Assembly (NCBI GenBank): GCA_002399405.1
Contig: DHDP01000013.1
Location: forward strand, 150,784 to 214,783
Reading direction: 5' to 3'
Origin: Treponema sp. UBA4873
GTDB lineage: Bacteria; Spirochaetota; Spirochaetia; Treponematales; Treponemataceae
Length of the DNA stretch: 64,000 nt
This document shows positions 1 through 64,000 of the stretch, one piece after another. Within the stretch, counting starts at the first letter, position 1, and every line of letters starts with the position of its first letter. Below the pieces are notes generated by a model. The model worked only from the letters and a program-made list of their open reading frames with translations. It did not search any database and was not told the DNA's origin. Position numbers and translations under genes: made by a program.

Positions 1-546
1 GACTATGTTCTTTCAAAAGCGGGTCTTATGCCTTCCGAACTCGACTACACGGCGCTCTGCGAGGGACCGGGCTCGTTCACGGGACTCAGGCTCGCGTTCG
101 CGGCCCTTAAAGCCGTAGAACACGCCGGAAACGTTCCGCTCTACGGCATTCCGACACTCGAAACATATGCGCAGCCGTACCGGAAGCTCCCTCTCCCGGT
201 AGTTTCCGTCGTCGACGCTAAGAAAGATAAATTTTACGCGGCAGTTTACGACGGAGAAAAAGAACTCCTTCCCGCCGGCGATTATGAAATCGCCCGGATT
301 ACGGACGTATTGAAGGATAGAAAGGAATTGTTAATATGCGGTCCGGACGCCGGAATGTTTGCAGAGAGGACTGCGGAATTCCGTACTACTGAAAAAATGT
401 ATGTGATGCCGTTCACCGAAGTAACGACGGATGCGCTTTTCGCGCTCGCAGAGGAGCGCATCGCACGGAACGTTCCGCCGCTCAAAGATTTCGACGGACC
501 GGTTTACCTTCGTGCGAGCGAGGCTGAAGAGCATATTACTGCTTGA
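1..546 (+). CDS. tsaB: tRNA threonylcarbamoyladenosine biosynthesis protein TsaB (YeaZ-like), 5' end cut by window edge
   Basis: Frame 1 is open from nt 1 (DYVLSKAGL precedes the listed Met). Motif [19 protein letters not shown] is typical of TsaB/YeaZ. Confidence 0.75.
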
Positions 547-763
547 GCAGCTTTGAAAGCGAGTCGAGCGCGCCCGTAGTTCCGACTGCAGCAGCCTTAT
601 TTTCCTTCTGAATCGCATTGAATACTTCTTCGCGGAATACTTTCACGCTTTTAGGCGCTTCAACTCCTATTTTTACCTGATCGCCGCGGACCTCTATAAT
701 CGTTATGGTGATGTTGTCGCCTATTTTTATCTGCTCGTCGACTTTACGGGAAAGTATAAGCAT
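536..763 (-). CDS. csrA: carbon storage regulator CsrA
   Basis: 75 aa, [38 protein letters not shown] is the canonical CsrA fold sequence. Lies directly downstream of fliW. Confidence 0.92.
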
Positions 764-764
764 A

Positions 765-1208
765 TCATTTACCCTCCCGTGTTTTCAGAGCGTTTATAAT
801 GTCGTGCTTGGTCGTCCATTTGTTGTCGCTCAGAATGATTTGTTCGCACAGATTGTTCTTTTTGTTAATAATAATCGGTCCCTGGAGATTGGCCGTTATA
901 TGAGAACCGTCGGTCGGTATTGTTAAAATCGCCATGACGATAACGTCCTCGGGAGATTTTACGCCTATTTTCGCAAGACTCTCGTCGTCTATATCCGCCT
1001 CGTAATCAGTGCAGATAACAAACGGATCGACAATAAGAAACGCGAGTTTCTCATCATCAAGCGACTGCAGCCAGATGAACGGATTGTACTCCGATTCTAT
1101 GATTGCATATCTCTTATATTCCTCGAAACCGAACAGTCCTTCGGGAAATGTGACGATCTGCTTCTGTTCGACAGTCTTTATGCCCATTGTTTTTGTTTTT
1201 ATATCCAT
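765..1208 (-). CDS. fliW: flagellar assembly factor FliW
   Basis: 147 aa with [29 protein letters not shown] motifs. fliW-csrA adjacency. Confidence 0.88.
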
Positions 1209-1238
1209 ACCGTTTCACCTTTTGTTTCACCTTGCTGA

Positions 1239-2483
1239 TTATTTGATGTAATTGAGCAGCGTATTGCTGTAGAGTTTTGCCGCCGTACTGAGCGTCGCCT
1301 GATGCGTATAGTCCATCATCTTCATGTCGGTGGCGGCTTTTGAAATATCGAGATCACCTTCATTTGAAATAAGCTGCGTTACGTTGAGCGCAGTTCCGGA
1401 ATTGCGCGTTACGTTAAGTCGCGCCCGTTCGTATTCCGAACCGGACTTAGCGACGCGCGCAACAAGATTTCCCAGCCCCTGATCAAGAGAGCCGAGCACT
1501 CGTCCGCCGATCGATTCCTGATCGCCCGTAAGAAGCGCATTCCTCAGCGCAATAACGGTGTCGAACAGAGAACCGCCCGAAACACGCACGCTGGTGCCGA
1601 GATTATACGGCGGCTTCTGGCTCTGCTCCTTAACAATTCCGAGCTCGCTGAGAGACGTTCCGCTGACATCCTGAAGCCACAGCTGGCGCGCGTCGGTCGT
1701 CTCAAGATTCAGTCCCCTGGTTACCGGATCGACGCTCGCCTTCACCGCCGCCCCGCTGTCGTTTATCTTCGACACAAGCGAATAAATATTATCGCCCGCA
1801 TTCACCTGAACCTGCGCACCGTCGACGGAAATAACTCCGTCAGCAGACGCCTGCCAGCTGCTTCCGTCTCTTCCTCCGTAGAGCTGCTGTCTTTCCGCCC
1901 AGAACGTGCGGTTACCCGCGTTGTCCGTCGAAAGATATTTGTGTTCGTCAATTTCAACGTTCACGGAATCGACGTTTCCGTTATACCTGACATTCTCAAT
2001 AAGCGGAATGCCGGAACCGGAAACATTTCCCATCTCTATGTCGAACGCCTGCGTTTTTGTATTCGTTCCCGCAAAAAGAGAATTCCCGTCTTCGCCCGTC
2101 GCATTTGCGTTCTGAACAAGTTCCCTCAGCAGTTCGTCCACCTCTGTCGCCATGTTCTTCATGTCGTCTTTTGTGTAAACGCCGTTTGCACCGGTAACAG
2201 CCAGCTCGCGCACACGCTGCATGATGTTGAGCGAATTGTTCATGTATCCTTCCCGCTGCGCAAACTGGTCGGTAAGCGTCTGTGCGTTTTTTTCAAAGTT
2301 CTGCACTCGTGAAAGATACGACTGATACCGCACAAGATGACCCGCAGCTATAGGATCGTCGCGCAGTTCCTGAATGCGCCGCTGACTTCCGAGCTGATTG
2401 TTCTGCTTGTTAAGACGCGATTCCTGCAGGCGGAGATTCGCCTGCGTATCCATATTATCCATCTGTGAACTGACTCTTCTCAT
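1239..2483 (-). CDS. flgL: flagellar hook-associated protein 3 FlgL
   Basis: Flagellin-like N and C termini (MRRVSSQMDNMDTQANLRLQES.., C-terminal LSTAAKLYSNTLLNYIK). I chose the start at ATG 2483, which has GGAGGA 6 nt upstream, not the longer ORF start at 2636. Confidence 0.85.
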   Translation of the reverse strand: MRRVSSQMDNMDTQANLRLQESRLNKQNNQLGSQRRIQELRDDPIAAGHLVRYQSYLSRVQNFEKNAQTLTDQFAQREGYMNNSLNIMQRVRELAVTGANGVYTKDDMKNMATEVDELLRELVQNANATGEDGNSLFAGTNTKTQAFDIEMGNVSGSGIPLIENVRYNGNVDSVNVEIDEHKYLSTDNAGNRTFWAERQQLYGGRDGSSWQASADGVISVDGAQVQVNAGDNIYSLVSKINDSGAAVKASVDPVTRGLNLETTDARQLWLQDVSGTSLSELGIVKEQSQKPPYNLGTSVRVSGGSLFDTVIALRNALLTGDQESIGGRVLGSLDQGLGNLVARVAKSGSEYERARLNVTRNSGTALNVTQLISNEGDLDISKAATDMKMMDYTHQATLSTAAKLYSNTLLNYIK

Positions 2484-2590
2484 AATCTTCCTCCAAACAA
2501 ATGTTACGGTCATGGATGACCGTTTGCGCCTGCAATTTTCAATTCCAGAAAATTGCAATATCAGAAAAATACATGGATGTATTTTTCTGA

Positions 2591-4462
2591 TTAGACGCCC
2601 AAGCGGTTTATAATCGTATCGAGCATCTCGTTCCACGTCTTGATAAAAGACGCGGCAGCGTTGTATCCGTGCTGAAATTTAATAATATCGGCGAGCTCCT
2701 CGTCTATGTTCACGCCGCTGATTGAGTCCCGCATGTTGCGGAGATCGGCCATAATTGCGTTCTGATTCTTCGTCTGCGTTTCCGCCTGCTCGCCCTTCAG
2801 ACCTACGTTCGTCACTGTATCGGCGAAATAGTCGTCGAACGTCCGGTTGCGGCCTATCATAACCTGCGTGTTGCGGATCGACGCGATTTCGAGTGCCGCC
2901 TTTCCGTCGCCCGCAGCAATGCCGCCCGACGCATCGGTGAATCCCGCGGCTACGCTCATCACGTCGCTTTTAATGGCAGGATTCACCGTGATATATGCGG
3001 AGGGATTCACCATAGGAGTTACCGCAAACTGCGCTCCGGCAAGGTTGTTCACCGCATCGGCCCGGTTAAAGTCGTATGCACCTGCGGCGCCGCTCCCGTT
3101 CAGAATACCGGCATATCCGGTAAGGAACATTCCGCTGTCCTCCACGTGGCGTATGACGAAATCGGGGTTTTCCTGAGCCTGCGCCGTCGTCGCCTTGAGG
3201 ACAAGATTATTATTTCTGTCCAGATACGCCTTTACTTCGCCGTTACTGTCGTTTATTCTGCTCACAACGTCGGCGACAGTATCCGTCGAATGATACGCGA
3301 CGTTCACAGTTCCCGACGGAGCGGAAAACGTCATCGTACCTTCAAGGCCTATCTGTTCCTGAGCGCTGAGCCTGTTCGTTCCCGTAAAACGGAATACGTA
3401 CGAATGATCCATCAATCCGTCCCCGTTGACGTCGTAGTTGCCGTTAACGTTTTCGACGAACGGATGCTCGGTGAAAAAGTCGAGTCCGGTTGTACCGTTC
3501 GCGCCTACTGCGTTGCGGTGGACATCGTTCACAAGGTCCGCGAAATTCATCGTCATCGTGTTGAGCGACTGCATTTCGTTGCGGACATCAGTGTCGCGGA
3601 GTTCTATGAGCGCGCCGAGCTGGCCGCCTCTCACAACGGCATTATCGCCGGTGTCTTTCCAGACGAGCTGCGAATTGCCGTTGTTGTCGACGACGGTTTT
3701 AAGATCAAATCCGCGTGCAATACCGCCCTGAACAAGCACACGTCCGTCCACATGCACCATAAACTCGTCGTCGTCGCGGTCGCTCCGCGTGATGTTCACG
3801 AGTTTTGAAAGCTTGTCCACGAGATTGTCGCGCTGATCGAGCAGGTCGTTCGGATTGTCGCCCATGCCTTTTGAACGTACAATCTCGCCGTTGAGCGCTG
3901 CAATCTGATTCGCATAATTATTAACCTGCTTTATCGTCGCGTCGATGTCGCCGTTGAGCAGCGTGTTGATTCCCTGCAGACTTTCGTAGCGCTGGTTTAT
4001 CGAGTCGGTAAGGGATTCGCCGCGCGTAACGACCGCCTGACGGGAAGCCTGATTCTCCGGATGGATCGAAAGCTCCTGCCACGATTCCCAGAATTTATCC
4101 ATATTGGAACGTATTGAAATATCGTCGGGCTCGTTGTAAATCTTTTCGAGCATCGAGTAATATTTGCTGCGTGTATCCCAATACGTTTCCTGATTAGCCT
4201 GCTCGGTGATTCGTTCGTCGAGCAACTGATCGCGCACGCGCGTGATGCTCTCCGCAACCATTCCCTGTCCGACCATTCCGGGCGCTTCCGGGCGTTCAAG
4301 TTCAGGACGGTACAGGGGATCAAACTCCTTCAGTTCAACACGCTGGCGTGAATATCCTTCCGTATTTGCGTTTGAAATATTGTGGCCCGCAGTCGTAATC
4401 GCCTGCGTATGAGCCATAATGCTCCGTTTACCAAGTTCTATTCCTGAAAATGTTGATCCCAT
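2591..4462 (-). CDS. flgK: flagellar hook-associated protein 1 FlgK
   Basis: 623 aa. The N-terminus FSGIELGKRSIMAHTQAITTAGHNISNANTEGYSRQRVEL is the FlgK signature. Confidence 0.9.
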   Translation of the reverse strand: MGSTFSGIELGKRSIMAHTQAITTAGHNISNANTEGYSRQRVELKEFDPLYRPELERPEAPGMVGQGMVAESITRVRDQLLDERITEQANQETYWDTRSKYYSMLEKIYNEPDDISIRSNMDKFWESWQELSIHPENQASRQAVVTRGESLTDSINQRYESLQGINTLLNGDIDATIKQVNNYANQIAALNGEIVRSKGMGDNPNDLLDQRDNLVDKLSKLVNITRSDRDDDEFMVHVDGRVLVQGGIARGFDLKTVVDNNGNSQLVWKDTGDNAVVRGGQLGALIELRDTDVRNEMQSLNTMTMNFADLVNDVHRNAVGANGTTGLDFFTEHPFVENVNGNYDVNGDGLMDHSYVFRFTGTNRLSAQEQIGLEGTMTFSAPSGTVNVAYHSTDTVADVVSRINDSNGEVKAYLDRNNNLVLKATTAQAQENPDFVIRHVEDSGMFLTGYAGILNGSGAAGAYDFNRADAVNNLAGAQFAVTPMVNPSAYITVNPAIKSDVMSVAAGFTDASGGIAAGDGKAALEIASIRNTQVMIGRNRTFDDYFADTVTNVGLKGEQAETQTKNQNAIMADLRNMRDSISGVNIDEELADIIKFQHGYNAAASFIKTWNEMLDTIINRLGV

Positions 4463-4486
4463 AGTGTACCTTCTTTACTTCCTGAA

Positions 4487-4921
4487 TTAATAAAGTTTGT
4501 TCACAACGACGCTCGACGGCTGCGAATGAACGATTTTTCCGCTCCGTGAATACACTTTACTGCGACTCTGAGGAACAGCCTCGTCGAGTACTCCCTGAAT
4601 GAATCCGCGCGTAATGGTGATATAATCGCCGAGCGCCTGATTTTCTGTTTTTGATTTGACAAGTTTGCCGCGTACCTGGGCAAGGAGCGGCATGGCAGCT
4701 TTTTTCGCTTCATCAGTCTGCTTCCGTGTAATACGTTCCCGTTCCGATTCAGCTTTTCTGAAATCGTCGGCAAGCATATTTATGCCGGAAACAGTCTCCA
4801 TAAGTTTTTCCCATTTCTTGTCGTGAACAGCTTTGCGAAGCTCAGCCTGCTCAACAAGCACTTTATCGAGAAGTTCGTTTTCCTTTGTAAGAATCTGTTC
4901 CAGTGTTGCTGCTTCTGCCAT
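4487..4921 (-). CDS. FlgN-like flagellar chaperone (hypothetical)
   Basis: 144 aa helical protein in first position upstream of flgK, as for flgN/yvyG-type genes. The call rests on context, not on a diagnostic motif. Confidence 0.4.
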   Translation of the reverse strand: MAEAATLEQILTKENELLDKVLVEQAELRKAVHDKKWEKLMETVSGINMLADDFRKAESERERITRKQTDEAKKAAMPLLAQVRGKLVKSKTENQALGDYITITRGFIQGVLDEAVPQSRSKVYSRSGKIVHSQPSSVVVNKLY

Positions 4922-4940
4922 ATAGTCTACCTCTCTTTCA

Positions 4941-4968
4941 TTATCGGGATAAAGAAAGAACGACTTTA
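4941..4968 (-). promoter_or_regulatory. sigma28 (FliA)-type promoter candidate for the flgN-like/flgK/flgL/fliW/csrA operon
   Basis: The minus strand reads TAAA-16 nt-CCCGATAA (consensus TAAA-N15-GCCGATAA) about 20 nt upstream of the ATG at 4921. Confidence 0.45.
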
Positions 4969-4992
4969 TATAAATATTCGAAATCAGTCCCC

Positions 4993-5022
4993 TTGACTCA
5001 TTCCCTTTTTATTTGTTATAGT
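4993..5022 (+). promoter_or_regulatory. sigma70-like promoter candidate for tRNA-His/tRNA-Arg
   Basis: TTGACT (4993-4998), 18 nt spacer, TATAGT (5017-5022), about 30 nt before tRNA-His. Confidence 0.4.
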
Positions 5023-5051
5023 TATCGGCGTACTGCAAAAAGTACCAACTC

Positions 5052-5124
5052 GGTGCCTGTAGCTCAGCGGTAGAGTCCCAGATTGTGGATCTGGTTGTCG
5101 TGGGTTCGAAACCCACCAGGCACC
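5052..5124 (+). tRNA. tRNA-His (GTG)
   Basis: Cloverleaf found by eye: encoded G-1, acceptor GTGCCTG/CAGGCAC, anticodon stem CCAGA/TCTGG with loop TTGTGGA, T-loop GGTTCGAAACC. Confidence 0.9.
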
Positions 5125-5135
5125 CTTTTTTGAAT

Positions 5136-5209
5136 GCGATTATAGCTCAACTGGATAGAGCAACGGACTTCGAATCCGTAGGTTGGCGGTTCGACTCCGC
5201 CTAGTCGCA
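5136..5209 (+). tRNA. tRNA-Arg (TCG)
   Basis: Acceptor GCGATTA/TAGTCGC (one G-U), anticodon stem ACGGA/TCCGT with loop CTTCGAA, T-loop GGTTCGACTCC. Confidence 0.9.
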
Positions 5210-5218
5210 GCAGAACAA

Positions 5219-5245
5219 GGCCGTGCATGACACGGCTTTTTATTT
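5219..5245 (+). terminator. intrinsic terminator after tRNA-Arg
   Basis: GGCCGTG-CATGA-CACGGC followed by TTTTTATTTTT. Confidence 0.6.
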
Positions 5246-5290
5246 TTAACACCGGCCGACACAAATTATGAAAAAACAAGGGACGGGGAC

Positions 5291-5319
5291 TTGATATTTT
5301 TTTTGTACTTTGCTATAGT
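5291..5319 (+). promoter_or_regulatory. sigma70-like promoter candidate for tRNA-Lys/Leu/Gly/Gly
   Basis: TTGATA (5291-5296), 17 nt spacer, TATAGT (5314-5319). Confidence 0.45.
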
Positions 5320-5357
5320 AGTGAACATTCAGCCACCGCGAAAGCGGATACTGATTT

Positions 5358-5430
5358 CGGGCCATTAGCTCAGCTGGTAGAGCAACAGACTCTTAATCTG
5401 TGGGTCGGCAGTTCGAAGCTGCCATGGCTC
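5358..5430 (+). tRNA. tRNA-Lys (CTT)
   Basis: Acceptor GGGCCAT/ATGGCTC, anticodon stem ACAGA/TCTGT with loop CTCTTAA, T-arm GGCAG-TTCGAAG-CTGCC. Confidence 0.9.
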
Positions 5431-5480
5431 AACCTTTACAAGACAATGTCAGCCGTCGTAAAGGCGCACTTGAACATTAT

Positions 5481-5560
5481 GCGAGAGTGGTGAAATGGCA
5501 GACACGCCAGACTTAGGATCTGGTGCCTTAGGCGTGAGGGTTCAAGTCCCTTCTCTCGCA
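5481..5560 (+). tRNA. tRNA-Leu (TAG)
   Basis: Acceptor GCGAGAG/CTCTCGC, anticodon stem CCAGA/TCTGG with loop CTTAGGA, long variable arm, T-arm GAGGG-TTCAAGT-CCCTT. Confidence 0.85.
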
Positions 5561-5597
5561 ATTCCGTAAACACTATGGTGTTGCGAATTACAGATTT

Positions 5598-5669
5598 GCG
5601 GGAATAGCTCAGTGGTAGAGCGCCACCTTGCCAAGGTGGATGTCGCGGGTCCAATTCCCGTTTCCCGCT
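5598..5669 (+). tRNA. tRNA-Gly (GCC), copy 1
   Basis: Acceptor GCGGGAA/TTCCCGC, anticodon stem CCACC/GGTGG with loop TTGCCAA. Confidence 0.9.
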
Positions 5670-5714
5670 CTATTGCTGCACTAATAAAGCGGCCGGAAAA
5701 CGCAAAGACCATTT

Positions 5715-5786
5715 GCGGGAATAGCTCAGTGGTAGAGCGCCACCTTGCCAAGGTGGATGTCGCGGGTCCAATTCCCGTTTCCCGCT
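5715..5786 (+). tRNA. tRNA-Gly (GCC), copy 2 (identical to copy 1)
   Basis: Same 72-nt sequence repeated 117 nt downstream of copy 1. Confidence 0.9.
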
Positions 5787-5795
5787 TAAAAGCAG

Positions 5796-5828
5796 GCGAT
5801 TCGGAGCAATCTGAGTCGCTTTTTTTTA
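5796..5828 (+). terminator. intrinsic terminator after the tRNA cluster
   Basis: GCGATTCGG..CTGAGTCGC stem (with G-U pairs) followed by a T9 run. Confidence 0.6.
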
Positions 5829-5868
5829 CTTTTTTCAATTTTATTATGTTATTGATAAGGAGCCTAGC

Positions 5869-7233
5869 GTGAAACTCACAAAAGAATTCACCAGTCTTGA
5901 AAAATCAGCAGTCAAACTGACTGTTACAATCGCGCAGAAAGACGTCGCAGATGCTTACAACGAAACAATCGGGAAATATGTAAAGAGCGCTCAGATTCCG
6001 GGTTTCCGCAAGGGACACGTTCCGGCAAATATTCTTGAGCGGAAATTCGGCGACGGAATAAAGGCCGACACGGTAAGCGAACTGATTGACAAATCGCTCA
6101 ACGATATCTTCAGCGACGATGCGGAAAAAGACAATCGTCCGCTTCCCTACGCGCAGCCAGTCATGGAAAAAATGCCGGAAATGGACCTTACAAAAGAGCT
6201 TACATTTACCGTCATGTACGACATTTTTCCGAAAGTCGACGTCAAAAACTTTTCGGGAATAACGATAAAAGAACCGCAGGTTGCAATCGGCGACAAAGAA
6301 CTGCAGGACGAACTTAAAGCCGTTCAGGAACGCAACGCCGTCGTTATCGACAAAAAGGACGACGAAAAAGCGGAAAAAGACAACATCGTCACAATAAATT
6401 ACAGTGAAATCGGCGACGACGGAAAAGAAATTGCAGGCAGCAAGCGGCAGGATTTTGTATTCACCGTCGGCAGCGGCGAAAATATTTACAAGATTGACGA
6501 CGACGTTATCGGAATGAAAAAAGGTGAAACGAAAGAAATTACCAAAAAATACGCAAAGGACGACAAGGATGAGGAGCTTGCCGGAAAAACGAAGAAAATC
6601 AGCGTGACAGTCACGGCAATCAAAGCGCGCAATCTCCCCACCCTCGACGACGATCTTGCGCAGGATGTAAGTGAAAAATACAAGACGCTCGACGACCTCA
6701 AGAAAGACATCATGAAGAACCTGGAAGCAGCACGGGACAGAAAAATCAGGGAAATCAAGAGCAACGATCTTCTTTCCCAGCTTATTGAAAAGAATCAGTT
6801 CGAGATTCCGGCGTCGATGCTCAAAGCCGAACTTGACGGACGCTGGCAGATGATGGCGCAGCAGTTCCAGACGACTCAGGAACAGCTCGAACGTATGATT
6901 ACGGCATCGGGGCAGAAAAAGGACGACATGCTCAAACAATGGTCGGCGGAGAGCGAAAAGATGCTCAAGAGCCGCATCATCGTCGACAACCTTATCCGCT
7001 CGCGTAGCATTTCGGTCACGCCGGAAGAAATCGAAGCCGAATATCAGCGGATTGCGGATGACGGCAACGTATCAGTGGACGAAGTGAAAAAGCACTACTC
7101 CGATGCGCGCGCAAAAGAATACCTGATAGACGACACGAAAGAACAAAAGCTGTATACAGAGCTCTATAAGGAAGTAAAAATCACGAAAGGCGACAAAACG
7201 GCCTTCGCAGACCTTTTCAAACAGGGCAACTGA
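5869..7233 (+). CDS. tig: trigger factor
   Basis: 454 aa, GTG start. N-terminus KLTVTIAQKDVADAYNETIGKYVKSAQIPGFRKGHVP is the trigger-factor ribosome-binding domain. Followed by clpP-clpX. Confidence 0.9.
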   Translation: MKLTKEFTSLEKSAVKLTVTIAQKDVADAYNETIGKYVKSAQIPGFRKGHVPANILERKFGDGIKADTVSELIDKSLNDIFSDDAEKDNRPLPYAQPVMEKMPEMDLTKELTFTVMYDIFPKVDVKNFSGITIKEPQVAIGDKELQDELKAVQERNAVVIDKKDDEKAEKDNIVTINYSEIGDDGKEIAGSKRQDFVFTVGSGENIYKIDDDVIGMKKGETKEITKKYAKDDKDEELAGKTKKISVTVTAIKARNLPTLDDDLAQDVSEKYKTLDDLKKDIMKNLEAARDRKIREIKSNDLLSQLIEKNQFEIPASMLKAELDGRWQMMAQQFQTTQEQLERMITASGQKKDDMLKQWSAESEKMLKSRIIVDNLIRSRSISVTPEEIEAEYQRIADDGNVSVDEVKKHYSDARAKEYLIDDTKEQKLYTELYKEVKITKGDKTAFADLFKQGN

Positions 7234-7256
7234 AACGTAAAGTACTTCTTATAAAG

Positions 7257-7294
7257 GTGGAATGTGCCTTTGCCGGGACATTCCACTTTTTTTT
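7257..7294 (+). terminator. intrinsic terminator after tig
   Basis: GTGGAATGT..ACATTCCAC 9-bp stem followed by T8. Confidence 0.7.
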
Positions 7295-7327
7295 ATGCAA
7301 TATATATAGTATATTATATATAACAGG

Positions 7328-7942
7328 ATGGATTATACTATGGATGAACAAATGAATAACCTTGTTCCCTACGTCATTGAACGCAGCGGAAACACAGAAC
7401 GCTCTTACGATATATTCTCCCGTCTGCTCAAGGACCGCATAGTTTTTGTGGACGGTGAAATAAACGACGCAACTGCCGATCTTATTGTAGCACAGATACT
7501 GTATCTTGAATCGGAAAATCCTGAAAAGGATATAAGCATGTACATCAACAGCCCCGGCGGATCAGTTACCGCAGGACTCGCCATTTATGACACTATGCAG
7601 TATGTGAAATGCCAGGTGCAGACAATCTGTATGGGCCAGGCTGCCAGCATGGGAGCCATTCTTCTTGCCGGCGGAACGCAGGGAAAACGCTATGCACTTC
7701 CGTCCTCGCGCGTCATGATTCACCAGCCGTGGGGCGGCGTCGAAGGCCAGGAAAGCGATATTTCCATACAGGCTAAGGAAATAATGAGACTCAAAAAGCT
7801 TACTATCGATTATTTTGCAAACAATACGAAAAAAGACAGAGAGCAGGTCGCTGCCGACATGGAACGGGATTTCTATATGTCCGCGGAGGACGCGCTCAAT
7901 TACGGCATCGTCGACCATATCATGCCAGGGAGGAAAAAATAA
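7328..7942 (+). CDS. clpP: ATP-dependent Clp protease proteolytic subunit ClpP
   Basis: [14 protein letters not shown].., GQAASMGA (active-site Ser) and MIHQPWGG (His) motifs. Confidence 0.93.
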
Positions 7943-9195
7943 TGAAACATTTCGGCAGCGATACAGAGTTCTGCTCATTCTGCGGAAAACCGGCCGATTC
8001 AACACGCCATCTTGTTTCCGCCCCGTCGGGGAACATTCACATATGCAATCAGTGCGTGGCTGTCTGCCAGAGTATTCTTGAGCAGGAGGAAGGCGATCTC
8101 GCTCCGATCGAAATGAGCGAAGTCCCGACACCGAGAGAATTCAAAGAGTATCTTGATCAGTATATTGTGGGCCAGGATGAAGCGAAAAAAACGCTTTCGG
8201 TCGCCGTGTACAATCACTATAAACGCATGTCCGTTCCGAAGGATATGCGCAGTGACGACGATGTTCAGATCGAAAAATCGAACATTCTGCTCATGGGACC
8301 GACCGGAAGCGGCAAAACGCTTCTTGCGAAAACGCTTGCACAGAGACTCAAGGTTCCGTTCGCTATTGCGGACGCTACGACGCTCACGGAAGCCGGCTAC
8401 GTCGGAGAAGACGTCGAAAACGTGCTTCTGAAACTCATCAACAACGCGAACGGCAACGTTCCCGCAGCTGAACGGGGCATCGTTTTTATCGACGAGATAG
8501 ACAAGATTTCGCGCAAAAGCGAGAATACATCTATCACGCGCGACGTCTCGGGTGAAGGTGTTCAGCAGGCGCTCCTTAAGATTATCGAGGGAACGCACGC
8601 AAGCGTTCCGCCGCAGGGAGGACGCAAACATCCTAATCAGGAAATGATCGACATAGATACGACGAATATTCTGTTCATTCTCGGCGGAGCTTTCGTCGGG
8701 CTGGAAAAAATCATAGAGCAGCGGACGGCTGAGCGCGCTATGGGATTCGGAAGCAACGTCGGTATGATGGACGAAGAACAGCGGATGAATCTCCTTAATC
8801 AGTGCACGCCGGACGACCTTGTAAAGTTCGGCATCATTCCCGAACTCATCGGACGCATGCCTATTACGGTGGCTCTGAAGGAACTTACGCGCGACGACCT
8901 CGTGAGCATTCTCACGGTGCCGAAAAACGCTATAACCAAACAGTTCAGGGCATCGTTCGGTCTTGACAACGTGGACCTTGAGTTCACGCCGGAAGCTATC
9001 GGAGAAATTGCAGACGAGGCTATCCGCCAGAAAACAGGCGCGCGCGGACTGCGGAGCATAGTGGAAAAAATGCTCACGGACATCATGTATGAAGTGCCGA
9101 GCATCAAGGATCATGAAAGGAAAAAGCTCGTCATCACGGCGGACATCGTGAAGAACAAGATTCATCCCGACGTGAACGCGCTGCTTACCGCATAA
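7942..9195 (+). CDS. clpX: ATP-dependent Clp protease ATP-binding subunit ClpX
   Basis: N-terminal Zn-finger CSFCGK..CNQC, Walker [18 protein letters not shown]. Its start overlaps the clpP stop (TAATG). Confidence 0.93.
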
Positions 9196-9203
9196 AACAA
9201 AGA

Positions 9204-9230
9204 AGACTTCCCGACAGGGAGGTCTTTTTA
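9204..9230. terminator. bidirectional hairpin between convergent clpX and the glycosyltransferase gene
   Basis: AGACTTCCC-GACA-GGGAGGTCT followed by a T run. Overlaps the stop codon of the minus-strand gene. Confidence 0.55.
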
Positions 9231-10355
9231 TTTTCTCCGTTCTTTTATAATTTTTTTCATTACGTCGATCGTCATGGAAACGGTGTTCACCCAGCTGAAA
9301 CGTTTTGTCCACTCTATGCCGTCGGCGATCATCTTTTCACGCAGCGCCGAATCGGTGACTATTTTTTCCATAGCGGCGGCAATCTCCTCGATATTGTTCG
9401 AATCAAAATAGACTGCCGCAGGACCGCCCATTTCGGGAAGCGCACCCGCTTTCGAGCACGCGACCGGAATTCCCGTCGCCATAGCTTCCAGAACCGGAAG
9501 CCCGACGCCTTCGTTTACGGATGGAAAGATACACGCATCCGCCCCCGCATACAGCTGGGGAAAACTTTCGTGAGGGAAAAAACCTGTGAGGAAAATATCG
9601 GAAGCAGCAGCAGACTGAAACGCTGCTTTGTGAACCTCTTCGGAATACGCTCCCTCTGCGCCCGCAAGCACGAGGCGGTGCGGCAGATGCGTCCGTTCCT
9701 TAAACAGCACGAACGCCTTTATGAGCTCGATGTGTTTTTTATCCGGTCCCGCAAGACGCGAACCGTAAATAAAATACGGACGCTTTACGGCAAACGGTTT
9801 TATGTTTACTGTTTCCGCATCGATCTGCATCTGAGGAAAAAACAGCCGGTGATCTATGCCATTGTGCACGACTTCGATTTTATCCGGATCGACTCCGTTC
9901 CGAACTAAGTCCTTGCGTACGAACTGACTCGGTGCGATGACTTTCTGAGCCTTTGCAAGACCGCGTTTTACCTGCATGCGGAGCGCCCAGTCTCTGTCCT
10001 CGCGCAGCGTGTTCGAAACGATGCTGTTTACGACTGCGATACCCGGTACTCTGAAAGAAAGCGGAAGCACGCGTTCGATCGCAGGATATAAAACCACATC
10101 ATATCCGGACGATGAAACGAAGTTATTCAGCTTGAAAAAGTGCCAGAAACGTTCGGCACCGAGACTGTCGGGAACGGGAACCGCCTTGAACGGAATTTCG
10201 CGGACTGACGTATAGGTATACCGGTCAATTTCAGAACCGAAAAGTTCAAATTCAACATCAGGCAGCTGAGGAAGGTTTGCAGTAAAGGAATGGAGATATG
10301 AACCTATCCCGGAACGACCATGATCGCAGCCGAACGTGTCAATACCGACTTTCAT
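9228..10355 (-). CDS. glycosyltransferase, GT4/GT-B family
   Basis: 375 aa. C-terminal FPSVNEGVGLPVLEAMATGIPV (E-x7-E type motif). Confidence 0.75.
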   Translation of the reverse strand: MKVGIDTFGCDHGRSGIGSYLHSFTANLPQLPDVEFELFGSEIDRYTYTSVREIPFKAVPVPDSLGAERFWHFFKLNNFVSSSGYDVVLYPAIERVLPLSFRVPGIAVVNSIVSNTLREDRDWALRMQVKRGLAKAQKVIAPSQFVRKDLVRNGVDPDKIEVVHNGIDHRLFFPQMQIDAETVNIKPFAVKRPYFIYGSRLAGPDKKHIELIKAFVLFKERTHLPHRLVLAGAEGAYSEEVHKAAFQSAAASDIFLTGFFPHESFPQLYAGADACIFPSVNEGVGLPVLEAMATGIPVACSKAGALPEMGGPAAVYFDSNNIEEIAAAMEKIVTDSALREKMIADGIEWTKRFSWVNTVSMTIDVMKKIIKERRK

Positions 10356-10402
10356 AGCTCGTAATTATAGCAACATTTCGGGAATTACGCTATAGTTTTT
10401 TT

Positions 10403-11536
10403 ATGAACGAAACAAACGTATTTTCCGGGCTTTCCCGTGCAATTCAGGAGCGCCTTGCAGCACTCGCAGTTACAACCCCTACTCCCGTACAGTCAAAAGT
10501 AATACCGGAACTGCTCGCGGGGAAAAGTATTCTTTTCCAGTCGGAAACAGGTACAGGAAAAACATTTGCCTACCTTCTGCCTCTTGTTCAGAAACTTGAG
10601 GCTGCCGGAAATGACGAACACGCCGTGCGGCTGCTTGTCTGCGCACCGACGCTCGAGCTTGCTTCCCAGATACGCGATGCGGCGAAAACAGTTACATCGC
10701 TCAAAACGGCGCTTTTTCTGGGCGGCTCTCCGATAAAAAGACAGACTGATTTACTGAAGGAAAAACCGGACATCGTCATCGGAAATCCGGCGCGGCTGCT
10801 CGAGCTTATCAGACTGAAAAAACTCAGGGTAAACTGCCTTGAAGCCGCCGTCTTTGACGAAGTCGACCGCCTTGTGAAACGCGAGTCGAAGGCCGACACG
10901 GAAGCCCTCCTCGGCACATTCCCCGAACACATTCAGATAACCGGATGTTCCGCAACTATAACGGGCGCAGTCCGCCAGTTCTTTTCGGGACTCGATTCCG
11001 TCGTCATGCCGCCGGAGGACGTGCTCCGAGAGCGCATTACGCACTGGGCGCTCTATGCGGAGCAGCGGGACAAGGTTGATACGCTTCGCAGTCTGCTTGT
11101 CGCTTTACGTCCGGAAAAAGCGCTCATATTTACGAGCCGCGCCGATCAGGTTGAGAACATCGTATCGAAACTGCTGTACAAGAAAATCGACTGCGCAGGA
11201 CTTCATGCAAAGGAAGACAAAACCGACAGAAAATCCGCGATCGACCGTTTCCGCAGCGGAAAATGCCGCATACTCGTCACAAGCGACGTTGCGGCGCGCG
11301 GACTCGACATTCCTGACATAACGCACGTGATTCAGATGGATCTCCCTGACGACGACGATTTTTTCATCCATCGCGCGGGGCGTACGGCGAGAGCAGGCAG
11401 AACGGGAACTAATATCGTTATCGGAGACGAATACGAAATGCGCCGGTACAGTTCGCTTGAAAAAAAGCTTAAAATTACGGTTTATCCGAAGATACTATAC
11501 GGCGGGAAAGTAACCGTACCTCAGGACGTACAATAA
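10403..11536 (+). CDS. DEAD-box ATP-dependent RNA helicase (motif II reads DEVD)
   Basis: Q-motif-like PTPVQ, Walker A SETGTGKTFAYLLP, motif II FDEVDRL, SAT, HRAGRTARAG. Confidence 0.85.
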   Translation: MNETNVFSGLSRAIQERLAALAVTTPTPVQSKVIPELLAGKSILFQSETGTGKTFAYLLPLVQKLEAAGNDEHAVRLLVCAPTLELASQIRDAAKTVTSLKTALFLGGSPIKRQTDLLKEKPDIVIGNPARLLELIRLKKLRVNCLEAAVFDEVDRLVKRESKADTEALLGTFPEHIQITGCSATITGAVRQFFSGLDSVVMPPEDVLRERITHWALYAEQRDKVDTLRSLLVALRPEKALIFTSRADQVENIVSKLLYKKIDCAGLHAKEDKTDRKSAIDRFRSGKCRILVTSDVAARGLDIPDITHVIQMDLPDDDDFFIHRAGRTARAGRTGTNIVIGDEYEMRRYSSLEKKLKITVYPKILYGGKVTVPQDVQ

Positions 11537-11639
11537 ATCAGGAGTACTTCAAAAGCAAACATACGTTCAAAAGCCGCTATGTTGATTGACCTCCCTATAA
11601 ACGTTATAATTAGAGGATAGTTTTATATGCGAGGTTCAT

Positions 11640-14600
11640 GTGTTTCTTAAAAGTCTAGACATTTTCGGTTTCAAATCCTTTGCGGACCGTACACATATTG
11701 ATTTTTCAGACGGAATTACGGCATTGCTCGGCCCGAACGGGTGCGGCAAGAGCAATGTCGTCGATTCCATAAAATGGGTACTGGCGGAGAACAAATCAAA
11801 GAACCTGCGCGCGGACAAAATGGAAGACGTTATCTTTAACGGGACGGAACGGCGTTCTCCGCTCAACGTCGCAGAAGTGACGCTCACTATCATGAATGAA
11901 AACGGGCTGCTTCCGCTGGAAGAGCCGGAAATAGCTATAAAACGGCGCCTGTACCGTTCGGGCGAAAGCGAATACTTTATCAACAACAGACAGGCAGGTC
12001 CGAAGGAAATCCGTTCGCTGTTCATGGATACAGGCATCGGAAAAGCGGCCTACTCCGTCATGGAACAGGGAAAAATCGACCAGATTCTTTCGAGCAAACC
12101 GGAGGACAGGCGCTATCTTTTTGAAGAGGCCGCAGGAATCAGCCGCAGCAAGGCTGAATGCGCGGAAGCGGAACGGGAGCTTGAGCGCACGCGCGTAAAC
12201 ATGCAGCAGATAGAAGTCGCGCTTGCGGAAATAAAACGCTCGTACGACACGCTTAAAGTACAGGCTGACAAGACAACAAAATACCGCAGCGTAAAAGACG
12301 AAATTTTCAACGACGAGCTCGATCTGACGCTGCTCAAGCTCAAGAACTTCGTGCAGGATAAAGCTCACAACGAAGAAGAACTCAAGCTTATTGAAAAAAA
12401 ACGCGATCAGGTGCGCAGGGAAATAGACGAAATCAACAACACGCTTTCCGAGAACATGGACAAAGTAAAGGCCATGCAGGAACAGGTGTACGCGAAGCAG
12501 GCCGACCTTATCGGTATACAGAAGGAAAAAAGCGGTAAACAGGATCTCGTCAAGCAGTTCAACGTGCGCGCCTCCGAAATACGGGAAAAAATCGGACAGC
12601 TGGAAGCGCATAAAAAGGCAATTCAGGACCAGATAGACAGTCTCACCGAAGAAATCGACGATCAGGAAGCGCAGCTTCACGAAAAGACGAAGCAGCTCGC
12701 GGACATCCAGAAAAACATCACTTCGTTTCAGAAAAATATAGAGACTGCAGGCAGTCAGATTACCGAAAACGACAGTCAGGCCGACGAAGCGAAAAAACAG
12801 ATTGCCGCACTCGGTGACGAGCGGGCGAAACTTCAGAAAGATCTGGCAGCCATTACCGAAGACATCGTTACGATGCTCGACGCGAAACTTAAGGACGCGG
12901 GATTTTCCGAAAGCGCAATGGCAAACGCGAAGGAAACGCTCGACAACGTTCTCGGCAGACTGAAAGTATTCACCGAAGGACGCAAAAACATTTTTTCCGA
13001 TTTTGCCGCGAACAGCTCGCATTCCGCCGATGACTGCGTAAAAACAGTGCGTGAAGCGGCCGACGCTTTTTCGGAAACGGGAAAACTCGTTGCTCAGCTT
13101 GAAAGTGCGCTCGGCGACTACATGAAGGCGTCTCCGGCGTTCATCACGGAATTCCTCGCTCCTGAAGGAATCATGACGAAAAAACGGGCCATCGATTCGA
13201 AGATTCAGGAAAATCTCACTCATATTGCGGCAATCAACGCCCACATAGACGAGCTGCACGCCGCAAACGCCGGACTCGTCGAAAAAATCAACGAATATAA
13301 GGAAACGCTTGGCAGGCTCAGAATAAACGAAGTGCAGATGAAGGAGCAGATTTCCGCCTCCGAACAGCAGGCCTCCATTCTGCGCCGTTCGCTCACGTCG
13401 CAGCAGAACACGCTGCGCGACACGGACGACGAACTTGTTAATGAAAACAAACACGCAGCGGATTTGAACGATCAGATTTCAGACGTTCAGGACGAGCTTG
13501 CGGAAATAGAGCAGAAAGGCATTGCGCTCGCGGACGAGCTTAAAACACTCGACGAGGGCATCGCAAAATGCAACAGCAGTGTTTCCGGCAAACAGAACGC
13601 GCTCAGGAAAAAACAGGAAGAACAGAACAGATGCCAGGAACAGTATGAAAAGCTCACGCTGTCGCTTGCCTCATCCGACACGGAAATCCGCAATGTCAAA
13701 CAGAACTTTCAGGATATGCATTCCCGCGACCTTATGGAATTCGAGGAGCGTATGTACAAGATTACGACGCCGTCTGCCGATATCCGCGAAAAACTTACAG
13801 CGGCAAAGGACAGACTCAAGGATCTGGGACAGGTGAACCTTATGGCGCCCGAGGAATTCACCGAGGTAAAGGAACGGTATGAACGACAGCAGGCGAACTA
13901 CGAGGACACAAAGAAGAGCCTCGAAAACCTGCAGCGTGTTTCGGAGGAAATCAAATCGAAATCGTCCGAAATGTTCCTCGATACGTACAATAAAATCAAG
14001 AAAAATTTCCACAATATGTTCCGCAGGCTGTTCAACGGCGGACGCGGAGAGCTCCGGCTTGAAGATCCGGAGAACGTGCTCACGAGCGGCATCGACATCT
14101 TTGCGCAGCCGCCCGGAAAGAAACTGGAGAACATCGCGCTGCTCTCAGGCGGTGAAAAGACGATGACTGCTGTCGCCCTCCTCTTCGCGACATATCAGGT
14201 CCGTCCGTCGCCGTTCTGTCTTCTTGATGAAATCGACGCTGCGCTCGACGACAAGAACGTCTCGAGTTTCGTCACGACGCTTCGTTCGTTCGCGAACGTA
14301 AGCCAGTACATCGTCATCACGCACAACAAGAAAACAGTTATGGGCGCAAGTACCATGCTCGGCATAACGATGGAAGAGTCGGGCGTGTCGAAGATTCTCG
14401 CGCTCCGTCTCGATAAGGACATCAAGCTCGGAGCAGCAATTCCCGAACCTGACGGGGACTTCGTCGAAGAGGACGTCGAGCCCGAAACGGCTGTCATTCC
14501 GCCGAGACCTGCAAAACGGATTCACACCCCCGACGGTTCCGTCATTGACCCGGAGCGCGGAAAACAGGTCCGGGCCGAAAAAGAACTCGAAAAGGAAGCT

Positions 14601-14711
14601 GCTGAAAAGGTAAAATCACCGGAAAAGAAACAGCCGGAAGAAAAGAAAAATCAGCAGGAAATGAAAGCTGATTCTGCCGCCGGAGATGAACAGGCCGGCG
14701 ACGAGGAATAA
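11640..14711 (+). CDS. smc: chromosome partition protein Smc
   Basis: 1023 aa, GTG start. N-terminal FKSF..GPNGCGKSN, long coiled coil, C-terminal LSGGEKTMTAVALLFA and LLDEIDAALD. Confidence 0.92.
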   Translation: MFLKSLDIFGFKSFADRTHIDFSDGITALLGPNGCGKSNVVDSIKWVLAENKSKNLRADKMEDVIFNGTERRSPLNVAEVTLTIMNENGLLPLEEPEIAIKRRLYRSGESEYFINNRQAGPKEIRSLFMDTGIGKAAYSVMEQGKIDQILSSKPEDRRYLFEEAAGISRSKAECAEAERELERTRVNMQQIEVALAEIKRSYDTLKVQADKTTKYRSVKDEIFNDELDLTLLKLKNFVQDKAHNEEELKLIEKKRDQVRREIDEINNTLSENMDKVKAMQEQVYAKQADLIGIQKEKSGKQDLVKQFNVRASEIREKIGQLEAHKKAIQDQIDSLTEEIDDQEAQLHEKTKQLADIQKNITSFQKNIETAGSQITENDSQADEAKKQIAALGDERAKLQKDLAAITEDIVTMLDAKLKDAGFSESAMANAKETLDNVLGRLKVFTEGRKNIFSDFAANSSHSADDCVKTVREAADAFSETGKLVAQLESALGDYMKASPAFITEFLAPEGIMTKKRAIDSKIQENLTHIAAINAHIDELHAANAGLVEKINEYKETLGRLRINEVQMKEQISASEQQASILRRSLTSQQNTLRDTDDELVNENKHAADLNDQISDVQDELAEIEQKGIALADELKTLDEGIAKCNSSVSGKQNALRKKQEEQNRCQEQYEKLTLSLASSDTEIRNVKQNFQDMHSRDLMEFEERMYKITTPSADIREKLTAAKDRLKDLGQVNLMAPEEFTEVKERYERQQANYEDTKKSLENLQRVSEEIKSKSSEMFLDTYNKIKKNFHNMFRRLFNGGRGELRLEDPENVLTSGIDIFAQPPGKKLENIALLSGGEKTMTAVALLFATYQVRPSPFCLLDEIDAALDDKNVSSFVTTLRSFANVSQYIVITHNKKTVMGASTMLGITMEESGVSKILALRLDKDIKLGAAIPEPDGDFVEEDVEPETAVIPPRPAKRIHTPDGSVIDPERGKQVRAEKELEKEAAEKVKSPEKKQPEEKKNQQEMKADSAAGDEQAGDEE

Positions 14712-14714
14712 CGG

Positions 14715-15083
14715 ATGTTCGACAAAGACGCTTTTTTTGAAAACATAAAGGAGCTCTTTACAGGCGATAAAAAAATCACCGCATACGTTTCATGCGCGCT
14801 TATTATCATGACGTGTACGGCGCTCACGGTTTTCATCGTCCAGAAGACAAAGAAACCTGCCGCCGTACAGAGCGGCGAGCGGGAGCTCGTTGCCGACCAG
14901 AAACTGCTCGTTCCCGACGGACCTGAAGTACAGAAAGGATACATCACTGCACGCCGGACAAAGGACAAATGGGACGACGCTGATGCGGAACGGTGGCTTA
15001 CGCTGCCGTCTAAAAAAGAACTCGACGATCTGGGCCGCGCAAACGATCAGCTGGTTCTCGATATCACAGGAGCTGCTCCGTGA
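14715..15083 (+). CDS. hypothetical membrane-anchored protein
   Basis: 122 aa with one predicted TM segment (YVSCALIIMTCTALTVFIV). Overlaps the next gene by 4 nt. Confidence 0.5.
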   Translation: MFDKDAFFENIKELFTGDKKITAYVSCALIIMTCTALTVFIVQKTKKPAAVQSGERELVADQKLLVPDGPEVQKGYITARRTKDKWDDADAERWLTLPSKKELDDLGRANDQLVLDITGAAP

Positions 15084-16651
15084 AAAAAATCAGCATACTT
15101 CCCGCAGCGGCTGCCGTGCTGCTCCTGTCCGTTTCATGCGCATCTGTACCGAAAACACAGCCGCCGGCTGAAAGTGTTCCGGCGGGACCGTCCGAACAGA
15201 TTTCTCAGGAGCAGTCCGCTGATGCAGAAAAACAGGACGCAGGGACGAAAGAAGCGTACGGTGATTTATCCGAGCCCGTTGCTTCCGATATTCCCGAAGG
15301 TTCAACTCCCGCTGCATCTCAACCGGAGCCTGAAGCGGCTGTCCCGTCTTCAGGCGGATTTGAAGAGCCTGTCGTACGCGACGAACCGTATGTTGAAAAA
15401 ACAGCAGCGTCTGAAAAAGAGGCCGCTGCACCGACAGAAACGGCTGTCCCTGAGGTTTCGGAACCGAAGCCCTCAGTACGGACACAGGCGGCTTCTGAAA
15501 CAAAGCCTGCAGTACAGGTGCCGTCGGCAGAACGGACGGACGCAGCCGCAGGTGCTGATGAGACAACGCCCGTAAAACGCGCCGCTGACGCACAGCGGAT
15601 TTCATCCGCAGGCGGAACCGTGTCTCAGCCGGAAACCACCGCGGATGTACAAAAGAGGGAAAGTACCGCCGTACCGGCGGAACCGGAGACTGCGGCGACT
15701 TCTGCCGGCGGCGGAACGCAGGCGGCAGAGGAATCGGAAAAGCCCGTTCCATCACGCTCGGTCACGCTCGATAGAAATCAGTATCTCGACGTCGCATACC
15801 CCGGCACCGGGTGGATATATCTCGGCGAGACTGACGGTACGAAGAACATGACGTTCTTCGGCCGGAAACTCGGCGAAACGGACACGTCGTTTACGCTCCG
15901 CGCGCGGAACACAGGCAGATCGCTTCTTCATTTTTACAAGAACGATGCGCTTACGGGAAATTACATCGACGATTATCTCGAGGTGAACGTCGCGGACAAG
16001 GATGCTTCGACGCAGGAACACGTTACGGCTCCCTCGTATGCCGATGCAGTTCCGCCCCGCCCGTCATCCGCAGTTGCAGAATCGCGGGAAGCGGACGACT
16101 TGCTCAAAACGGGCGGAACAAATTCCGGTGCACCTGCTGCTGCAGACTCCCGGATTCAGAATACGGAAACACAGCCGGCGGGCACACCGTCCGCATCAGC
16201 GGAAGAGGCTCCCGTCAAAACAGTCATCCAGACGACCGAATCGGCGCCGGAAAGCAGGTCAGGCAGTACGCCGCAGAACACAGCCGACAGAACGGGGGCG
16301 GCCCCCTCGTCACAGGCAGGCTCTTCGGGTGCACCTGCCGTGCCGGATGAACAAACAATGAACGAAAGCGCGGACAGCCTGCTCAAAGATGCACAGGACG
16401 CATACAATGCAAAACAGTACGAAAAGGCGCAGGCACTGCTCGCTGTTTTCTTCGATAAAGCCGTAACGCGCATCGACGAGGGATTATATCTGCAGGGGCA
16501 GATTCTGGAAGCAAAATCCTCAATTCAGAATATAAAAGGCGCGATAGATTCGTATGAAATACTTATGAAAAACTGGCCGGACAGTCAGCTTTGGCAGAAT
16601 GCCCGCCAGCGTGACATTTACTTACACCGTATGTATATCGATATACGATAA
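15080..16651 (+). CDS. hypothetical lipoprotein with a long P/A/E/T/S-rich low-complexity region and a structured C-terminal part
   Basis: Signal peptide plus lipobox (LLLSVSC). About 200 aa of compositionally biased sequence. C-terminal helical repeat-like segment (YNAKQYEKAQALL..). Confidence 0.6.
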   Translation: MKKISILPAAAAVLLLSVSCASVPKTQPPAESVPAGPSEQISQEQSADAEKQDAGTKEAYGDLSEPVASDIPEGSTPAASQPEPEAAVPSSGGFEEPVVRDEPYVEKTAASEKEAAAPTETAVPEVSEPKPSVRTQAASETKPAVQVPSAERTDAAAGADETTPVKRAADAQRISSAGGTVSQPETTADVQKRESTAVPAEPETAATSAGGGTQAAEESEKPVPSRSVTLDRNQYLDVAYPGTGWIYLGETDGTKNMTFFGRKLGETDTSFTLRARNTGRSLLHFYKNDALTGNYIDDYLEVNVADKDASTQEHVTAPSYADAVPPRPSSAVAESREADDLLKTGGTNSGAPAAADSRIQNTETQPAGTPSASAEEAPVKTVIQTTESAPESRSGSTPQNTADRTGAAPSSQAGSSGAPAVPDEQTMNESADSLLKDAQDAYNAKQYEKAQALLAVFFDKAVTRIDEGLYLQGQILEAKSSIQNIKGAIDSYEILMKNWPDSQLWQNARQRDIYLHRMYIDIR

Positions 16652-16677
16652 CCGGTGTTCAACGATGTGGAGGTCGT

Positions 16678-17388
16678 ATGAAAAAAATTTTTGAATCGAT
16701 GGTCCTGCTTATTGCAGCATGCATGTTGTTTTCCTGCACTGTCAATAAACCTGCTGAAGCACCGCGGACAATAACAGTGAACGGTACGGGAACAGTAAGT
16801 GCGGAACCGGATCAGGCATCCATCATCGTTTCCGTCGTTACGCAGGAATGGGTGGCAAAGCAGGCTGCCGACGAAAACGCCGCAGCGATGACGAAAGTAC
16901 GCGACGCCGTCATTGCCGCAGGAATCAGGGCAGACGACATCACGACGACGGACTACAGCATTGCCCGCCAGGACACATGGTCGAACGGCCGCAGCTGGCC
17001 CGGAAAATATCAGGTGCGGAACAGCCTTAACATCACTATAAAAAACACGTCTCTCGCAAGCACGGTGATAGACACGGCAGTCGCAGCCGGCGCGAACGAA
17101 CTTACTTCTCTCTCGTTCAGTGTCGCCGATACTTCTTCCCTTGTCCGGCAGGCACGAACGCTCGCCGTTCAGCAGGCTCAGGATGCGGCATCCCTTTTAG
17201 CCGGTGCGAGCGGCTGTAAAATCGGACAGGTTGTCAGCATTTCGGAAAACAATAATTCCGGCGCGCGTCTTCTGAGCAAAACGTTCAAAGCGGAAGCGGC
17301 AATGGCTGTTGCGGACGCCTCGACACCCGTGTCCGCCGGAAAGATAGAAGTCAGTTCGAACGTTACAATAACGTACGCCTTGCAATAA
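16678..17388 (+). CDS. SIMPL/DUF541-family lipoprotein
   Basis: Lipobox MLFSC. ITVNGTGTVSAEPDQASIIVSV and the C-terminal GKIEVSSNVTITY pattern are typical of SIMPL (26 kDa periplasmic immunogenic protein) family members. Confidence 0.7.
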   Translation: MKKIFESMVLLIAACMLFSCTVNKPAEAPRTITVNGTGTVSAEPDQASIIVSVVTQEWVAKQAADENAAAMTKVRDAVIAAGIRADDITTTDYSIARQDTWSNGRSWPGKYQVRNSLNITIKNTSLASTVIDTAVAAGANELTSLSFSVADTSSLVRQARTLAVQQAQDAASLLAGASGCKIGQVVSISENNNSGARLLSKTFKAEAAMAVADASTPVSAGKIEVSSNVTITYALQ

Positions 17389-17448
17389 AAGCTTTTTGCA
17401 GTTAATATAATGATTCATCAAATAAAATAAGTTAAGGAAGAAAACCGA

Positions 17449-18747
17449 ATGCTCGATTATAAATTTATTAAAGACAATCTCGATGCTGTAAAACAGAATA
17501 TCATCAACCGAAACATGGTCGCGGACGCCGATCTTGTCGTAAAACTGTACGACGAGCGCACTGCCCTTACGACAAAACTGCAGCAGCTCCAGCAGAAACG
17601 CAACGAGAATGCCGCCGCGATGAAAGCGAAAATGGACGACGCAAAACGGCAGGAGCTTATTGCGGCCGGAAAACAGCTTAAGGACGATATTTCCGCAGCT
17701 GAAAAGGAACTGACCGACATTGAACCGAAACTCGAGGAGGCTGCCCGCAGGATTCCGAATATGGCAAATCCCGAAGCGCCCGTCGGCAAAGTCGACACGG
17801 AAAATCTTGAGGTAAAAAAAGTCGGCAATCCGCGCAAATTTTCCTTCAAACCGAAGGATCACGTAGAGCTCGGAGAATCGCTCGACATAATCGATTTTGA
17901 CCGCGGAACGAAAGTTTCCGGGCAGAAATTCTACTATCTTAAAAACGAGGCGGTTTTTCTTGAGCAGGCGCTTATCATGTACGCGCTCAATACGCTCCGC
18001 AAACACGGTTTTACACCGTTCATCACGCCAGACGTCGCAAAACAGGAAGTTCTGCAGGGCATAGGATTCAATCCGCGCGGAAACGAATCGAACGTCTACT
18101 GCATTGAAGACGAAGGCACTTGTCTCGTCGCGACGGCGGAGATTACGCTCGGAGGATATCATTCGGGCGAAATACTCGATAAGTCGAAACTTCCGCTTTT
18201 TTACTGCGGACTTTCCCACTGCTTCCGCCGCGAGGCGGGCGCCGCAGGACACTTCAGCAAAGGTCTGTACCGCGTACATCAGTTCGATAAAGTCGAAATG
18301 TTCGTCTACTGCCTTCCCGAAGAGTCGGACAAACTTCACGAGAAGCTCCGTCTCATTGAAGAGGAAATATTTACCGGTCTCGGACTTCCGTTCCGCGTCG
18401 TGGATACGTGTACCGGCGACCTGGGCGCACCGGCGTACCGCAAGTGGGATCTTGAAGCATGGATGCCCGGAAGAACCGACGATGCTCACCCCGACGGAGA
18501 TTACGGCGAAGTCACATCCACTTCAAACTGCACCGATTATCAGGCACGCCGTCTTAACATAAAGTATAAGGACGACGACGGCAAAAACAAATACGTTCAT
18601 ATGCTCAACGGCACTGCAATAGCAGTCGGAAGAGCGATGCTTGCCGTACTTGAAAACTATCAGAATGAGGACGGTTCGGTCACTGTTCCCGAAGTTCTCA
18701 GACCGATCTGCGGATTCGACAAAATCGGACCGAAAGCCGGGAAGTAA
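17449..18747 (+). CDS. serS: seryl-tRNA synthetase
   Basis: N-terminal coiled-coil arm. Class II motifs (FRREAGAAG, GEVTSTSNCTDYQARRL, LNGTAIAVGR). Confidence 0.92.
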   Translation: MLDYKFIKDNLDAVKQNIINRNMVADADLVVKLYDERTALTTKLQQLQQKRNENAAAMKAKMDDAKRQELIAAGKQLKDDISAAEKELTDIEPKLEEAARRIPNMANPEAPVGKVDTENLEVKKVGNPRKFSFKPKDHVELGESLDIIDFDRGTKVSGQKFYYLKNEAVFLEQALIMYALNTLRKHGFTPFITPDVAKQEVLQGIGFNPRGNESNVYCIEDEGTCLVATAEITLGGYHSGEILDKSKLPLFYCGLSHCFRREAGAAGHFSKGLYRVHQFDKVEMFVYCLPEESDKLHEKLRLIEEEIFTGLGLPFRVVDTCTGDLGAPAYRKWDLEAWMPGRTDDAHPDGDYGEVTSTSNCTDYQARRLNIKYKDDDGKNKYVHMLNGTAIAVGRAMLAVLENYQNEDGSVTVPEVLRPICGFDKIGPKAGK

Positions 18748-18789
18748 TCGGCTGGGTGAACCGGACGGAAAATTTCCACTGACGAAAAA

Positions 18790-19719
18790 TCAGAGGAATA
18801 ACTTCTTCGTCGCCTTTTCATACATGAAGCGCTTGTCTTCCTCCTGCAGCGACGTATACACACAGTCCGCGCATACGCGCTTTCTGTCGCCGCTGCAGTA
18901 AATTTTCGCCGGTACGCACGTGGCGAATACGTCGCGCTTCGCCACCGGTCCCTGTCTGAGCATGAATGACATTCTGAGCGCGTATTCGGCTCCCTGCGAC
19001 AGCGGGAACGTCTCGTTGGCGCTGCCGAACACTATCCGCTCGTGGTCCACATACAGAATATTGAACGGTTTTACCCGCCCCTCCACCGCTTCCAGCGAGT
19101 TTGTCACTTCAACGAGATATCTGCATACGGGAATGAGCTGAATCCCGTTTCCCGCCGTTTTTTCCTTTTTGGCTTCGGCGACGAACTGCTCGAGGTATGT
19201 CTTCGCTTTTTTCTGGTCGGCAAGCGGAATTGTGCTCCATGCGGGACGCGTGAAAAGCTCGAACCCGTCGCCGGGAATGCAGTTGATGTTCACTTCGGCT
19301 TTGTTGCTGCAGGAATAATAAATTGAAGCGGAAAAATCGTAATCGTGTCGTATTTCCACATCCGCAATGCGGTGTATTACAGCCGGAATCACGAGGGCAA
19401 GACCGGACTTTATCGATTTCATTTCCGTCGTGAAGTAAAGACCTACGCGGTTAAAATAAAATTCCACGCGTACCTGTCTTCCCGCAAATCCGATCACCGA
19501 CTGGGGAGGATTCTTCAGCAGAATGATTCCTTTGTCGAGCACCGTAATCTGCTCGGCCTTCAGCGCGACGGGAAAAACGGCGGACAAAAGCGGTCTGATT
19601 TTATCGTCATCACCTTCCGTTTTTTTATCGACAGGCGTCACGGTGACGGGAACGTTGCCGTCTATTAAATATTGAAGTACAAGCTGTCTTTCAATTCCCG
19701 TAAGATCTTTATTTTCCAT
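18790..19719 (-). CDS. hypothetical protein (possibly a tandem PilZ-like beta-barrel; weak)
   Basis: 309 aa with no diagnostic motif recognised. Coding-looking, and overlaps the upstream gene end by 11 nt. Confidence 0.45.
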   Translation of the reverse strand: MENKDLTGIERQLVLQYLIDGNVPVTVTPVDKKTEGDDDKIRPLLSAVFPVALKAEQITVLDKGIILLKNPPQSVIGFAGRQVRVEFYFNRVGLYFTTEMKSIKSGLALVIPAVIHRIADVEIRHDYDFSASIYYSCSNKAEVNINCIPGDGFELFTRPAWSTIPLADQKKAKTYLEQFVAEAKKEKTAGNGIQLIPVCRYLVEVTNSLEAVEGRVKPFNILYVDHERIVFGSANETFPLSQGAEYALRMSFMLRQGPVAKRDVFATCVPAKIYCSGDRKRVCADCVYTSLQEEDKRFMYEKATKKLFL

Positions 19720-20383
19720 CAGCTCTGCCCCACCTTTGTATTTCTATCTGACTGATTTTATAGCCGCTGCCGTTCTTTATAAAATAGAAAAGCACATCCG
19801 CATATCCTTTCCCGCATTCGAAGCGGACAGGTATTTCATAATCGTCCGCTATGAACGGAGCGCCGTATATTTTCCCCGTAAATAAATCTCCGGCGTCCGC
19901 ACCGGGCAGGTCTTCACCAAACGTCTGCTTCCACCCCGTTTTCAAATCATCAAGGAACAGAACGTACGAAAAAAGACATCCGTCAGCCATCAGGGAATCC
20001 GCGCTCTGCTGCGACGAAACGGTTGCACAGGCTGTGTCGAGCGCAGTCCTCAAATCCTGCTGGATAAACGAGGTGTCGAGACTTCCGAAACCGTCGATGA
20101 ACGGATAAACGGACGAAGGGACGGACGAAGAAGCAGCGACAGACTGAGGTGTGAGCTTTACAGCTTTATCAACCGCATCCGCCGTCGAAATATCCTGCAC
20201 AAGACGCATGCTTTCAAGTTCCCGCGTCCAGAGTATCTCAGCATCCTTTTTATCGGCCTCTGTACGGAGCGTGTCGCCGGAGGAATCGGTAAAAGCGGCA
20301 GCAGTACCGTTTGCGCATGAAAATACGGAAAAAAGCGCGCAGAAAAAGAGGATACATACTATACTTCTTTCCATAAACTTCAT
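19709..20383 (-). CDS. hypothetical lipoprotein
   Basis: I chose the start at an internal Met (MKFMERSIVCILFFCALFSVFSC has a lipobox). The longer ORF to 20491 adds a non-signal N-terminus. Confidence 0.55.
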   Translation of the reverse strand: MKFMERSIVCILFFCALFSVFSCANGTAAAFTDSSGDTLRTEADKKDAEILWTRELESMRLVQDISTADAVDKAVKLTPQSVAASSSVPSSVYPFIDGFGSLDTSFIQQDLRTALDTACATVSSQQSADSLMADGCLFSYVLFLDDLKTGWKQTFGEDLPGADAGDLFTGKIYGAPFIADDYEIPVRFECGKGYADVLFYFIKNGSGYKISQIEIQRWGRADGK

Positions 20384-20526
20384 TTGCAGTAAGTATACTA
20401 TATTTTCCGCTGAAAATATAGTATTGCGCTGACGACGTAATCCGCAGTCATTGAAAGGCGGCCTTTTTTCTGATAAAATAAAAGTTATCATATTAATATT
20501 AATCTCCTGACTATTCGAGGTGCTCT

Positions 20527-22551
20527 ATGCCGCTTACACTGACTGAAAAGATTCTTCAGGCCCACATTGTTCCGGAAGCATGTGCGGACACAAAATTCAT
20601 CCCCGGTACGCCTATTGAGCGCGGTGCCGATATTGCGGTCCGCATCGACCAGACGCTCACGCAGGACGCGACCGGTACGATGACGTACCTCCAGTTCGAA
20701 ACGATCGGTATTCCGCGCGTAAAGACGGAAGTTTCCGTTTCGTACGTCGACCACAACACACTCCAGACCGACTACAAGAACATGGACGACCACCGCTACC
20801 TTCAGAGTGCGGCGGCAAAATTCGGCCTCTATTTCTCCCGTCCGGGAAACGGCATCTGCCATCAGGTGCATCTCGAGCACTTCGGAAAACCGGGAAAAAC
20901 GCTGCTCGGTTCCGACAGCCACACACCGACGGGCGGCGGCATCGGCATGATTGCGATAGGCGCCGGCGGACTCGACGTTGCCGTCGCGATGGGCGGCGGT
21001 GCGTTTCATCTCGCCATGCCGAAAGTGTTCGGCGTACAGCTCACGGGAAAACTCCGCAGGGGCGTAAGCGCAAAGGACATCATCCTTGAAGTACTCCGCC
21101 GCGAAACGGTAAAAGGCGGCGTCGGTGCGGTATACGAATATTTCGGTCCCGGTGTGGATTCCCTCACTGTTCCGCAGCGCGCAACAATCACGAACATGGG
21201 AGCCGAGCTCGGCGCAACATGCTCGATATTCCCGTCCGACAGGAAGACGAAGACGTTTCTCGCTTCAATGGGCAGGGCAAAGGACTGGACAAAACAGGAA
21301 GCTGATCTCGGCGCAGAGTACGACAAGATAATTCAGATTGATTTGAACAAGCTCGGACCTCTGGCCGCGCAGCCGCATTCTCCCGATGCAGTAACGACGG
21401 TAAAGAAACTTTCGGGAACAAAGGTAACGCAGGTTGTCATAGGTTCCTGTACGAACAGCTCTCTCGACGACCTTGAAACGGTCGCGGCAATCGTCAAGGG
21501 GAAACACATCGCGCCGGGCGTCGAAGCGGGAATCACGCCGGGCAGCCGCGCGACGCTTCTCATGGCGGACAAGGCGGGCATTCTCGGCACGCTCATCGAA
21601 GCGGGATTCCGCATTCTTGAAAGCGCATGCGGTCCGTGCATCGGCATGGGATTCGCACCGAACAGCAGCGGAGTATCGCTGCGTACGTTCAACCGCAATT
21701 TCAAAGGCCGGAGCGGCACTGCGGATGCAAACGTCTATCTTGTCTCCCCTGAAACGGCTGCCGCGTCGGCAGTGACGGGAACCTTCACCGAAGCGGAAAA
21801 AATCACGTATACGGACCACGCGTATGTGCGCGGCGTACGCGTGAGCATGCTCGACGGAAAAGACAAGCGCCTTGCCCCGGCTGCAATCAGAAAAGCAGGA
21901 AAAGACGAAGGTATGATTGTTCCGCCGCTGACTCCGGCGGCTGCAGCGAAAGTCGAAATAGTGCGCGGCCCGAATATTAAGCCGTGCCCGCCCTGCCCTC
22001 CGTGCGCAGCTTCGCTCAAACTGCCGGTGCTGCTTAAAACGGGCGACAACGTATCAACCGACGACATCATGCCTGCAGGGACAAAGGTGCTCCCGTTCCG
22101 CTCGAACATCCCCGAAATCAGCAAGTTCACGTTCTCACGTCTGGACGAAACGTTCTACAGCAGAGCCGAAGCGACAAAATTCAGCGGATGTTTCGTCGTC
22201 GGAGGCGAAAACTACGGACAGGGCTCATCTCGGGAGCACGCGGCTCTCGGACCGATGTACCTCGGAGTGCGCGCCGTCATTACGAAGAGCTTCGCGCGCA
22301 TCCATAAGGCGAATCTCGTAAACTACGGAATTATACCGGTTACATTTGTAAATCCTGCCGATTATGATATACTGAATCAGGGAGATACGCTTGAAATCAC
22401 CAACATTGCGGAAGCGCTCAAAACCGGCAGCGAGTTCACCATTGTTGTAAACGGAAAAACGATAAGAGGTGTAAACGATTTAAGCAGGCGGAGCCGCGCG
22501 ATTCTTATCTCAGGCGGACTTGCGTCGTACACACGCAAAGGCGGTAACTGA
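20527..22551 (+). CDS. aconitate hydratase (aconitase family, fused large and swivel domains)
   Basis: 674 aa with DQTLTQDATG, GSDSHTPTGGG, GSCTNSS, CGPCIGMG and NYGQGSSREHAAL motifs. Confidence 0.85.
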   Translation: MPLTLTEKILQAHIVPEACADTKFIPGTPIERGADIAVRIDQTLTQDATGTMTYLQFETIGIPRVKTEVSVSYVDHNTLQTDYKNMDDHRYLQSAAAKFGLYFSRPGNGICHQVHLEHFGKPGKTLLGSDSHTPTGGGIGMIAIGAGGLDVAVAMGGGAFHLAMPKVFGVQLTGKLRRGVSAKDIILEVLRRETVKGGVGAVYEYFGPGVDSLTVPQRATITNMGAELGATCSIFPSDRKTKTFLASMGRAKDWTKQEADLGAEYDKIIQIDLNKLGPLAAQPHSPDAVTTVKKLSGTKVTQVVIGSCTNSSLDDLETVAAIVKGKHIAPGVEAGITPGSRATLLMADKAGILGTLIEAGFRILESACGPCIGMGFAPNSSGVSLRTFNRNFKGRSGTADANVYLVSPETAAASAVTGTFTEAEKITYTDHAYVRGVRVSMLDGKDKRLAPAAIRKAGKDEGMIVPPLTPAAAAKVEIVRGPNIKPCPPCPPCAASLKLPVLLKTGDNVSTDDIMPAGTKVLPFRSNIPEISKFTFSRLDETFYSRAEATKFSGCFVVGGENYGQGSSREHAALGPMYLGVRAVITKSFARIHKANLVNYGIIPVTFVNPADYDILNQGDTLEITNIAEALKTGSEFTIVVNGKTIRGVNDLSRRSRAILISGGLASYTRKGGN

Positions 22552-22571
22552 TATTTTATAGGAGAGATTTT

Positions 22572-23288
22572 ATGAACGTCCATAACATAATGGAAGAATA
22601 CGTCAAATCACGCGTCGACCTCATGTTCGACCAGCTGAATGAAAACAAACCAGTCTGGTTTACGTGCAGCTGCGAGGACTGCCGGCTGGACGCCGTGAAT
22701 TACGTACTTAACCGCACGACGCCGCGGTACGTAGTTTCCGGCCGCGGCGTCGTGCACAATTCCGAAGTGTTGGACAACCCTCAGATGCGTGCGGACGTCG
22801 ATGCGCTTGCAATCGAGGGGATACGCCTTATCAACGCTGTTCAGCGCCCCTACCATAAAAACATCAAACAGGCAGGAAAGAACGACATTCAGCAACCGTC
22901 ATTCAACTTTCCGGTATTCATCGGCACGGTTTTCGACGGAACGAGTTTTGAACCGCTGTCCGACGCGGCAATCACGCTCAAATACGGAGACATGATTGTG
23001 GACATGATAGACAAGACATGGCCGAATCCGTGCCGCACGTACAAAGCTACAAAGGGCACGTATTCCTTCTGGGCTAAACCGTTCAGGGCGGATAAATCCG
23101 GAATAAGCAGGCAATTCAACTTTACGGTAGAAGTTGCGGTGAAAGAGTATTCGCCCGTCAGCTATGCGTTCGACATTCCCGTCGTAAGCGATTCCGACAG
23201 TAAAACGGAAATGAATACGTCGTATTCGGTCAAGATTCAGGATTTATTTCTGTTCCGCAGCGATGTGAGCAATCCGATGGAAGACTGA
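22572..23288 (+). CDS. ComFB-domain protein with an extra C-terminal domain
   Basis: The N-terminal ~90 aa (EEYVKSRVD..CSCEDCRLDAVNYVLNRTTPRYVVSGRG) match the late-competence ComFB fold. The remaining ~140 aa are unassigned. Confidence 0.6.
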   Translation: MNVHNIMEEYVKSRVDLMFDQLNENKPVWFTCSCEDCRLDAVNYVLNRTTPRYVVSGRGVVHNSEVLDNPQMRADVDALAIEGIRLINAVQRPYHKNIKQAGKNDIQQPSFNFPVFIGTVFDGTSFEPLSDAAITLKYGDMIVDMIDKTWPNPCRTYKATKGTYSFWAKPFRADKSGISRQFNFTVEVAVKEYSPVSYAFDIPVVSDSDSKTEMNTSYSVKIQDLFLFRSDVSNPMED

Positions 23289-23363
23289 TTTTAGGAATGT
23301 ACCGCATTTCTGAATGAGCTTATTGACACACAGCTTTTTATTCTATATAGTAGAACAACATCC

Positions 23364-23437
23364 GGACGATTAGCTCAGTCGGTTAGAGCACTTGGTTTAC
23401 ACCCAAGGTGTCGGGGGTTCGAATCCCTCACCGTCCA
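23364..23437 (+). tRNA. tRNA-Val (TAC)
   Basis: Anticodon stem CTTGG/CCAAG with loop TTTACAC, T-loop GGTTCGAATCC. The acceptor stem has one A:C mismatch in my hand fold. Confidence 0.85.
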
Positions 23438-23670
23438 TTTTACATCCTTACTTCAAAAGAACAATCAAAACAACAAGAAAATACTCACCACATCTGACAG
23501 AAATTCTTTCTTCTGCTGATTATTCGCCTCCCTCTCTAATGTCGTGGTACGCTTATTTATGACTGATTTTCTCTCGCAATAAAACAGTATAAAAATTTGA
23601 CAAATACAAATAACGGAGTTATCATTCTACTTAGCGAACAAGTGACTTACTCACACAGTGGAGGTTGTAT

Positions 23671-24870
23671 ATGAAAATAACAAAAATTGATGTATTCCGA
23701 GTGGACGATCCTTCAAACACAAATTGGCATCCGGTCCTTTGTCGCATATATACTGACAACGGTTTATATGGGGACGGAGAAGCGGCTATCGCGTATGGAA
23801 TCGGTAGTACGGGAGCTTTTGGAATGGTTCAAGATCTTGCCAAACTGGTGATCGGCATGGATCCGCTCGATACTGAAGTTATCTGGCAAAAATTGTACCG
23901 GAAAACATTTTGGGGACAGAATGGTGGCAGTATCGTAACCGCAGGAATAAGCGCCATAGATTTGGCATTATGGGATATAAAGGGAAAATTCTTTAATGTT
24001 CCCGTGTATAAGCTTCTTGGTGGAAAACAAAACGACAATTTGCGGACATATGCATCCCAACTGCAATTCGGCTGGACAAAAGAAATGGGGGCAATGTTTA
24101 AAACCGCAGATTATGTTGCAGCCGCAAAAAGGGCACTCGCAGAAGGATATACGGCAATAAAAATCGATTTCTTTACCTATCGTCCGGAGGGAGGTGCCTA
24201 TACGGATAAAGAAAGAACAACTCTGATCAGTCCCGATATCCTGTCGCAAGTCGTAGGGCGGGTAAAAGCCGTACGTGAGGCTGTCGGTGATAAAATCGAT
24301 ATAATCATCGAAAATCACAGCTTCCTTGATGCACAATCAGCAGTTCAACTTGCAAACGCGGTTGAACCATACAATATATTTTATTTTGAGGAACCAAATA
24401 CTCCGGATCCTCAAACAGCGAGATATATCAGTTCTAAAATACGTATTCCGATTGCAAACGGCGAGCGAATTTACACACGTTGGCAATACAAACATTATTT
24501 CCAGGATAATACACTGCAAATAGCGCAACCAGATTTAGGAACGTGCGGTGGCATCACTGAAGTAAAAAAAATATGTGATATGGCTTATGCATATGATGTT
24601 GCAATACAGATTCATGCATGCGGAAGCCCTATTTGTACCGCAGCATCGCTTCAGGTCGAAGCTGCTATTCCTAATTTTATTATACATGAACATCATCAGG
24701 CTAATCTTTGTGACTTCAATATAAAACTTTGTAAGTATGATTATCAACCGATACACGGAAAATTCAAAGTTCCCGACCTACCGGGTCTCGGTAATGAATT
24801 ATCGGATTATGTGCTCAATGAATCTCCGAAAGTAACGATTGAAGGCGATAACGCTTTCTGGAGCATGTAG
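23671..24870 (+). CDS. enolase-superfamily enzyme (mandelate racemase / galactonate dehydratase-like), paralog 1
   Basis: MKITKIDVFRV.., SAIDLALWDIKGK, metal-ligand-like IIENHS, FEEP and ANGER, plus IQPDLGTCGGITE and IQIHACGSP. ATG at 23671 with GGAGG upstream. Confidence 0.8.
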   Translation: MKITKIDVFRVDDPSNTNWHPVLCRIYTDNGLYGDGEAAIAYGIGSTGAFGMVQDLAKLVIGMDPLDTEVIWQKLYRKTFWGQNGGSIVTAGISAIDLALWDIKGKFFNVPVYKLLGGKQNDNLRTYASQLQFGWTKEMGAMFKTADYVAAAKRALAEGYTAIKIDFFTYRPEGGAYTDKERTTLISPDILSQVVGRVKAVREAVGDKIDIIIENHSFLDAQSAVQLANAVEPYNIFYFEEPNTPDPQTARYISSKIRIPIANGERIYTRWQYKHYFQDNTLQIAQPDLGTCGGITEVKKICDMAYAYDVAIQIHACGSPICTAASLQVEAAIPNFIIHEHHQANLCDFNIKLCKYDYQPIHGKFKVPDLPGLGNELSDYVLNESPKVTIEGDNAFWSM

Positions 24871-24920
24871 TTTTTCGTTTTATGTTTCTGCTTCGACGGT
24901 ATCTAAAAGGAGGATACGTT

Positions 24921-26294
24921 ATGAATACAACTAACAAAACAGCATCCGAGAATGGCATTCTGGGATTCACTGAACTGTGGGCACTTGGAGTCGGTCAAGT
25001 AATCGGCGCAGGAGTTATTACACTCATCGGACCGGCAATCGGTCTAACGGGATATTCAGTCTGGCTTGCTTATTTTGTTGCGGTACTGCTCGGCGCTGCA
25101 ACGAATTTACCGCTTATTATTTTTTCTTCGGTCACCAAATATTCCGGCGGTGACTACTCGATAATTACCATGCTTGGAGGTGAAAAAATAGGCGGCATGT
25201 TCATCGTCGGATTCATTCTCCAAATGCTTGCGATGTCGCTGTATGTAACAGCGATCGGTCTGTATACAGAATCGCTGTTCCCCGCAGTAAACGGAAAAAT
25301 GGTCGGACTTATATTACTTGTTCTCTTTTACATAGTAAATATGTTCGGAGTTGCTAATATGGCAAAATTCCAAAAAGTAATGTCAGCCCTGCTTGTGGTG
25401 GTCCTTCTCATGTTTGGAATCGTTGGTTTGATAAAAGGAAATTTCAGCAGCAGCATAGCGATTGCATCAAAACAATTTTTCAGCAATGGTTTTACCGGCT
25501 TCTGGAGCGCAGTTATGCTTCTCGTTTATTCATGCCAAGGCTATAAACTGACGGTCATGTATGGAGGACAAGCGAAAGAACCGACAAAAAACATGCCCCG
25601 CGCATTACTTGCCGTTATTCCTGTTATTCTTGTGATCTACACGTTAGTCGCTTTTGCGGATGTAAGTGTTCTTCCTCTCGACCAGGTCATTAATAAACCT
25701 TTAACACTGGCCGCAAAGGCAATACTCCCGTCAGCACTGTTCATTATATTTATCATCGGCGGACCGATCATGGCATTACTGACAACGCTGAATTCAACGT
25801 ATGGAGCAATGGTTGGTCCTTTTGAAAAAGCTGCAAAAGACGGCTGGTTCCCTGCAGGACTTGCAAAAAAGAATAAATATGGTGCCGCGGTAGTTATTCT
25901 GACTATAGAACTTATTATCGGAGTAATTCCGGTATTACTGAATTTTTCGGTCGCAACAATTGTAAATAATATAATGCTGATTACTTCTGTGTATCAATTT
26001 CTATTATATTATTCTCTGCTTCAGGTACCCAAAAAAATGCCCAGTAAATGGAGCCATGCAACAATGCACTGCAATAATGCAGTCTATTATGGTATAATAA
26101 TATTAGCTGCTTTTTTCCAAATTCTTATTTTATACAAATCAATAAAAAACCTGACGCCGGCAGTGGCAATAACCAATATAGCAGTCTTGCTTATCTGCTT
26201 TATTTATGCGGTTGTTCGTCATAATCTTGGGAAGACACATATTGATACAGAAGGCATGCTTGAATTAACTGACACAAACTATAAGGAGGTGTAA
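24921..26294 (+). CDS. APC-family amino acid/polyamine-type permease
   Basis: About 457 aa, about 12 hydrophobic segments, N-terminal GFTELWALGVGQVIGAGVI. ATG at 24921 preceded by AAAGGAGGA. Confidence 0.75.
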   Translation: MNTTNKTASENGILGFTELWALGVGQVIGAGVITLIGPAIGLTGYSVWLAYFVAVLLGAATNLPLIIFSSVTKYSGGDYSIITMLGGEKIGGMFIVGFILQMLAMSLYVTAIGLYTESLFPAVNGKMVGLILLVLFYIVNMFGVANMAKFQKVMSALLVVVLLMFGIVGLIKGNFSSSIAIASKQFFSNGFTGFWSAVMLLVYSCQGYKLTVMYGGQAKEPTKNMPRALLAVIPVILVIYTLVAFADVSVLPLDQVINKPLTLAAKAILPSALFIIFIIGGPIMALLTTLNSTYGAMVGPFEKAAKDGWFPAGLAKKNKYGAAVVILTIELIIGVIPVLLNFSVATIVNNIMLITSVYQFLLYYSLLQVPKKMPSKWSHATMHCNNAVYYGIIILAAFFQILILYKSIKNLTPAVAITNIAVLLICFIYAVVRHNLGKTHIDTEGMLELTDTNYKEV

Positions 26295-26295
26295 A

Positions 26296-27486
26296 ATGAA
26301 AATTACAAAGATCGATGTATTCCGGCTCAGTACTGCAAGTTCAAAAATGAATAGTCCTATCGGATGCAGAATTTATACGGATTCTGGAATCTATGGCGAC
26401 GGTGAAGCGGGTATGGCCTACGGGGTCGGAGGTACCGCTGCGTTCGGTATGGTATGTGACTTAGCAGAAATTATTATCGGGATGGATCCTTTTCGAACTG
26501 AAGCTATTTGGGAAAAAATGTACAAAACGACGTTTTGGGGACAAAACGGCGGGCCTGTCGTTTTTTCAGGTATTGCAGCAATTGATGTAGCACTTTGGGA
26601 TATCAAAGGGAAGTATTTTAATGTTCCATGCTACGTTTTACTCGGTGGAAAAATGAGGGATACCCTGAGAACATATGCGTCTCAACTGCAGTTCGGATGG
26701 GGACAGACAGGAAAAACACCGCATCTGTGGGCGGTAACTCCTCAAGATTATGCAAGAAACGCACGGCTCGCAGTGGATGAAGGATTCGATGCCGTAAAAA
26801 TCGATTTTTTTGACCGGGATGAAAAAGGACAGAAATTAACAACTCTTGAACAAACAGGACTACTTTCCCCCCGCATGCTCAATATGGTCGAATCAAGAAT
26901 AAAGGCGGTCCGAGACGAAATCGGATATGATGTTGATATCATTATGGAAAACCATTCCTATCCCGATGCATTAAGTGCGGTACAGTTGGGTAAAATTGCC
27001 GAAAAATATAAAATTTGGGCATTCGAGGAACCGAATACTCCGGGAATTAAGACAGCCGAATATATTACCAAAAACCTTTCCGTCCCAATTGCAAACGGAG
27101 AACGACTATTCAGCAGGTGGCAATACGCCCCTCTGTTTGAAAAGAATCTGGTACAGCTGATACAGCCGGATATCGGTAATTGTGGCGGAATTACAGAAGT
27201 AAAAAAAATATGCGATATGGCATATACGTATGATGTCGCAGTACAGATACATGTTGCCGGCAGTCCGCTTGCAACAAACGCAGCGCTCCAAATCGAATGC
27301 GTTATACCAAATTTTGTCATTCATGAACATCATACCTGCAATCGCATGGATACCTGTCTCGGTCTGACAAAATATAATCTTCAACCGGAGCAGGGATTTT
27401 TCACCGTTCCTGACTTGCCCGGTCTGGGGAACGAATTCCTTAATGAAGCGATCGAAAAAGCGTATTTGCGGAAAATAATCGAATAG
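26296..27486 (+). CDS. enolase-superfamily enzyme, paralog 2
   Basis: Same motif set as 23671-24870 (AAIDVALWDIKGK, IMENHS, FEEP, ANGER, IQPDIGNCGGITE, IQIHVAGSP). Confidence 0.8.
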   Translation: MKITKIDVFRLSTASSKMNSPIGCRIYTDSGIYGDGEAGMAYGVGGTAAFGMVCDLAEIIIGMDPFRTEAIWEKMYKTTFWGQNGGPVVFSGIAAIDVALWDIKGKYFNVPCYVLLGGKMRDTLRTYASQLQFGWGQTGKTPHLWAVTPQDYARNARLAVDEGFDAVKIDFFDRDEKGQKLTTLEQTGLLSPRMLNMVESRIKAVRDEIGYDVDIIMENHSYPDALSAVQLGKIAEKYKIWAFEEPNTPGIKTAEYITKNLSVPIANGERLFSRWQYAPLFEKNLVQLIQPDIGNCGGITEVKKICDMAYTYDVAVQIHVAGSPLATNAALQIECVIPNFVIHEHHTCNRMDTCLGLTKYNLQPEQGFFTVPDLPGLGNEFLNEAIEKAYLRKIIE

Positions 27487-27499
27487 GCGCGGCACGTAA

Positions 27500-27538
27500 A
27501 CGGCTCTTTGCCATTCCGAAACAAAGGGCCGTTTTTTT
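27500..27538. terminator. bidirectional intrinsic terminator between the enolase paralog 2 and GntR genes
   Basis: ACGGCTCTTTG..CAAAGGGCCGT 11-bp stem followed by T7. Confidence 0.65.
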
Positions 27539-28277
27539 ATGTATCTGCGGATTCAGCCGACGGCTTAGTATCAAGAATTTGAATATAGATTTTTTTGCAC
27601 GTCTCTTTGTCATGCGCCGCAATTGCCTTATAAAGCAATACATGCAAGTCGCCATCAGGTTCAAAATACAAATGCTGTTTCGACATAGCATCACGCTTTG
27701 TGAGCAGATTTTTTACATGTGTCCGTATCAGCATCCATGTCAGTTTGTATATATCCCGATAAAGATTATTGTGACTCATGATGCAAATCTGATAATGAAA
27801 ATCCATATCGGCTTCGACAAGATCTTCAAGTCCCTCGCCTGTCGTAATATATGAATCCCGAAGCTGCAGATACTTCTCCATTTTACTTTTCAACACCGTA
27901 AGTTCTTCATTACCCGGATTTTCACATGCAAGAGTAGCGCATTCTATTTCAATCAGTCGCCGAAGAGCCCAAGTTTCATCAATTTTCTGCTTAGTCAGAT
28001 AAATATCGGAAACAGCTTCCATATAGTTTGAAAACGAAAAACTTCTTACAAAAGATCCTTCTCCTATCTGCGTTTCAATAATACCTATAGAACTGAGTTT
28101 TTGTAACGCTAATCGGACGGTAAGACGATTTACGCCGTACATTTTCGCCAAATCGGCTTCTGCAGGCAATTTGCAGCCCACTTTCCACTCTCCGTTCATG
28201 ATCGCATTTTTTATTTCATGAACGACCTGATCAACCATTGAAATACGCTTTATCGGAATAATATCTTTTTTACTCAT
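27537..28277 (-). CDS. GntR-family transcriptional regulator (FadR/FCD type)
   Basis: wHTH segment LPAEADLAKMYGVNRLTVRLALQKL plus a helical C-terminal FCD-like domain. Internal Met at 28277 chosen as the start. Confidence 0.8.
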   Translation of the reverse strand: MSKKDIIPIKRISMVDQVVHEIKNAIMNGEWKVGCKLPAEADLAKMYGVNRLTVRLALQKLSSIGIIETQIGEGSFVRSFSFSNYMEAVSDIYLTKQKIDETWALRRLIEIECATLACENPGNEELTVLKSKMEKYLQLRDSYITTGEGLEDLVEADMDFHYQICIMSHNNLYRDIYKLTWMLIRTHVKNLLTKRDAMSKQHLYFEPDGDLHVLLYKAIAAHDKETCKKIYIQILDTKPSAESADT

Positions 28278-28458
28278 ATCATTAACCTGTTCACTGTTAT
28301 CAAAAATGTATTGAATTCCAACGACGATTTCCCCATGTTGTTTCATCATGCAATAATTCTTATCTTATAGAAGGAAATCGTACTACTTATTATAGCATAG
28401 TATTAAAACAACATCTATCAAAAACCGGATTTGACCAGCACATTTATGGCCGGAGCAC

Positions 28459-28494
28459 GATAAATCGGCATGTACACGGTCATGCCGATTTATC
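28459..28494 (-). terminator. 14-bp perfect hairpin downstream of the chemoreceptor gene (no U-tract)
   Basis: GATAAATCGGCATG-8 nt-CATGCCGATTTATC. Confidence 0.35.
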
Positions 28495-28604
28495 ATATAA
28501 GCAGATATCGGAGCTGAATACTTTTATTTCGTGCCTGCATAATCTTCAAAAGTGCCGCCGGGTAATTTTCCGGTTCTTTTGGGAGAAAATTATTTTTTAT
28601 ACTA

Positions 28605-30764
28605 TCATACTTTGAAAGTGTCGATCTGACTGCCAATCTTTGTTATGGAGTCTTTCATTCGCTGTGATACAGCGGTAAGCGCATTCCCCATATCATCTAC
28701 TTTTGTTGCACCAGCAGACATTTCGTTCATACTGTTTTTCATCGTTACAGTAGCATCTTGTAACCGTTTTACTTCATCTAGTATCGCTTTATTACCTGCA
28801 GACATTTCCTGAGAAGCTGTCCGCACCTCTGTGGTACTGTCGTTCATTGCACTGAGTGCCTGCCCTATCTGTTTGGATCCTTCAGATTGTTCTATCATGG
28901 CACTTTTTATCTGACGTACAAGTTCATCAGTTTGCTGTATTTTCACAGATACGCTCTTGAACGCTTCACTTGACTCTGACGAGGCTGCAACAACTGTATC
29001 GATCGAATCCCTGATTTTATTCAGCTGCTCCCCGATTGTTTTTGACTGAGCACTTGATGTTTCTGACAGTTTTCTGATTTCATCAGAGACAACACTGAAT
29101 CCTTTTCCTGCTTCTCCCGCATGTGCAGCTTCAATTGCCGCATTCATAGCAAGAAGATTTGTCTGGCTTGCAATATTCGCAATTGCCAGATTTGCTTCCT
29201 GAAGCATATCCGACTGTTTTTCTATCTGAGTGATGCGCCTATTAACATCATCCTGCTTTTTCGAACCTTCATGAGCCTTCTGTTGAAGTTCATCAAAAGA
29301 ACCCGCCATTTTCTCAACAGACTGATTTACAGAATCGATATTGCCAATCATCTCCTCAACCGCAGCGGATGCCTGAGTTACCCCTGAAGATTGAGTCTCT
29401 ATCATCCGCTCAAGAGAAGCAATATTAGATGCGATCTGGTTTACGGCCCCTGCGGTTTCTTCTACACTGGATGCCTGGTTTGAAATTTGTTCTCTGACGC
29501 TGTCGATGTTGCCGATAATCTGTTCAATAGACGTACCTGCATCTTCTGCAGTAGTCTGCAAATCCTGTCCGGCCAGAGCGAGAGACTGTTTTGAATTCTT
29601 TATATCAGAAATCATTGAATGCAGTTTTTCAGTAAACCGATTGAATCCGTTTACAACAGATCCGATTTCATTATTGGAGTTGATGGAAATCCGCTGCGTA
29701 AGATCAGCATTGCCAGTCGCTATTCCATTGATTGCTTTTTCCACCTTCTGCAGCGGTTTTAAAGCTATTAGTATAATAAGACTTGCTATAAAAAGGAGCA
29801 GAAATACTATTATGCCGGCGGTGAATACAAGACTTCGAGCCAGTTCGTGAGAAGTTTCGTACATCTGTCCGGCTGAAATCTCAAGAGCACAGCTCCATGG
29901 CGTTCCTGCTATCGGCGCATAAAAAACACAGACTCTCTGCCCTTTGAAATTGTTTATCCACATATATCCGGTTTCGCCCGATATCATCTTTTTTGCCATT
30001 GCGGTTATATCGCTGGAACCAGAGTCTTCTAACGAGGTCAGATTTTTCTTCATGATCAAAGACGTGTCCTGATGTACTATAATGGTTCCGTCTCCCCCAA
30101 GCAGCCACATAAAGCCACTGCTTCCGAGTTTTACACTGTTAATGATATCCTGGACGGTGGAAAGTGTAACGACACCGGAAAAGAACCCGATCGTCCTCCC
30201 ATTTACTTTTGCGGCTTTTGTAACATGCAGTATTTGACCTCCTTTTCCCATATCAATGACAGGATTGTCGACGTCTTCATCTTTTCCATCCTGCATTATA
30301 GCCTTGAAATAGGAACGCTTTGTCAAATCGTATCCGCTATGACCGTCGTCTATAAAAGCACTTCCATCCTTCCCGCTGTACAGGACATAATCGAAATCAC
30401 TGCTTCTGTTATGAACATGGTCTTGAAGCCACTGAAAAATCATCTGCGAGTCACCTGTCTGTACAACGTCGGCTGTCGTGTACAGATTCATCTCTTTCAT
30501 ATATTCGCTTACTTTGTTGGATATTGCTAATGAATATGCACCTGTTATCTCCCGGCAGCTCTGGATATAACTATTTTCAATTAATTTGCCCGATATGCCG
30601 GAAATAAGAAAAATTTGCAGCACAGTTAACACCAGAAACGAAAAACCGAGCGTCAGTAAAAAAAACACGATCAATTTCTGCTTTTTTCTGGGTTTCGGTT
30701 CCTCCGTCAGATTTTGTATACTTTCTTCCTGATTTTCATACGCTGCTTCGCCAATGACCTTCAT
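28605..30764 (-). CDS. methyl-accepting chemotaxis protein with a periplasmic dCache-like sensor and HAMP domain
   Basis: 719 aa with two TM segments flanking an approximately 270-aa sensor. Signalling hairpin [32 protein letters not shown]. Confidence 0.88.
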
Positions 30765-30965
30765 GAAATTCCCCCGTATAATAGTGCTATCAATTGATTT
30801 TACCGAACCGCCTAGCGATCCAGTATTCAGATGAACACATTATATACCCATATATCAGAAAAAGCTAGTTTTTCAGCTGGGGCTGCATCAATTCTCTTAT
30901 TTTCCTGTTATTTAGTCTGAATTTGAGATAAAAATTGTTCAAATCTTTGGTCTTTTCCGAAAATG

Positions 30966-32096
30966 TTAAGATGCCGGTGTCGTCATGAGCTGCAGTACGA
31001 GTTCCGTCGCAAGCCGGAGATCATCAAGCGTCGTGTATTCACCTGTCGTATGCGGCTGCTGCATTCCGCAGGCTGCGACGATACCGGTAATGCCGTAGAG
31101 CGCAAAATTATTGTTGTCGCTTCCGCCGAATGTCGGTGCAAACTGCGCTTTCAGGCCGAGCGAACGGCACGCTGCGGAAAAATTACGGACAGCGGATGAT
31201 TCAGGCGGTGTCGTATATGCATGAATCCGTATGTCCGACGTTACTGCGGCAGACGCGCCGCAGGCTGCTGCGGCCGTTTCAAAGAGGGTGCGGGTTTCCT
31301 CCATGAGTGCAAGCGCATCGCTGTGGACGGCGCCGCGGATTTCGCCTTCAAGTATAACGGAGTCGGGAACAATATTCGTTGCAGTTCCGCCGCGTATCGT
31401 ACCGATATTGCGGGTACTGTGCGTGCCGATTCTGCCGAGCTGAAGTTTCTGTACGGCGCCTGCCGCCGCCTGTATGGCGTGAACGCCTTTCTCGGGTTCG
31501 AATCCTGCGTGTGCCGCTTTCCCCTTCACTTCAACGGAAAACGAAATAAGCGTCGGTGCGCCCACTGCGGCGCTGCCGATTTGTCCGCTCAGATCGAGTA
31601 CGTACGCTTCTTTTGAACGAAGTATGCTGAAGTCCAACACGCGGCTGCCTCTGCAGTAAACTTCTTCCGCGACGGGAAAGAGCAGCTCGAGGCTGCGGTG
31701 CGGAATACGGCGTGTCTCCAGAATCCGGACTGCTTCAAGAATTTCGGCTACGCCTGCGGCGTCGTCGGCGCCGAGTACGGTGTTCCCTGAACTCGTGATG
31801 CGGCCGCCGTCGTGCAGTACTGCTTTTTTCCCGATGCCCGGCATGACGGTGTCGAGATGTGCGGAAAAAAGCAGCGGTTCTCCGGGAAGCGTTCCGCTCA
31901 TGCGCCCGAGAACGTTGCCTGTGGTAAGAAACTGATCGCGGGAAGGCGCATCGTCTTCCGAAACGCCGGCGCCGAGATCCGAGAGGAATTTCTTTACGTA
32001 ATCCGCTGCGGCTCGTTCGTGCCCGCTCGGAGAGTCTATGCTTACGAGTGTACTGAATAATTCAAAAAGAGGTTCTCCCTCGGCGTGAATTTCCAT
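30966..32096 (-). CDS. M20-family metallopeptidase (PepT/tripeptidase-like)
   Basis: HLDTV, GADDAAG, EEVYCRG and the C-terminal PHTTGEY pattern. ATG at 32096 has GGGAGGA upstream. Confidence 0.75.
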   Translation of the reverse strand: MEIHAEGEPLFELFSTLVSIDSPSGHERAAADYVKKFLSDLGAGVSEDDAPSRDQFLTTGNVLGRMSGTLPGEPLLFSAHLDTVMPGIGKKAVLHDGGRITSSGNTVLGADDAAGVAEILEAVRILETRRIPHRSLELLFPVAEEVYCRGSRVLDFSILRSKEAYVLDLSGQIGSAAVGAPTLISFSVEVKGKAAHAGFEPEKGVHAIQAAAGAVQKLQLGRIGTHSTRNIGTIRGGTATNIVPDSVILEGEIRGAVHSDALALMEETRTLFETAAAACGASAAVTSDIRIHAYTTPPESSAVRNFSAACRSLGLKAQFAPTFGGSDNNNFALYGITGIVAACGMQQPHTTGEYTTLDDLRLATELVLQLMTTPAS

Positions 32097-32142
32097 ATCA
32101 GTTCTTCCTCCCATTAACAAAAAATGTATTTCCGTGTTTCAT

Positions 32143-33186
32143 TCAATAATGAAGGAATTTTTCGCCGGGCGTTCTGCTCAGTCTGCTCCTGTTCTGCGGA
32201 ACGGACCAGACGGCGTCGTAATCGATCTGATCCGCGAAGCGCGTATTAAAGTCGATGAAGTTCGAACCGTCTGTCAGTTTTTCCTTATGAGTGCCTGCTG
32301 ACGCAATATCTTTCAGATACGTGTTGTTTCTGAATGCGGGAATCACGTACAGGTCGCGCGCGTACTCCCACAGGTTTTTGTAGTCGACTACCCGGTGCTT
32401 GATGGGGCCGATATTCCTGTAATAGTGCGTGTCGAACCGGGCGAGCGTAACGAACAGGCGTACGTCGCTGTCGGTCACGTAATCGCCGAAGAGAAACCGT
32501 TTGTCCTCAAGACGTTTTTCGAGCAGATCGAGCGAATCGTAAAAATCATCGAACGCTTCGTTGTACGCGGTAACCGACTGTGCAAACATCATACGGTACG
32601 TAGCATTGTTCACATGCGGAAACAGCCAGTCGTTGAGTTCGTCGATATCTTTGCGCAGATGAACCGGGTAGATGTCGGGCGCATCAGGTTTCTGAAACGG
32701 CCTGAATGCCGCTTCCAGATAATTTGTAAGCCTGTTGTAGTCGTTGTTCACTACTTTTCCGGTCGTCACGTCGACAAGTGCGGGAACGGTGCAGCGGCCG
32801 GTATAGGAAGGATCGGTCCGGTTATACAATTCGCTGAGAAACTGAACGCCAAGCACCGGATCGCGGCGGTCTTTGTCGTAGACGCATTCCCAGCCGTACG
32901 CACTGTTTTCCGGGCTGCGGCCTACGAGATTTATGCTCACGGCATTCTCAAGACCGAGCAGTTCGCGCACAATCGAGGAACGGTTCGACCAGTGGCATCC
33001 TTTTGCCCAGAAGAGCCGGTAGCGGCCGCTTTCGGCTTTCAGATCTTCAGGTCCGTTCCCGAACGGTGTACGGAACCGGTTCGGCTGTCTCTGAAACGCA
33101 CCGCGTTCGTCGATTTCAACTTTTATTTCATTAGGCCGTTTCTTTAAATTTTCTTCCGGCGTTTTTACATCGCATCCGCAGCTCAT
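32143..33186 (-). CDS. Xi-class glutathione transferase / glutathionyl-hydroquinone reductase-like (YqjG/ECM4 family), paralog 1, most divergent
   Basis: Family architecture is kept (GRYRLFWAKGCHWSNR, TVPALVD, DVRLFVTLARFDTHYY). Active-site box reads CHWSNR instead of CPWAHR, and NNATYRMMFA replaces NNGVYKAGFA. N-terminus MSCGCD. Confidence 0.8.
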   Translation of the reverse strand: MSCGCDVKTPEENLKKRPNEIKVEIDERGAFQRQPNRFRTPFGNGPEDLKAESGRYRLFWAKGCHWSNRSSIVRELLGLENAVSINLVGRSPENSAYGWECVYDKDRRDPVLGVQFLSELYNRTDPSYTGRCTVPALVDVTTGKVVNNDYNRLTNYLEAAFRPFQKPDAPDIYPVHLRKDIDELNDWLFPHVNNATYRMMFAQSVTAYNEAFDDFYDSLDLLEKRLEDKRFLFGDYVTDSDVRLFVTLARFDTHYYRNIGPIKHRVVDYKNLWEYARDLYVIPAFRNNTYLKDIASAGTHKEKLTDGSNFIDFNTRFADQIDYDAVWSVPQNRSRLSRTPGEKFLHY

Positions 33187-33205
33187 TCAGTACCTCCGTG
33201 CTTTT

Positions 33206-34195
33206 TCATTGTTCAATACGGAATTTTTGTTCCGGGTGACTGCTCAGCCGTGAACGTTCCTCAGCCGGCAGATTCCAGACCGACGCGTCGGGACCTTTCG
33301 GGACAATTCTGAACGGATTGCCGGTAACGGCGCACAGGTGATAATGCTTTTTGATCGCTTCAAAATCAGTCGTATCGCCGAATCCATGTGTCTGGTACAG
33401 ATCGCGCGCATATCCCCAGAGATTCCGGTAATCGCGGATTCTGTTCCTGTTTACCTTGAATCCGTTGTAATACGCAGCGTCGAACCGGGCGAGCGTAACG
33501 TACAGGCGCACGTCGGATTCGGTAATAAAATCGCCGAAAAGGAAACGTTTTGTTCCCAGTTCTTTTTCCAGGCTGTCGAGCCGGGCAAATACGGTGTCGT
33601 ATGCTTTTTCATACGCTCCCTGACTGCGGGCAAATCCCGCTTTATAGACGCCGTTGTTCACTTCGTGAAACAGTATATCGTTGAGCGAATCGATGTCGCC
33701 GCGCAGCTGCTCAGGATAGAGATCGGGAGCATCCGCGCGGTGAAACGGCTTCCATGCGGTCTCCCACCAGCGTGTCAGATTGAAGTAATCGTTGTTGACC
33801 GCTTTTCCAGTCTTCAGGTCGACGACGACCGGAACGGTAAAACGCCCCGTATACTCCGGGTCTGCTTTCAGATAGACGTCGCTGATGTACGCAACGTGAA
33901 GCACCGGATCGAGTCCGTCCCTGTCGAGCGTGAAAGCCCAGTCGCTTTCGGGTTTGTCCGGCCGTACCGGATCAGCCGTACCGAGACTGATTACTTTGTC
34001 GAGTCCGAGCAGACTGCGTACAATGACCGAACGGTGCGCCCACGGGCAGACAGGCGCCCAGAGCAGCCTGTACCGTCCGGCCTCAACGGGCAGCTCGCCC
34101 GGTCCGCTTCCGAACGGAGTTGTAAATTCGTTATACTGCCGGTGGAATTCTCCGCCGTTCTGAATCTCGCCGCCTATCCATTCTTTTACTGACAT
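33206..34195 (-). CDS. Xi-class GST / glutathionyl-hydroquinone reductase-like, paralog 2 (canonical CPWAHR)
   Basis: GRYRLLWAPVCPWAHRSVIV, VNNGVYKAGFARSQ, DVRLYVTLARFDAAYY. Confidence 0.88.
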   Translation of the reverse strand: MSVKEWIGGEIQNGGEFHRQYNEFTTPFGSGPGELPVEAGRYRLLWAPVCPWAHRSVIVRSLLGLDKVISLGTADPVRPDKPESDWAFTLDRDGLDPVLHVAYISDVYLKADPEYTGRFTVPVVVDLKTGKAVNNDYFNLTRWWETAWKPFHRADAPDLYPEQLRGDIDSLNDILFHEVNNGVYKAGFARSQGAYEKAYDTVFARLDSLEKELGTKRFLFGDFITESDVRLYVTLARFDAAYYNGFKVNRNRIRDYRNLWGYARDLYQTHGFGDTTDFEAIKKHYHLCAVTGNPFRIVPKGPDASVWNLPAEERSRLSSHPEQKFRIEQ

Positions 34196-34225
34196 ACATG
34201 TCCTTCCTTATTCGTGCGGAGGGTT

Positions 34226-35269
34226 TTATACCCCGACACGGAATTTCTGTTCCCGATGACTGCTCAACCGTAAACGTTCCTCCGCCGGCACATTCCATCC
34301 GCTTGTGTCGGGGCCTTTCGCGACAAGTCCGTACACGTTGCCCTCCAGCGCACGCAGGTGCGGCGACGTCTGGTAATGAATCTTGTACTTGTCGAAACAG
34401 GTCGTCTCCCTGAATTCCGGAATCTGATACAGGTCGCGGGCATATCCCCATAAATTGTGGTAGTCGGCGATTCTGTTCCGGTTCGCACGGAAGACAGTGT
34501 TGTAGACAACGTCGAACCGCGCGAGCGTCGGATAGAGCCTGACGTCGCTGTCGGTGACGAAGTCGCCGAACAGAAAACGGTCCGAAGAGAGCCGTTTTTC
34601 GAGATAATCGAGCGCCTGAAACAGCCTGTCGTATGCAGCTTCGTACGCCGCCTGAGTGCGCGCAAAGCCGACATCGTAGACGCCGTTGTTCACGCGTTTG
34701 AAAATGAACAAGTCAAGTTCGTCTATGTCGGAACGGAGATCCTGCGGATACAGATCCGGCGCATTTTTTTTGTGAAACGGTTTCCACTCTGTGTCGAGCT
34801 GCTGGGGAATCCGGAAATGATCGTTCGTCACGCCCAGTCCCGTCTTCGTGTCGACGATAATCGGCACCGTTGGACGCTCGTTAAAATCGCTTTTCGTGCG
34901 CGTGTATATTTCTTTCAGATAGTGTATGCCGAGCACAGGATCTTTTCCGCCGGGATCGTCGGAAAACACCCAGCCTTCTCTGTCGCGCATGAGACCTGCA
35001 GCCCCCAGACTGATGACGCTGTCGAGCCCGAGCAGGTTCCGCGTAATGACGACTTTGTGCGCGTGCGGGCACGCCGGCATCCAGACGAGGTGGTACCGCC
35101 CCGCTTCCACGGGCCATTCGCCCGGGCCGCTGCCGAATCTGCCTTTAAACAGATTATCCTGAATCTGCATACTTCCGTCGCTGTTCATCTGATGACGGAA
35201 CGTGTCCTCAAAAAGCTGTGCGCCGGAGCTTTCGTCCGGTCGTGAAACAGTGCAGCATTCGTTGCTCAT
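34226..35269 (-). CDS. Xi-class GST / glutathionyl-hydroquinone reductase-like, paralog 3
   Basis: GRYHLVWMPACPHAHKVVIT, VNNGVYDVGFARTQ, DVRLYPTLARFDVVY. N-terminus MSNECC. Confidence 0.85.
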   Translation of the reverse strand: MSNECCTVSRPDESSGAQLFEDTFRHQMNSDGSMQIQDNLFKGRFGSGPGEWPVEAGRYHLVWMPACPHAHKVVITRNLLGLDSVISLGAAGLMRDREGWVFSDDPGGKDPVLGIHYLKEIYTRTKSDFNERPTVPIIVDTKTGLGVTNDHFRIPQQLDTEWKPFHKKNAPDLYPQDLRSDIDELDLFIFKRVNNGVYDVGFARTQAAYEAAYDRLFQALDYLEKRLSSDRFLFGDFVTDSDVRLYPTLARFDVVYNTVFRANRNRIADYHNLWGYARDLYQIPEFRETTCFDKYKIHYQTSPHLRALEGNVYGLVAKGPDTSGWNVPAEERLRLSSHREQKFRVGV

Positions 35270-35278
35270 CGCCGCGCC

Positions 35279-36271
35279 TCACTGCTGTTCCGCACGGAAT
35301 TTGTGCTCAGGGTCGCGGCTCAGTTTTGCCCGTCCGTGCGGTTCGTTCCATATGGAAACGTCGGGACCTTTCGCAAGGATTCCGTACGGGTTCTGACTCT
35401 GCGAACCGAGCTGATAGCCGCGTTTTATCGAATCGAAATCGGTATTCACGCCGAATCCCGGCGTCTGGTACAAATCTTTCGCATATCCCCAGAGATTCGG
35501 AAAGTCTATGAGTCTGTTGCGGTTGACGCGGAAAACGATATAGTACGCCGCATCGAAACGCGCAAGCGTCACGTAGAGACGTATATCCGAATCGGTGACG
35601 TAGTCGCCGAACAGAAAGCGCCGCGCCGACAGCCGTTCTTCAAGCTGATCGAGCCGGGCAAAAAGCGCGTCGTATGCTTTTTCGTATTCCTGCTGCGTTT
35701 CAGCGAATCCCGCTTTGTATACGCCGTTGTTCACGTCGTTGAAAATAACGTCGTTGAGCGAATCGATGTCGCCGTGCAGCTCTTCGGGATACAGGTCGGG
35801 CGCCCCTTTTTTATGGAACGGCTTCCACGCAGTCTCCCAGTAGTTGGTGAGTTTGAAGTAATCGTTGTTGACGACTCTGCGCGTTTTAACGTCGACGACA
35901 GTCGGCACCGTCGCCCTGCCGTCGTATTCGGGATCGGTTTCCGCGTAGATTTCCGGCAGATACCGTATCTTCAACACGGGGTCCACGCCGTCCGGGTCGA
36001 GCGAGAATTCCCATCCCTGCGGCGTGCGTACCGGATTAACTTTTCCGGTGCTGATGACGCTGTCGAGTCCGAGCAGACTGAATGCGATTGTCTGCCTGTT
36101 TGCCCACGGACAGATTGCCGCCCAGATGAGCCGGTAACGGCCCGCCTCGACGGGCAGCTCGCCCGGTCCGCTTCCGAACGGAGTCGTGAACCTGTTCTTC
36201 TGACGCTGAAATGCGCCTGTCGGCGTTATCTCATGTGCACTTTCCGAAGTTGCTACTTTACCTTCTGCCAT
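35279..36271 (-). CDS. Xi-class GST / glutathionyl-hydroquinone reductase-like, paralog 4
   Basis: GRYRLIWAAICPWANRQTIA, VNNGVYKAGFAETQ, DIRLYVTLARFDAAYY. ATG at 36271 with GGAGG upstream. Confidence 0.87.
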   Translation of the reverse strand: MAEGKVATSESAHEITPTGAFQRQKNRFTTPFGSGPGELPVEAGRYRLIWAAICPWANRQTIAFSLLGLDSVISTGKVNPVRTPQGWEFSLDPDGVDPVLKIRYLPEIYAETDPEYDGRATVPTVVDVKTRRVVNNDYFKLTNYWETAWKPFHKKGAPDLYPEELHGDIDSLNDVIFNDVNNGVYKAGFAETQQEYEKAYDALFARLDQLEERLSARRFLFGDYVTDSDIRLYVTLARFDAAYYIVFRVNRNRLIDFPNLWGYAKDLYQTPGFGVNTDFDSIKRGYQLGSQSQNPYGILAKGPDVSIWNEPHGRAKLSRDPEHKFRAEQQ

Positions 36272-36293
36272 ATACGAAACCTCCATAAGAGTT

Positions 36294-36321
36294 ACCTCTA
36301 AAAACTGAAGTTTTTAGAGGT
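36294..36321 (-). other. perfect 12-bp palindrome/hairpin between the GNAT gene and GST paralog 4
   Basis: ACCTCTAAAAAC-TGAA-GTTTTTAGAGGT. No U-tract on either strand. Confidence 0.6.
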
Positions 36322-36359
36322 TCCCATAAGAAAATCAGGCGGAGCTTACGCACCGTTCG

Positions 36360-36794
36360 TTAAATTTTTTTCTCGGTATAAATCGTTTTGAAAACACCGC
36401 TGTCGTCGGTATTCGCATAGTCGGCGGTATATCCGAGTTTTTCGTAAAAGCCGACGGCCTCGTCGCGGCTCGTGATGATAACATCGTTCACACCGAACGA
36501 TTTGAGCCACTCTTCCGCACCCGCGACAACCTGCCGTCCCACTCCTTTACCGCGGTATTCTTCCAGAACGCAGACGCGCTCGATTTTAGCGCGGCCACCG
36601 TCGAGAATGTGAAGACGGCACGTTCCGACGGGGAGACGGCCATCGAGCGCGAGAATATATTTCGTTTCCGGCGTATCTCGTTCGTCGAATTCCTGATCGA
36701 GCCGGACGCCGAAACCCCTGATCATTGCCTGCGTGCGCACGTAATGAACGCCCGCGCGCTGCCATTCGTTTTCTGCATGGATAATCGTTATCAT
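36360..36794 (-). CDS. GNAT-family N-acetyltransferase
   Basis: 144 aa. Acetyl-CoA site pattern VLEEYRGKGVGRQVV. Confidence 0.8.
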   Translation of the reverse strand: MITIIHAENEWQRAGVHYVRTQAMIRGFGVRLDQEFDERDTPETKYILALDGRLPVGTCRLHILDGGRAKIERVCVLEEYRGKGVGRQVVAGAEEWLKSFGVNDVIITSRDEAVGFYEKLGYTADYANTDDSGVFKTIYTEKKI

Positions 36795-36809
36795 TTGTTT
36801 ATACTCCCC

Positions 36810-37574
36810 TTAAATTACGTAATCAAGATTCGACAGCGCTTTCGTCTTATACAGAAAATCTTTGAGACGCTGGCTCCGAGGATTTTCAAACAGCTGTTTT
36901 GCAGTCCCCTGTTCGACAATTTTTCCCTTCTCAAGAAAAATTACTTTATTGGAAACCTGCCGTACGAAATTCATCTCGTGCGTTACGAGCAGAATCGTGT
37001 TTCCGTCCTGCGCCGCCTTGCGGATTGTCGCAAGTACTTCGCCGACAAGTTCCGGATCGAGCGCGGACGTCGGTTCGTCCATAAGCAGCAGCCGCGGTTC
37101 CATTGCAAGCGCGCGTGCGATAGCGACGCGCTGCTGCTGTCCGCCCGATAAATGCGCCGGATAGTGATAAAGCCAGCCGCCGAGTCCGACTTTCTCAAGC
37201 TGCGCCCGAGCCGTGCGCTCAGCTTCCGCCCGACTGTATTTTTTTACGACGATCAGTCCTTCCATCACGTTCTCAAGGACTGTCTTGAGTTTAAAGAGAT
37301 TGAACTGCTGAAAAACCATCTCCGTATACCGGCGGAGTTCGTGAAGTTCTTTTCCCTTAATGCTGCTCAAATTGAATTCGGTCCCGCCGATAGTGACGTT
37401 CCCCTGCTCCGGCTGCTCGAGCAGATTCAGGCAGCGCAGCAGCGTCGATTTGCCTGTTCCCGACGGACCGATAATGCTTACGACAGTCCCCTCTTCTATG
37501 CTCAAGTCCACGCCGTCGAGTACGACGTTCGTTCCGAATTTTTTAGCCAGACTGCGTATTTCTATCGTGCTCAT
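36810..37574 (-). CDS. polar amino acid ABC transporter ATP-binding protein
   Basis: GPSGTGKST, LSGGQQQRVAIARAL, LLMDEPTSALDPE (GlnQ/TcyC-like). Confidence 0.88.
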   Translation of the reverse strand: MSTIEIRSLAKKFGTNVVLDGVDLSIEEGTVVSIIGPSGTGKSTLLRCLNLLEQPEQGNVTIGGTEFNLSSIKGKELHELRRYTEMVFQQFNLFKLKTVLENVMEGLIVVKKYSRAEAERTARAQLEKVGLGGWLYHYPAHLSGGQQQRVAIARALAMEPRLLLMDEPTSALDPELVGEVLATIRKAAQDGNTILLVTHEMNFVRQVSNKVIFLEKGKIVEQGTAKQLFENPRSQRLKDFLYKTKALSNLDYVI

Positions 37575-38314
37575 ATTTCCGCTCCTGAAGGAACTCCCTT
37601 CGGTACAACCGGGCTGTCCGGAACAGTGAAGCGTTTTTCAAGAACGCGGAATATCCGCTCAATGACGAGCGTCAGTCCCCAGTAAATAATCGCAAGCGAA
37701 CAGTACGATTCAAAATAGCGGTAGCTTGTCCCCGCGAGTATTTTTCCTTCCGCCGTCATTTCGACAACCGAACAGGAAAAGGCAAGCGACGTTCCTTTTA
37801 AAAGAGCTATGAGCGAATTCCCGAGCGACGGAAGCGCCACCGCAAGCGCCTCGGGAAACAGAATACGGCGCAGTATCTGCATGTTCGTCATGTTGATCGA
37901 CTTAGCCGCTTCTATCTGTCCCTTGTCGACGGAATTGATTGCGGAGCGGATCGTTTCCGAATCGAACGCTGACTGATTCAGTCCGAGCGCGACGATTGCG
38001 AACACTATCGACGGTATGCTGTTGATGTTGTAGCTGCTCCCGTGATAGTAATTAAAATACTTGAGTGCGAGCGGAATGCCGAAATACGACAGATAGAGCT
38101 GTACGATAATCGGCGTACCGCGCATGACGGAAACGAACACTGCCGCAATCTGGTAAAGCACCGGTATTTTGTTCTGCTTTACAAGCGCAATAATAAGTCC
38201 GAGCACCCAGCCGATAATCATCGCTGCAACAGTCAGTTCGAGCGTGACCGGCAGATATGCAAGAAGCTGCGGTATCTGGGTAAAAACAAGTTCGGCATCA
38301 AAAAGCTTGGGCAT
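37571..38314 (-). CDS. polar amino acid ABC transporter permease
   Basis: 247 aa, HisM/GlnP-type, EAA-like segment VDKGQIEAAKSINMTNMQILRRILFPEA. Confidence 0.85.
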   Translation of the reverse strand: MPKLFDAELVFTQIPQLLAYLPVTLELTVAAMIIGWVLGLIIALVKQNKIPVLYQIAAVFVSVMRGTPIIVQLYLSYFGIPLALKYFNYYHGSSYNINSIPSIVFAIVALGLNQSAFDSETIRSAINSVDKGQIEAAKSINMTNMQILRRILFPEALAVALPSLGNSLIALLKGTSLAFSCSVVEMTAEGKILAGTSYRYFESYCSLAIIYWGLTLVIERIFRVLEKRFTVPDSPVVPKGVPSGAEI

Positions 38315-38330
38315 CGGAGACCTCGTTCAC

Positions 38331-39182
38331 TTACTGCTGCGCTTCCGGTGTGTAGTCCTCACCGAAATATTTTTCGCAGATTGTTTTCGACGTTCCGTCT
38401 TTTATCACTTCCGCAAGTCCTTTGTTGATATCCTGCACGAGCTGCTCGTTTCCTTTGCTTATAATCAGGTAGCTGTACGGCTCACCCATAATCTGCTTCG
38501 ACACAGTGTCGGAAACTTCAAGCGGCTTCAGATTAAAGTGATACTGTTCGTTGTAGACGCCGTACATCGGTTTGTCGATGATGAGAAAATCGTATTTACC
38601 GGCTTCAATGTCCTGCAGCTGTGAAATCAAATCCGCTTCGGTGTACTGGATTTTTATCTGCTTGTCAGGATTCGCGTCGTTGTATTCCTTTACCGACGTC
38701 GTAACGTTTGCAGCCGCGTCTCCGACGCATGTTTTGCCGCTCAGTTGGGAAAAATCCTCAATACTGTCGAGGGTGATTTTTCCCGGATTCACGACGATGA
38801 CGTACCTGTTTCTGAAAATAGGATCGGAAAAAAGGTACTTCTCTTTCCGCGATTCAGTCTGTACGAAATTGTTCACACCGATCTGATAGCGGTCGGAGTC
38901 GAGTCCGGCGAAAATAGACGAAAAATCCGTTTTTTCGATAACGAGTTTGTACTGGGGCAGTCTTGAAAAAATCGCCTGAATCAGTTCGATATTTTCGCCG
39001 ACAAGTTCATTCTTTTCATTGACGTACGTAAACGGACGCGGCATTCCGCCCGTAACGGCATATACCGTTTTGACGTCTTTTCCTTCGGCCTTTGCCGAAT
39101 CTGCGTTCTTTTTTGCACACGACGTAACAGCCAGAACTGCAGCCGCGGCTGCAATCATCTGTATTCCTATCCTTTTTTTCAT
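38331..39182 (-). CDS. amino acid ABC transporter substrate-binding lipoprotein (family 3 SBP)
   Basis: Lipobox LAVTSC. Type-3 SBP length and motifs. Confidence 0.8.
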   Translation of the reverse strand: MKKRIGIQMIAAAAAVLAVTSCAKKNADSAKAEGKDVKTVYAVTGGMPRPFTYVNEKNELVGENIELIQAIFSRLPQYKLVIEKTDFSSIFAGLDSDRYQIGVNNFVQTESRKEKYLFSDPIFRNRYVIVVNPGKITLDSIEDFSQLSGKTCVGDAAANVTTSVKEYNDANPDKQIKIQYTEADLISQLQDIEAGKYDFLIIDKPMYGVYNEQYHFNLKPLEVSDTVSKQIMGEPYSYLIISKGNEQLVQDINKGLAEVIKDGTSKTICEKYFGEDYTPEAQQ

Positions 39183-39207
39183 AGAAAGCCTCCCTAAAAT
39201 ACCTATT

Positions 39208-39272
39208 ACCTATTTGTTTAGTAGGTTTTTATATAGTGAGGATATACTACTAAACCGGTAGGTAATTGTCAA
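39208..39272 (-). promoter_or_regulatory. promoter with two ACCTA-N9-TAGGT-type palindromes upstream of the SBP gene
   Basis: The minus strand reads TTGACA (39272-39267), 17 nt spacer, TAGTAT. Site 1 (39245-39263, one mismatch) lies in the spacer and site 2 (39208-39226, perfect) lies downstream. Confidence 0.55.
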
Positions 39273-39303
39273 TAGCTTTCCGATTATTTTTATCCGATTG
39301 CGG

Positions 39304-39975
39304 TTACCGGCGTTCTTCGCTGTTTTCTGTCCGAATTTTTACGTCCCGTATGTAGTTGTATATGGTGTATTTTGAAACACCAAGCTCAGCAGCGACAATA
39401 TCGACTGCCCCCTTTATGTCGAAAATCCCCTGTTCCTGAAGCCGCTGAATAATACTTTTATTTTTTTCAATCGGAGCAATACCGGTAGCTTCGCTCGTTT
39501 CTTTCAGCACTTTCAGAAAGGCGGCGTGGACAAGATTTTCCACTTTGTCGGGATAACTTTCTCCAGCAGATTTATCTTCCGCCCCCCGTTCAGGAGTCAT
39601 GAGTATTTTCATAAACTGATTAAGCGGAGCACTTATATCAAAGCGTATACGGATGCAGCCGATAAGTTCTCCGCCGTCGTTTCTTATAATTATTAATACG
39701 GAGCGGAACTGTTTTCCTGAAGTACTGCCTGATATATACGGGCCTATGCAGTTTTCCGGCGTATGTTCCGCTTTTTTCACCAGTTCAATTTCGGAACCGG
39801 TCAGAAGCGGTTCGTCCTGACGCGCTGAATCAGCAGAGCTGTCTTCATATACGAGAGCCTGCGTTCCGCCGTCGAGAGAGTAAATACGTACGTCGCAGCA
39901 GCTGCCGAATATTCTGCTTATCCCGTCTGCTGCGGCCGTATACGATTCTAATTTTTTCCTGTTTTCTTCAGTCAT
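39304..39975 (-). CDS. YheO-like transcriptional regulator (PAS-like N-domain plus C-terminal HTH)
   Basis: 223 aa. C-terminal AVDIVAAELGVSKYTIYNYIRDV HTH. The N-terminal sensor-like domain has the YheO pattern (ISRIFGSCCDVRIYSLD..). Confidence 0.6.
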   Translation of the reverse strand: MTEENRKKLESYTAAADGISRIFGSCCDVRIYSLDGGTQALVYEDSSADSARQDEPLLTGSEIELVKKAEHTPENCIGPYISGSTSGKQFRSVLIIIRNDGGELIGCIRIRFDISAPLNQFMKILMTPERGAEDKSAGESYPDKVENLVHAAFLKVLKETSEATGIAPIEKNKSIIQRLQEQGIFDIKGAVDIVAAELGVSKYTIYNYIRDVKIRTENSEERR

Positions 39976-39981
39976 CTTCTG

Positions 39982-41052
39982 TCAGATCTTTTTTGATGAA
40001 AAAGTTTTTGATGCAGGATCATACGTCACGCTTTCTGGAACGCCGGGCAGCACGGTGAAATGTTCTGCGACGAATTTTGTAACATCGGTGTCGGCCTTCA
40101 AATCGCCTGTCTTCTGCAGTTCCCCGGAAGCCGAAACGAAAGTTTTACGTCCCCCGCTCACCGACGGCGAATAGTTGTACGAAGCGAGCAGCTGTGCATT
40201 CGTCGCAAGGTCTCCTGCGCAGAATCCCGAGTCATACTGCTCTTTAGCGGCTTCGCCTGGTAATGCCTGAATATAAGCGGCAGCTTTCTGAATCGCGCGC
40301 GTATATGCGGCTGCAGCGTCGGGACGTTCTTTTGCAAGTTTCGTCGTAACGTACGCGGTACAGCAGTACTCGCCCTTGAATTTGTCGTCTGTACCTGTGT
40401 CGAGAATCGTTCTGAAACCGTACTGCTGCTGCGCTTTATACGCGACAGGGTCGTGGATGCCGGCCGCATCTATTGCGCCGTTCGAAAGGGCAAGCCCGAG
40501 GTCGGTGAGCGCATAAACGACGAACGTCACTTCCGCATCGGGGCCGGAGGACTTGATTCCGACGTCTTCAAGTTTTCGCTTGATGTTGAGCGTCGCCGAA
40601 TCAGAAAGGCCGGAGACGCCTATCTTTTTTCCGCGCAGGTCGGACGGCGAATAAATCTTCGAATCAGCACGTGAAAAATATTTCGTGCATCCCGTGTGCA
40701 GGCCCGTCGTGAACGTAATGTCGAGCCCGTTGTCTATCGGCTGGATAAGACTCGCCGTAAGCCCGACGCATGCGTTTATTTTTCCCGCTGCGAGAAGTTC
40801 CGCCGACTGATTCAAATCCACCTCTTCCATCTTGTACGGGATGCCTGCTTCCTTGAATTCTTTGTCGAAGAAACCGTCTATGTATCCGATATGCAGCGGT
40901 GCAAGACAAAGCGAGCCTTTCGCATAACCGATAATTACGACTGGTTTTTCCGCTTCCGCGGACGCCGCCTTCGTTTTTCCTTTGCAGCCTGCAACGGCGA
41001 GACATACGCCCGCGGCGGCAAGTGCAAAAAGCGTTCTGTTAACACACTTCAT
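39982..41052 (-). CDS. NMT1/THI5-like ABC substrate-binding lipoprotein (SsuA/TauA-like, aliphatic sulfonate/nitrate/taurine family)
   Basis: Lipobox LAVAGC. 356 aa with the SsuA-like fold pattern. Partners with the SsuB/SsuC-like genes at 43412-45162. Confidence 0.65.
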   Translation of the reverse strand: MKCVNRTLFALAAAGVCLAVAGCKGKTKAASAEAEKPVVIIGYAKGSLCLAPLHIGYIDGFFDKEFKEAGIPYKMEEVDLNQSAELLAAGKINACVGLTASLIQPIDNGLDITFTTGLHTGCTKYFSRADSKIYSPSDLRGKKIGVSGLSDSATLNIKRKLEDVGIKSSGPDAEVTFVVYALTDLGLALSNGAIDAAGIHDPVAYKAQQQYGFRTILDTGTDDKFKGEYCCTAYVTTKLAKERPDAAAAYTRAIQKAAAYIQALPGEAAKEQYDSGFCAGDLATNAQLLASYNYSPSVSGGRKTFVSASGELQKTGDLKADTDVTKFVAEHFTVLPGVPESVTYDPASKTFSSKKI

Positions 41053-41070
41053 AAGAACCTCCTCTTATTA

Positions 41071-41736
41071 TTAACCTTCTGCCGTAAGCATTCCCTGTTT
41101 CATACGGTAGAACCGATATCTGTTTCTGACGAATGCACTGTCGTGCGTCGCTACAATGACGCACTTTCCCGACCGGTACTGTTCGTCAAGAAAATTCCGT
41201 ACTATTTCCGCATTGTCCTCATCGAGATTGCCCGTCGGTTCGTCTGCTATGATGATTTCAGGGGCAGCATAGACGGCCCGTGCAAGCTCCGCTCTCCGGT
41301 ACTCGCCGCCCGAGAGCTGTTCCGGACAGGAATCCGCAACGTCGCCGAGCCCGAGCCGGGACAAAATTTCGTACAATCTTTCTTCGTTTACGGAGAAGCC
41401 GTTTATAGTCTGCGGAAAAACGATATTTTCGCTCACGGTAAAATTTCCGAGCAGCCCTCCGTTCTGCATAACGTATCCGATTTCACTGTTGCGAAGTTTT
41501 GTCCTGCGGCCTTCACGCAACGAAAAAATATCAGAATCATTAATAAAAACCGTACCGCTTTCCGGTCGTGAAATTCCAGAAAGGCAGTTAAGCAGCGTCG
41601 TTTTGCCGCTGCCCGACTCTCCGAAGATGCAGACGAATTCGCCGCCGGAAATCCTAAGATTAACATTATTAAGCGCATCGAACGATTTGTTCTGCCGTAT
41701 GTATTTCCTGCCTATGTTTTTTGCCTCAAGCGTCAT
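41071..41736 (-). CDS. ABC transporter ATP-binding protein (MacB/LolD/FtsE-type)
   Basis: GESGSGKTT, LSGGEYRRAELARA, IIADEPTGNLD. Confidence 0.85.
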   Translation of the reverse strand: MTLEAKNIGRKYIRQNKSFDALNNVNLRISGGEFVCIFGESGSGKTTLLNCLSGISRPESGTVFINDSDIFSLREGRRTKLRNSEIGYVMQNGGLLGNFTVSENIVFPQTINGFSVNEERLYEILSRLGLGDVADSCPEQLSGGEYRRAELARAVYAAPEIIIADEPTGNLDEDNAEIVRNFLDEQYRSGKCVIVATHDSAFVRNRYRFYRMKQGMLTAEG

Positions 41737-42950
41737 CCGTTCACCTCATGTACTAATGAAACAGGTTCCATATTGTTAATACGAACGAATTGTGCAGTAA
41801 GTGAAATCAGGTACAATACACTGACAGCGGCGGACATTTCAAGAACAATCCGGGTCATTGAATATACGTCCGGAAGCACATACGGAACTGCAAACAATTC
41901 CTTAAGGTGCGTATCAAACAGCCTCAGAAATATGGTTATCGAAACGAATCCCGCCGTACTGCCGGTTCCCGCAAGCAGCGCCGTTTCAGTAAAGAGCATG
42001 CGGAATATCTGCGTCTTCCGTATACCAGCCGTAAGCATGTTTCCGAATTCCCTGCTTCTTGTCTGCACCGTCACCGCAGACAGCGCGAACAGTGCAGTAC
42101 CTGCGAAAACAAAGAAAAGGAACATCAGCATTTTTCCGTATATGCGGAAATCCCTAAGCGTGTCTGCAAACCTCGAGACTAACTCGTCACCGGCAAACAC
42201 GCGTATTCCCGCTGCACCGTACTGTTCGGCAACAGCAGTTTTAAGACCTTCAGAGGCAGTACTTCCGTCAGTTTTGACGAAAACCGCGGATATGCTCCGA
42301 TTTCCGGAAAACGGCAGCTGATTTTTATAGCGCGGATCACCGGCAATCGCGTAAGCCGCACCGTACGTGATAAAGGCGCTGCTGTCGTATCCTATGCCCG
42401 TTTCATCAAGGACGGCCTTAACTGTAAAATGTCTGCCGAAAAACTGTACTGATTCGCCGGGCTTTTTTCGTATATTCCTGCCGACTATTATTTCATCGTC
42501 GCTGATACTGCCGATTCCTTTTTCAGAAAGCCAGGGGCCGACGGAAAAATCAGTTTCCGGGTCAAAGGCAATCAGCTGTATCAGATTGTCGCAGCACGAC
42601 GCTCCGAGCGAAGCCAGAAACAGCTGCGAACTTACTTTTGAAACGCCTTTTACCGCCGCTATTCTGTCGATCCAGTTCCGCTCAAAATTGACGGTGCACG
42701 GCTTTCCGAGAAAAAGAGCGTTGTCGACATTCGTAACATACGCAGCCGGTACGACAATAACGTCCGCACCGAGCCGCTGCCGGGCACGCTCTATGCCTTC
42801 ACCCATGCTCTCCGAAAGAAAACTGCTCAGAAACAGCAGAGCGGCCGTAACGGCAAACAGTATGAGCAGTACGACGGAACGAAATCTCTGATGAATAACA
42901 TTTTTTACTGCTGCCCGTCCGGCGGTTATTTTTTTTATCTGTCCGTTCAT
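41733..42950 (-). CDS. FtsX-like ABC transporter permease (MacB-type periplasmic domain)
   Basis: 405 aa. TM1, a large extracytoplasmic domain, then three C-terminal TM segments. 4-nt overlap with the ATPase gene. Confidence 0.75.
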   Translation of the reverse strand: MNGQIKKITAGRAAVKNVIHQRFRSVVLLILFAVTAALLFLSSFLSESMGEGIERARQRLGADVIVVPAAYVTNVDNALFLGKPCTVNFERNWIDRIAAVKGVSKVSSQLFLASLGASCCDNLIQLIAFDPETDFSVGPWLSEKGIGSISDDEIIVGRNIRKKPGESVQFFGRHFTVKAVLDETGIGYDSSAFITYGAAYAIAGDPRYKNQLPFSGNRSISAVFVKTDGSTASEGLKTAVAEQYGAAGIRVFAGDELVSRFADTLRDFRIYGKMLMFLFFVFAGTALFALSAVTVQTRSREFGNMLTAGIRKTQIFRMLFTETALLAGTGSTAGFVSITIFLRLFDTHLKELFAVPYVLPDVYSMTRIVLEMSAAVSVLYLISLTAQFVRINNMEPVSLVHEVNG

Positions 42951-42977
42951 ACTGTCGCCTCCGTTGCGTGTATCAGA

Positions 42978-43388
42978 TTAGTGCAGATGCTCTCTCCCGC
43001 TTTTCATAATAAGCACGATGAGGTTTCCCGCCGTAACTATAAGAGTAATTATTCCTATTGCATAAATCGCAGGAAACGTGACCGTTCGGCACGGCATCGT
43101 GTTCATCGAACATCCGCCTATAAGGACAAACGGAAGCAGAATGACGAAAATCGTATCAGCCGCGGCAAAAATCGATGTATAAATTTTCTCCCGTGTTGTC
43201 GAAGAAAACACATACAATCCGGCCGACACAAAAAGCAGCACCGCCGTTCCTGTTTCCGCGCGTACGGTCCACCAGCATTTCATCGGAGGTTCCGTGAGTT
43301 CGCATACTTTGAACAACGTGTGCGGCCCGGCAAGCAGAAGTACTGCCGCTGCGGTGTAAACGACTGAAATGAAAATCTTATTTTTCAT
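42978..43388 (-). CDS. small integral membrane protein (DUF4418-like)
   Basis: 136 aa, 4 TM segments, conserved Cys/Trp patch (FKVCE..MKCWWT). This family often accompanies FtsX-type ABC pairs. Assigned from memory only. Confidence 0.45.
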   Translation of the reverse strand: MKNKIFISVVYTAAAVLLLAGPHTLFKVCELTEPPMKCWWTVRAETGTAVLLFVSAGLYVFSSTTREKIYTSIFAAADTIFVILLPFVLIGGCSMNTMPCRTVTFPAIYAIGIITLIVTAGNLIVLIMKSGREHLH

Positions 43389-43411
43389 ACTTTCTCCTTT
43401 TGTTAATAAAC

Positions 43412-44197
43412 TTACAGATTATACTCCGGCTGATGAATGACGCCGCCGTAATTCAACGCATCGAGAATTCTTTTTCGGTACGAAATGAACACGTCCTGAT
43501 TTCGCGCGCGCGGACGCGGCAGATTTATAACGACGGTCTCCTGTATCTTCGCGGGACGAGGGGTCATGATGACAACCTGATCGGAAAGATACACCGCTTC
43601 GTCAACGTCGTGCGTCACCATAAGCATGGTCATCCCCGATTCCCGCCATATGCGCATAATTTCATCCTGCATGTTCATGCGGGTAAAAGCGTCGAGCGCT
43701 CCGAGCGGTTCGTCGAGCAGGAGAACCTTAGGGTGACCGACGAGCGCCCGTGCAAGAGAGGCGCGCTGAGCCATTCCGCCCGACACCTGATGCGGATATG
43801 CGTGCCTGAAATCCTCCAGTCCCACAAGTCTGATAAACTCGTCCACGTCCTTCTTTTTTTCTTTGTATATGTGTCTGGCTTTGAGGCCGAACGCGACGTT
43901 GTCCCTGATTGTCATCCACGGAAAAAGATTCGCCTGCTGGAAAGCAAATCCGATTTCACTCCCCGGTTCCTTCACCGCTTCCCCGTCGAGAAAAACTTCT
44001 CCTTCCGTCGGTTCGTCGAGCCCTGAAACGATTCTCAGCAGCGTCGATTTTCCGCAGCCAGACGGCCCGATGAACGAAACGAATTTTCCCGGTTCAATGT
44101 CTATGCTCAAATCCCTGAACGCGGTTACGGTATCTTCTTCGGGACGGGTCTTTTCGAAAACGCGCGTCACATGCCTGATGCTCAGGTTTCCTACCAT
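43412..44197 (-). CDS. ABC transporter ATP-binding protein, NitT/TauT family (SsuB/TauB-like)
   Basis: GPSGCGKSTLLR, VSGGMAQRASLARAL, LLLDEPLGALD. ATG at 44197 has AAGGGAG upstream. The longer ORF starts at 44218. Confidence 0.85.
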   Translation of the reverse strand: MVGNLSIRHVTRVFEKTRPEEDTVTAFRDLSIDIEPGKFVSFIGPSGCGKSTLLRIVSGLDEPTEGEVFLDGEAVKEPGSEIGFAFQQANLFPWMTIRDNVAFGLKARHIYKEKKKDVDEFIRLVGLEDFRHAYPHQVSGGMAQRASLARALVGHPKVLLLDEPLGALDAFTRMNMQDEIMRIWRESGMTMLMVTHDVDEAVYLSDQVVIMTPRPAKIQETVVINLPRPRARNQDVFISYRKRILDALNYGGVIHQPEYNL

Positions 44198-45162
44198 TTG
44201 ATGACTCCCTTCTGCCACACAAGCAGTCTGCCGCGCACTTTAAACAGCAACGTCAGAATGAGTGAGCACACCACCGCGATGATGAACAGCCCCGTGTATA
44301 CGCCGGAATACACCATCATCTGTTTCTGCCAGTTGATGTACCAGCCGATGCCCGCAGAAGTTCCGACCATTTCCGCCGTCATCAGAGTTATGAACGAACC
44401 GCACGTTCCGTTGAACAGTCCGAGAAATATACTCGGCATAGCTCCCGGAACGGCGACGTGCCATATCTGATACGAATTGCTTGCGCCGAGCGTTCGCGAC
44501 ACTTCAAAATACGATTTGTTGATCGACTGAATGCCGCTGCTCGTCATGAGCGCCACCTGAAACCAGACAGTAAACGCAATAAGAAACACGCTCGCTGAAT
44601 AACTTGTCGGAAAACTCGAAAGCGCAAGCGGAATCCATGCGGTCGTCGGAATAGGTCCCAGTACTTTAACAACGGGGTTAAGCCAGTACGCGGCGCGCCT
44701 GCTGAATCCGAGAAGTACGCCGGAGAAAAAACCGACCACGGCGCCGAAAAAGAAACCCGTCGCAAGAAGACGCAGCGAAAACAGAACGCACTTGAGCAGA
44801 AATATTCTGTCGTGCAGGAACGTCTCGACGATGCGGTCGAGCGACGGAAAAAAAAGAACGGGCAGTACGACGAATTTCAGAGTGAACACGTTCAGTATGT
44901 TGAAAAACAGTATGATTCCGGCATACAGAGGTCCGTGATACGCGAGGTACGAATCGAGCCGCGGAGCAAAAAACGAGACCGCATAGGCAACGGCATATAT
45001 TCCCGTCAGAATCAGAAGCAGATACAGAAAATACGGACGTGCGGCCGCTTTCTGCAGCGGCGAATCGGGAAGCGCCAGCTGGATGAGCAGCGCGAATCCG
45101 ATTGAAGTCGGCGGAAGAATTTTTTTACTTTGTTTTACCACAGCTGATTTCTGTATCATCAC
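44191..45162 (-). CDS. ABC transporter permease, NitT/TauT family (SsuC/TauC-like)
   Basis: 323 aa multi-TM protein with an EAA-like segment (NKSYFEVSRTLGASNSYQIWHVAVPGAMP). Confidence 0.8.
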   Translation of the reverse strand: MMIQKSAVVKQSKKILPPTSIGFALLIQLALPDSPLQKAAARPYFLYLLLILTGIYAVAYAVSFFAPRLDSYLAYHGPLYAGIILFFNILNVFTLKFVVLPVLFFPSLDRIVETFLHDRIFLLKCVLFSLRLLATGFFFGAVVGFFSGVLLGFSRRAAYWLNPVVKVLGPIPTTAWIPLALSSFPTSYSASVFLIAFTVWFQVALMTSSGIQSINKSYFEVSRTLGASNSYQIWHVAVPGAMPSIFLGLFNGTCGSFITLMTAEMVGTSAGIGWYINWQKQMMVYSGVYTGLFIIAVVCSLILTLLFKVRGRLLVWQKGVIKW

Positions 45163-45181
45163 AGCACTTCCCTGACAGACG

Positions 45182-46138
45182 CTACTCGGCGAACAGTCCC
45201 GTGCTCAGATAACGCAGCCCCGTGTCGGGCAGAATCACCGCAATCGATTTCCCCTTGAATTCGGGACGCTCAGCAATCTGCGTTGCAGCCCAGAGCGCAG
45301 CCCCTGAAGAAACGCCGACGAGTATTCCGTCCGACTTTGCAACTTCACGAGCGGCTTTAAAGGCGTCAGCCGCACGAACGGTAATCGCTTCGTCGTAAAT
45401 CGTCTTGTCGAGATTCGGCGGAACGCGGGAAGGATCGACGTCTGAAAAACGGTGGACGCCCGTTATGTCGTTTTCCTCAAGTACCGGTTCGACCGCAGCG
45501 ATGTAGATTTTTTTGTTTTTTCCTCTCAGATATTTTCCCGTGCCGCTCAGCGTTCCGCCCGTTCCGACGCTGGCGACGAACACGTCCACGTCTCCGCCCG
45601 TATCGCGCCAGATTTCCTCTCCGGTTGTCTCATAATGACTCGCAGGATTTGCAGGATTCGCGAGCTGATTGACGTTTAAGTCGCCGCTCTGCGCCAAGAG
45701 GTCGAACAGAAGAAAACCGGCCGCCATGAAATCACCGCCCGTTTCGTCGAGCTTCTGTTTTACTTCGGGAACTTCGCTCATATTCACAAGCTCCGCTCCG
45801 TACGCTTTTATTACCTGCTTGCGTTCTTCGCTCACGAAGTCCTGAATATACGTTTTAAAATGATACCCTTTGGAAGCGGCCAGCGCCGCAAGCGCAATTC
45901 CCGTGTTTCCGCTCGTCACTTCGACGAACGAACCGCCCGGCTTCAAACTTCCGTTTTTTTCAGCATCCTCTATCATGCCTTTAGCAATACGGTCCTTTAC
46001 GCTGTTCGTCGGGTTAAAATATTCAAGCTTTCCCAGAATCGACGCGCTCAGATTGTGCCGCTTTTCATAGTTAACAAGCTCCAGAAGCGGCGTGTTCCCT
46101 ACCAGTTCACTGATTGACTTGTGAATGTTTTTACTCAT
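45182..46138 (-). CDS. cysK: cysteine synthase A (O-acetylserine sulfhydrylase)
   Basis: GNTPLLEL, PLP-lysine context FNPTNSVKDRIA, TSGNTGIALA, GTGGTLSG. Confidence 0.9.
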   Translation of the reverse strand: MSKNIHKSISELVGNTPLLELVNYEKRHNLSASILGKLEYFNPTNSVKDRIAKGMIEDAEKNGSLKPGGSFVEVTSGNTGIALAALAASKGYHFKTYIQDFVSEERKQVIKAYGAELVNMSEVPEVKQKLDETGGDFMAAGFLLFDLLAQSGDLNVNQLANPANPASHYETTGEEIWRDTGGDVDVFVASVGTGGTLSGTGKYLRGKNKKIYIAAVEPVLEENDITGVHRFSDVDPSRVPPNLDKTIYDEAITVRAADAFKAAREVAKSDGILVGVSSGAALWAATQIAERPEFKGKSIAVILPDTGLRYLSTGLFAE

Positions 46139-46370
46139 AGTTTATCTCCCATTAAAAATAAGACTCAAAAAAAAGTCCCGACACCGCTTCCAATTGCAGT
46201 ATCAGGACCTCCGGTTATCCAGTCAGTTCCCCGGGAAACGCTTCCCGTACAGTTACGCAGAACACGCTGAGTAAATCCTCATGACTTAATCAGCGGTCCC
46301 TTGTACTCCTTATTTACCTACTTTTATAATAGGTTTTTAGTATATTATAATTGTTTCACCCATTTGTCAA
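46139..46370 (-). promoter_or_regulatory. promoter plus structured 5' leader with intrinsic terminator (leader copy A) upstream of cysK; unclassified riboswitch/attenuator candidate
   Basis: TTGACA (46370-46365), 17 nt spacer, TAATAT (46347-46342). ACCTA-N9-TAGGT at 46316-46334. The conserved core is GGAACTGACTGGATAACCGGAGGTCC (reverse complement of 46205-46230). A 13-bp stem (46175-46187 with 46196-46208) is followed by U8 (46167-46174), about 30 nt before the ATG. Confidence 0.7.
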
Positions 46371-46417
46371 GTATTTTAGTAGGCAATAAAGGGAATGTTT
46401 CACAAATTCAAACTTAT

Positions 46418-47569
46418 TTAATCGGCTTCATTCAGATACTCGAAAACGTAGTTAATGAGAAATTCAACTCCGTATTTCAGAACGCCTTCGTCGACTATCG
46501 TTTTGTTCGTATGGCCGACTGTATATTTCTCATTGACCGCAGCACCCACATGAATGAACGTTCCCGGTATAAATTTCTGATAAAGCGCAAAGTCCTCTCC
46601 GCCCATGAACGGTCTCCCCCATTTTACAGCTTTGCTGCCGTAAAGACGCTGTATGACTTTTACAGCCCTGTCGGTGCAGGTTTTGTCATTATTCACGGAA
46701 ACACCCGGCCCCCAGAAATCCGCGGCAACATCGGCACCTGCAGTCTCCGCTATATTTGCCGCGATTTCCCGTACCGATTTATTAAAAATGTACACATTTG
46801 ATTCCTGAAGCGTTCTGAAATTATACGATATATCGACAGATACAGGTTTGCCGTTTTCCTGATGAGTAGCTACGACAGTCGGGACGGTAACAACCTGCTC
46901 GTTCTGCGGATACCCGTATGCGGCAAGAGCGCTCACGTTGTTTATTATCTGCGACGCGGTAATTATGAGATTGGAAGTAAGGCTGTCGCGTTTTTTCAGA
47001 TGGATTTCGATGTTCGCGCCTATTGAACTCGCAATTCCGTATCCTACTTCGAATACGCCGAGATCGAGCGTCGTTGCATTATGAAGTCCTATGATAGTGT
47101 CAACATCATTCAGTCCGCCGGCTGCAACGATTTTTTTCGCTCCGGCGCCGATCTCTTCGCCTTCCTGAAAAAATATCTTTACGGTTCCGTGAATCTGCTC
47201 TTTCAGTTCATTGAGCAGCTTTGCAGTTCCAAGCATAAAAGTGATATGAGAGTCATGGCCGCAGGCATGCATAACGCCCTCGTTCTTCGACGAAAACGGA
47301 ACACCAGTTTCTTCTTCGACAGGCAGCGCATCAATGTCACCGCGCAGCGCTATTGTCTTTCCGGTTTTACTTCCTTTTATCGTTGCTATGATGCTCGTTG
47401 CGGGAATTTTTTCATAGCTTATGCCGAGCCTGTCGAGTTCGCCTGCAATATATTCGCAGGTTTTAAATTCCTGACTTCCAAGTTCGGGATATTCATGAAA
47501 ATGCTCGTAATTTTTTCTCAGATAGGTATCATTATCTTCGACAAGTTTTCTTATTTCTTCCTGTGACAT
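46418..47569 (-). CDS. M20D-family amidohydrolase (N-acyl-amino acid deacylase / YxeP-like)
   Basis: 383 aa with HEYPELGSQE, ALRGDIDALP, HACGHD, and C-terminal GGEDFALY..FIHVGA. Confidence 0.8.
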   Translation of the reverse strand: MSQEEIRKLVEDNDTYLRKNYEHFHEYPELGSQEFKTCEYIAGELDRLGISYEKIPATSIIATIKGSKTGKTIALRGDIDALPVEEETGVPFSSKNEGVMHACGHDSHITFMLGTAKLLNELKEQIHGTVKIFFQEGEEIGAGAKKIVAAGGLNDVDTIIGLHNATTLDLGVFEVGYGIASSIGANIEIHLKKRDSLTSNLIITASQIINNVSALAAYGYPQNEQVVTVPTVVATHQENGKPVSVDISYNFRTLQESNVYIFNKSVREIAANIAETAGADVAADFWGPGVSVNNDKTCTDRAVKVIQRLYGSKAVKWGRPFMGGEDFALYQKFIPGTFIHVGAAVNEKYTVGHTNKTIVDEGVLKYGVEFLINYVFEYLNEAD

Positions 47570-47584
47570 TTCCGACGCTCCCTG

Positions 47585-47947
47585 TTATTCACCGAACGCT
47601 ATATCGACAGTGCCTGCATTTACGGATGCGATTTTTTCCGCCGTGTCGGTTACTATTTTTCTTGTTTTTTCTATTTCGTCTTTCGTTTCGAAGACACCCT
47701 CGTATGTTATATCCGCCGTATCGGGAATAATATTCGATTTCTGCCCCGCATTGAATTCAACAGGTTCGAATCTGAAATTGTCGAAACTGTCGAATTCATA
47801 CGCAAGTCTTGCTGTTATGATATTTATTATTTCCGCAGCAGTGACTATAGGATCATGACATTTAAATGGAACGGAACTGTGTCCGCCTTTTCCGTTTACT
47901 GTAATTTTTGCAGAAAGTAAATTTGCTGCCATAACAGGCCTCCACAT
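47585..47947 (-). pseudogene. stand-alone fragment corresponding to the lid/dimerisation domain of an M20D amidohydrolase
   Basis: 120 aa. ITVNGKGGHSSVP..DPIVTAAEIINIIT..NAGQKSNIIPDTADITYEG matches the middle third of M20D enzymes. The N-terminal metal-binding half and the C-terminal part are absent. The ORF is squeezed between the ABC ATPase stop (47960) and the full-length M20D start (47569). Confidence 0.55.
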
Positions 47948-47959
47948 ATACTCAATTTA

Positions 47960-48718
47960 TTATATTGCATATTCCGGCGGAATCCTTACGTTATTTTTCG
48001 CGAGAAATTCCTTTGTACGGAGATTTTGCGGAGCGTTGAAAATCTGCTCCGGTGTTCCGCTTTCGACGATTCTGCCTTTTTCGAGAAAAATCACCTTTGT
48101 CGCTACGTTGTATACGAACGACATTTCGTGCGAAACGAGAATCATCGTATTGCCGTTCTCTGCTATTTTTCTGATTGTCTGAAGCACTTCCTCCACCAGT
48201 TCAGGGTCGAGCGCGGAAGTAGGTTCGTCGAACAGAAGCAGTTCCGGTTCCATAGCAAGCGCGCGTGCAATGGCAACCCGCTGCTGTTGTCCGCCCGACA
48301 AATGCTGCGGATAATAATCGCTCCTGTCGGAAAGGCCCACGAGCGACAATTCTTTTTCGGCGATCTTTTCAGCCTCTTCTCTACTCTTTTTCTTAACAAC
48401 AATAAGCCCTTCCATAACATTTTCAAGCGCTGTCTTTTTCTTAAAGAGATTAAACTGCTGAAACACCATGCCGATCCGCTTCCGCAGCTCTATTATGTCT
48501 TTCTTCGCATGCAGCACATAATCGAATTGAAAATCGTCCAATGAAATAGCTCCTCGTTCCGGTTTCTCAAGAAGGTCTATGCATCTCAAAAACGTCGACT
48601 TACCCGTTCCCGACGGACCTATAATTGCAACAACATCGCCCTTGCCGATTGAAACGCTCACTCCGTCAAGCACGGTGTTTCCGTTGAAAGATTTGTAAAT
48701 ATCTTTTATCTCAATCAT
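47960..48718 (-). CDS. polar amino acid ABC transporter ATP-binding protein (paralog of 36810-37574)
   Basis: GPSGTGKST, LSGGQQQRVAIARAL, LLFDEPTSALDPE. Confidence 0.88.
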   Translation of the reverse strand: MIEIKDIYKSFNGNTVLDGVSVSIGKGDVVAIIGPSGTGKSTFLRCIDLLEKPERGAISLDDFQFDYVLHAKKDIIELRKRIGMVFQQFNLFKKKTALENVMEGLIVVKKKSREEAEKIAEKELSLVGLSDRSDYYPQHLSGGQQQRVAIARALAMEPELLLFDEPTSALDPELVEEVLQTIRKIAENGNTMILVSHEMSFVYNVATKVIFLEKGRIVESGTPEQIFNAPQNLRTKEFLAKNNVRIPPEYAI

Positions 48719-48721
48719 ATG

Positions 48722-49477
48722 TTATTGTCCCCTGCATTCGGCAACGGCTACTTTTGCGGAATCGTTTTTTCCGACAACATCAGGCACTTTCACTGCTTTA
48801 CTGATAAGACGGATAATCTGTTCAAGCACAATAACAAGCGCCCAATAAATTACCGCGAGCGCAACGTATGCCTCAAAGTAGCGGTAATCGCGCCCTGCTA
48901 GAATTTTTCCCGCGGCCGTCATCTCTATGACAGAACAGCTGAACGCAAGCGACGTACCTTTTATTAATCCTATAAGCGTGTTGCCGAGCGGCTGAATCGC
49001 AAGCTCCACGGCCTCCGGAATGACGATTCTCCTGAGGGACTGCCACCCCGTCATACCGATTGCCTGCGCTGCTTCCACCTGTCCCTTGTCGACTGCTTCG
49101 AGCGCCGAGCTTATGACAACGGAGTTATATGCGGCCTGATTGAGCGCAAGCGCGGCTATCGCGTAAATAATCGGCGGAATGGCCGCTACGTTGTAATCTG
49201 TTCCGTTCCAGTAATTAAGGTACTGAAGAAAAATCGGTATGCCGAAATACGAAACGTACAGCTGCACAATAATCGGCGTTCCCCGTATCACCGAGATGAA
49301 AACGATCGACAGCTGATTCAGCACTTTGATTTTTTTTATGCGGATAACCGCGATAACGAAACCGAGCAGCAGGCCCAGCACCATCGACCATAATGTCAAA
49401 TATAACGTAACGGGAAGATATTTCAACATTGCGGCAATATCAGTGCCGACAACCTTTATATCGAACAGATTCAGCAT
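48722..49477 (-). CDS. polar amino acid ABC transporter permease (paralog of 37571-38314)
   Basis: 251 aa. VDKGQVEAAQAIGMTGWQSLRRIVIPEA. Confidence 0.85.
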   Translation of the reverse strand: MLNLFDIKVVGTDIAAMLKYLPVTLYLTLWSMVLGLLLGFVIAVIRIKKIKVLNQLSIVFISVIRGTPIIVQLYVSYFGIPIFLQYLNYWNGTDYNVAAIPPIIYAIAALALNQAAYNSVVISSALEAVDKGQVEAAQAIGMTGWQSLRRIVIPEAVELAIQPLGNTLIGLIKGTSLAFSCSVIEMTAAGKILAGRDYRYFEAYVALAVIYWALVIVLEQIIRLISKAVKVPDVVGKNDSAKVAVAECRGQ

Positions 49478-49489
49478 AGCGGCCTCTGT

Positions 49490-50386
49490 TTATTTACCGT
49501 CGGTAATTTCGTGCGCTTTTTCCACATCCGCGAGCGCAGGGGCAATGTTTTTCCCTTCGAAATATTTTCCGCTGATAGTTCCGATTGTTCCGTCCGCAAG
49601 CGCTTCTCGGTATGCCTTGTTCATGTCAGCAGCAAGCTGAGGATTTTTTTTCGAAACTATGAAAAAATTTCCGAGCGTAAGCAGCGGGCCGCCGACTGCT
49701 CCGAGTTCCTCCTTCGTTACATCAATAAATTGAAGTCCCTTTATTCCCGCATTCTTAACCTGGCTCTTCATAGAAACTGTCGTAAAGAAATAAAAATCTA
49801 TCTTGCCGGCCGACACGTCGACCGGATACGTATTAACGTTGTCGACGTATATCAGTTTCACCGGATTTTCGGGATGCTGTTTATTATACGTCTCGAACAA
49901 ATTGGCGTTATACGAAGACGAATCGACTTCAGTTGTATGGCCGCCGATGTCCTTAAACGATTTGATTTCGCTGTTTCCCTGTTTAACAAGAAGCGCGTGC
50001 GGATCAAAAGCATATTCATCCGTAAAGATGTATTTTTCGCCGCGCGATTTATTGTAGCCGAAATGATTGCATCCGACCTGATATAATCCCGCATCGATGC
50101 CGGTGAATATCGAAGGAAATTCAGTTATCTGAATGCTGAATTCGTACCGGGGAAGGCGACTGAAAATTTCCGTGAGCACTTCTATATCATACCCGGTTAA
50201 TTTTCCGCTGTTATCCACCGTTACGAACGGAGCAGGACCTCCGCTCGTTGCCGCGACAATCCTCTGTTTTTGAACGGAAGAACCGTCGTTCTTTTTTTTG
50301 CTCTTCGAAAATCCGCCGAAGACAACAGTCGTCATCATGAATACAGCCGCCAGAACACGCACTGCGGAATTATTTATTTTTTTCAT
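49490..50386 (-). CDS. amino acid ABC transporter substrate-binding protein (family 3 SBP)
   Basis: 298 aa with a signal peptide and the type-3 SBP pattern. First gene after leader copy B. Confidence 0.8.
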   Translation of the reverse strand: MKKINNSAVRVLAAVFMMTTVVFGGFSKSKKKNDGSSVQKQRIVAATSGGPAPFVTVDNSGKLTGYDIEVLTEIFSRLPRYEFSIQITEFPSIFTGIDAGLYQVGCNHFGYNKSRGEKYIFTDEYAFDPHALLVKQGNSEIKSFKDIGGHTTEVDSSSYNANLFETYNKQHPENPVKLIYVDNVNTYPVDVSAGKIDFYFFTTVSMKSQVKNAGIKGLQFIDVTKEELGAVGGPLLTLGNFFIVSKKNPQLAADMNKAYREALADGTIGTISGKYFEGKNIAPALADVEKAHEITDGK

Positions 50387-50627
50387 ATTGATGCCTCCTT
50401 GAATATGAAAATGAAGTGAAAATAAAAAAAAGGTTCCGACACCGCTTTTTAAATTGCGGTATCGGAACCTCCGGTTATCCAGTCAGTTCCTCGGGAAACA
50501 CATCCCGTAATACTACCCGGGACTGCTGAGTAAATCCTGCCGGTTCAATCAGCCGTCCCGTGTTCCTTATTTACCTAGTTTTACAATAGGTTTTGAGCAT
50601 AATATAATCGATTCAGCTGTTTGTCAA
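50387..50627 (-). promoter_or_regulatory. promoter plus structured 5' leader with intrinsic terminator (leader copy B)
   Basis: TTGACA (50627-50622), 17 nt spacer, TATTAT (50604-50599). ACCTA-N9-TAGGT at 50573-50591. The core (reverse complement of 50464-50490) is identical to copy A except for the last bases. A 14-bp stem (50432-50445 with 50456-50469) is followed by U8 (50424-50431). Confidence 0.7.
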
Positions 50628-50675
50628 GTATTTTAGTGGGATTTGGAGAATTATACGAAAATAATATTATTATTT

Positions 50676-51926
50676 TCAAAGGAAAACGCGGAACGTAGTG
50701 CCCTGGCCCGGAACACTCTCCGCCCTGATGCTGCCGCCGTGTGCTTTGACGAGCGCATATGCGATAGTAAGGCCGATGCCTGAACCGCCTGTCGCGCGCG
50801 CCCGGGATTTATCAGTCCGGTAAAACCGCTCGAAAATATGCGGCAGCTCTCCGGGGGCTATTCCGATTCCCGTGTCGGAAATGTCCGTTTCCTTTCCGTC
50901 GGAACGGATCGTGATGCCGCCGCTGTCCGTGTATTTCACCGCGTTCGACAGGATGTTTACAAAGACCTGCCTGATGCGGTCGTAATCCGCGTACACTGTT
51001 TCTGAATGAAGATCAAGTTTGATGGAGATGCCTTTTTTGAACGCAGCGCCCCGGAATTGTTCAGCCGTTGCTTCCAGAAGGTCAGCCAGGTCGAACTCCG
51101 TCTTGTGCAGCGTAATATGCTCCCATTCAATGTCGGTCAGAAGCGAAAGGTCCGTCACCAGTTTCGACAGCCGCTGTATTTCCTCGCTGCAGCCGGCAAG
51201 CCTGTCGGGGGTCGGTTCCCAGATGCCGTCGGTGAGCGCCTCCATACTCCCCTGAAGACAGGCAAGAGGAGTGCGCAGCTCGTGGGCAACGTCGGTCGTA
51301 AGCTGCCGCTGTTTTTTGTCCGCCTCGTTCAGAACAAGCGACGCCAGCGCGACGGCGATGACGATGCTGACTGCCGTAAAAACGGCAAGCGAAAGGAAAA
51401 AAAGCCTGTTCAGTGAAAAAAGAAACACGGATTCGCCTTTGCTGTAAAACAGTGGACCGAACGTCTCGATTGTGATGAAACCGACAGCTCTGCCCGCGTA
51501 CGACAGGGGATACTCCAGAATCTGAGGCGTACCGCCGGCTTTACCTAGTTTATTCATCCTGCTGCGTATCTCGTTCAAAACCCGGTTGCATTCCGCCATA
51601 TCGCACACGCGGGCGTCCCAGACAATACGTCCCTCTGTATCCCTCACTGTGACTATGTACCCTTCATGCGTAAAATGCATGCCGAGCGCCTCGACCGTCC
51701 TCACGTCGAAGCGTTCGGACAGCGGATCGTACAGTTCCGAGATTGAACGAAGAATTTCCTGCTGTTTTTCTGCAATGGCTTCGGATACGAGACCGGAGAA
51801 CAGCGACTGCGTAAAACGGTTTATACCGGCAGTCAGTACAATCAGCGCAAGACTGATGCAGAACGCATAGATAAGAATGAGACGCTGTTTGAGCGTCGGC
51901 CTGAAAAGTGCAGATATACGTTTCAC
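50676..51926 (-). CDS. sensor histidine kinase (two TM segments, HisKA, HATPase_c)
   Basis: H-box TTDVAHELRTPL, N-box ILSNAVKYT, G-boxes DTGIGI and GGSGIGL. Confidence 0.88.
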   Translation of the reverse strand: MKRISALFRPTLKQRLILIYAFCISLALIVLTAGINRFTQSLFSGLVSEAIAEKQQEILRSISELYDPLSERFDVRTVEALGMHFTHEGYIVTVRDTEGRIVWDARVCDMAECNRVLNEIRSRMNKLGKAGGTPQILEYPLSYAGRAVGFITIETFGPLFYSKGESVFLFSLNRLFFLSLAVFTAVSIVIAVALASLVLNEADKKQRQLTTDVAHELRTPLACLQGSMEALTDGIWEPTPDRLAGCSEEIQRLSKLVTDLSLLTDIEWEHITLHKTEFDLADLLEATAEQFRGAAFKKGISIKLDLHSETVYADYDRIRQVFVNILSNAVKYTDSGGITIRSDGKETDISDTGIGIAPGELPHIFERFYRTDKSRARATGGSGIGLTIAYALVKAHGGSIRAESVPGQGTTFRVFL

Positions 51927-51941
51927 CGTGCATACCCCGCC

Positions 51942-52643
51942 TTACAGTATACAGCGGTAACCCATGCCGTACACGGTTTCAATATATTTCGGTTCTTTCG
52001 GACTGTCCGAAAGTTTTTTCCGCAGGTTTTTAATATGCAGATCTATAGACCTGTCGGAACTGCCCGAATCGTCGTTTCCGATATGCGCAGTGATTTCATC
52101 GCGCGTAAAAATCTTTCCGGGTCTCGATACGAGCAGCACGAGAATCCGGTATTCGTTTCCGGTAAGCAGCACGGGCTCGCCGGAGCGCAGCACCGTCCGC
52201 TTTTCGCAGTCGATCACAAGGTCCGAAAATGAAACGGTTCCCGCCGTTTCCGGCTGCGCGCTCCGCCTGAGGATTGCGCCTATCCGCGCCGTCAGTTCGC
52301 GCGGACTGAACGGCTTCGTTACGTAGTCGTCCGCCCCCATATTCAGTCCGTGGATAATGCTCTGCTCGTCGGTTTTCGCGGTAATCATGATTACAGGAAC
52401 GTTTTTACGGCATCCGCTGTAAAAACCGTCCCTGATCCGGCTGCACAGCAATTCTCCCGGGATGTCAGGCAGCATGAGGTCAAGCAGCACGAATGAAATC
52501 TGCTCGCTGTCCAGAATGTTCTGGGCCCCGCTTCCGCTCTGAGCGCACAAAACCCGGTAACCGGCGTGTTCAAGATATGCGCGGAGCGTTTCAAGAATTT
52601 TCGGTTCGTCGTCGACGGCCAGAATTGTCTGTTTGTCGTTCAT
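51942..52643 (-). CDS. OmpR-family response regulator
   Basis: Receiver ILAVDDEPKI..VLLDLMLPD, winged-helix C-terminus (YIETVYGMGYR). Start at ATG 52643; the longer ORF to 52772 adds a non-homologous hydrophobic extension. Confidence 0.88.
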   Translation of the reverse strand: MNDKQTILAVDDEPKILETLRAYLEHAGYRVLCAQSGSGAQNILDSEQISFVLLDLMLPDIPGELLCSRIRDGFYSGCRKNVPVIMITAKTDEQSIIHGLNMGADDYVTKPFSPRELTARIGAILRRSAQPETAGTVSFSDLVIDCEKRTVLRSGEPVLLTGNEYRILVLLVSRPGKIFTRDEITAHIGNDDSGSSDRSIDLHIKNLRKKLSDSPKEPKYIETVYGMGYRCIL

Positions 52644-52695
52644 GTATCCCCCGCAAAAAATCAAACGAAGCCGATGATTGCACGCGAAGCCACAA

Positions 52696-54603
52696 TCAAT
52701 AGCCTCCCGAGCCGCCGCCTGCACAGCAGCTGCCGCTGCTGCCAGTATTATAATAATCGTCGGGATATACAAGTGTTTCGAACGACGATGCCTCCTTTTT
52801 TACCGCCGCCGTGTCTATTTTTGATATATCGTCGACAGTTTTGACGTATCCGAAGAAGATACTGTCTCCTGTCGAGAATCCGAAACTTTCGCGGGGCATC
52901 ACGAACAGACTGTTCTCGGACTGCTTTTCAAGCGGCACTATCGTCGTATACGCGGGAACTCTGAGTTCCGCGCTGCCGTCGTCGTCCGATTTGTTGCTGA
53001 TAATCCACTGCGCAGGGATATCCTTCTGAAGCACTACGACGGCGGGCGAAAATCCTTCGTCGGTGAGCGTTATGCGTACTGTCTGGATATTCTGTCCTTC
53101 GTACGTATCCGGCCGGGCAACGGCAATTTCGTCCACCGGAATCGTGTAGCCGGAAGGCTTCGGCCCCTGCTGGTCGGGTTCGGAGGCTGCGGCGTCGAGC
53201 GAGGCCTGGTCGGCTACGACTTTTATGGAACTCCTTATCATGCCCATCCAGCAGCTGTAGCGGAACGTGCCCGTTTTGTCGGGGGTGAACGTAATTGTAT
53301 TTTCGCCCGTTTTAAATTGATATTGGATGTTGTATTCCGGAATAATCATCCTGTTGTTGCATCCGTTGATGCTTCCGGGAGGCGCGTTGATTGTCCATTT
53401 TACGGGAACGCCCTGCCTGACGGTAATCGACGGATATCTGCCGGAAGCGAGAGTCGAGCTCACGGTCTGCACTCCGTTTTCCGTTTTTGCGGCGGAGCTG
53501 CCGGATGCTGGTTTTCCCGTACTCTGTGCGGCCGATACGGCGCTGGCGGGAAGAAATCTGTCGAGCGACAGGCCCGAAAGTACCCAGCCCTGAGAAAACA
53601 TGGTGATTCCCATAACAGTCACGATGCACGCCCCTACGGTCATGACGCGGTGCGTGAACTTTTTGCTCAGCACAGTGCTCAGCACGCCGAGTCCGAACAT
53701 GAGCGGAACTGTTCCAAGCGCAAACAGCAGCATAGCCGCAGCTCCGCGGAGTGCGCTGCCGGAGGCAAGCGCATACAGCTGCATCGCCTGCAGCGGTCCG
53801 CACGGCATAAGTCCGTTGAGCAGCCCTATAACAAAAGGATTCGTGTTCGTACCTTTTATGCGGTTCAGTTTCGAACCGAGACGGGCCGGCATATGCGGCA
53901 CGATATACCGTAAAAACGGAAACAGGCCGAGCATGTTTATTCCCATGATGACCATGAAAACTCCGGCAGCAAGCTGCACCGCCCCGCGCGCTTTGCCGGA
54001 GAACGAAAACACCGAGCCGATGCCGCCCGCAATGCCGCCTGTTATCGTATAGGAAACAACCCGGCCTCCGTTGTACAGCAGACTCGGAAAGAGAGAGCTT
54101 TTTACTCCGGCCGGACTGCCGTTCCGCGCCAGTGTCTGGGAAAGATTGATTCCCCCGCACATCGCAATACAGTGAACGGAGGTGATGAGCCCTATGACGA
54201 ACATCATGCCGAGTCCCATCCCCGCCTCCGCCGTCGGGAATGCGCTGAAAATCGACGCACCGTAACGGTCGAACAGCAGCGCCGCCGTGACGATGACTGC
54301 AAGCAGACCGAAAGCCCGTGCCCAGACAGGAGTCCGGGGCTGAGTCTGAATCACGTCGTCGTTTCCGGAAATACCGTAGCCGAGCTCTTCGACGATTTTC
54401 CTGATGTCGGACGACGAAACGATCGCGGTGTCGTAGACGACCTTAGCCGTACCTGCGCGGTAACTGACGATAACTGATTTGACACCGTCTGTCGACGCCA
54501 GTTTCTGCTCGATTCTGTTCTGGCAGGCGATGCACGACATACCGGTTATACGGAAAAACTCCGTTTTCACCGTGGATTCCTGAGATTGTTCACTGTGTTC
54601 CAT
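52696..54603 (-). CDS. multidomain membrane protein: N-terminal HMA metal-binding domain, DsbD_2/TauE-like polytopic domain, two cupredoxin-like domains and a Cys-Cys/Gly-rich tail
   Basis: GMSCIACQNRIE (HMA CxxC). Membrane core with SVHCIAMCGG and LMPCGPLQ. YPSITVRQGVPVKWTINAPPGSINGCNNRMIIP..FRYSCWMGM (cupredoxin-like). C-terminus SSGSCCAGGGSGGY. Confidence 0.65.
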   Translation of the reverse strand: MEHSEQSQESTVKTEFFRITGMSCIACQNRIEQKLASTDGVKSVIVSYRAGTAKVVYDTAIVSSSDIRKIVEELGYGISGNDDVIQTQPRTPVWARAFGLLAVIVTAALLFDRYGASIFSAFPTAEAGMGLGMMFVIGLITSVHCIAMCGGINLSQTLARNGSPAGVKSSLFPSLLYNGGRVVSYTITGGIAGGIGSVFSFSGKARGAVQLAAGVFMVIMGINMLGLFPFLRYIVPHMPARLGSKLNRIKGTNTNPFVIGLLNGLMPCGPLQAMQLYALASGSALRGAAAMLLFALGTVPLMFGLGVLSTVLSKKFTHRVMTVGACIVTVMGITMFSQGWVLSGLSLDRFLPASAVSAAQSTGKPASGSSAAKTENGVQTVSSTLASGRYPSITVRQGVPVKWTINAPPGSINGCNNRMIIPEYNIQYQFKTGENTITFTPDKTGTFRYSCWMGMIRSSIKVVADQASLDAAASEPDQQGPKPSGYTIPVDEIAVARPDTYEGQNIQTVRITLTDEGFSPAVVVLQKDIPAQWIISNKSDDDGSAELRVPAYTTIVPLEKQSENSLFVMPRESFGFSTGDSIFFGYVKTVDDISKIDTAAVKKEASSFETLVYPDDYYNTGSSGSCCAGGGSGGY

Positions 54604-54605
54604 AA

Positions 54606-55106
54606 TCAGCTTCTTTTCCAGTTTCCGAAGATTGATTTTGCCTGCTTCAGCAGCGCAAGAGGTACGGTGATTTTCGTGTCGGTCTCCTGCTTGTACTGTT
54701 CGGGAACAGGGACAGGATTACATCCGCCCGCACGCACGCCCACCTGGCTCATACGGAACCTGTTGCCGCAGTTCTGGCAGACAAGCACGCTTCCTTCCTG
54801 CCGGTAAAATCCGCGGCCGGAATTGTAGCAGACCTGGCACGTATTGAACGCTGTTCTCACAGTTCCGTCAGGAGCGCGCACCGCGAGCACTTCAATCCGC
54901 GTGCCGTCTATGTCGGCCGGGAAGAACACCGCGTTTTTGCCGATTTCGGAGACGTTGATGACAATGTCGCTGTTTTTTACCGCAGACCGCACCGTGTTAA
55001 GGGCGGACGTCCCTGACTGGGCCGCGGCGCGCGCAGCACCGGCAGCTGCAAACATGCCGGTGAAAAAAAGCACCTGAAAAATCTTTTTGGACGGATTAAA
55101 TTTCAT
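54606..55106 (-). CDS. DUF2318-like Cys-rich exported/membrane protein
   Basis: Signal/anchor segment, then CQVCYNSGRGFY..VCQNCGNRFR..GGCNPVP (four-Cys zinc-ribbon-like pattern). ATG at 55106 with AAGGAA upstream. Confidence 0.5.
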   Translation of the reverse strand: MKFNPSKKIFQVLFFTGMFAAAGAARAAAQSGTSALNTVRSAVKNSDIVINVSEIGKNAVFFPADIDGTRIEVLAVRAPDGTVRTAFNTCQVCYNSGRGFYRQEGSVLVCQNCGNRFRMSQVGVRAGGCNPVPVPEQYKQETDTKITVPLALLKQAKSIFGNWKRS

Positions 55107-55218
55107 TTCTGTGTTCCTTACTGTCTGAATTTCAGAACCTCTATGTTCCGATACATCCAAATATAAGGGACAACTGTGTATAAATTATGTAGCCGGCGGA
55201 AACAATTTTACAAAACAG

Positions 55219-56502
55219 TTACAGATCGTCGTACAGGTCTTCAACGAGCGTCAGGCAGCCCCTGTATCCGCCGTACGTGCGGTTGAACACGAGTTTGTCG
55301 GTTACGGGATACGACAGAACGCTGCACTGACACCCTTTCCGGCTGCCGATTTCCCGTTCGTTCGTGCTGCCGATAAGCAGCGTGATTTCGTCGTTTTTCG
55401 CAAGCAGTTTTTCAATGTCGTACTGGTCTGAGGCAAAATACACTTCCGGCGCACGCGCATATTCCAAATTTGTTATGCGTTTTCTGACTGCATCCTTATC
55501 TTTGTCGCGGAACAGCGGTTCGCTCACAATCGTCAAAAGCGGCGTAAAACTGTAGTCGTTCGCGAGAAAGCGCGTAAATCCGACCGCATAGTTCGAATCG
55601 CTTACGACTGCGAAACGCTTCCAGCTGAGCTTTCCGATCGCCTGCTCGAAATAATCGTAGACGTACTCCTCTTCCTTCCGTACGACAGATTCCACTTTTC
55701 CGGAATCAAGCGAAAGCGCTTCCCCTACCTGACGTACGAATGCGGTCGTATCTGTCGCACCGACAGGCATTCCCTCTATTCGAAGCGTCGGAATGCCGAA
55801 CTGCCCGGACAGTTTTTTCTCGGCACCGCGGAGCAGCCAGGGATGAATGATGATGTTCAGCGCCGCACTGCCTGCCCGCTTCACCGCGTCGATTCCCTGA
55901 TGTTCCGTAAAAAACGTGTTGACTTCGAGACCGAGCGCCCTGAGTATGCGCGTAAACTCTTCCAGCGTTCCGCTCCAGTACGGATCGTGATAGGGAACGA
56001 TGCCGAACAGATTAACGAGATTCTGCTGCCTCGGCCCTTTAACCATGATTTTGTCTATAAACGTATCTATGACGGACTCGTATCCGAGCATGTCGTTTCC
56101 GGCAAATCCCGGCGTGTCGATAGCGTACACAGGCTTCGGCGCATTTTTGAATTCCGAAACGACGCTCTGGATGTCGTCCCCGTTTATGCCCGCAGTGCAT
56201 CCGGTAAGCACAAAATACGCGTCCGCGTCGATTATCTCCATCGCTCCCTGAATAGTCGTGCGGAGCTTGTCCGTCCCGCCGAACACGACCTCTTTCTCAA
56301 GCATGTTCGTCGAAGGCAGTGAAACTCCCGAAAGAAACGACGCAGTCCTGCCGCACGACTGTCCCTGCTCCGACGCGCACGTCTGCATGCAGCATCCGGG
56401 ACCTGAATGGTACACCGGACAGAACCGGTCGACTGCACTGAGCACGGCGTTGATTCCGGCAAGCGCGCACCCTCCGCGGGGATTCTCAGTTACTTCCGAC
56501 AT
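55219..56502 (-). CDS. nitrogenase component 1-like protein, beta (NifK/NifN-like) subunit
   Basis: 427 aa. NPRGGCALAGINAV, VYHSGPGCCMQ and FVLTGCTAGINGDDIQSV align by eye with the three P-cluster Cys regions of NifK. Confidence 0.75.
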   Translation of the reverse strand: MSEVTENPRGGCALAGINAVLSAVDRFCPVYHSGPGCCMQTCASEQGQSCGRTASFLSGVSLPSTNMLEKEVVFGGTDKLRTTIQGAMEIIDADAYFVLTGCTAGINGDDIQSVVSEFKNAPKPVYAIDTPGFAGNDMLGYESVIDTFIDKIMVKGPRQQNLVNLFGIVPYHDPYWSGTLEEFTRILRALGLEVNTFFTEHQGIDAVKRAGSAALNIIIHPWLLRGAEKKLSGQFGIPTLRIEGMPVGATDTTAFVRQVGEALSLDSGKVESVVRKEEEYVYDYFEQAIGKLSWKRFAVVSDSNYAVGFTRFLANDYSFTPLLTIVSEPLFRDKDKDAVRKRITNLEYARAPEVYFASDQYDIEKLLAKNDEITLLIGSTNEREIGSRKGCQCSVLSYPVTDKLVFNRTYGGYRGCLTLVEDLYDDL

Positions 56503-57965
56503 GTATTTTCTCCTGCTGCTTTAATATATTTAAACGGATCTTCGCTGTACCACGACTCCCTGTACGGAAGGCGCGCGTGAGCGGCGAGCTTTACGTTGAA
56601 TCCGGGATTCTCTATCTGGTCAGCCATTTTGTTGCCGAGATACAAAAGACCGTCGTATCCCATCGTCGGACGCTTTCCGTCGAGAACGTGCGTCGTCGGT
56701 ATGCCGAAACGCGCGGACCATTCGGGAACGCCGATGAACACGTCGGGCTTCAGCCTGTTCACGATGTTCACCTGTTCGAACGGTTCCATGTTCGCCACGT
56801 CGACGACAAAATCCTTGTGTATGCCGTTGAGGTATTCAATGTCGGTCTGCGCGTCCTGATTGTACGTCGGCGTTTCGAGCCCGACAAGTTTCATGCCGAA
56901 GTCGTCTATAAGCGCGGCTGCCGCAAACGAGCGGCCCGTTCCTCCGCAGATGAACACGCGCTTTCCTTCGAGCCGTTTCCGTATGCGGGCGACAAGCGGA
57001 AGAATCCGTTCATGCTCGCGCGCAATTATTTCCTCCGCTTCCTTTTCCTTTCCCGCGACTTTAGCGATGCCGCGGAACCACGCGTCCGTGTTGCGTACTC
57101 CGATCGGCATGACCGTGTGCGAATACGGAATACCGTATTTCCGCTTCAGTTCAATCATGAATTCGTCCGCGAACACCTTGCAGATGGACGTCGATGCTGA
57201 TGCGGCCGGTATTTTAAGGATCGACTCGAGGCTGCCGTAGAACGGAATGTAGTTCACCGTAAGTCCGAGCTGCCCGAGCATCCGCTCCATTTCAAGCTGA
57301 TCCTTGTAGCTGACAGTCGTCGGCGCGAACAGATTGACGAGCCCCGGAATCTTCGGTACGTGCCTGTCTTTCAGAATGTACTTCGAAATGGAAATGAACG
57401 CGCTGTCGAAGCCCGACGCGCAGATTTTCGATTTGAATCCTTCGCAGTGAACGGGAACAAGAATCGCCTTACTGTTCGCCTGTTCGTTTTCCACTATGCC
57501 GTCGAGGTCGTCGCCTATCATGCCGGACGCGCACGACGCGTAGATGAATATCAGTTTCGGCGCATACCGTTCCTCCGCCTGGTGAATCGCCCGCACAAGT
57601 TTTTTGCCGCCGCCGAAAACAATATCGTCCGAATCAAGATTGGTGACAATGATGTGCGGATTGCGTATGTATTTTACACCGCGGTGCGCCTGACCGACGC
57701 GGTACATATCCACTGCCATAACGGTGCACCCGACGCATCCCTGAGGCGAATGGGCTATGAAGACAGCGTCGTCGAGCGACATGAGCGCCGCCATGCTGTT
57801 TATCTCCTGACACTGCAGCCCCTGCGCAAACGTCCTGTCGGCGGCTTTGAGACATTTCTTTTCGAAACTGTACGCCAGTTCTTCGCTGCTTCCGCCGAGA
57901 TCGTTGTACGTTTCCGGCCGTCGCTCCCGTATTCCCGAATATGTTTCCGGCATCCCCTGCTCCAT
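56490..57965 (-). CDS. nitrogenase component 1-like protein, alpha (NifD/NifE-like) subunit
   Basis: 491 aa. LQCQEINSMAAL, IAHSPQGCVGC, DIVFGGGKKL, IYASCASGMIGDD, VPVHCEGF, STSICKVF..KRKYGIPY and GIPTTHVLD resemble NifD regions, including the FeMo-co Cys/His positions. Confidence 0.75.
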   Translation of the reverse strand: MEQGMPETYSGIRERRPETYNDLGGSSEELAYSFEKKCLKAADRTFAQGLQCQEINSMAALMSLDDAVFIAHSPQGCVGCTVMAVDMYRVGQAHRGVKYIRNPHIIVTNLDSDDIVFGGGKKLVRAIHQAEERYAPKLIFIYASCASGMIGDDLDGIVENEQANSKAILVPVHCEGFKSKICASGFDSAFISISKYILKDRHVPKIPGLVNLFAPTTVSYKDQLEMERMLGQLGLTVNYIPFYGSLESILKIPAASASTSICKVFADEFMIELKRKYGIPYSHTVMPIGVRNTDAWFRGIAKVAGKEKEAEEIIAREHERILPLVARIRKRLEGKRVFICGGTGRSFAAAALIDDFGMKLVGLETPTYNQDAQTDIEYLNGIHKDFVVDVANMEPFEQVNIVNRLKPDVFIGVPEWSARFGIPTTHVLDGKRPTMGYDGLLYLGNKMADQIENPGFNVKLAAHARLPYRESWYSEDPFKYIKAAGENTCRK

Positions 57966-57974
57966 TAATAATTA

Positions 57975-59075
57975 TTATTTTATGATTTCTTCGAGTACTC
58001 TGATCACTTCGGCATTGTCTTCCCGTGTGCCTATCGATATCCGCACCCACGTGGGAAGACCGAACTCAGCAGCCGGACGTATCAGTATTCTCCGTTTCAG
58101 GAATTCGGCCTCGATCCACGTGCTGTCCTTTCCCGTATCGAACAGAATAAAATTCCCGTTCGATCTGATATAGTTCAGGCCGAGTTTCTCAAGTTCAGTA
58201 TAGTAGAGTTCCAGCCCTTCCCTGTTGTTCTCCAGAACTTTTTTTCTGAACTCCGCATCGTCGAGGCTCACCAGTGCCGCTTCCTGTGCGAGCGTGTTCA
58301 CGTTTATGGGTATGCGGACTTTGTTCATATTCCGTATGATTTCAGGATTCGTTATTCCGAATCCTATTCTGAAAGACGCAAGGCCGTAGACTTTCGAAAA
58401 AGTTCTGAGAAGAATTACATTCGTAAATTTCTTCAACAGGTACACAGTGTCGGGATATTCTTCGGATATGAAGTCTATATACGCTTCATCAAGAACAACA
58501 ATAATATCACTTCTGACTGCCTCAAGAAAATTAAGCAGCTCGTTCTGACCGAGCAGCGTTCCCGTCGGATTGTTCGGATTGCATATCCATATAACTTTCG
58601 TTTTTCCGGTTATTTTCTTTTGTATACTGTCGAGATCGATTCTAAAATTCGTCAGGGGCACGTATACCGGTACGGCGTCCATCTGCAGCGTGACGTTCGT
58701 ATACCAGCCGAACGACGGGACGGGAATGACTGACTCACCGCCCGGTTCGAGAAAAGTCTCTGCAACGAGCGAAATCAGTTCGAACGAACCGTTCCCGAAA
58801 ATAAAATCAGCTTCGTCTGTTTTATACACGGACGACAGTTTTTCCCGGAGCTTCGTGCAGTTCGTATCGGGATAATACGGCAACAGGCTGACATTCTTCA
58901 CCGCTTCAGCTGCACGGGGAGAACAGCCTAATCTGTTTTCGTTCCCTGCAAGTTTGATGACGTCGGAAAAACCGTATTCTCTTTTCACCGATTCAAGCGT
59001 CCGCGCCGGACGGTAATCGCTTATTTTTTCCAGAGCCGTCCGCGCCCTCACCGCCGTATTATTTTTTCTGAACAT
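57975..59075 (-). CDS. class I/II PLP-dependent aminotransferase (HisC/CobD family)
   Basis: IKLAGNENRLGCSP.., YYPD, VWICNPNNPTG, RTFSKVYGLASFRIG (PLP Lys). Start at ATG 59075; the ORF track start at 59123 would overlap the upstream gene by 65 nt. Confidence 0.8.
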   Translation of the reverse strand: MFRKNNTAVRARTALEKISDYRPARTLESVKREYGFSDVIKLAGNENRLGCSPRAAEAVKNVSLLPYYPDTNCTKLREKLSSVYKTDEADFIFGNGSFELISLVAETFLEPGGESVIPVPSFGWYTNVTLQMDAVPVYVPLTNFRIDLDSIQKKITGKTKVIWICNPNNPTGTLLGQNELLNFLEAVRSDIIVVLDEAYIDFISEEYPDTVYLLKKFTNVILLRTFSKVYGLASFRIGFGITNPEIIRNMNKVRIPINVNTLAQEAALVSLDDAEFRKKVLENNREGLELYYTELEKLGLNYIRSNGNFILFDTGKDSTWIEAEFLKRRILIRPAAEFGLPTWVRISIGTREDNAEVIRVLEEIIK

Positions 59076-60156
59076 TTTCCCTATACTCCCCGACAAGACT
59101 GTCTGCCGTTTTAAAACCTGCAACTATTTCTTCCGTCGTCCGGCCGAATCCGAAATGCGTATACTCGGGAAATTCCGCAAGTATTCTGTCTGCAATAACC
59201 GGCAAGTCCCTGTCTTCAAGCTGCAAATCCGAAAGTGTGAAAGCTTCGTCAAACCCTGCAAGCCGCTGTATAGTCTCCCTGATTTCTTTGTCCGATTTTT
59301 TCTGGAGCACCAGCTGCGTTATGATGCCGAACGCCACAAGTTCGCCGTGAAGCATCACCCGCGACGCAGGTATTCTCCGCGACGCGTGGTAAAACGGATG
59401 GGCGAAACCGGAATACGCACGGGCTCCGACGAAACTTCCGACAAGACCCGCGAGATAAAATACGGAATCGATCGTACAGACTGCGTTGTCTGTTATTTTC
59501 CCGGCTCTTTTTTCTTCAAGAGCGGCGGACGCTTTCTTTTCAAGCTGGTCAAAAGCCAGTTTTGCGCTGTAAACGGAAATTTGAAGAGGCAGCGGATCAT
59601 CGTTTCCTGTCATCCCGAGAGAATTTTCGTACCATTTCGCAAACGTATCGACAATTCCCGCTTTTATATACCGCTCGGGAGCATCCATCAGTATCTTTGT
59701 ATCCGCCACTATAACCCGGGGCGTGTGCGGATTTGCGTAGAACTGCTCGAAGTCGCCATCTTTCGTATAGATGATTGAAACGGCAGCCCACGGAGCACAC
59801 GTTGCCGCAATAGTCGGTACGGAAATTACAGGCAGTCCCGCCAGCGTGCCGGCAGCCTTTGCGGCATCATGGACTCTGCCTCCGCCGACAGCAGCGATGA
59901 ACGCCGCTCTGTTCTCTTTTGCTTCTTCCGCAATCTGCTTCGCTTTTTCGAGTGTCGGATATCCTGCAAACGGGAAAAAAGTGAAAGAGACGTAATTTTC
60001 CAAAAAACTTTTTTTGAGTACATCCTGTACGGCGCTGAACGCTGTCGTTCCCGCCACTACTAATCCTGTCGTTCCGTACTCCCTGACGTATTTACCCGCA
60101 TTGTTCAAAGCGCCTGGTTCACTTATGTATTTTTCCGGAGTCTTAATCTCAAACAT
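59059..60156 (-). CDS. iron-containing alcohol dehydrogenase superfamily protein (glycerol dehydrogenase-like)
   Basis: 365 aa. AVGGGRVHDAAKA, PTIAATCAPW, His-rich metal site (FAHPFYHA..HGELVAFG). Confidence 0.75.
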   Translation of the reverse strand: MFEIKTPEKYISEPGALNNAGKYVREYGTTGLVVAGTTAFSAVQDVLKKSFLENYVSFTFFPFAGYPTLEKAKQIAEEAKENRAAFIAAVGGGRVHDAAKAAGTLAGLPVISVPTIAATCAPWAAVSIIYTKDGDFEQFYANPHTPRVIVADTKILMDAPERYIKAGIVDTFAKWYENSLGMTGNDDPLPLQISVYSAKLAFDQLEKKASAALEEKRAGKITDNAVCTIDSVFYLAGLVGSFVGARAYSGFAHPFYHASRRIPASRVMLHGELVAFGIITQLVLQKKSDKEIRETIQRLAGFDEAFTLSDLQLEDRDLPVIADRILAEFPEYTHFGFGRTTEEIVAGFKTADSLVGEYRENVQKK

Positions 60157-60350
60157 ATATTTTCATCCGCCTCCTGATCGATCTCACCGCCGCATATGCC
60201 GCACAAATAAAAAAGGTTCCGGCACTGGTATATTTCTATCTCAGTGCCGGAACCTCCGGTTGTCCAGTCAGTTCCTTTCTAAAAATTATAAACTATTACC
60301 TACTATTCCAATATGTTTTTGATAATAATGCGGGTGCCGGTATTTGTCAA
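60157..60350 (-). promoter_or_regulatory. promoter plus short 5' leader with intrinsic terminator (leader copy C, minimal version)
   Basis: TTGACA (60350-60345), 17 nt spacer, TATTAT (60327-60322). Degenerate palindrome at 60298-60316. The core is GGAACTGACTGGACAACCGGAGGTTCC (reverse complement of 60249-60275). A 13-bp stem (60215-60227 with 60242-60254) is followed by U6 (60209-60214). Confidence 0.7.
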
Positions 60351-60366
60351 GTATGCGGCGGCATGT

Positions 60367-61482
60367 TCAGCCCCACACTTCCTCCGCTATTTCCTTTACG
60401 AGCGCAAGTTTCGCCCACTGTTCGGCTTCCGTAAGTTTATTGCCGATCTCGCACGAGGCAAAACCGCACTGAGGACTTAGACACAGCCGTTCGAGCGGAA
60501 TATACCGGGCGGCCTCGTGTATCCGTGCAATGACAGCCTGTTTATCTTCGAGATGCGGAGACTTTGTTGTAACGAGTCCGAGCACCACTTTTTTGTCTCC
60601 GCTCACTTTTGATAGCGGCGCAAAGCCGCCCGAGCGGGCGTCGTCGTATTCAAGGTAGTACGCATCGACGTTTTCGCGTGCAAACAGCACAGCCGCGACA
60701 GCATCGTACGAACCGGAACTTGCATATGTGGAATGAAAGTTACCCCTGCACACGTGCGTGTTGATGACGAGGTCTCCGGGCTTTCCGTCGACGGCAAGGT
60801 TGTTGATTGCCAGAAGCTGCTCCTGTATTTCCTTAAGACCGGCCGTCGTGGTGCCGAAAAGCGACGTCGCACGCGGATCCACAAGCATACCCCACGAACA
60901 GTCGTCGAACTGGATATTGCGGCAGCCGGCGTCGTATAAGGCGCGGATTACCTTTTTATACCCGGCGGCGATATCATGCACAAGTTCCTCCGTAGTCCCG
61001 TAATACTTCCGGGTGTTCTCCAGCGCGAACGGCATAATCATCTGTTCAAGAAACTGTGCCGGAGCCGGAATAGTCTGCTTTGCGGCAGTTTCCGCGTCTT
61101 CAAACGCTTGTACGAATTTGTAATGGTCCACGAACGGATGATGGTCTACCGAAACTTTTCCGGTAAGATACGTATCGTCGATCATCGCGGCTTCGCCGTG
61201 GAACGGAAGGCCTGTTTGAGTTTTCGAATGCCCGACACCGTCGAACGCCCACATAAAATCGAGGTGCCACGTTGCGCGGCGGAATTCTCCGTCGGTGATG
61301 ACATGAAATCCCGCCTTTTTCTGCGCCGAGACGAGACTGCTGATGGCTTCGTCCTCCGCTCCTGTCAGTTCTTCTTTCGTGATTCTGCCCGCTTCAAAAT
61401 CGGAACGAGCTTTTTTCAATGAAGCCGGACGGAGAAAACTGCCGACAAAGTCGAATCTGAACGGAGTATGCAATGTGCTCAT
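60367..61482 (-). CDS. cobalamin-independent methionine synthase family protein (MetE C-terminal-domain type, YxjG/YxjH-like)
   Basis: 371 aa. PFRFDFVGSFLRP, ITDGEFRR..WHLDF, C-terminal SPQCGFAS. Confidence 0.8.
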   Translation of the reverse strand: MSTLHTPFRFDFVGSFLRPASLKKARSDFEAGRITKEELTGAEDEAISSLVSAQKKAGFHVITDGEFRRATWHLDFMWAFDGVGHSKTQTGLPFHGEAAMIDDTYLTGKVSVDHHPFVDHYKFVQAFEDAETAAKQTIPAPAQFLEQMIMPFALENTRKYYGTTEELVHDIAAGYKKVIRALYDAGCRNIQFDDCSWGMLVDPRATSLFGTTTAGLKEIQEQLLAINNLAVDGKPGDLVINTHVCRGNFHSTYASSGSYDAVAAVLFARENVDAYYLEYDDARSGGFAPLSKVSGDKKVVLGLVTTKSPHLEDKQAVIARIHEAARYIPLERLCLSPQCGFASCEIGNKLTEAEQWAKLALVKEIAEEVWG

Positions 61483-61614
61483 AATTACCTGCCTTTACGA
61501 TGTGTATTGGTAAAATTATACCGGCCGCACAAATCAACAGCAAATACTTTTTTTTATGTATAAGCCATAAATTTTAGTTATGACACTGACATATCTTCTA
61601 AAAAATGATACATT

Positions 61615-61633
61615 TCCTATTTACTCGATAGGT
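61615..61633. promoter_or_regulatory. TCCTA-N9-TAGGTAA palindrome just downstream of a candidate promoter for the trans-sulfuration gene
   Basis: CTGACA, 17 nt spacer, TACATT, followed immediately by TCCTATTTACTCGATAGGTAA. Same motif family as at leaders A, B, C and 39.2 kb. Confidence 0.5.
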
Positions 61634-61665
61634 AATTTATATTATTATCAGCTTCAGGAGCTGTT

Positions 61666-62874
61666 ATGATACACGATTTTTCAAAAAACGGATTTGCAAC
61701 GCGTGCAGTCCATGCAGGAGAAGCGCCGGATCCGGCGACAGGAGCTTCCGCCCCGAATCTCGTTATGTCGACGACATACGTCACTACGGCCGACGCGTCG
61801 TTCTCTGCCGAGGATTTCGGAGAAAACACTCCCTTTATTTACACACGGTGGGGCAATCCGACAATAGCGCAGCTTGAGCGGAAACTTGCTTCACTGGAAA
61901 ACGCGGAGGCCGCCGTTGCGTTTGCAAGCGGAATGGCCGCAAGCACCGGCCTGCTGCTCCAGTTTTTGAAACCGGGTGATCATCTCGTCGTCTCGGACGT
62001 GAGTTACGCAGGCGTGGCGGAATTCACAAAGGATTATCTGCCGTCGCACGGAATAGAAGTGACGAAAGTCGATTTGTCAGCCCCCGCGAACCTGAAAGCT
62101 GCAATACGGCCGAACACGCGTTTCGTCTATGCGGAAACGCCGGCGAATCCCATACTCAAACTCACTGATATTTCCGCAGCGGCCGCGATAACGCACGAAG
62201 CCGGCGCTAAACTGATAGTCGACTCCACGTTTGCAACGCCGGTCGCCACCCGTCCGCTCGAACTCGGTGCCGATTTTGTCGTTCATTCGCTTACAAAATA
62301 CATGAGCGGGCACGGAGACGCGATCGGCGGCGCGGTGCTCGGAAAAGCGGCAGACCTTGCGGAACTGAAAAAAGGCGCGAGCATTCATCTGGGCGGTATT
62401 ATCAGTCCGTTCAACGCATGGCTCATCCTGCGCGGAATTTCAACGCTGCCCGTCAGAATGCGCGCGCATGAGGAAGGCGCTTTTGCCGTGGCCCGTGCGC
62501 TCGAATCGAATCCGAACGTAAAGCGTGTCATTTACCCCGGACTCGATTCGCATCCGCAGGCGGAACTTGCGCACCGTCAGATGAAAAATTTTTCCGGCAT
62601 GATAAGTTTTCAGGTAAAAGGCGACGGCGGCGCCGCCGCCAGGCGTTTTTCGGACAGACTCGAAATAATCCACTATGCGGTTTCGCTCGGCCATCAGCGC
62701 AGCCTTATCTTTTATCTTGCGACAAACGACATGCTGCGGACCTCTTTTCAGATGACGGCAAAACAGGAAGCCGTGTACCGCAGCTTTGCGGGAGACGGAA
62801 TATTCCGGCTGTCTGTCGGACTAGAAGACCCTGCCGACATTATTGCAGATCTTGACAGAGCGCTGGAAGCCTGA
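61666..62874 (+). CDS. Cys/Met-metabolism PLP-dependent enzyme (methionine gamma-lyase / O-acetylhomoserine sulfhydrylase / cystathionine gamma-synthase family)
   Basis: 402 aa. TRAVHAG, YTRWGNPT, SGMAA, VVHSLTKYMSGHGD (PLP Lys). Confidence 0.85.
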   Translation: MIHDFSKNGFATRAVHAGEAPDPATGASAPNLVMSTTYVTTADASFSAEDFGENTPFIYTRWGNPTIAQLERKLASLENAEAAVAFASGMAASTGLLLQFLKPGDHLVVSDVSYAGVAEFTKDYLPSHGIEVTKVDLSAPANLKAAIRPNTRFVYAETPANPILKLTDISAAAAITHEAGAKLIVDSTFATPVATRPLELGADFVVHSLTKYMSGHGDAIGGAVLGKAADLAELKKGASIHLGGIISPFNAWLILRGISTLPVRMRAHEEGAFAVARALESNPNVKRVIYPGLDSHPQAELAHRQMKNFSGMISFQVKGDGGAAARRFSDRLEIIHYAVSLGHQRSLIFYLATNDMLRTSFQMTAKQEAVYRSFAGDGIFRLSVGLEDPADIIADLDRALEA

Positions 62875-62879
62875 AAGAT

Positions 62880-63545
62880 ATGCTTGATTTAGCTTTTATC
62901 CGTAAGGTTATTCCGCTGTATGTACACGCCGCAGGACTTACAATTTCCATCGGCGTCACCGGCATACTGCTGGCTTTCGCGGTAGGAATCATCTGCGCGC
63001 TGGTCCGCTATAAAAAAATCCCGGTGCTGAATCAAATTGTTTCTTTCTATATTGAATTGTCGCGCAACACACCGCTGCTCATTCAGCTCTTTTTCCTGTA
63101 TTTCGCGCTGCCGAAAATCGGCATCAGGATGAGCTCGGAACAGTGCGGAATCATCGGTCTTACGTTTCTGGGCGGCAGTTATATGGCTGAAACGCTCCGC
63201 AGTTCGCTCGAAACAGTTTCTCCCGTACAGATTGAATCCGGCGAATGCATCGGTCTTAGACGCAATCAGATCATCAGATACGTCGTCCTGCCTCAGGCGT
63301 GCACCGTTGCCGTTCCGGGACTCTGTGCAAACATCATGTTCATGATAAAGGAAACGTCCGTTTTCAGCGCAGTCGCCCTCGCGGACCTTATGTACGTTGC
63401 AAAAGACCTTATCGGTCTGTATTACAAAACAGACGAAGCGCTGCTGCTTCTCGTCGTTTCGTATTTTATTCTGCTGCTTCCCGTAACGCTTTTGAGCGCG
63501 TGGGCAGAAAGGAGATTCCGCTATGGTCAGTTCGGCACTGTCTGA
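62880..63545 (+). CDS. amino acid ABC transporter permease
   Basis: 221 aa. HisM/GlnP-type with VQIESGECIGLRRNQIIRYVVLPQA. Confidence 0.85.
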   Translation: MLDLAFIRKVIPLYVHAAGLTISIGVTGILLAFAVGIICALVRYKKIPVLNQIVSFYIELSRNTPLLIQLFFLYFALPKIGIRMSSEQCGIIGLTFLGGSYMAETLRSSLETVSPVQIESGECIGLRRNQIIRYVVLPQACTVAVPGLCANIMFMIKETSVFSAVALADLMYVAKDLIGLYYKTDEALLLLVVSYFILLLPVTLLSAWAERRFRYGQFGTV

Positions 63546-64000
63546 TGCGGTTGCCGGAGCGTTCAGAGTCCTCTTCCTCGGCCGGAATTTCGTCCGCCTT
63601 CTCGAAGGTCTGCTTGTAACAATCCGCATTGCCGCAGTTTCCGTCGCGCTTTCGCTCGTATCCGGCGTTTTTTTCGGCATGCTTATGACGGTAAAAAACA
63701 AACCGCTGCATGTGATGTGCAAAATTTATCTCGAATTTATGCGGATTATGCCGCAGCTCGTCCTGCTGTTTCTCGCGTATTTCGGACTTACGAGGACGTT
63801 CGGTTTTCACATTTCGGGAGAGACGTCCGTACTGCTCGTGTTTACGCTCTGGGGAACGGCGGAGATGGGAGACCTTGTCCGCGGCGCGCTCGAGTCGATT
63901 CCGCAGCATCAGTACGAGAGCGGACGCGCGCTCGGCCTCACCGAACGGCAGATATTCTTTTTCATCGTCATTCCGCAGACTGTCCGCAGACTTGTGCCGC
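63523..64000 (+). CDS. second amino acid ABC transporter permease, 3' end cut by window edge (not in the supplied ORF track)
   Basis: My own translation from ATG 63523 (frame 1) stays open to nt 64000: MVSSALSDAVAGAF...QHQYESGRALGLTERQIFFFIVIPQTVRRLVP (EAA motif). Overlaps the preceding permease by 23 nt. Confidence 0.8.
   Translation, partial: MVSSALSDAVAGAFRVLFLGRNFVRLLEGLLVTIRIAAVSVALSLVSGVFFGMLMTVKNKPLHVMCKIYLEFMRIMPQLVLLFLAYFGLTRTFGFHISGETSVLLVFTLWGTAEMGDLVRGALESIPQHQYESGRALGLTERQIFFFIVIPQTVRRLVP

Follow-up and report, generated by a model that had tools for sequence, protein, structure and literature searches.

Xi-class glutathione S-transferases (GSTs) are dimers, and the CPWA box is strictly conserved in those that act as glutathionyl-hydroquinone reductases (GHRs); in ECM4, a Glu-Ser pair binds the amine and carboxylate of the gamma-Glu (PMC5063366). 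MstX of C. glutamicum relies on a monothiol mechanism and shows thiol-hydroquinone reductase activity when supplied with mycothiol, a thiol that reacts through its N-acetylcysteine end. It also defends against oxidative stress and resembles a mycoredoxin in behavior; both MstX and other Xi enzymes combine thiol-transferase (disulfide) with hydroquinone reductase activity (PMC6815410). Acetylation, breakdown and deacetylation form an established salvage strategy for S-alkylcysteines, and both known cleavage enzymes are missing from 11 of 102 surveyed yxe-type loci (PMC9706529). ScmP is an N-acetylcysteine deacetylase (PMC12757645). Among the solved binding proteins of ABC importers, 4eq9 and 4c0r are the glutathione-binding GshT, the latter as the GshT-GSSG complex (PMC5287219; bioRxiv 10.1101/2024.02.13.580100).

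We analyzed a 64,000-nucleotide stretch of DNA from Treponema sp. UBA4873 (the window), which carries four adjacent minus-strand ORFs at 32143-36286, here called X1 to X4 (Table 1). The organism's trigger factor supports the assignment to Treponema, as it belongs to a cluster at >=90% identity that has 'Treponema sp.' as its named members. X1-X4 are Xi-class GST/glutathionyl-hydroquinone reductase homologs, and MstX belongs to their closest characterized relative family. All four match GST_N_2 and GST_C_2 in Pfam, and their top PDB sequence matches are Xi-class GSTs (E 1e-93 to 1e-42). For X1 and X2 the best matches are actinobacterial (4pts, 3m1g), far ahead of YqjG; X2 matches 4pts at 3.5e-93 and YqjG at 2e-63, and X1 matches 4pts at 1.9e-59. 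The AlphaFold model of X1 (pLDDT 90.7) has Xi GSTs, without exception, as its top 32 PDB fold matches. The original prediction described this four-gene array with the same coordinates, except that its start for X4, 36271, is an internal Met five codons downstream of the start at 36286. Every motif it quoted was reproduced in our alignment, including the YqjG/ECM4-type layout and the four distinct boxes; X1 reads NNATYRMMFA and X3 NNGVYDVGFA where X2 and X4 have NNGVYKAGFA, and TVP and LARFD..Y are found in X1-X4. The Cys-rich N-termini of X1 (MSCGCD) and X3 (MSNECC) also read as described, but they are not conserved in orthologs: Cys3 of X1 is kept in 26% of orthologs and the N-terminal cysteines of X3 in 8%. 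The paralogs share 42-49% protein identity (X1 against the other three: 49, 42, and 48%). Because DNA identity between the copies is 60-76%, they are old, diverged paralogs and a recent duplication is excluded, in agreement with the earlier statement that they are diverged and not near-identical in DNA.

Table 1. Features of the Xi-class GST locus and its surroundings in the Treponema window.
Feature	Position	Strand	Evidence and remarks
PepT-like M20 metallopeptidase	30966..32120	-	TIGR01883, 284 bits (cut-off 274); PDB 3gb0, 3rza, 1e-62 to 1e-63; last gene of the operon
X1, Xi-class GST paralog	32143..33186	-	347 aa; box CHWSNR
X2, Xi-class GST paralog	33206..34195	-	329 aa; canonical box CPWAHR
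X3, Xi-class GST paralog	34226..35269	-	347 aa; box CPHAHK
X4, Xi-class GST paralog	35279..36286	-	335 aa; box CPWANR
GNAT N-acetyltransferase, uncharacterized subfamily	36360..36794	-	Pfam; PDB B. subtilis YjcF (1q2y), 3efa, SACOL1063
ABC ATPase, TcyN-like	36810..37574	-	327 bits to TcyN, under the 406 cut-off
ABC permease, cystine/polar-amino-acid type	37571..38314	-	BPD_transp_1; best NCBIfam is a cystine permease model, under cut-off
SBPa, substrate-binding protein (SBP_bac_3), GshT-like	38331..39182	-	Pfam; PDB 4eq9 7e-39, 4c0r 7e-36
Promoter-like site TTGACA-17-TAGTAT	39244..39272	-	consensus match 10/12; just upstream of the SBPa gene
YheO-like regulator, PAS_6 + HTH_22	39304..39975	-	directly upstream of the operon
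CysK/CysM-like PLP enzyme	45182..46138	-	PALP; under the cysK and cysKM cut-offs; PDB cysteine synthases 1e-72
M20D amidohydrolase, ScmP/YxeP-like	46418..47569	-	TIGR01891, 260 bits; best PDB 1ysj (YxeP) 3.9e-55
Second GshT-like ABC importer	47960..50386	-	binding protein 49490-50386, permease 48722-49477, ATPase 47960-48718

The catalytic Cys is the sole Cys conserved across all paralogs (100% in all four groups), which, together with the likeness to MstX, supports a monothiol chemistry for X1-X4. When G-site residues were assigned from the ECM4 contacts given in PMC5063366, X1-X4 were found to read Asn-Asp-Tyr/His where the gamma-glutamyl-binding Glu-Ser is expected, and all 152 aligned cluster homologs carried the Asp-Tyr/His replacement. 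The best structural matches of X1-X4, which are mycothiol-dependent actinobacterial relatives, have the same Asn-Asp-Tyr/His arrangement; the two actinobacterial structures, 4pts and 3m1g, have Asp-Phe/Tyr at the Glu-Ser position. The GR.TVP Arg, a contact to the carboxylate, is retained, and so are the Trp that contacts the Cys carbonyl, the cis-Pro loop, and the N-terminal Arg (acyl carbonyl contact) in X1, X2, and X4; X3 has lost it. Whereas CPWA is invariant in GHRs, X1 and X3 break it and only X2 and X4 keep it. X2 has the full Tyr triad, with NNDY in place of NES, and X4 also retains the triad, with Gly-Tyr replacing His-Tyr. X3 lacks the Trp of CPWA and has NNGVYD and TNDH. X1 is the most divergent of the four, and its third Tyr region is unalignable.

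Orthologs of X1-X4 with the same paralog-specific boxes and approximately 65-74% identity (70-72% for X4) were found in Lachnospiraceae, Oscillospiraceae, and Paenibacillaceae, and Streptococcus holds orthologs of two of the four Xi types. This identity to Firmicute genes points to a probable horizontal acquisition of the Treponema cluster. The array is not special to a spirochaete: two to four Xi genes per cluster are common in Lachnospiraceae, and all four types occur in roughly a dozen of the 80 sampled loci. The boxes are stable between genomes, with CHWSNR or CNWSNR in 91/91 X1-type genes, CPWAHR in 22/23 of the X2 type, CPWATR in 23/26 of the X4 type, and CPHAHK in 12/12 X3-type locus genes (53/118 among the best X3 homologs). 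Moreover, the X1 and X3 clades are each monophyletic in the tree, so the predicted sub-functionalization of the paralogs is plausible. X2 and X1 are fused in frame into a single polypeptide in seven Firmicute genomes, which suggests that the separate proteins may form a heterodimer; X1::X1' fusions are present in eight genomes. One of these fused ORFs, in Lacrimispora xylanisolvens, is 658 aa long. One GNAT::X1 fusion was seen on a short metagenomic contig (P0010), and no GNAT::Xi fusion among the 80 genome loci.

In the window, the gaps of 9-73 bp between genes fit a single operon running from 39182 down to 30966, with the importer, GNAT, X4, X3, X2, X1, and the PepT-like M20 in this order and the promoter-like site as its probable start. 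Gene callers place the start of the PepT-like M20 at ~32114 (382 aa). The GNAT, CysK-like, and M20 genes reported beside the array are all there. Of the two importers (36810-39182 and 47960-50386), described earlier as cyst(e)ine-type, the polar-amino-acid type stands, but the binding proteins are closer to GshT (E 1e-36 to 1e-42) than to cystine-binding TcyK (1e-18 to 1e-23). That of the second importer matches 4eq9 best (1e-42; 4c0r, 2e-38); in SBPa, Met and Val stand where GshT makes its contacts through Thr12 and Ser71. The GNAT has only generically named homologs, a relation to ScmL or SnaA was not demonstrable, and we found no substrate assignment for YjcF or SACOL1063, its nearest solved relatives. 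The M20D amidohydrolase is a close relative of ScmP/YxeP (PMC12757645) and thus a candidate N-acetylcysteine deacetylase; the cluster-associated M20 differs from this deacetylase type in being of the PepT-like peptidase type.

The association of Xi genes with these neighbors is no coincidence, as it recurs as a shuffled cluster around the orthologs, composed of a GshT-like ABC importer, a GNAT, one to four Xi genes, a PepT-like M20, and a CysK-like enzyme, and conserved in 42-80 genomes of two phyla in several gene orders. Over the 42 loci with enough flank, ABC genes were present in 37-38, and the PepT-like M20 alongside X1 in 31; at least 21 loci had the GNAT, with the same minimum for the CysK-like gene. 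The GNAT was counted by tblastn, in about half of the loci, with at least one divergent copy missed. Many Firmicute loci have the CysK-like gene next to X4. It abuts the regulator in the related contig L087, where the regulator has the same position as in the window; the regulator was not found in the Firmicute loci surveyed. ScmP-like genes are rare in the Firmicute clusters. Cys/Met enzymes also lie nearby, namely Cys_Met_Meta_PP, a class I/II aminotransferase, a short MetE-like protein, and LysR. A GSH peroxidase gene adjoins the cluster in one locus (L085), and the S. salivarius cluster has a glutathione-reductase-like flavoprotein upstream of it; across the loci surveyed, thiol reductase flavoproteins are not a conserved part of the cluster. 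Our literature search found no paper on this cluster.

We tentatively favor a reading in which an anaerobic cysteine/sulfur-salvage operon, with the Xi genes as its cleavage module, imports, N-acetylates, cleaves at the S-link, and deacylates cysteine conjugates. The importer would take up S-substituted cysteine compounds, with conjugates of cysteine, Cys-Gly, or glutathione origin as candidates; the most plausible substrates would be adducts of the S-(hydro)quinonyl or S-aryl/acyl-methyl kind, derived from plant phenolics or formed in host detoxification. After N-acetylation by the GNAT, the lone conserved Cys of each Xi enzyme would attack the conjugate sulfur, freeing the carbon moiety and leaving an enzyme-S-S-(N-acyl)cysteinyl mixed disulfide that a second small thiol would resolve, and the M20 hydrolases would then liberate cysteine, so that flux would run from import to release. 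The thiol site would not be glutathione-specific: it appears to keep its contacts with the Cys backbone, with the acyl carbonyl attached to the Cys nitrogen, and with a C-terminal carboxylate, but to have lost those with the gamma-glutamyl head group. The four paralogs, which differ in the pocket beside the catalytic Cys, would probably divide the range of leaving groups, with X2 and X1 likely operating as a heterodimer. The known S-alkylcysteine-salvage oxygenases require O2, whereas the anaerobes with the Xi cluster live without it.

Several points weigh against salvage. The GNAT shows no demonstrable kinship with ScmL or SnaA and was counted in about half of the loci, its fusion to an Xi gene was seen on a single short contig, and the M20 that accompanies the cluster is of the peptidase type, ScmP-like genes being rare in Firmicute clusters. 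GshT-like binding proteins suit a glutathione-related substrate as well as a cysteine conjugate, and Xi enzymes also reduce disulfides, which makes thioether cleavage one of the chemistries available to them. The paralogs could instead be disulfide reductases or thiol transferases whose lone Cys reduces the S-S bond of imported oxidized sulfur compounds (cystine, Cys-Gly disulfide, GSSG, cysteine mixed disulfides, or S-sulfocysteine from the CysK/M-like enzyme), with the PepT-like peptidase afterwards trimming Cys-containing peptides. The thiol-transferase activity of MstX and other Xi enzymes, the cystine/GshT type of the importer with its GSSG-bound relative, the fit of peptide substrates to the peptidase, the frequent adjacency of the CysK/M-like gene, and the S. 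salivarius flavoprotein agree with this. We nevertheless consider it rather unlikely, as it leaves unexplained the conserved GNAT and the retention of up to four specialized paralogs with altered pockets beside the Cys, and the cluster is common in anoxic settings (rumen, gut, and termite) in which few disulfides are expected. Cystine reduction, besides, is normally covered by thioredoxin systems.

That the enzymes are ordinary GHRs detoxifying quinones with imported glutathione, the extra copies being redundant isozymes, is improbable. CPWA and the Tyr triad are retained in X2 and X4, close homologs are named 'glutathionyl-hydroquinone reductase' by JGI, the importers are GshT-like, and the GSH peroxidase gene in L085 would fit; but the replaced Glu-Ser pair in X1-X4 and all aligned cluster homologs justifies the doubt already raised over such a role, and the broken CPWA of X1 and X3, the altered GshT contacts of SBPa, and the sulfur-amino-acid neighbors, with no quinone- or aromatic-degradation genes among them, speak against it, as does the conservation of paralog-specific boxes between phyla, which is contrary to redundancy. 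Quite improbable, finally, is a mycoredoxin- or glutaredoxin-like de-thiolation of proteins or small molecules in redox homeostasis, using an available low-molecular-weight thiol that the sulfur-gene neighbors would merely provide. The properties of MstX and the likely monothiol mechanism are in line with it, and the GNAT and CysK-like enzyme could in principle yield N-acetylcysteine as a cofactor thiol. However, the tight operon with an importer and peptidases suggests a catabolic or salvage function more than housekeeping redox control, the cluster has no conserved thiol reductase flavoprotein, and a general de-thiolase would hardly justify four specialized paralogs. The uncharacterized gene set, which is widespread in anaerobic gut Firmicutes, probably serves to recover cysteine sulfur from S-linked compounds and not to detoxify quinones.

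X1 to X4, the four adjacent genes numbered from the low-coordinate end of the array, all encode proteins with the Pfam domains GST_N_2 and GST_C_2, and their PDB matches to solved Xi-class glutathione S-transferase (GST) structures, at 1e-93 to 1e-42, place them in the Xi structural class. X2 matches the Gordonia structure 4pts at 3.5e-93, the Corynebacterium structure 3m1g at 1.7e-89 and E. coli YqjG at 2e-63, while X1, the most divergent copy, matches 4pts at 1.9e-59. When the AlphaFold model of X1 (mean pLDDT 90.7) was used for a fold search of the PDB, the top 32 structures, with TM 0.65-0.84, were without exception Xi GSTs; the next GST class (E 4e-7) came after a fall of ten orders of magnitude. 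An NCBIfam search with X1-X4 returned no naming model, the matches being weak and far below threshold. The ORFs, the Pfam domains, the PDB matches and the alignment agree that the four-gene Xi array of the original prediction is real, and every motif it had read was recovered in the alignment, namely the catalytic boxes CHWSNR, CPWAHR, CPHAHK and CPWANR of X1 to X4 and the variants NNATYRMMFA (X1) and NNGVYDVGFA (X3). The Cys-rich N-termini it had also pointed out are not conserved in orthologs, so a functional role for them was discarded. The paralogs are 42-49% identical to one another in protein and 60-76% in DNA, and each copy has separate orthologs, which rules out a recent tandem duplication.

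Features of the window around the Xi-class GST array
Feature	Position	Strand	Basis or remark
PepT-like M20 peptidase	30966-32120		operon end; TIGR01883, 284 bits, over cut-off
X1, Xi-class GST, 347 aa	32143-33186	minus	ORF listing
X2, Xi-class GST, 329 aa	33206-34195	minus	ORF listing
X3, Xi-class GST, 347 aa	34226-35269	minus	ORF listing
X4, Xi-class GST, 335 aa	35279-36286	minus	ORF listing
GNAT	36360-36794		operon gene
GshT-like binding protein (SBPa)	38331-39182		operon gene
Promoter-like site	39272-39244		sequence match
SsuA/NMT1-type binding protein and other ABC parts	39982-45162	minus, as operon	upstream of operon
CysK/M-like enzyme	45182-46138	same as operon	upstream of operon
M20D amidohydrolase	46418-47569		upstream; TIGR01891, 260 bits; best PDB match YxeP 1ysj, 3.9e-55
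Second importer, same kind as the operon's	47960-50386	same as operon	
Nitrogenase-like D/K pair (two Oxidored_nitro genes)	55219-57965	minus	far under NifD/K/E/N cut-offs
HisC-like aminotransferase, Fe-ADH, short MetE-like (PRK06520 type) and methionine-gamma-lyase-like genes	within 57975-62874		

To read the glutathione-binding site (G-site), we mapped the glutathione contacts of yeast ECM4 (PMC5063366) onto the four proteins through an alignment that included E. coli YqjG. In ECM4 the Glu-Ser pair (E173/S174) holds the gamma-glutamyl amine and carboxylate (PMC5063366). Where YqjG has N-E-S, each of the four paralogs and every one of the 152 cluster homologs in the alignment has N-D-Y or N-D-H, so X1-X4 lack the Glu-Ser pair of glutathionyl-hydroquinone reductases (GHRs); the actinobacterial structures 4pts and 3m1g also have N-D-F or N-D-Y here. 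Retained in X1-X4 are the GR.TVP arginine that contacts the Gly carboxylate, the Trp that contacts the Cys carbonyl, and the cis-Pro loop. Contact with the acyl carbonyl on the Cys nitrogen falls to an N-terminal Arg, taken to be equivalent to ECM4 R15 in agreement with the published numbering; X1, X2 and X4 keep this Arg, and X3 has Ile. The catalytic Cys is present in all four proteins, within CPWA only in X2 and X4, within CHWS in X1 and within CPHA in X3. As for the triad tyrosines (YqjG Y195, Y253 and Y296), the first two have equivalents in X1-X4 and the third in X2 and X3 (as H-Y) and in X4 (as G-Y), the X1 region being unalignable and coinciding with a dip in the pLDDT of its model. 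Since the catalytic Cys is the sole Cys conserved in every paralog, a monothiol mechanism that requires an external thiol is indicated. From the contacts kept and lost, read by homology rather than from a ligand-bound structure, we infer that the site would accommodate an N-acylated cysteine with a nearby carboxylate, and not the gamma-glutamyl head of glutathione.

The array belongs to a run of nine genes joined by gaps of 9-73 bp, in the order binding protein, permease, ATPase, GNAT, X4, X3, X2, X1 and PepT-like M20, with a YheO-type PAS-HTH regulator immediately upstream. Riboswitch or T-box control finds no support in Rfam, which reports only tRNAs in the window, and only tRNAs and one unrelated M-box in seven related loci. 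The nearest solved relatives of the GNAT are proteins without known function. The importers had been predicted to be of the cystine type; however, the best solved relatives of both binding proteins, SBPa and that of the second importer, are the GshT structures 4eq9 and 4c0r (1e-36 to 1e-42), whereas the cystine-binding YtmK matches them at only 1e-18 to 1e-23, and the cystine assignment was dropped. Both 4eq9 and 4c0r are glutathione-binding GshT (PMC5287219; bioRxiv 10.1101/2024.02.13.580100). That the binding protein is GshT itself was ruled out in turn by the identity of 34-40%, by two altered contact residues in SBPa (Thr12 to Met and Ser71 to Val), and by the cluster-linked binding protein of S. 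ratti, whose identity to S. mutans GshT is just 36%. Set beside the GshT/TcyBC import of streptococci, the window proteins have the GshT structures as their nearest relatives, at about 34% identity, but differ in the Met/Val of SBPa, and the linked S. ratti protein is itself a paralog; they are GshT paralogs whose ligand is probably related. A similar distinction applies to the M20 enzymes. ScmP is an N-acetylcysteine deacetylase (PMC12757645), and the PepT-like M20 was rejected as a deacetylase of this type because it belongs to another M20 subfamily; the ScmP-like enzyme is the M20D amidohydrolase, which lies 10 kb upstream and not in the core operon.

In the upstream ABC region an ABC ATPase with an FtsX/MacB-type permease comes after the SsuA/NMT1-type binding protein, and a separate ABC_tran/BPD_transp_1 pair after that, an unusual mix of importer and MacB-like components. 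A histidine kinase/response regulator pair (50676-52772) stands beside a 635-aa protein (52696-54603, minus strand) with HMA metal-binding, DsbD_2 membrane and cupredoxin-like domains, which interrupts the sulfur genes. On the other side, 23665-28349 holds an amino-acid permease between two enolase-superfamily (MR_MLE) genes, with a divergent GntR/FCD regulator, a separate small catabolic unit adjoining a chemoreceptor gene (28605-30764). Six tRNA genes are clustered at 5053-5786, upstream of trigger factor, with another tRNA at 23364-23437, and FlgK and FlgL-like flagellar genes lie at 1239-4462. The nitrogenase-like set at 55219-62874, whose D/K pair is adjoined by no NifH-like gene within the window, may be an organosulfur system of the Mar type. 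With the genes at 55-63 kb added, sulfur-amino-acid genes are numerous over the stretch as a whole. The nitrogenase-like and Xi sulfur systems appear to be repeatedly linked, and GSTs are not mentioned in the literature examined on nitrogenase-like sulfur systems. Elsewhere, a Firmicute MAG (L088, 1781-11020) carries radical-SAM, NifH-like, NMT1 binding protein, two Oxidored_nitro and ABC genes with an X1 ortholog directly after, and on a related Treponema-like contig (L087, 540-2988) the CysK-like gene of the Xi cluster has a nitrogenase-like gene directly beside it.

Homologs of X1 number in the thousands. The best 120 are 54-100% identical to it, the named ones coming from Lachnospiraceae, Paenibacillaceae, Streptococcus and Enterococcus, and 78 of them carry a recognisable CHWSNR or CNWSNR. 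A scan of GTDB representatives, one genome per species, yielded 80 loci; none matched the window at 100%, so its own species is absent from that set. By tblastn with the window proteins as queries, these loci have the gene set of the window. In Lacrimispora and Hungatella the genes typically run CysK-like, X4, binding protein, permease, ATPase, (X3), X2, (GNAT), X1 and PepT-like M20, and every Xi gene there has its own counterpart among the window paralogs, at 62-74% identity; the Roseburia-type order is binding protein, X1, X1', GNAT, permease, ATPase and M20; Streptococcus salivarius has binding protein, GNAT, X2 and X1; and L087 shows a compact arrangement of nitrogenase-like, CysK-like, YheO regulator, importer, GNAT, X4, X3, X2 and X1. 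Gene order varies widely, the mark of a functional association more than of an accidental one. Among the 42 loci flanked by 6 kb or more on each side, X1 is accompanied by importer genes in 37-38, by a PepT-like M20 in 31, and by a GNAT and a CysK-like gene in at least 21 each, and the clusters hold one (8 loci), two (12), three (13) or four (9) Xi genes. The boxes are stable for each type: CHWSNR or CNWSNR in 91/91 of the X1 type, CPWAHR in 22/23 of the X2 type, CPWATR in 23/26 of the X4 type, and CPHAHK in 12/12 of the X3 type in the loci and in 53/118 of its best homologs, where about 22 more have CP[HYF]xxK variants. In a tree X1 and X3 are each monophyletic and X2 and X4 are sisters. The interpretation in the original prediction is partly supported. 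It holds for the sub-functionalisation of the paralogs, plausible from their type-specific boxes, and for the sulfur-recycling context, with importer, M20, GNAT and CysK-like genes recurring in the 42 loci; its view of the array as peculiar to a spirochaete fails, along with the cystine importers and the Cys-rich N-termini, as the set occurs in 80 loci that include Lachnospiraceae and Streptococcus. Across phyla the four Xi genes are 65-74% identical and the importer and GNAT genes roughly 55-73%, which points to horizontal transfer, judging from the distribution most likely from Firmicutes to Treponema. Two loci have further neighbours: in S. salivarius (L003, 5255-6571) a 438-aa glutathione-reductase-like flavoprotein (Pyr_redox_2 and Pyr_redox_dim) lies ~1 kb upstream of the unit, and in L085 a tRNA gene (8208-8278) sits between two Xi-GST genes of a cluster that also has two GNATs, a LysR regulator, a short MetE-like gene, a class I/II aminotransferase and a GSH-peroxidase-like gene.

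X2 and X1 form one in-frame ORF in seven Lacrimispora/Hungatella genomes (loci L012, L014, L015, L017, L018, L019 and L028), such as the 658-aa ORF with two GST modules at 9026-11002 of L019, from L. xylanisolvens DSM 3808, and eight other Lachnospiraceae (L062, L068, L071, L073, L077, L081, L082 and L083) have a fusion of an X1 module with a second, degenerate Xi module. As Xi GSTs are dimers (PMC5063366), the X2::X1 fusions make it plausible that the adjacent window X2 and X1 form a heterodimer. A GNAT::Xi fusion was set aside as strong evidence of coupling, being present on one short metagenomic contig (P0010) and in 0/80 genome loci.

The best sequence and fold matches of the window Xi proteins are in the MstX clade, represented by C. 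glutamicum NCgl1216 and the structures 3m1g, presumably NCgl1216 itself, and 4pts. To our knowledge mycothiol is an actinobacterial thiol, and neither the thiol in Treponema or Firmicutes nor its biosynthesis outside Actinobacteria would be expected. C. glutamicum MstX works by a monothiol mechanism with mycothiol, a thiol that reacts through an N-acetylcysteine end (PMC6815410). Its clade shares with the window proteins the replacement of Asn-Glu-Ser by Asn-Asp-Tyr/Phe. However, 3m1g and 4pts place the GR.TVP arginine differently (K/R-G-I-T-V-P) whereas it is canonical in the window proteins, and MstX is a single stress-response gene rather than part of an importer/GNAT/peptidase operon. On sequence grounds X1-X4 resemble MstX, and we do not class them as members.

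The operon context finds its closest parallel in the Bacillus salvage of S-alkylated cysteine by import, N-acetylation, C-S cleavage and deacetylation (PMC9706529, PMC10863075). The scm/yxe and sna/cmo loci, for S-alkylcysteine and S-(2-succino)cysteine, are sulfur-regulated and follow a logic of 'acetylate, break down, deacetylate' (PMC9706529, PMC12757645, PMC10863075); the cleavers known so far are flavin monooxygenases that need O2 and a class I lyase, both of which are missing from 11/102 surveyed loci (PMC9706529, PMC10863075). Like these and the 2SL loci, the window brings together a polar-amino-acid-type ABC importer, a GNAT, a candidate C-S cleaving enzyme and an M20 hydrolase, the M20D amidohydrolase being of the ScmP/YxeP type and the GNAT, which is co-conserved in window-type loci, being a possible counterpart of ScmL/SnaA, the N-acetyltransferases that act on the S-substituted cysteine. 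Among the genes annotated at 27.5-63 kb there is no ScmK/CmoJ flavin monooxygenase or class I lyase (2SL) domain, and the Xi GSTs hold the operon position that corresponds to the cleavage enzyme. The candidate cleaver would differ in being a Cys-dependent Xi GST instead of an O2-dependent flavin monooxygenase or class I fumarate-type lyase, and the co-travelling M20 is PepT-like and the binding proteins GshT-like.

In thiol-hydroquinone adducts, Xi enzymes are known to split the thioether by way of a Cys-S-S-thiol intermediate. This chemistry, the combination of importer, GNAT and M20 with Xi proteins at the cleavage position, and the occurrence in organisms living without oxygen lead us to propose, tentatively and with somewhat less than even confidence, an oxygen-independent cysteine-salvage operon, in which importer, GNAT and M20 hydrolases would be joined by Xi thiol reductases as the cleavage step and the four paralogs would free the (N-acyl)cysteinyl moiety from S-linked conjugates that differ in their leaving group. 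Its weak points are the peptidase type of the co-travelling M20 and the GshT-like binding proteins. With binding proteins of this kind, the paralogs might instead reduce the disulfides of imported oxidised thiols, which we regard as unlikely. Ordinary glutathionyl-hydroquinone detoxification with imported glutathione is improbable: X1-X4 share with the GHRs E. coli YqjG, Sphingobium PcpF, yeast ECM4 and fungal GHR1 the fold, the domain order, the position of the catalytic Cys, the Trp and cis-Pro-loop contacts to the thiol Cys and the GR.TVP Arg, but they have Asp-Tyr/His for Glu-Ser, an altered CPWA in X1 and X3 and an unalignable third Tyr region in X1. Moreover, GHR genes stand alone or with aromatic-degradation genes, whereas genes of the X1-X4 types lie in a sulfur-amino-acid operon of anaerobes, where as many as four specialised copies occur and some are fused. 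For genes in such an operon, a role in general de-thiolation or redox homeostasis seems about as improbable.

A bolder form of the salvage proposal, possible though doubtful, is that Xi proteins with CHWSNR, CPHAHK and CPWA-type boxes would be unrecognised O2-independent 'mercapturate / cysteinyl-conjugate reductases', partly working as X2/X1 heterodimers, in which GNAT-made ligands of the N-acetylcysteine type replace glutathione. They would then provide a third, thiol-dependent cleavage route for acetylate-cleave-deacetylate salvage in anaerobes, and anaerobic gut, rumen, oral and termite bacteria would mine sulfur from plant-phenolic and host-detoxification thioethers.

The Xi fold and its basic chemistry are already known. 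What is new is a G-site predicted to work without glutathione, specialised paralogs that recur as a fixed set, their fusions, and the putative sulfur-salvage operon context in anaerobes; homologs carry generic annotations ('GST C-terminal domain-containing protein' or 'glutathionyl-hydroquinone reductase'), and a full-text literature search retrieved no description of the Xi cluster, the CHWS/CPHA box variants or the X2::X1 fusions. Thioether conjugates are plentiful in bile and urine-derived material, and also in plant material after the reaction of quinones with thiols. The known routes for S-alkylated cysteine require either flavin monooxygenases that use O2 or a fumarate-type lyase limited to succino adducts, and sulfur recovery from stable thioether conjugates by strict anaerobes is a largely open field. 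If the salvage proposal is true, a widespread, horizontally mobile importer/GNAT/Xi operon would fill this gap, the Xi GST class would reach past glutathione and mycothiol, and thousands of genes labelled 'GST C-terminal domain-containing protein' would gain a function, one that could touch the handling of drug and xenobiotic mercapturates by gut microbes.

Follow-up and report, generated by a model that had tools for sequence, protein, structure and literature searches.

What controls the sulfur genes that crowd a single stretch of the genome of the gut-type Treponema sp. UBA4873, and which protein, if any, reads the palindrome that recurs in front of them? We analysed a window of 64,000 nucleotides (the whole stretch under study, C10:150784-214783) in the context of the whole assembly of 4.02 Mb in 23 contigs. 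An earlier reading of the letters, here called the initial annotation, had noticed six copies of the palindrome ACCTA-N9-TAGGT at control regions in this window. It had proposed that they form the operator of an undescribed regulon, possibly for the adjacent YheO-like regulator. We asked whether the repeat exceeds chance, which genes it accompanies, whether it acts as DNA or as RNA, and which regulator is its best candidate reader.

A repeated palindrome in the window and the genome

Sequence inspection and a pattern search recovered all six of the proposed copies at their given positions; as operators, they carry no strand assignment. Three are perfect matches to ACCTA-N9-TAGGT: operator O1 of an SBP_bac_3 ABC-transporter operon (39208-39226; 30.8 bits), the leader A operator (46316-46334; 30.8 bits), and the leader B operator (50573-50591; 28.2 bits). 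Two carry a single mismatch, namely, the leader C operator (60298-60316; ACCTA..TATGT, which reads ACATA..TAGGT on the transcribed strand; 28.0 bits) and the operator of a Cys/Met PLP-enzyme gene (61615-61633; TCCTA..TAGGT; 25.7 bits). The sixth, operator O2 (39245-39263; TACTA..TAGGT), belongs to the same promoter as O1 and has two mismatches but scores 22.6 bits by the position weight matrix described below.

When up to one mismatch is allowed, ACCTA-N9-TAGGT matches the window five times where 0.39 matches would be expected, and none of 100 dinucleotide-preserving shuffles of the window contained five or more. Genome-wide, six perfect copies occur at spacing 9, compared with none or one at each of the other spacings from 5 to 13; when one mismatch is allowed, the counts are 20 at spacing 9 and 4 to 11 at the others. 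A symmetrised position weight matrix found 22 sites above 18 bits in the genome and none in a first-order Markov-simulated genome. Because 16 of these 22 sites had served as seeds of the matrix itself, we regard the spacing test as the independent statistic. Alignment of the copies lengthens the conserved unit beyond its original core and reveals A/T-rich flanks. The resulting palindrome, ACCTAyT-N5-ArTAGGT, is a genuine repeated element, and chance is excluded as its source.

A predicted sulfur regulon of about 15 operons

Scanned across the genome with the matrix, the motif stands far above chance, and its sites precede sulfur genes. About 20 sites are found in total, situated on the sigma-70-type promoters of approximately 15 sulfur operons. 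Together with the domain content of the genes, the scan bears out the suggestion of a regulon for sulfur and sulfur-containing amino acids and extends it well past what the window alone revealed. The genes of the predicted regulon comprise cysK, a cysK-like PALP enzyme, three SBP_bac_3 ABC systems, metQ (two copies), metN, metY, a methionine gamma-lyase family gene, sufC, the nitrogenase-like D/K genes, a nifH-like gene, and a radical SAM gene. Outside the window, sites precede metQ and metN, an SBP_bac_3-metQ-metN operon, metY, cysK, and sufC (22.8 bits), as well as a divergent nifH-like/radical SAM pair and a small ORF with a SHOCT domain.

The relation of each operator to its promoter was established by promoter scans combined with direct reading of the sequence, and the copies do lie at or just downstream of predicted promoters, as had been claimed. 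The double site belongs to a sigma-70-type promoter, TTGACA-17-TAGTAT (39244-39272, minus strand), that drives an operon encoding SBP_bac_3, permease, ATPase, GNAT, and Xi-GST proteins. O1 is located 18 to 36 nt downstream of the -10 box of this promoter and 25 nt before the start codon, and O2 lies within the -35/-10 spacer, where it overlaps the -10 box and stays outside the transcript. At leader A, 7 nt separate the -10 box of TTGACA-17-TAATAT (46342-46370, minus strand) from the start of the operator; the operon behind this promoter opens with the cysK-like PALP gene, continues with Ssu-type ABC genes, and closes with the YheO-like gene. The same distance of 7 nt separates the leader B operator from the -10 box of TTGACA-17-TATTAT (50599-50627, minus strand), which precedes an SBP_bac_3 ABC system and M20 peptidases. 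The leader C operator follows at 5 nt from the -10 box of another TTGACA-17-TATTAT promoter (60322-60350, minus strand), ahead of an operon for Fe-ADH, an aminotransferase, and the nitrogenase-like D-K pair. On the plus strand, a promoter-like CTGACA-17-TACATT with a TG extension (61586-61614) precedes the gene at 61666-62874, which encodes a Cys/Met PLP enzyme of the methionine gamma-lyase/cystathionine gamma-synthase family; its operator directly follows the extended -10 box, 32 nt ahead of the start codon.

Across the genome, these arrangements reduce to two layouts. In the first, the operator starts 5 to 7 nt after the -10 box of a promoter resembling TTGACA-17-TATAAT, as at leaders A, B, and C, at cysK, and at the nifH-like gene. 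In the second, the operator either includes the -35 hexamer (ACCTATTGACAnAGTAGGT), as at metQ, metN, and metY, or spans the spacer and the -10 box, as O2 does. Both layouts are classical repressor positions. Operators embedded in the -35 box are frequent in this genome and in its relatives, usually with a second copy 40 to 50 bp downstream.

Leaders A, B, and C carry a further element downstream of the operator. A terminator scan identified a 17-pair stem in leader A (46212-46171), and hairpins followed by T-runs were read directly from the sequence of leaders B and C. The idea that these operons are controlled at two layers, transcription initiation and attenuation, holds structurally, in that an operator is followed by a leader with an intrinsic terminator at all three; as a mode of regulation it is plausible.

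A DNA site rather than an RNA hairpin

At leaders A, B, and C, as at three other promoters, the palindrome starts close to +1 and would form part of the transcript. One could imagine that it acts as an RNA hairpin at the 5' end of the leaders, serving transcript stability or forming part of a riboregulator, in place of a DNA site. The leader A copy is the best case for such a role, as its RNA folds at -6.2 kcal/mol with a z-score of -2.6. However, many copies overlap a -35 or a -10 box and hence fall outside the transcript, and sites are found in both orientations relative to transcription. When folded as RNA, five window copies yield -6.2, -3.5, 0, -3.1, and -4.4 kcal/mol, and three of these are no better than shuffles; the leader C copy does not fold at all (0 kcal/mol), and the leader B and O1 copies do not improve on their shuffled counterparts. 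Among 82 distinct sites of at least 20 bits, collected from this genome and from the fetched loci, core pairs 2 to 5 show 49 one-sided changes and 0 compensatory ones, a count to be read with the fact that selection by a sequence matrix disfavours double changes. A search of the window and of leader A against Rfam returned zero family matches.

Since the copies in -35 boxes and spacers are untranscribed, the arms do not covary, the hairpins are weak, and no Rfam family matches, we interpret the palindrome as a protein-binding DNA site, in agreement with the preference of the initial annotation for a DNA operator. The RNA hairpin is a very improbable alternative.

Conservation among Treponema relatives

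The nearest named relatives of this strain are T. socranskii and Treponema sp. Marseille-Q4130. Phylogenetic footprinting shows that the motif is kept on orthologous sulfur genes in related genomes. In named Treponema species, perfect sites precede the orthologs of metQ (four genomes), metY (two genomes), and cysK (three sites in two genomes), and they are also found before SBP_bac_3 and metQ2-metN. Genus-level relatives carry such sites before nitrogenase-like, nifH-like, radical SAM, PALP, M20, and SBP_bac_3 genes. Of 24 same-genus genomes, 8 to 10 show enrichment of the perfect 10-base pattern, as in G006 with 14 copies and G007 with 19, against 2 to 3 for the controls. A stricter pattern, WCCTAYT-N5-ARTAGGW, is present in 19 of 25 genomes within the genus and in none of 16 outside it, with controls near 0.

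Regulators encoded in the window

Two DNA-binding proteins are encoded in this island of sulfur genes. The YheO-like protein (39304-39975), which has both the PAS_6 and the HTH_22 domains of YheO/DauR-type regulators, was the one favoured by the initial annotation; its gene closes the leader A operon and ends approximately 40 nt from the double site. Nevertheless, the double site sits past the stop codon of this gene, as part of the promoter that follows, and the layout is therefore not autoregulatory. The distribution of the protein across genomes also contradicts the assignment. No YheO-like homolog was detected at an E value of ≤1e-10 in any of the 24 same-genus genomes, including the motif-rich G006 and G007, and HTH_22 is absent from seven of nine further Treponema genomes reached via named loci, including T. 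socranskii. Several of the genomes that lack HTH_22 still bear the motif on sulfur genes, and the distribution of the YheO-like gene thus fails to track that of the motif. We consider it highly unlikely that this protein reads the operator, and the attractive but wrong guilt-by-adjacency assignment is corrected here.

The other candidate is the OmpR-type response regulator (51942-52772), which is encoded inside a regulated operon, that of leader C. It has no ortholog in the genus, where its best matches are generic paralogs with at most 38% identity, and the motif-rich genome G005 contains no match at an E value of ≤1e-30. Regulators of the OmpR family bind direct repeats and are not known to bind 19-bp two-fold palindromes. 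As the reader of this operator, the response regulator is the least credible protein that we considered. Both window-encoded candidates are thus ruled out as the cognate factor by their distribution across motif-bearing genomes.

A cysK-linked Rrf2 protein as the predicted reader

The genome contains two Rrf2 genes, one for a 142-aa IscR/CymR-like protein (C12:400025-400453) and one for a distant HypR-like protein (C12:450717-451103). The former lies outside the window, immediately upstream of cysK on contig C12, and is the sole protein of its kind in the genome. It matches PF02082 with 127.8 bits (C12:400055-400447) and scores above the cut-off of TIGR00738. Downstream of the Rrf2 gene come, in this order, a promoter (TTGACA-17-TACACT), a 28.8-bit operator, and cysK (C12:398977-399912), whose product scores 445 bits against the TIGR01139 equivalog cut-off of 351. 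A weaker variant of the TAGGA type, scoring 19.8 bits, is located 20 nt before the start codon of the Rrf2 gene itself.

This linkage recurs in other genomes. Among 80 orthologous loci taken from named genomes, cysK lies directly downstream of the Rrf2 gene in 40, and 30 of these 40 adjacent pairs have a site of at least 15 bits between the two genes. A site is also found within 100 bp upstream of the Rrf2 start in 30 of the 80 loci. Elsewhere in the same loci, 376 kb contain 11 sites, a background density of 0.029 per kb.

We propose, with a probability of roughly two in three (0.68), that the palindrome is the DNA operator of a dimeric CymR/IscR-type Rrf2 repressor and that the cysK-linked protein is its predicted reader.

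Alignment separates the Rrf2 proteins of Treponema into three groups, A1 (the type found in this genome), A2, and B. Groups A1 and B have in common the recognition helix S-x-K-Y-L-E-Q-I and a C-terminal tail ending in Y-x-I. The tail reads ...PETLDYSI in this genome, one group B protein ends in GYMFYI, and the final Ile is present in 67 of the 80 orthologs. Group A2 has a different recognition helix, KYIEAI, and is without the C-terminal tail, and group B has no cysteines in the sensor loop. The strict motif is present in 16 of 17 genomes with a tail-bearing Rrf2 protein versus 3 of 8 without one (Fisher P = 0.0055; several of the assemblies are incomplete).

Group B is closely associated with the motif in relatives. 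In five relatives, double ACCTA sites precede an aminotransferase-Rrf2 operon whose second gene encodes the group B protein, and in a sixth the group B gene directly follows a double site. At two group B loci, the upstream divergent gene is nitrogenase-like D/K (as scanned, or by its matching size of 434 aa). In the relatives with the largest regulons (G005, G006, G007, and G016), a second Rrf2 paralog, the cysteine-free group B protein, is encoded by an autoregulated operon that follows double sites of the ACCTA type, and this protein may be the dedicated reader there. Separately, the motif-rich genome G015, which is 76% complete, has as its only detected Rrf2 protein a tail-less paralog behind a double site.

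A tblastn search of the Treponema sp. UBA4873 genome for further Rrf2 paralogs, whether of group B or of the tail-less A2 type, found none. With group B missing here, the cysK-linked protein can be assigned the whole regulon only on the assumption that the paralogs have a common specificity. In relatives, group B is the paralog with the tightest link to double sites of the ACCTA type; given its absence from this genome and the presence of a second Rrf2 gene, one could suppose that the operator, still of Rrf2 type, passed to the HypR-like protein or to a regulator of another family after group B was lost. The HypR-like protein, however, aligns only partially with the three Rrf2 groups, at 25 to 39% identity, and its gene resides in a rhodanese/thymidine-kinase context with none of the listed motif sites within approximately 50 kb. 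The cysK-linked protein, by comparison, shares both the recognition helix and the C-terminal tail with group B, and the motif occurs at its own locus in dozens of genomes. We therefore judge such a replacement unlikely, if less so than the readers encoded in the window, and retain the cysK-linked Rrf2 protein as the predicted reader.

The extent of the regulon differs among genomes that carry this protein. T. socranskii, G041, G043, and G046, which are the closest relatives and have this Rrf2 type only, show no genome-wide enrichment of the motif when one mismatch is allowed, which indicates that regulon size varies strongly within the genus. In the closest relatives with only type A1, the motif is confined to metQ and to the Rrf2 locus itself. 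T. socranskii (G044) and G041 each have a single type A1 Rrf2 gene and no YheO-like gene, yet they carry a perfect site at metQ; G046 has the same complement without the perfect site.

Resemblance to CymR

Judged by sequence features, the Treponema system appears to be a CymR-like regulon, in which the Rrf2 fold, the tail, the linkage to cysK, and the gene content match while strict orthology fails. The Rrf2 protein reaches neither of the two NCBIfam equivalog cut-offs, that for CymR (NF047409, 109.3 versus 195) or that for IscR (TIGR02010, 129.4 versus 207.55). The Treponema core CCTAy-N7-rTAGG probably corresponds, in sequence and spacing, to the palindromic core of the Bacillus subtilis CymR box, and the flanks presumably differ, with (T)TA-CCTA in Treponema and AATT-CCTA in the CymR box. 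The full box, attributed to work by Even et al. in 2006, reportedly has the consensus TAAWNCN2ANTWNAN3ATMGGAATTW.

Like CymR, the candidate Treponema regulator belongs to the Rrf2 winged-helix family and has predicted operators on promoters, and its putative regulon covers the uptake of cystine and sulfur compounds, cysK, and Met-to-Cys conversion. It also has an Ile-terminated tail of the CysK-docking kind; in Staphylococcus aureus, it is the CymR tail EDLDGYMFYI that enters the active site of CysK (bioRxiv 10.1101/2024.09.19.614015). Unlike CymR, it keeps three cysteines that align with those of IscR and falls below the CymR equivalog cut-off given above; B. subtilis CymR binds no cluster (PMC9338935). 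The Treponema regulon further differs in adding metQ/metN, metY, sufC, and a nitrogenase-like sulfur-salvage system, and in placing the Rrf2 gene directly upstream of cysK.

That gene order has a precedent in Clostridium acetobutylicum, where an Rrf2-cysK pair has been proposed to act as CymR-CysK (PMC3828012). CAC2236 (the predicted CymR) and CAC2235 (cysK) have the same Rrf2-then-cysK order, and predictions place a CymR-like motif at cysK as well as at operons for amino-acid ABC transporters (PMC3828012). The clostridial case concerns a different phylum and is likewise a computational prediction.

These parallels qualify the view of the initial annotation that the regulon is undescribed. A literature search found no description of an Rrf2 sulfur regulon in Treponema, and in that sense the term applies; the gene content and the regulator-cysK pairing, and probably the core of the site, are nonetheless those of CymR-type Rrf2 repressors.

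A predicted switch for sulfur acquisition

By analogy with CymR of Bacillus and Staphylococcus (PMC3828012, PMC9338935), the Rrf2 repressor would act as a master switch of sulfur acquisition and Cys/Met metabolism. When cysteine is sufficient, O-acetylserine would be low and CysK would bind the Ile-terminated C-terminal tail of the repressor. The Rrf2 dimer, stabilised by CysK, would then occupy operators over the -35 box, the -10 box, or the +1 region and exclude RNA polymerase. Under sulfur limitation, O-acetylserine would accumulate and displace the tail from its place in the active site of CysK; the repressor would leave its operators, and transcription of the operons would follow. A separate antiterminator/terminator leader would then constitute a second checkpoint at leaders A, B, and C. 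The binding protein, the sign of regulation, and the effector are all elements that we infer. The genome also encodes a CysE-like acetyltransferase, whose score of 171.9 bits falls short of the curated cut-off and which does not end in Ile.

Assigning approximately 15 operons to one switch would bring together the nitrogenase-like (Mar-related) system, the Xi-class GST paralogs, and the leader-RNA operons, and the shared switch would count as functional evidence that these genes serve sulfur acquisition. The assignment also offers a testable map of sulfur control for gut, rumen, and oral Treponema, a genus for which, to our knowledge, almost no transcription-factor regulons have been established experimentally.

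A possible Fe-S-dependent input

The Treponema protein also resembles IscR. The CC-N13-GG geometry of its predicted site presumably resembles that of type-2 IscR sites. IscR (of Escherichia coli, and of Thermincola potens, PDB 4CIC), an Rrf2 protein with a [2Fe-2S] cluster that regulates Fe-S cluster biogenesis, provides its best PDB and NCBIfam matches, and three cysteines of the Treponema protein (C92, C100, and C106) align with the IscR ligands C92, C98, and C104. These three cysteines are present in about 78 of the 80 orthologs, and the position of the fourth ligand, His107, is occupied by Leu. Unlike IscR, the Treponema gene is tied to cysK and not to isc or suf, sulfur amino-acid genes dominate its predicted regulon, and the protein falls below the IscR equivalog cut-off.

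The site on the sufC promoter, another point of likeness to IscR and the sole link of the Treponema Rrf2 protein to Fe-S assembly, suggests a possible second input that depends on Fe-S clusters. We put forward, as a tentative and rather doubtful extension, that the cysK-linked Rrf2 protein is a two-input repressor combining an Fe-S cluster site of the IscR type with a CysK-docking tail of the CymR type. If so, one operator would integrate Fe-S cluster status with O-acetylserine/cysteine status and would jointly control sulfur uptake, Cys/Met synthesis, SUF, and the nitrogenase-like sulfur-salvage enzyme. An Rrf2 subfamily with both IscR-like and CymR-like sensing features is the part of this system that could prove new, and it forms a large ortholog family in Treponema, Clostridia, and Endomicrobia. 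The same arrangement of Rrf2 gene, site, and cysK is seen in some loci of Clostridia and Endomicrobia (L115, L120, L125, and L128), and the clostridial loci under these labels have a site of this type in or near the Rrf2 locus.

Operator copies outside the window

The sulfur island extends beyond the window end, because two further copies of the predicted operator, scoring 24.4 and 27.0 bits against the position weight matrix and lying 37 bp apart, precede an SBP_bac_3 - metQ - metN operon about 1 kb past that end (C10:215768-215823, on the same contig as the window). Farther along contig C10, a nifH-like gene is divergent from a radical SAM (NifB-like) gene, and each has one operator copy (C10:233365-233530). 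These two genes probably encode the reductase and the maturase that are missing as partners of the window's nitrogenase-like D/K genes, and in a relative of the same genus (G006, locus L045) the nifH-like and radical SAM pair is likewise under predicted operator control. The highest-scoring site of the genome, at 31.5 bits, lies with a weaker copy upstream on another contig (C13:147183-147241). It precedes an ORF of about 80 amino acids with one predicted membrane helix and, as judged by eye, a SHOCT-like tail. This ORF is an unexpected member of the predicted regulon.

We also found a conserved stretch, CCTACTAAAATAC, immediately 5' of the -35 box of the terminator-containing leader A (window 46371-46383), with the main operator about 50 bp downstream of the stretch. 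It occupies the same position at the nifH-like promoter (C10:~233410) and, as the variant CCCACTAAAATAC, at leader B (window 50628-50640). The stretch looks like a lone half-site or an UP-like element, and it may be the leftover of the upstream copy in the double-site layout of the relatives.

Candidate regulators and associated genes

The cysK-linked Rrf2 protein is encoded outside the window (C12:400025-400453), and its subfamily (loci L050-L129) has three cysteines that align with the cluster ligands of IscR. Its C-terminal tail is CymR/CysE-like and ends in isoleucine in 67 of the 80 orthologs. Judging from these sequence features, a subfamily that combines IscR-type cysteines with an Ile-ending tail may act as a two-input sensor. 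Some Treponema genomes encode the cysK-linked Rrf2 alongside tail-less (A2) and cysteine-free (group B) paralogs. In relatives' loci (L038, L039, L040, L043, and L044), a cysteine-free group B Rrf2 gene shares a transcript with the nitrogenase-like cluster's aminotransferase gene, and in those relatives' loci that were checked, the latter gene is divergent from the nitrogenase-like D/K genes. In Treponema sp. UBA4873, by contrast, the same aminotransferase gene is part of the D/K operon, which instead has an OmpR/histidine-kinase pair at its end.

The CysE-like serine acetyltransferase of this genome is without the C-terminal isoleucine that elsewhere serves for CysK binding. Upstream of its gene, outside the window (C9:~162400-162620), lies an imperfect repeat array, CAAAC(C/A)AGTACATGTTTGnGG, with units of about 20 to 25 nt each.

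The genome encodes two YheO-like PAS_6 + HTH_22 paralogs, which are 48% identical (window 39304-39975 and C6:50486-51127). The family is nearly missing from the remainder of the genus, and the two paralogs therefore look recently acquired.

What the first reader, a model, noticed from the sequence alone, without database searches (positions are those of the whole stretch)
46139..46370. Conserved promoter, 5' leader and terminator cassette present three times (copy A, upstream of cysK): unclassified riboswitch/attenuator candidate
The same architecture occurs upstream of cysK (46139-46370), the amino acid ABC/M20D operon (50387-50627) and the ADH/nitrogenase-like operon (60157-60350). All three are on the minus strand. 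Each has ATACTTGACAAA, a 17-nt spacer and a TAATAT or TATTAT -10 box. Each then has a palindrome, a near-invariant core, and a GC-rich hairpin followed by a U-run that ends 30-50 nt before the start codon. The cores and terminators in RNA sense are listed below. A: GGAACTGACTGGATAACCGGAGGTCCTGATACTGC-N8-GCGGTGTCGGGAC-U8. B: GGAACTGACTGGATAACCGGAGGTTCCGATACCGC-N10-GCGGTGTCGGAACC-U8. C: GGAACTGACTGGACAACCGGAGGTTCCGGCACTG-N14-CAGTGCCGGAACC-U6. The core can fold as GGAAC-UGA-CUGG-AYAA-CCGG-AG-GUUCC. Its 3' strand is also the bottom of the terminator stem, next to the U-tract, so the two structures are mutually exclusive. That is the logic of an antiterminator/terminator switch. The three downstream operons are all sulfur or amino-acid related, which points to a cysteine, methionine, SAM or related signal, or to an RNA-binding protein or tRNA. 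I could not match the core to S-box, SAM-II to SAM-VI, SAH, glycine, lysine or canonical T-box consensus sequences from memory.
Basis: partly seen in the sequence, partly recalled or inferred. Interest (0 to 1): 0.82.

Follow-up and report, generated by a model that had tools for sequence, protein, structure and literature searches.

The report
Sulfur-regulon antiterminator RNA hairpin, YezD-linked
Three sulfur-metabolism operons in this spirochaete-like genome each carry the same small RNA hairpin that competes with a transcription terminator. The hairpin belongs to a widespread RNA switch family absent from Rfam 15 and the searchable literature, and it is usually found beside the uncharacterised sulfur-starvation protein YezD/OscA.

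Summary
Three minus-strand cassettes sit upstream of cysK, an amino-acid ABC/M20 operon and an ADH/nitrogenase-like operon. Each has a sigma-70 promoter, a palindrome, an identical 26-nt core and a strong terminator. The core is a hairpin (P1, UGA/AG internal loop, 4-bp P2, A-rich loop). Its 3' half is also the 5' strand of the terminator.

Rfam 15 has no match, but the hairpin is far from unique. Pattern scans and a covariance model found about 139 distinct instances in Clostridia, Negativicutes, Bacilli, Spirochaetes, Methylococcales and soil bacteria. P2 and P1 covary. Downstream genes are almost all for sulfur acquisition. The competing structure is a terminator in some lineages and a start-codon sequestering helix in others.

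In 37% of instances a DUF2292 (YezD/OscA) gene ends 0-200 nt upstream. Often the motif's UGA is its stop codon.

My best reading is a factor-stabilised antiterminator (an ON switch under sulfur limitation). YezD is the likeliest RNA-binding factor, by analogy with hutP. A small-molecule riboswitch remains a serious rival. No yezD lies in this window. The palindrome is a separate DNA operator.

The parts
46342..46374 (-). Copy A promoter: ATACTTGACAAA (-35 TTGACA at 46365-46370), 17-nt spacer, -10 TAATAT at 46342-46347.
46317..46333 (-). Copy A palindrome CCTATTATAAAAGTAGG, just after the -10 box. Probable DNA operator of a transcription factor.
   Evidence: the same palindrome overlaps -35 boxes in Selenomonas loci and in L184
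46232..46316 (-). Copy A lineage-specific structured leader domain: a long hairpin GGGACCGCUGA...UCAGCGUGUUC plus a hairpin CGGGAAGCGUUUCCCG. Shared only with copy B and a 95%-related genome.
46205..46230 (-). Copy A conserved RNA hairpin (antiterminator): P1 GGAAC/GUCC, internal loop UGA/AG, P2 CUGG/CCGG, loop AUAA.
46167..46209 (-). Copy A intrinsic terminator (GGUCCUGAUACUGC-N8-GCGGUGUCGGGAC-U8). Its 5' strand overlaps the 3' strand of P1.
45182..46138 (-). cysK (cysteine synthase), first gene downstream of copy A. Followed by ABC transporter genes.
50599..50631 (-). Copy B promoter: ATACTTGACAAA, 17-nt spacer, -10 TATTAT.
50574..50590 (-). Copy B palindrome CCTATTGTAAAACTAGG (operator).
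50464..50490 (-). Copy B conserved RNA hairpin: GGAAC UGA CUGG AUAA CCGG AG GUUCC.
50424..50469 (-). Copy B intrinsic terminator (GGUUCCGAUACCGC-N10-GCGGUGUCGGAACC-U8), overlapping the 3' strand of the hairpin.
46418..50386 (-). Operon downstream of copy B: SBP_bac_3, permease, ABC ATPase, M20_dimer fragment, M20 amidohydrolase.
60322..60354 (-). Copy C promoter: ATACTTGACAAA, 17-nt spacer, -10 TATTAT. It lies directly after the stop codon of the MetE-like gene.
60299..60315 (-). Copy C degenerate palindrome CATATTGGAATAGTAGG (operator).
60249..60275 (-). Copy C conserved RNA hairpin: GGAAC UGA CUGG ACAA CCGG AG GUUCC. This leader has no extra structured domain.
60209..60254 (-). Copy C intrinsic terminator (GGUUCCGGCACUG-N14-CAGUGCCGGAACC-U6), overlapping the 3' strand of the hairpin.
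52696..60156 (-). Operon downstream of copy C: Fe-ADH/glycerol-dehydrogenase-like, HisC-like aminotransferase, two nitrogenase-like (Oxidored_nitro) subunits, FtrD-like, DsbD_2/HMA protein.
39209..39270 (-). Fourth promoter: TTGACA, then palindrome CCTACTAAACAAATAGG followed by TAATAGG. It drives an SBP_bac_3 ABC operon and has no RNA hairpin or terminator. It shows that the palindrome is an independent DNA element.

Best explanation
Each cassette is a two-layer sulfur-limitation control region.

Layer 1 (inferred): a sigma-70 promoter carries a palindromic operator (CCTAYT-N5-ARTAGG) at or next to the promoter. An unidentified transcription factor binds it.

Layer 2: a transcription attenuator. 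By default the leader RNA folds into a very stable intrinsic terminator and transcription stops before the operon. A conserved 25-27-nt hairpin lies just upstream. It consists of P1, an invariant C-UGA-C/G-AG-G internal loop, a 4-bp P2 and an A-rich loop. It uses the same nucleotides as the 5' strand of the terminator. On its own it is 12-16 kcal/mol weaker than the terminator. A trans-acting factor must therefore clamp it during transcription for RNA polymerase to read through, which makes it an ON switch.

The hairpin belongs to a widespread RNA family that Rfam 15 does not contain. That family precedes sulfur-acquisition genes in many phyla.

I take the factor to be the ~50-aa protein YezD/OscA (DUF2292), acting as a HutP-like antiterminator. 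In relatives, yezD is the promoter-proximal gene, and the hairpin plus terminator sit immediately after it. In this genome yezD would lie outside the window and act in trans on all three leaders.

Shown: the structure, its covariation, its overlap with the terminator, the sulfur gene context and the yezD synteny.
Inferred: the direction of the switch, and YezD binding.

Sub-probabilities:
- real sulfur-regulon cis-regulatory RNA: about 0.9
- factor-stabilised ON switch: about 0.75
- the factor is YezD: about 0.45
For: Structure and covariation:
- The unbiased metagenome pattern scan gave 113 of 124 hits with a pair-compatible P2, against 25% expected. Eight pair combinations occur.
- In the covariance-model alignment P2 is 100% paired. 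Two pairs change on both sides (34 and 19 cells). None of 500 shuffles reaches the observed score.
- P1 covaries: AAC/GUU, CGC/GCG, UUGC/GCGG and GAGC/GCUC.

Switch logic:
- 122 of 139 instances have a U-tract. In 99 of those 122 the minimum-free-energy fold pairs the motif's 3' half with downstream sequence.
- Soil contigs replace the terminator with a helix that sequesters the AUG.
- In the window the hairpins score -7.3, -12.2 and -12.2 kcal/mol and the terminators -23.6, -27.3 and -28.5.

Regulon: first downstream genes are NifB-like radical SAM, NMT1 and SBP_bac_3 binding proteins, Cys_Met_Meta_PP, NifH, porin O/P, PFL-like, cysK, PAPS reductase and sulfate-binding protein.

YezD link:
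- 51 of 139 instances have a DUF2292 ORF ending within 200 nt upstream. In 14 the motif's UGA is its stop codon, and in 8 the stop abuts the motif.
- Starting instead from YezD proteins, the hairpin was found downstream in Treponemataceae, Alkalihalobacillus, Thermolongibacillus, Binataceae, an unnamed contig (L183) that encodes a porin and a sulfate-binding protein, and L184.
- Negativicutes encode tandem two-domain YezD proteins.
- NCBIfam relates YezD to the sulfur-starvation protein OscA. Inactivating oscA impairs the sulfur-starvation response in Pseudomonas corrugata (Viti 2009, as cited in PMC2996968 and PMC3596284).
Against: - No DUF2292 gene lies in the 64-kb window or in the 10 kb beyond its 3' end. 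The trans-acting step is therefore untested for this genome.
- About 63% of instances have no adjacent yezD.
- The YezD model is a helix plus a beta-hairpin (pLDDT 75). It has no detectable similarity to any known RNA-binding fold and is not markedly basic.
- No binding, termination or expression data exist.
- Varied expression platforms around a small invariant core are also typical of metabolite riboswitches.
- The Methylococcales copies show no obvious competing structure.
Confidence: 0.45

Rival explanations
1. The hairpin is the aptamer of a metabolite riboswitch. It binds a small molecule that accumulates under sulfur limitation, for example O-acetylserine or N-acetylserine. Binding stabilises the antiterminator or anti-sequestor. 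YezD would then be only a co-regulated sulfur-starvation protein.
For: - The core is conserved across phyla while the expression platforms are modular: terminators in two different registers and AUG-sequestering helices.
- The stems covary and the internal loop is invariant.
- Most instances (63%), and all three in the window, lack an adjacent yezD.
- One locus has it in series with a SAM riboswitch.
Against: - Only about 9 nucleotides are invariant (C-UGA-C/G-AG-G), and the loop length varies from 4 to 6. That is very little for a selective pocket for a small amino-acid derivative.
- yezD sits upstream of the element rather than downstream, in at least five lineages with different downstream genes. 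A riboswitch does not explain this placement.
Confidence: 0.25
2. A different, unidentified RNA-binding protein recognises the hairpin. It might be a moonlighting sulfur enzyme or an unknown regulator. YezD adjacency would reflect only shared membership of the regulon.
For: - The invariant bulge/mismatch loop flanked by C-G pairs looks like a protein recognition site.
- The YezD fold gives no RNA-binding signal.
Against: Apart from sulfur enzymes and transporters, no protein family other than DUF2292 was conspicuously and recurrently adjacent in the loci inspected. I did not run a systematic census of all neighbouring genes.
Confidence: 0.15
3. Translation-coupled attenuation. Ribosomes finishing the upstream yezD ORF sit on the hairpin and decide between terminator and antiterminator. 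The window copies would be relics of such leaders.
For: In 14 instances the stop codon lies inside the motif and in 8 it abuts it. One locus (L047) has a decayed 10-codon mini-ORF, MNHKRIRLRN*, that ends at the motif's UGA.
Against: - The window leaders contain no conserved ORF.
- In Methylococcales, Binataceae and soil contigs the yezD stop lies 50-120 nt or more from the motif.
- YezD contains no Cys and no internal Met, so it cannot report sulfur amino-acid supply.
Confidence: 0.05
4. A degenerate T-box. The UGGA in the core pairs with the UCCA 3' end of uncharged tRNA-Cys to stabilise the antiterminator.
For: The core contains UGGA, the genes are cysteine-related, and the layout is antiterminator/terminator.
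Against: - The Rfam T-box model gives no hit at E<=10.
- Copy C and most other instances have no room for a Stem I or specifier loop.
- UGG lies inside P2 and covaries away to CCGG, CUAG, CCAA and CCCG.
Confidence: 0.02
5. The cassettes are merely duplicated promoter and terminator DNA with no RNA-level regulation. All control would come from the DNA operator.
For: The three cassettes share promoter and operator sequence. A fourth promoter with the operator works without the hairpin.
Against: The hairpin is conserved with compensatory changes across phyla, in leaders that share no promoter sequence.
Confidence: 0.03

Closest known systems
HutP / hut operon antitermination (Bacillus subtilis)
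   Same: A small regulatory protein is encoded as the first gene of the operon. Its RNA site and an intrinsic terminator lie directly after it, and binding prevents terminator formation. This is from my own knowledge of the hut system. The gene order promoter-yezD-[hairpin+terminator]-genes is shown.
   Different: - YezD (about 50 aa, DUF2292) is unrelated to HutP.
- The RNA site is a single hairpin with an internal loop, not UAG repeats.
- The signal is sulfur status, not histidine.
- YezD binding to RNA is not demonstrated.
RAT hairpins bound by BglG/LicT/SacY antiterminators
   Same: A hairpin of about 27-29 nt with conserved internal loops partly overlaps the 5' strand of a much more stable terminator. 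It is weak on its own and needs a protein clamp.
   Different: - The sequence is different, and there is one internal loop rather than two.
- No CAT/PRD protein gene was seen among the genes inspected next to the motif.
- The context is sulfur rather than PTS sugar.
HMP-PP (thiS) riboswitch, a terminator-embedded aptamer (PMC6478431)
   Same: A very small conserved hairpin/internal-loop element is interwoven with an intrinsic terminator.
   Different: - Rfam gives no match.
- Here the conserved hairpin competes with the terminator rather than being embedded in it.
- The ligand is unknown.
S-box (SAM-I) and Cys/Met T-box leaders of sulfur genes
   Same: Transcription attenuation of cysteine/methionine genes. 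In Thermolongibacillus an S-box sits upstream of yezD in the same leader.
   Different: The architecture is completely different and much smaller, with no Rfam similarity. The switch is probably ON rather than OFF.
OscA, the sulfur starvation response protein of Pseudomonas corrugata (NCBIfam NF033785)
   Same: It is a DUF2292-type small protein encoded immediately upstream of sulfate-uptake genes. It is induced by sulfur starvation or chromate and is required for that response.
   Different: No molecular function or RNA target has been proposed for OscA. The match to YezD is below NCBIfam's cutoff (32 bits against 85). The Pseudomonas oscA-sbp spacer could not be examined here.

Membership tests
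T-box riboswitch (RF00230) | Match to the Rfam covariance model. | tested here: not met
   No T-box hit in leaders A and B at E<=10, and none in the whole window at gathering score.
T-box riboswitch (RF00230) | Stem I with a specifier loop upstream of the antiterminator. | tested here: not met
   Copy C has only about 45 nt between the transcription start and the hairpin. Most instances follow an ORF stop codon or a short A-rich leader.
T-box riboswitch (RF00230) | Unpaired UGGN bulge in the antiterminator, conserved so that it can pair with the tRNA NCCA end. | tested here: not met
   UGG is part of helix P2 and covaries to CGG, UAG, CAA and CCG.
SAM, SAH and other known riboswitch classes (Rfam 15) | Match to any of the 4227 covariance models. 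| tested here: not met
   No hit on the motif in the window or in 14 related loci. In the same scan the SAM and FMN riboswitches were detected as positive controls.
Factor-dependent antiterminator/terminator attenuator (general class) | Intrinsic terminator (G+C-rich hairpin plus U-tract) between promoter and first gene. | tested here: met
   Terminators of -23.6 to -28.5 kcal/mol with U8, U8 and U6. 122 of 139 instances elsewhere have a U-tract.
Factor-dependent antiterminator/terminator attenuator (general class) | A conserved alternative structure that is mutually exclusive with the terminator. | tested here: met
   The 3' strand of the hairpin is the 5' strand of the terminator in all three copies. 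The same overlap appears in 99 of 122 instances elsewhere.
Factor-dependent antiterminator/terminator attenuator (general class) | Condition-dependent premature termination in vivo or in vitro. | not testable with these tools
   Needs Term-seq or single-round transcription.
HutP-like protein antitermination | The regulator gene is promoter-proximal, with its RNA site and terminator immediately downstream. | tested here: inconclusive
   Met in relatives: L034, L184, L176, L177 and many metagenome loci. Not met in the window, where no yezD is present.
HutP-like protein antitermination | The protein binds the RNA site specifically. | not testable with these tools
   The AF2 model (pLDDT 75) and the Foldseek search gave no informative match.
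BglG/SacY RAT system | Adjacent CAT-PRD antiterminator gene and the RAT consensus. | tested here: not met
   The Pfam hits for the window operons and the 25 commonest families among downstream genes include no CAT or PRD domain. The core sequence differs from the RAT consensus, which I recalled from memory.

The most novel reading that the evidence does not exclude
YezD/OscA (DUF2292) has more than 6,500 sequence clusters and no known mechanism. It may be a new family of RNA-binding antitermination and translation-activating proteins whose cognate site is this hairpin. Together they would form a pan-bacterial post-initiation sulfur-starvation control system, spanning Firmicutes, Spirochaetes, Proteobacteria and Acidobacteria-like soil bacteria. 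It would govern sulfate assimilation, cysteine synthesis, organosulfur scavenging and the nitrogenase-like Mar/Nfl enzymes. The alternative is equally novel: the hairpin would be the first riboswitch for a sulfur-limitation metabolite such as O-acetylserine.
Probability: 0.45. Interest if true: 0.9.

Novelty: new variant of a known kind. Interest (0 to 1): 0.8.

Why it matters
Sulfur-limitation control in Gram-positive and anaerobic gut bacteria is known mainly through DNA-binding repressors such as CymR, and through S-box and T-box leaders. An additional, phylogenetically broad RNA switch would add a missing regulatory layer. It would sit in front of cysK, the cysH-sat operon, sulfonate and cystine transporters, isethionate-lyase-like enzymes and the recently discovered nitrogenase-like organosulfur reductases.

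It also gives a concrete, testable molecular function to DUF2292/YezD/OscA. That protein has so far been linked to sulfur starvation and chromate resistance only genetically.

In addition, the hairpin offers a compact genomic marker (about 25 nt plus a terminator) for annotating sulfur-scavenging operons in metagenomes. It is also a candidate part for synthetic sulfur-responsive control.

Tried and rejected
- Rfam at gathering score and at E<=10 gave only noise on the leaders. A positive control worked.
- T-box idea: rejected, because the UGG positions covary and there is no Stem I.
- K-turn, loop-E and tandem sheared G-A readings of the UGA/AG loop: the strand polarity does not fit. This is my own reasoning and was not tested.
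- Leader-peptide idea: copy A has a 9-codon ORF with a Cys codon (MRIYSACSA*), but it is absent from copy B.
- SD or start codon after GGAGG: none is conserved.
- SECIS or RF2-type reading of UGA-C: dropped, because most copies have no ORF.
- YezD in the window or in the 10 kb beyond it: none found.
- An Rrf2/CymR homologue in the window: none found by phmmer with a single distant query.
- Fold search of the YezD model against the PDB: no match with E<=0.001. A PDB sequence search also found none.
- Literature searches found no description of the RNA. I tried YezD, DUF2292, riboswitch plus sulfur terms, the cysH leader, methylthio-alkane reductase regulation, and the core sequence itself.
- The Mansilla 2000 paper on the B. 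subtilis cysH leader (PMC94713) is not held.
- The mid-leader domain of copies A and B has no relatives beyond a 95%-identical genome.

Full report
**Observation**

The three minus-strand regions were read directly.
- The 26-nt core GGAACTGACTGGAYAACCGGAGGTYC occurs exactly three times in 64 kb, at 46205-46230, 50465-50490 and 60250-60275. No chance match is expected even with three mismatches.
- ATACTTGACAAA also occurs three times, at 46363, 50620 and 60343. Each copy forms a TTGACA-17-TAATAT/TATTAT promoter, and these rank among the best in the 44-62 kb scan.
- Each leader ends in a long G+C-rich hairpin plus U6-U8.
- The genes downstream are as follows:
  - copy A: cysK followed by ABC transporter genes;
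  - copy B: an SBP_bac_3/permease/ATPase/M20 amidohydrolase operon;
  - copy C: an operon of a glycerol-dehydrogenase-like Fe-ADH, a HisC-like aminotransferase, two nitrogenase-like subunits, an FtrD-like protein and a DsbD_2/HMA protein.
- The neighbourhood also encodes a MetE-like enzyme, a Cys/Met PLP enzyme and methionine and amino-acid ABC systems.

The description is therefore accurate and far beyond chance.

**Not a known RNA family**

cmscan of the whole window at gathering score finds only tRNAs. Permissive scans of leaders A and B (E<=10) give only noise. Across 14 related loci the same library finds a SAM riboswitch and an FMN riboswitch, but nothing on the motif.

**The core is widespread**
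- A Treponemataceae MAG carries a diverged copy between a nitrogenase-like gene and cysK.
- An exact-pattern scan of one genome per species returned 46 loci. About nine lie inside ORFs without terminators, close to the number expected by chance. The rest sit in intergenic leaders of Lachnospiraceae, Ruminiclostridium, Selenomonas/Veillonellaceae, Phascolarctobacterium, a Bacteroides MAG, Geobacteraceae, Methylococcales and the Treponemataceae MAG.
- A covariance model built from them (R1) found further copies in the same loci with altered P2 helices.
- A metagenome scan used a pattern that left the three inner P2 pairs degenerate and did not require pairing.

**Structure**
- In the metagenome scan, 113 of 124 matches are pair-compatible, against 25% expected from the pattern. 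The combinations are CUGG/CCAG (46), CCGG/CCGG (17), CUGG/CCGG (12), CUAG/CUAG (10), CCAG/CUGG (8), CCAA/UUGG (8) and others. Most of the non-pairing matches shown lie in apparently coding sequence without a terminator.
- On a model-guided alignment of 99 distinct sequences, P2 is paired in 100% of cells. Two pairs change on both sides. None of 500 shuffles reaches the observed covariation, and slid registers collapse.
- P1 is AAC/GUU in most lineages, with partial covariation at the next two pairs. It becomes CGC/GCG or UUGC/GCGG in Bacilli and GAGC/GCUC in Binataceae.
- The invariant part is C-UGA-C opposite G-AG-G, with AA replacing AG in two Gram-negative lineages. RNAfold draws this as a U-G pair followed by a 2x1 GA/A loop.
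- The loop is A-rich, has 4-6 nt, and starts and ends with A.

**Switch logic**
- In the window, the hairpins score -7.3, -12.2 and -12.2 kcal/mol. The terminators that reuse their 3' strands score -23.6, -27.3 and -28.5 kcal/mol.
- Among 139 distinct instances, 122 have a U-tract within 140 nt. In 99 of those, the minimum-free-energy fold pairs at least 4 nt of the motif's loop or 3' half with downstream sequence.
- The register differs between lineages. The terminator starts at GGAGGUU in Treponema and Selenomonas, and at GACAACCGG in Lachnospiraceae.
- In soil contigs and in Binataceae there is no U-tract. Instead, a long helix pairs the same nucleotides with the start-codon or SD region.
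- The element is thus always the alternative to an OFF structure and is too weak to win unaided. It is best read as a factor-stabilised ON switch.

**Regulon**

The first downstream genes of 92 non-redundant instances are listed below.
- 13 are NifB-like radical SAM proteins.
- The binding and transport proteins are NMT1 and SBP_bac_3 binding proteins, ABC permeases, anion porins and sulfate-binding proteins.
- The enzymes are Cys/Met PLP enzymes, NifH, SAM synthetase, PFL-like glycyl-radical enzymes, cysK, URO-D-like proteins and PAPS reductase.

Nitrogenase-like Mar/Nfl systems are reported to be induced by sulfur limitation (bioRxiv 10.64898/2026.08.20.746119). The literature I could search mentions no RNA-level control of them.

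**The YezD link**
- Many Firmicute copies begin right after a small ORF ending ...IVQIEKxEKIRL. Pfam identifies it as DUF2292/YezD.
- An HMM census shows a DUF2292 ORF ending within 200 nt upstream, on the same strand, for 51 of 139 instances. In 14 the motif's own UGA is the stop codon (...IRLKN*), and in 8 the stop abuts the motif.
- Starting instead from YezD proteins (6,529 family members), every lineage examined shows the hairpin downstream:

| Locus | Lineage | Arrangement |
|---|---|---|
| L034 | Treponemataceae | yezD, hairpin, NifB-like gene |
| L184 | probably Treponemataceae (YezD 84% identical to L034's) | yezD, hairpin, NifB-like gene |
| L176 | Alkalihalobacillus | yezD, hairpin, cysH-sat |
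| L177 | Thermolongibacillus | S-box, yezD, hairpin + terminator, cysH |
| L179 | Binataceae | Rrf2, yezD, NosD-like, hairpin, porin |
| L183 | unnamed contig | yezD, hairpin, porin, sulfate-binding protein |

- Negativicutes encode tandem two-domain YezD proteins.
- NCBIfam relates YezD to OscA, the sulfur starvation response protein. In Pseudomonas corrugata, oscA lies upstream of sbp and its inactivation compromises the sulfur-starvation and chromate response (Viti 2009, as cited in PMC2996968 and PMC3596284).
- A gene that lies upstream of the switch in five or more lineages, with different downstream cargo each time, is what one expects of a regulator and its site, as with hutP. It is not what one expects of a riboswitch-controlled gene.
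- The stop-to-motif distance ranges from overlap to more than 100 nt, which argues against a purely ribosome-coupled mechanism.

**Caveats**
- No yezD lies in the window or in the 10 kb past its end.
- YezD's predicted fold (helix plus beta-hairpin, pLDDT 75) resembles no known RNA-binding protein.
- Nothing has been tested biochemically.
- A small-molecule riboswitch therefore remains a serious rival.

**The palindrome is a different element**

CCTAYT-N5-ARTAGG follows the -10 box in the three cassettes. It overlaps the -35 box in Selenomonas and occurs twice in the yezD promoters of L034 and L184. In the window it also marks a fourth promoter at 39209-39270. That promoter drives an SBP/ABC operon and has no RNA hairpin. 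It is therefore a DNA operator. A YheO-like PAS/HTH_22 regulator is encoded immediately upstream of the fourth promoter (39304-39975) and is a candidate binder. An Rrf2 gene neighbours yezD in Binataceae.

**Novelty**

Eight full-text searches found no description of this RNA or of a molecular role for DUF2292, and reading into four of the retrieved papers found none either. Rfam 15 lacks it. The mechanism type, an antiterminator competing with a terminator, is classical. The RNA family, its sulfur regulon and the YezD connection appear to be new. I estimate roughly a 15-20% chance that it has been described in literature I could not search.

Noticed in passing
window 39209-39270 (minus strand): A fourth promoter: TTGACA, then palindrome CCTACTAAACAAATAGG followed by TAATAGG. 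It drives an SBP_bac_3/permease/ATPase/GNAT operon (36360-39182). It has the operator but no RNA hairpin or terminator.
   Followed up: partly
window 39304-39975 (minus strand): A YheO-like PAS + HTH_22 transcriptional regulator is encoded directly upstream of the fourth palindromic promoter, at the distal end of the cysK gene string. It is a candidate binder of the CCTAYT-N5-ARTAGG operator.
   Followed up: no
window 46232-46316 and 50491-50573 (minus strand): Leaders A and B carry an extra domain of about 85 nt with two hairpins between the operator and the conserved hairpin (z-scores about -6 for the whole leaders). It is shared only with a 95%-related genome, is absent from copy C, and has no Rfam match. 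Its function is unknown.
   Followed up: partly
window 47585-47947 and 46418-47569 (minus strand): A separate 120-aa ORF consists only of an M20 dimerisation domain. It sits just upstream of a full 383-aa M20 amidohydrolase gene. It may be a gene fragment or an unusual split arrangement.
   Followed up: no
window 52696-60156 (minus strand): The nitrogenase-like D/K pair sits with a glycerol-dehydrogenase-like Fe-ADH, a HisC-like aminotransferase, an FtrD-like protein and a DsbD_2/HMA/cupredoxin protein. No NifH- or NifB-like gene was identified among the ORFs annotated from 41.7 kb to the window's end or in the 10 kb beyond it. The first 40 kb of the window was not annotated. In relatives, cysK directly follows the D/K pair.
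   Followed up: partly
L177 2828-2936 and 3150-3205: In Thermolongibacillus a SAM-I riboswitch precedes yezD, and the new hairpin plus terminator follows it, ahead of cysH. That gives two attenuators in series with a small ORF between them.
   Followed up: partly
L016 3470-3814, L017 4352-4696, L028 1244-1606, L130 649-1005: Selenomonadaceae and Veillonellaceae encode tandem two-domain DUF2292 proteins of about 106-121 aa. This hints that the functional YezD unit is a dimer.
   Followed up: no
L015, L022, L034:1693, L038:1129, L054, L065, L184:700 and others: The UGA of the hairpin's invariant internal loop doubles as the yezD stop codon (...K-N-stop). L047 keeps only a 10-codon remnant ORF, MNHKRIRLRN*, ending at that UGA.
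   Followed up: partly
L179 3900-3930; L183 2722-2745: Gram-negative variants of the hairpin have AA instead of AG in the 3' side of the internal loop. They precede anion-porin genes and use SD/start-codon sequestration rather than a terminator. The Methylococcales copies show no obvious competing structure.
   Followed up: partly
L179 1998-2456: In Binataceae contigs an Rrf2-family regulator gene lies immediately upstream of yezD.
   Followed up: no
window 5053-5786 and 23364-23437: A cluster of six tRNA genes, including two identical copies at 5598-5669 and 5715-5786, plus a lone tRNA at 23364.
   Followed up: no
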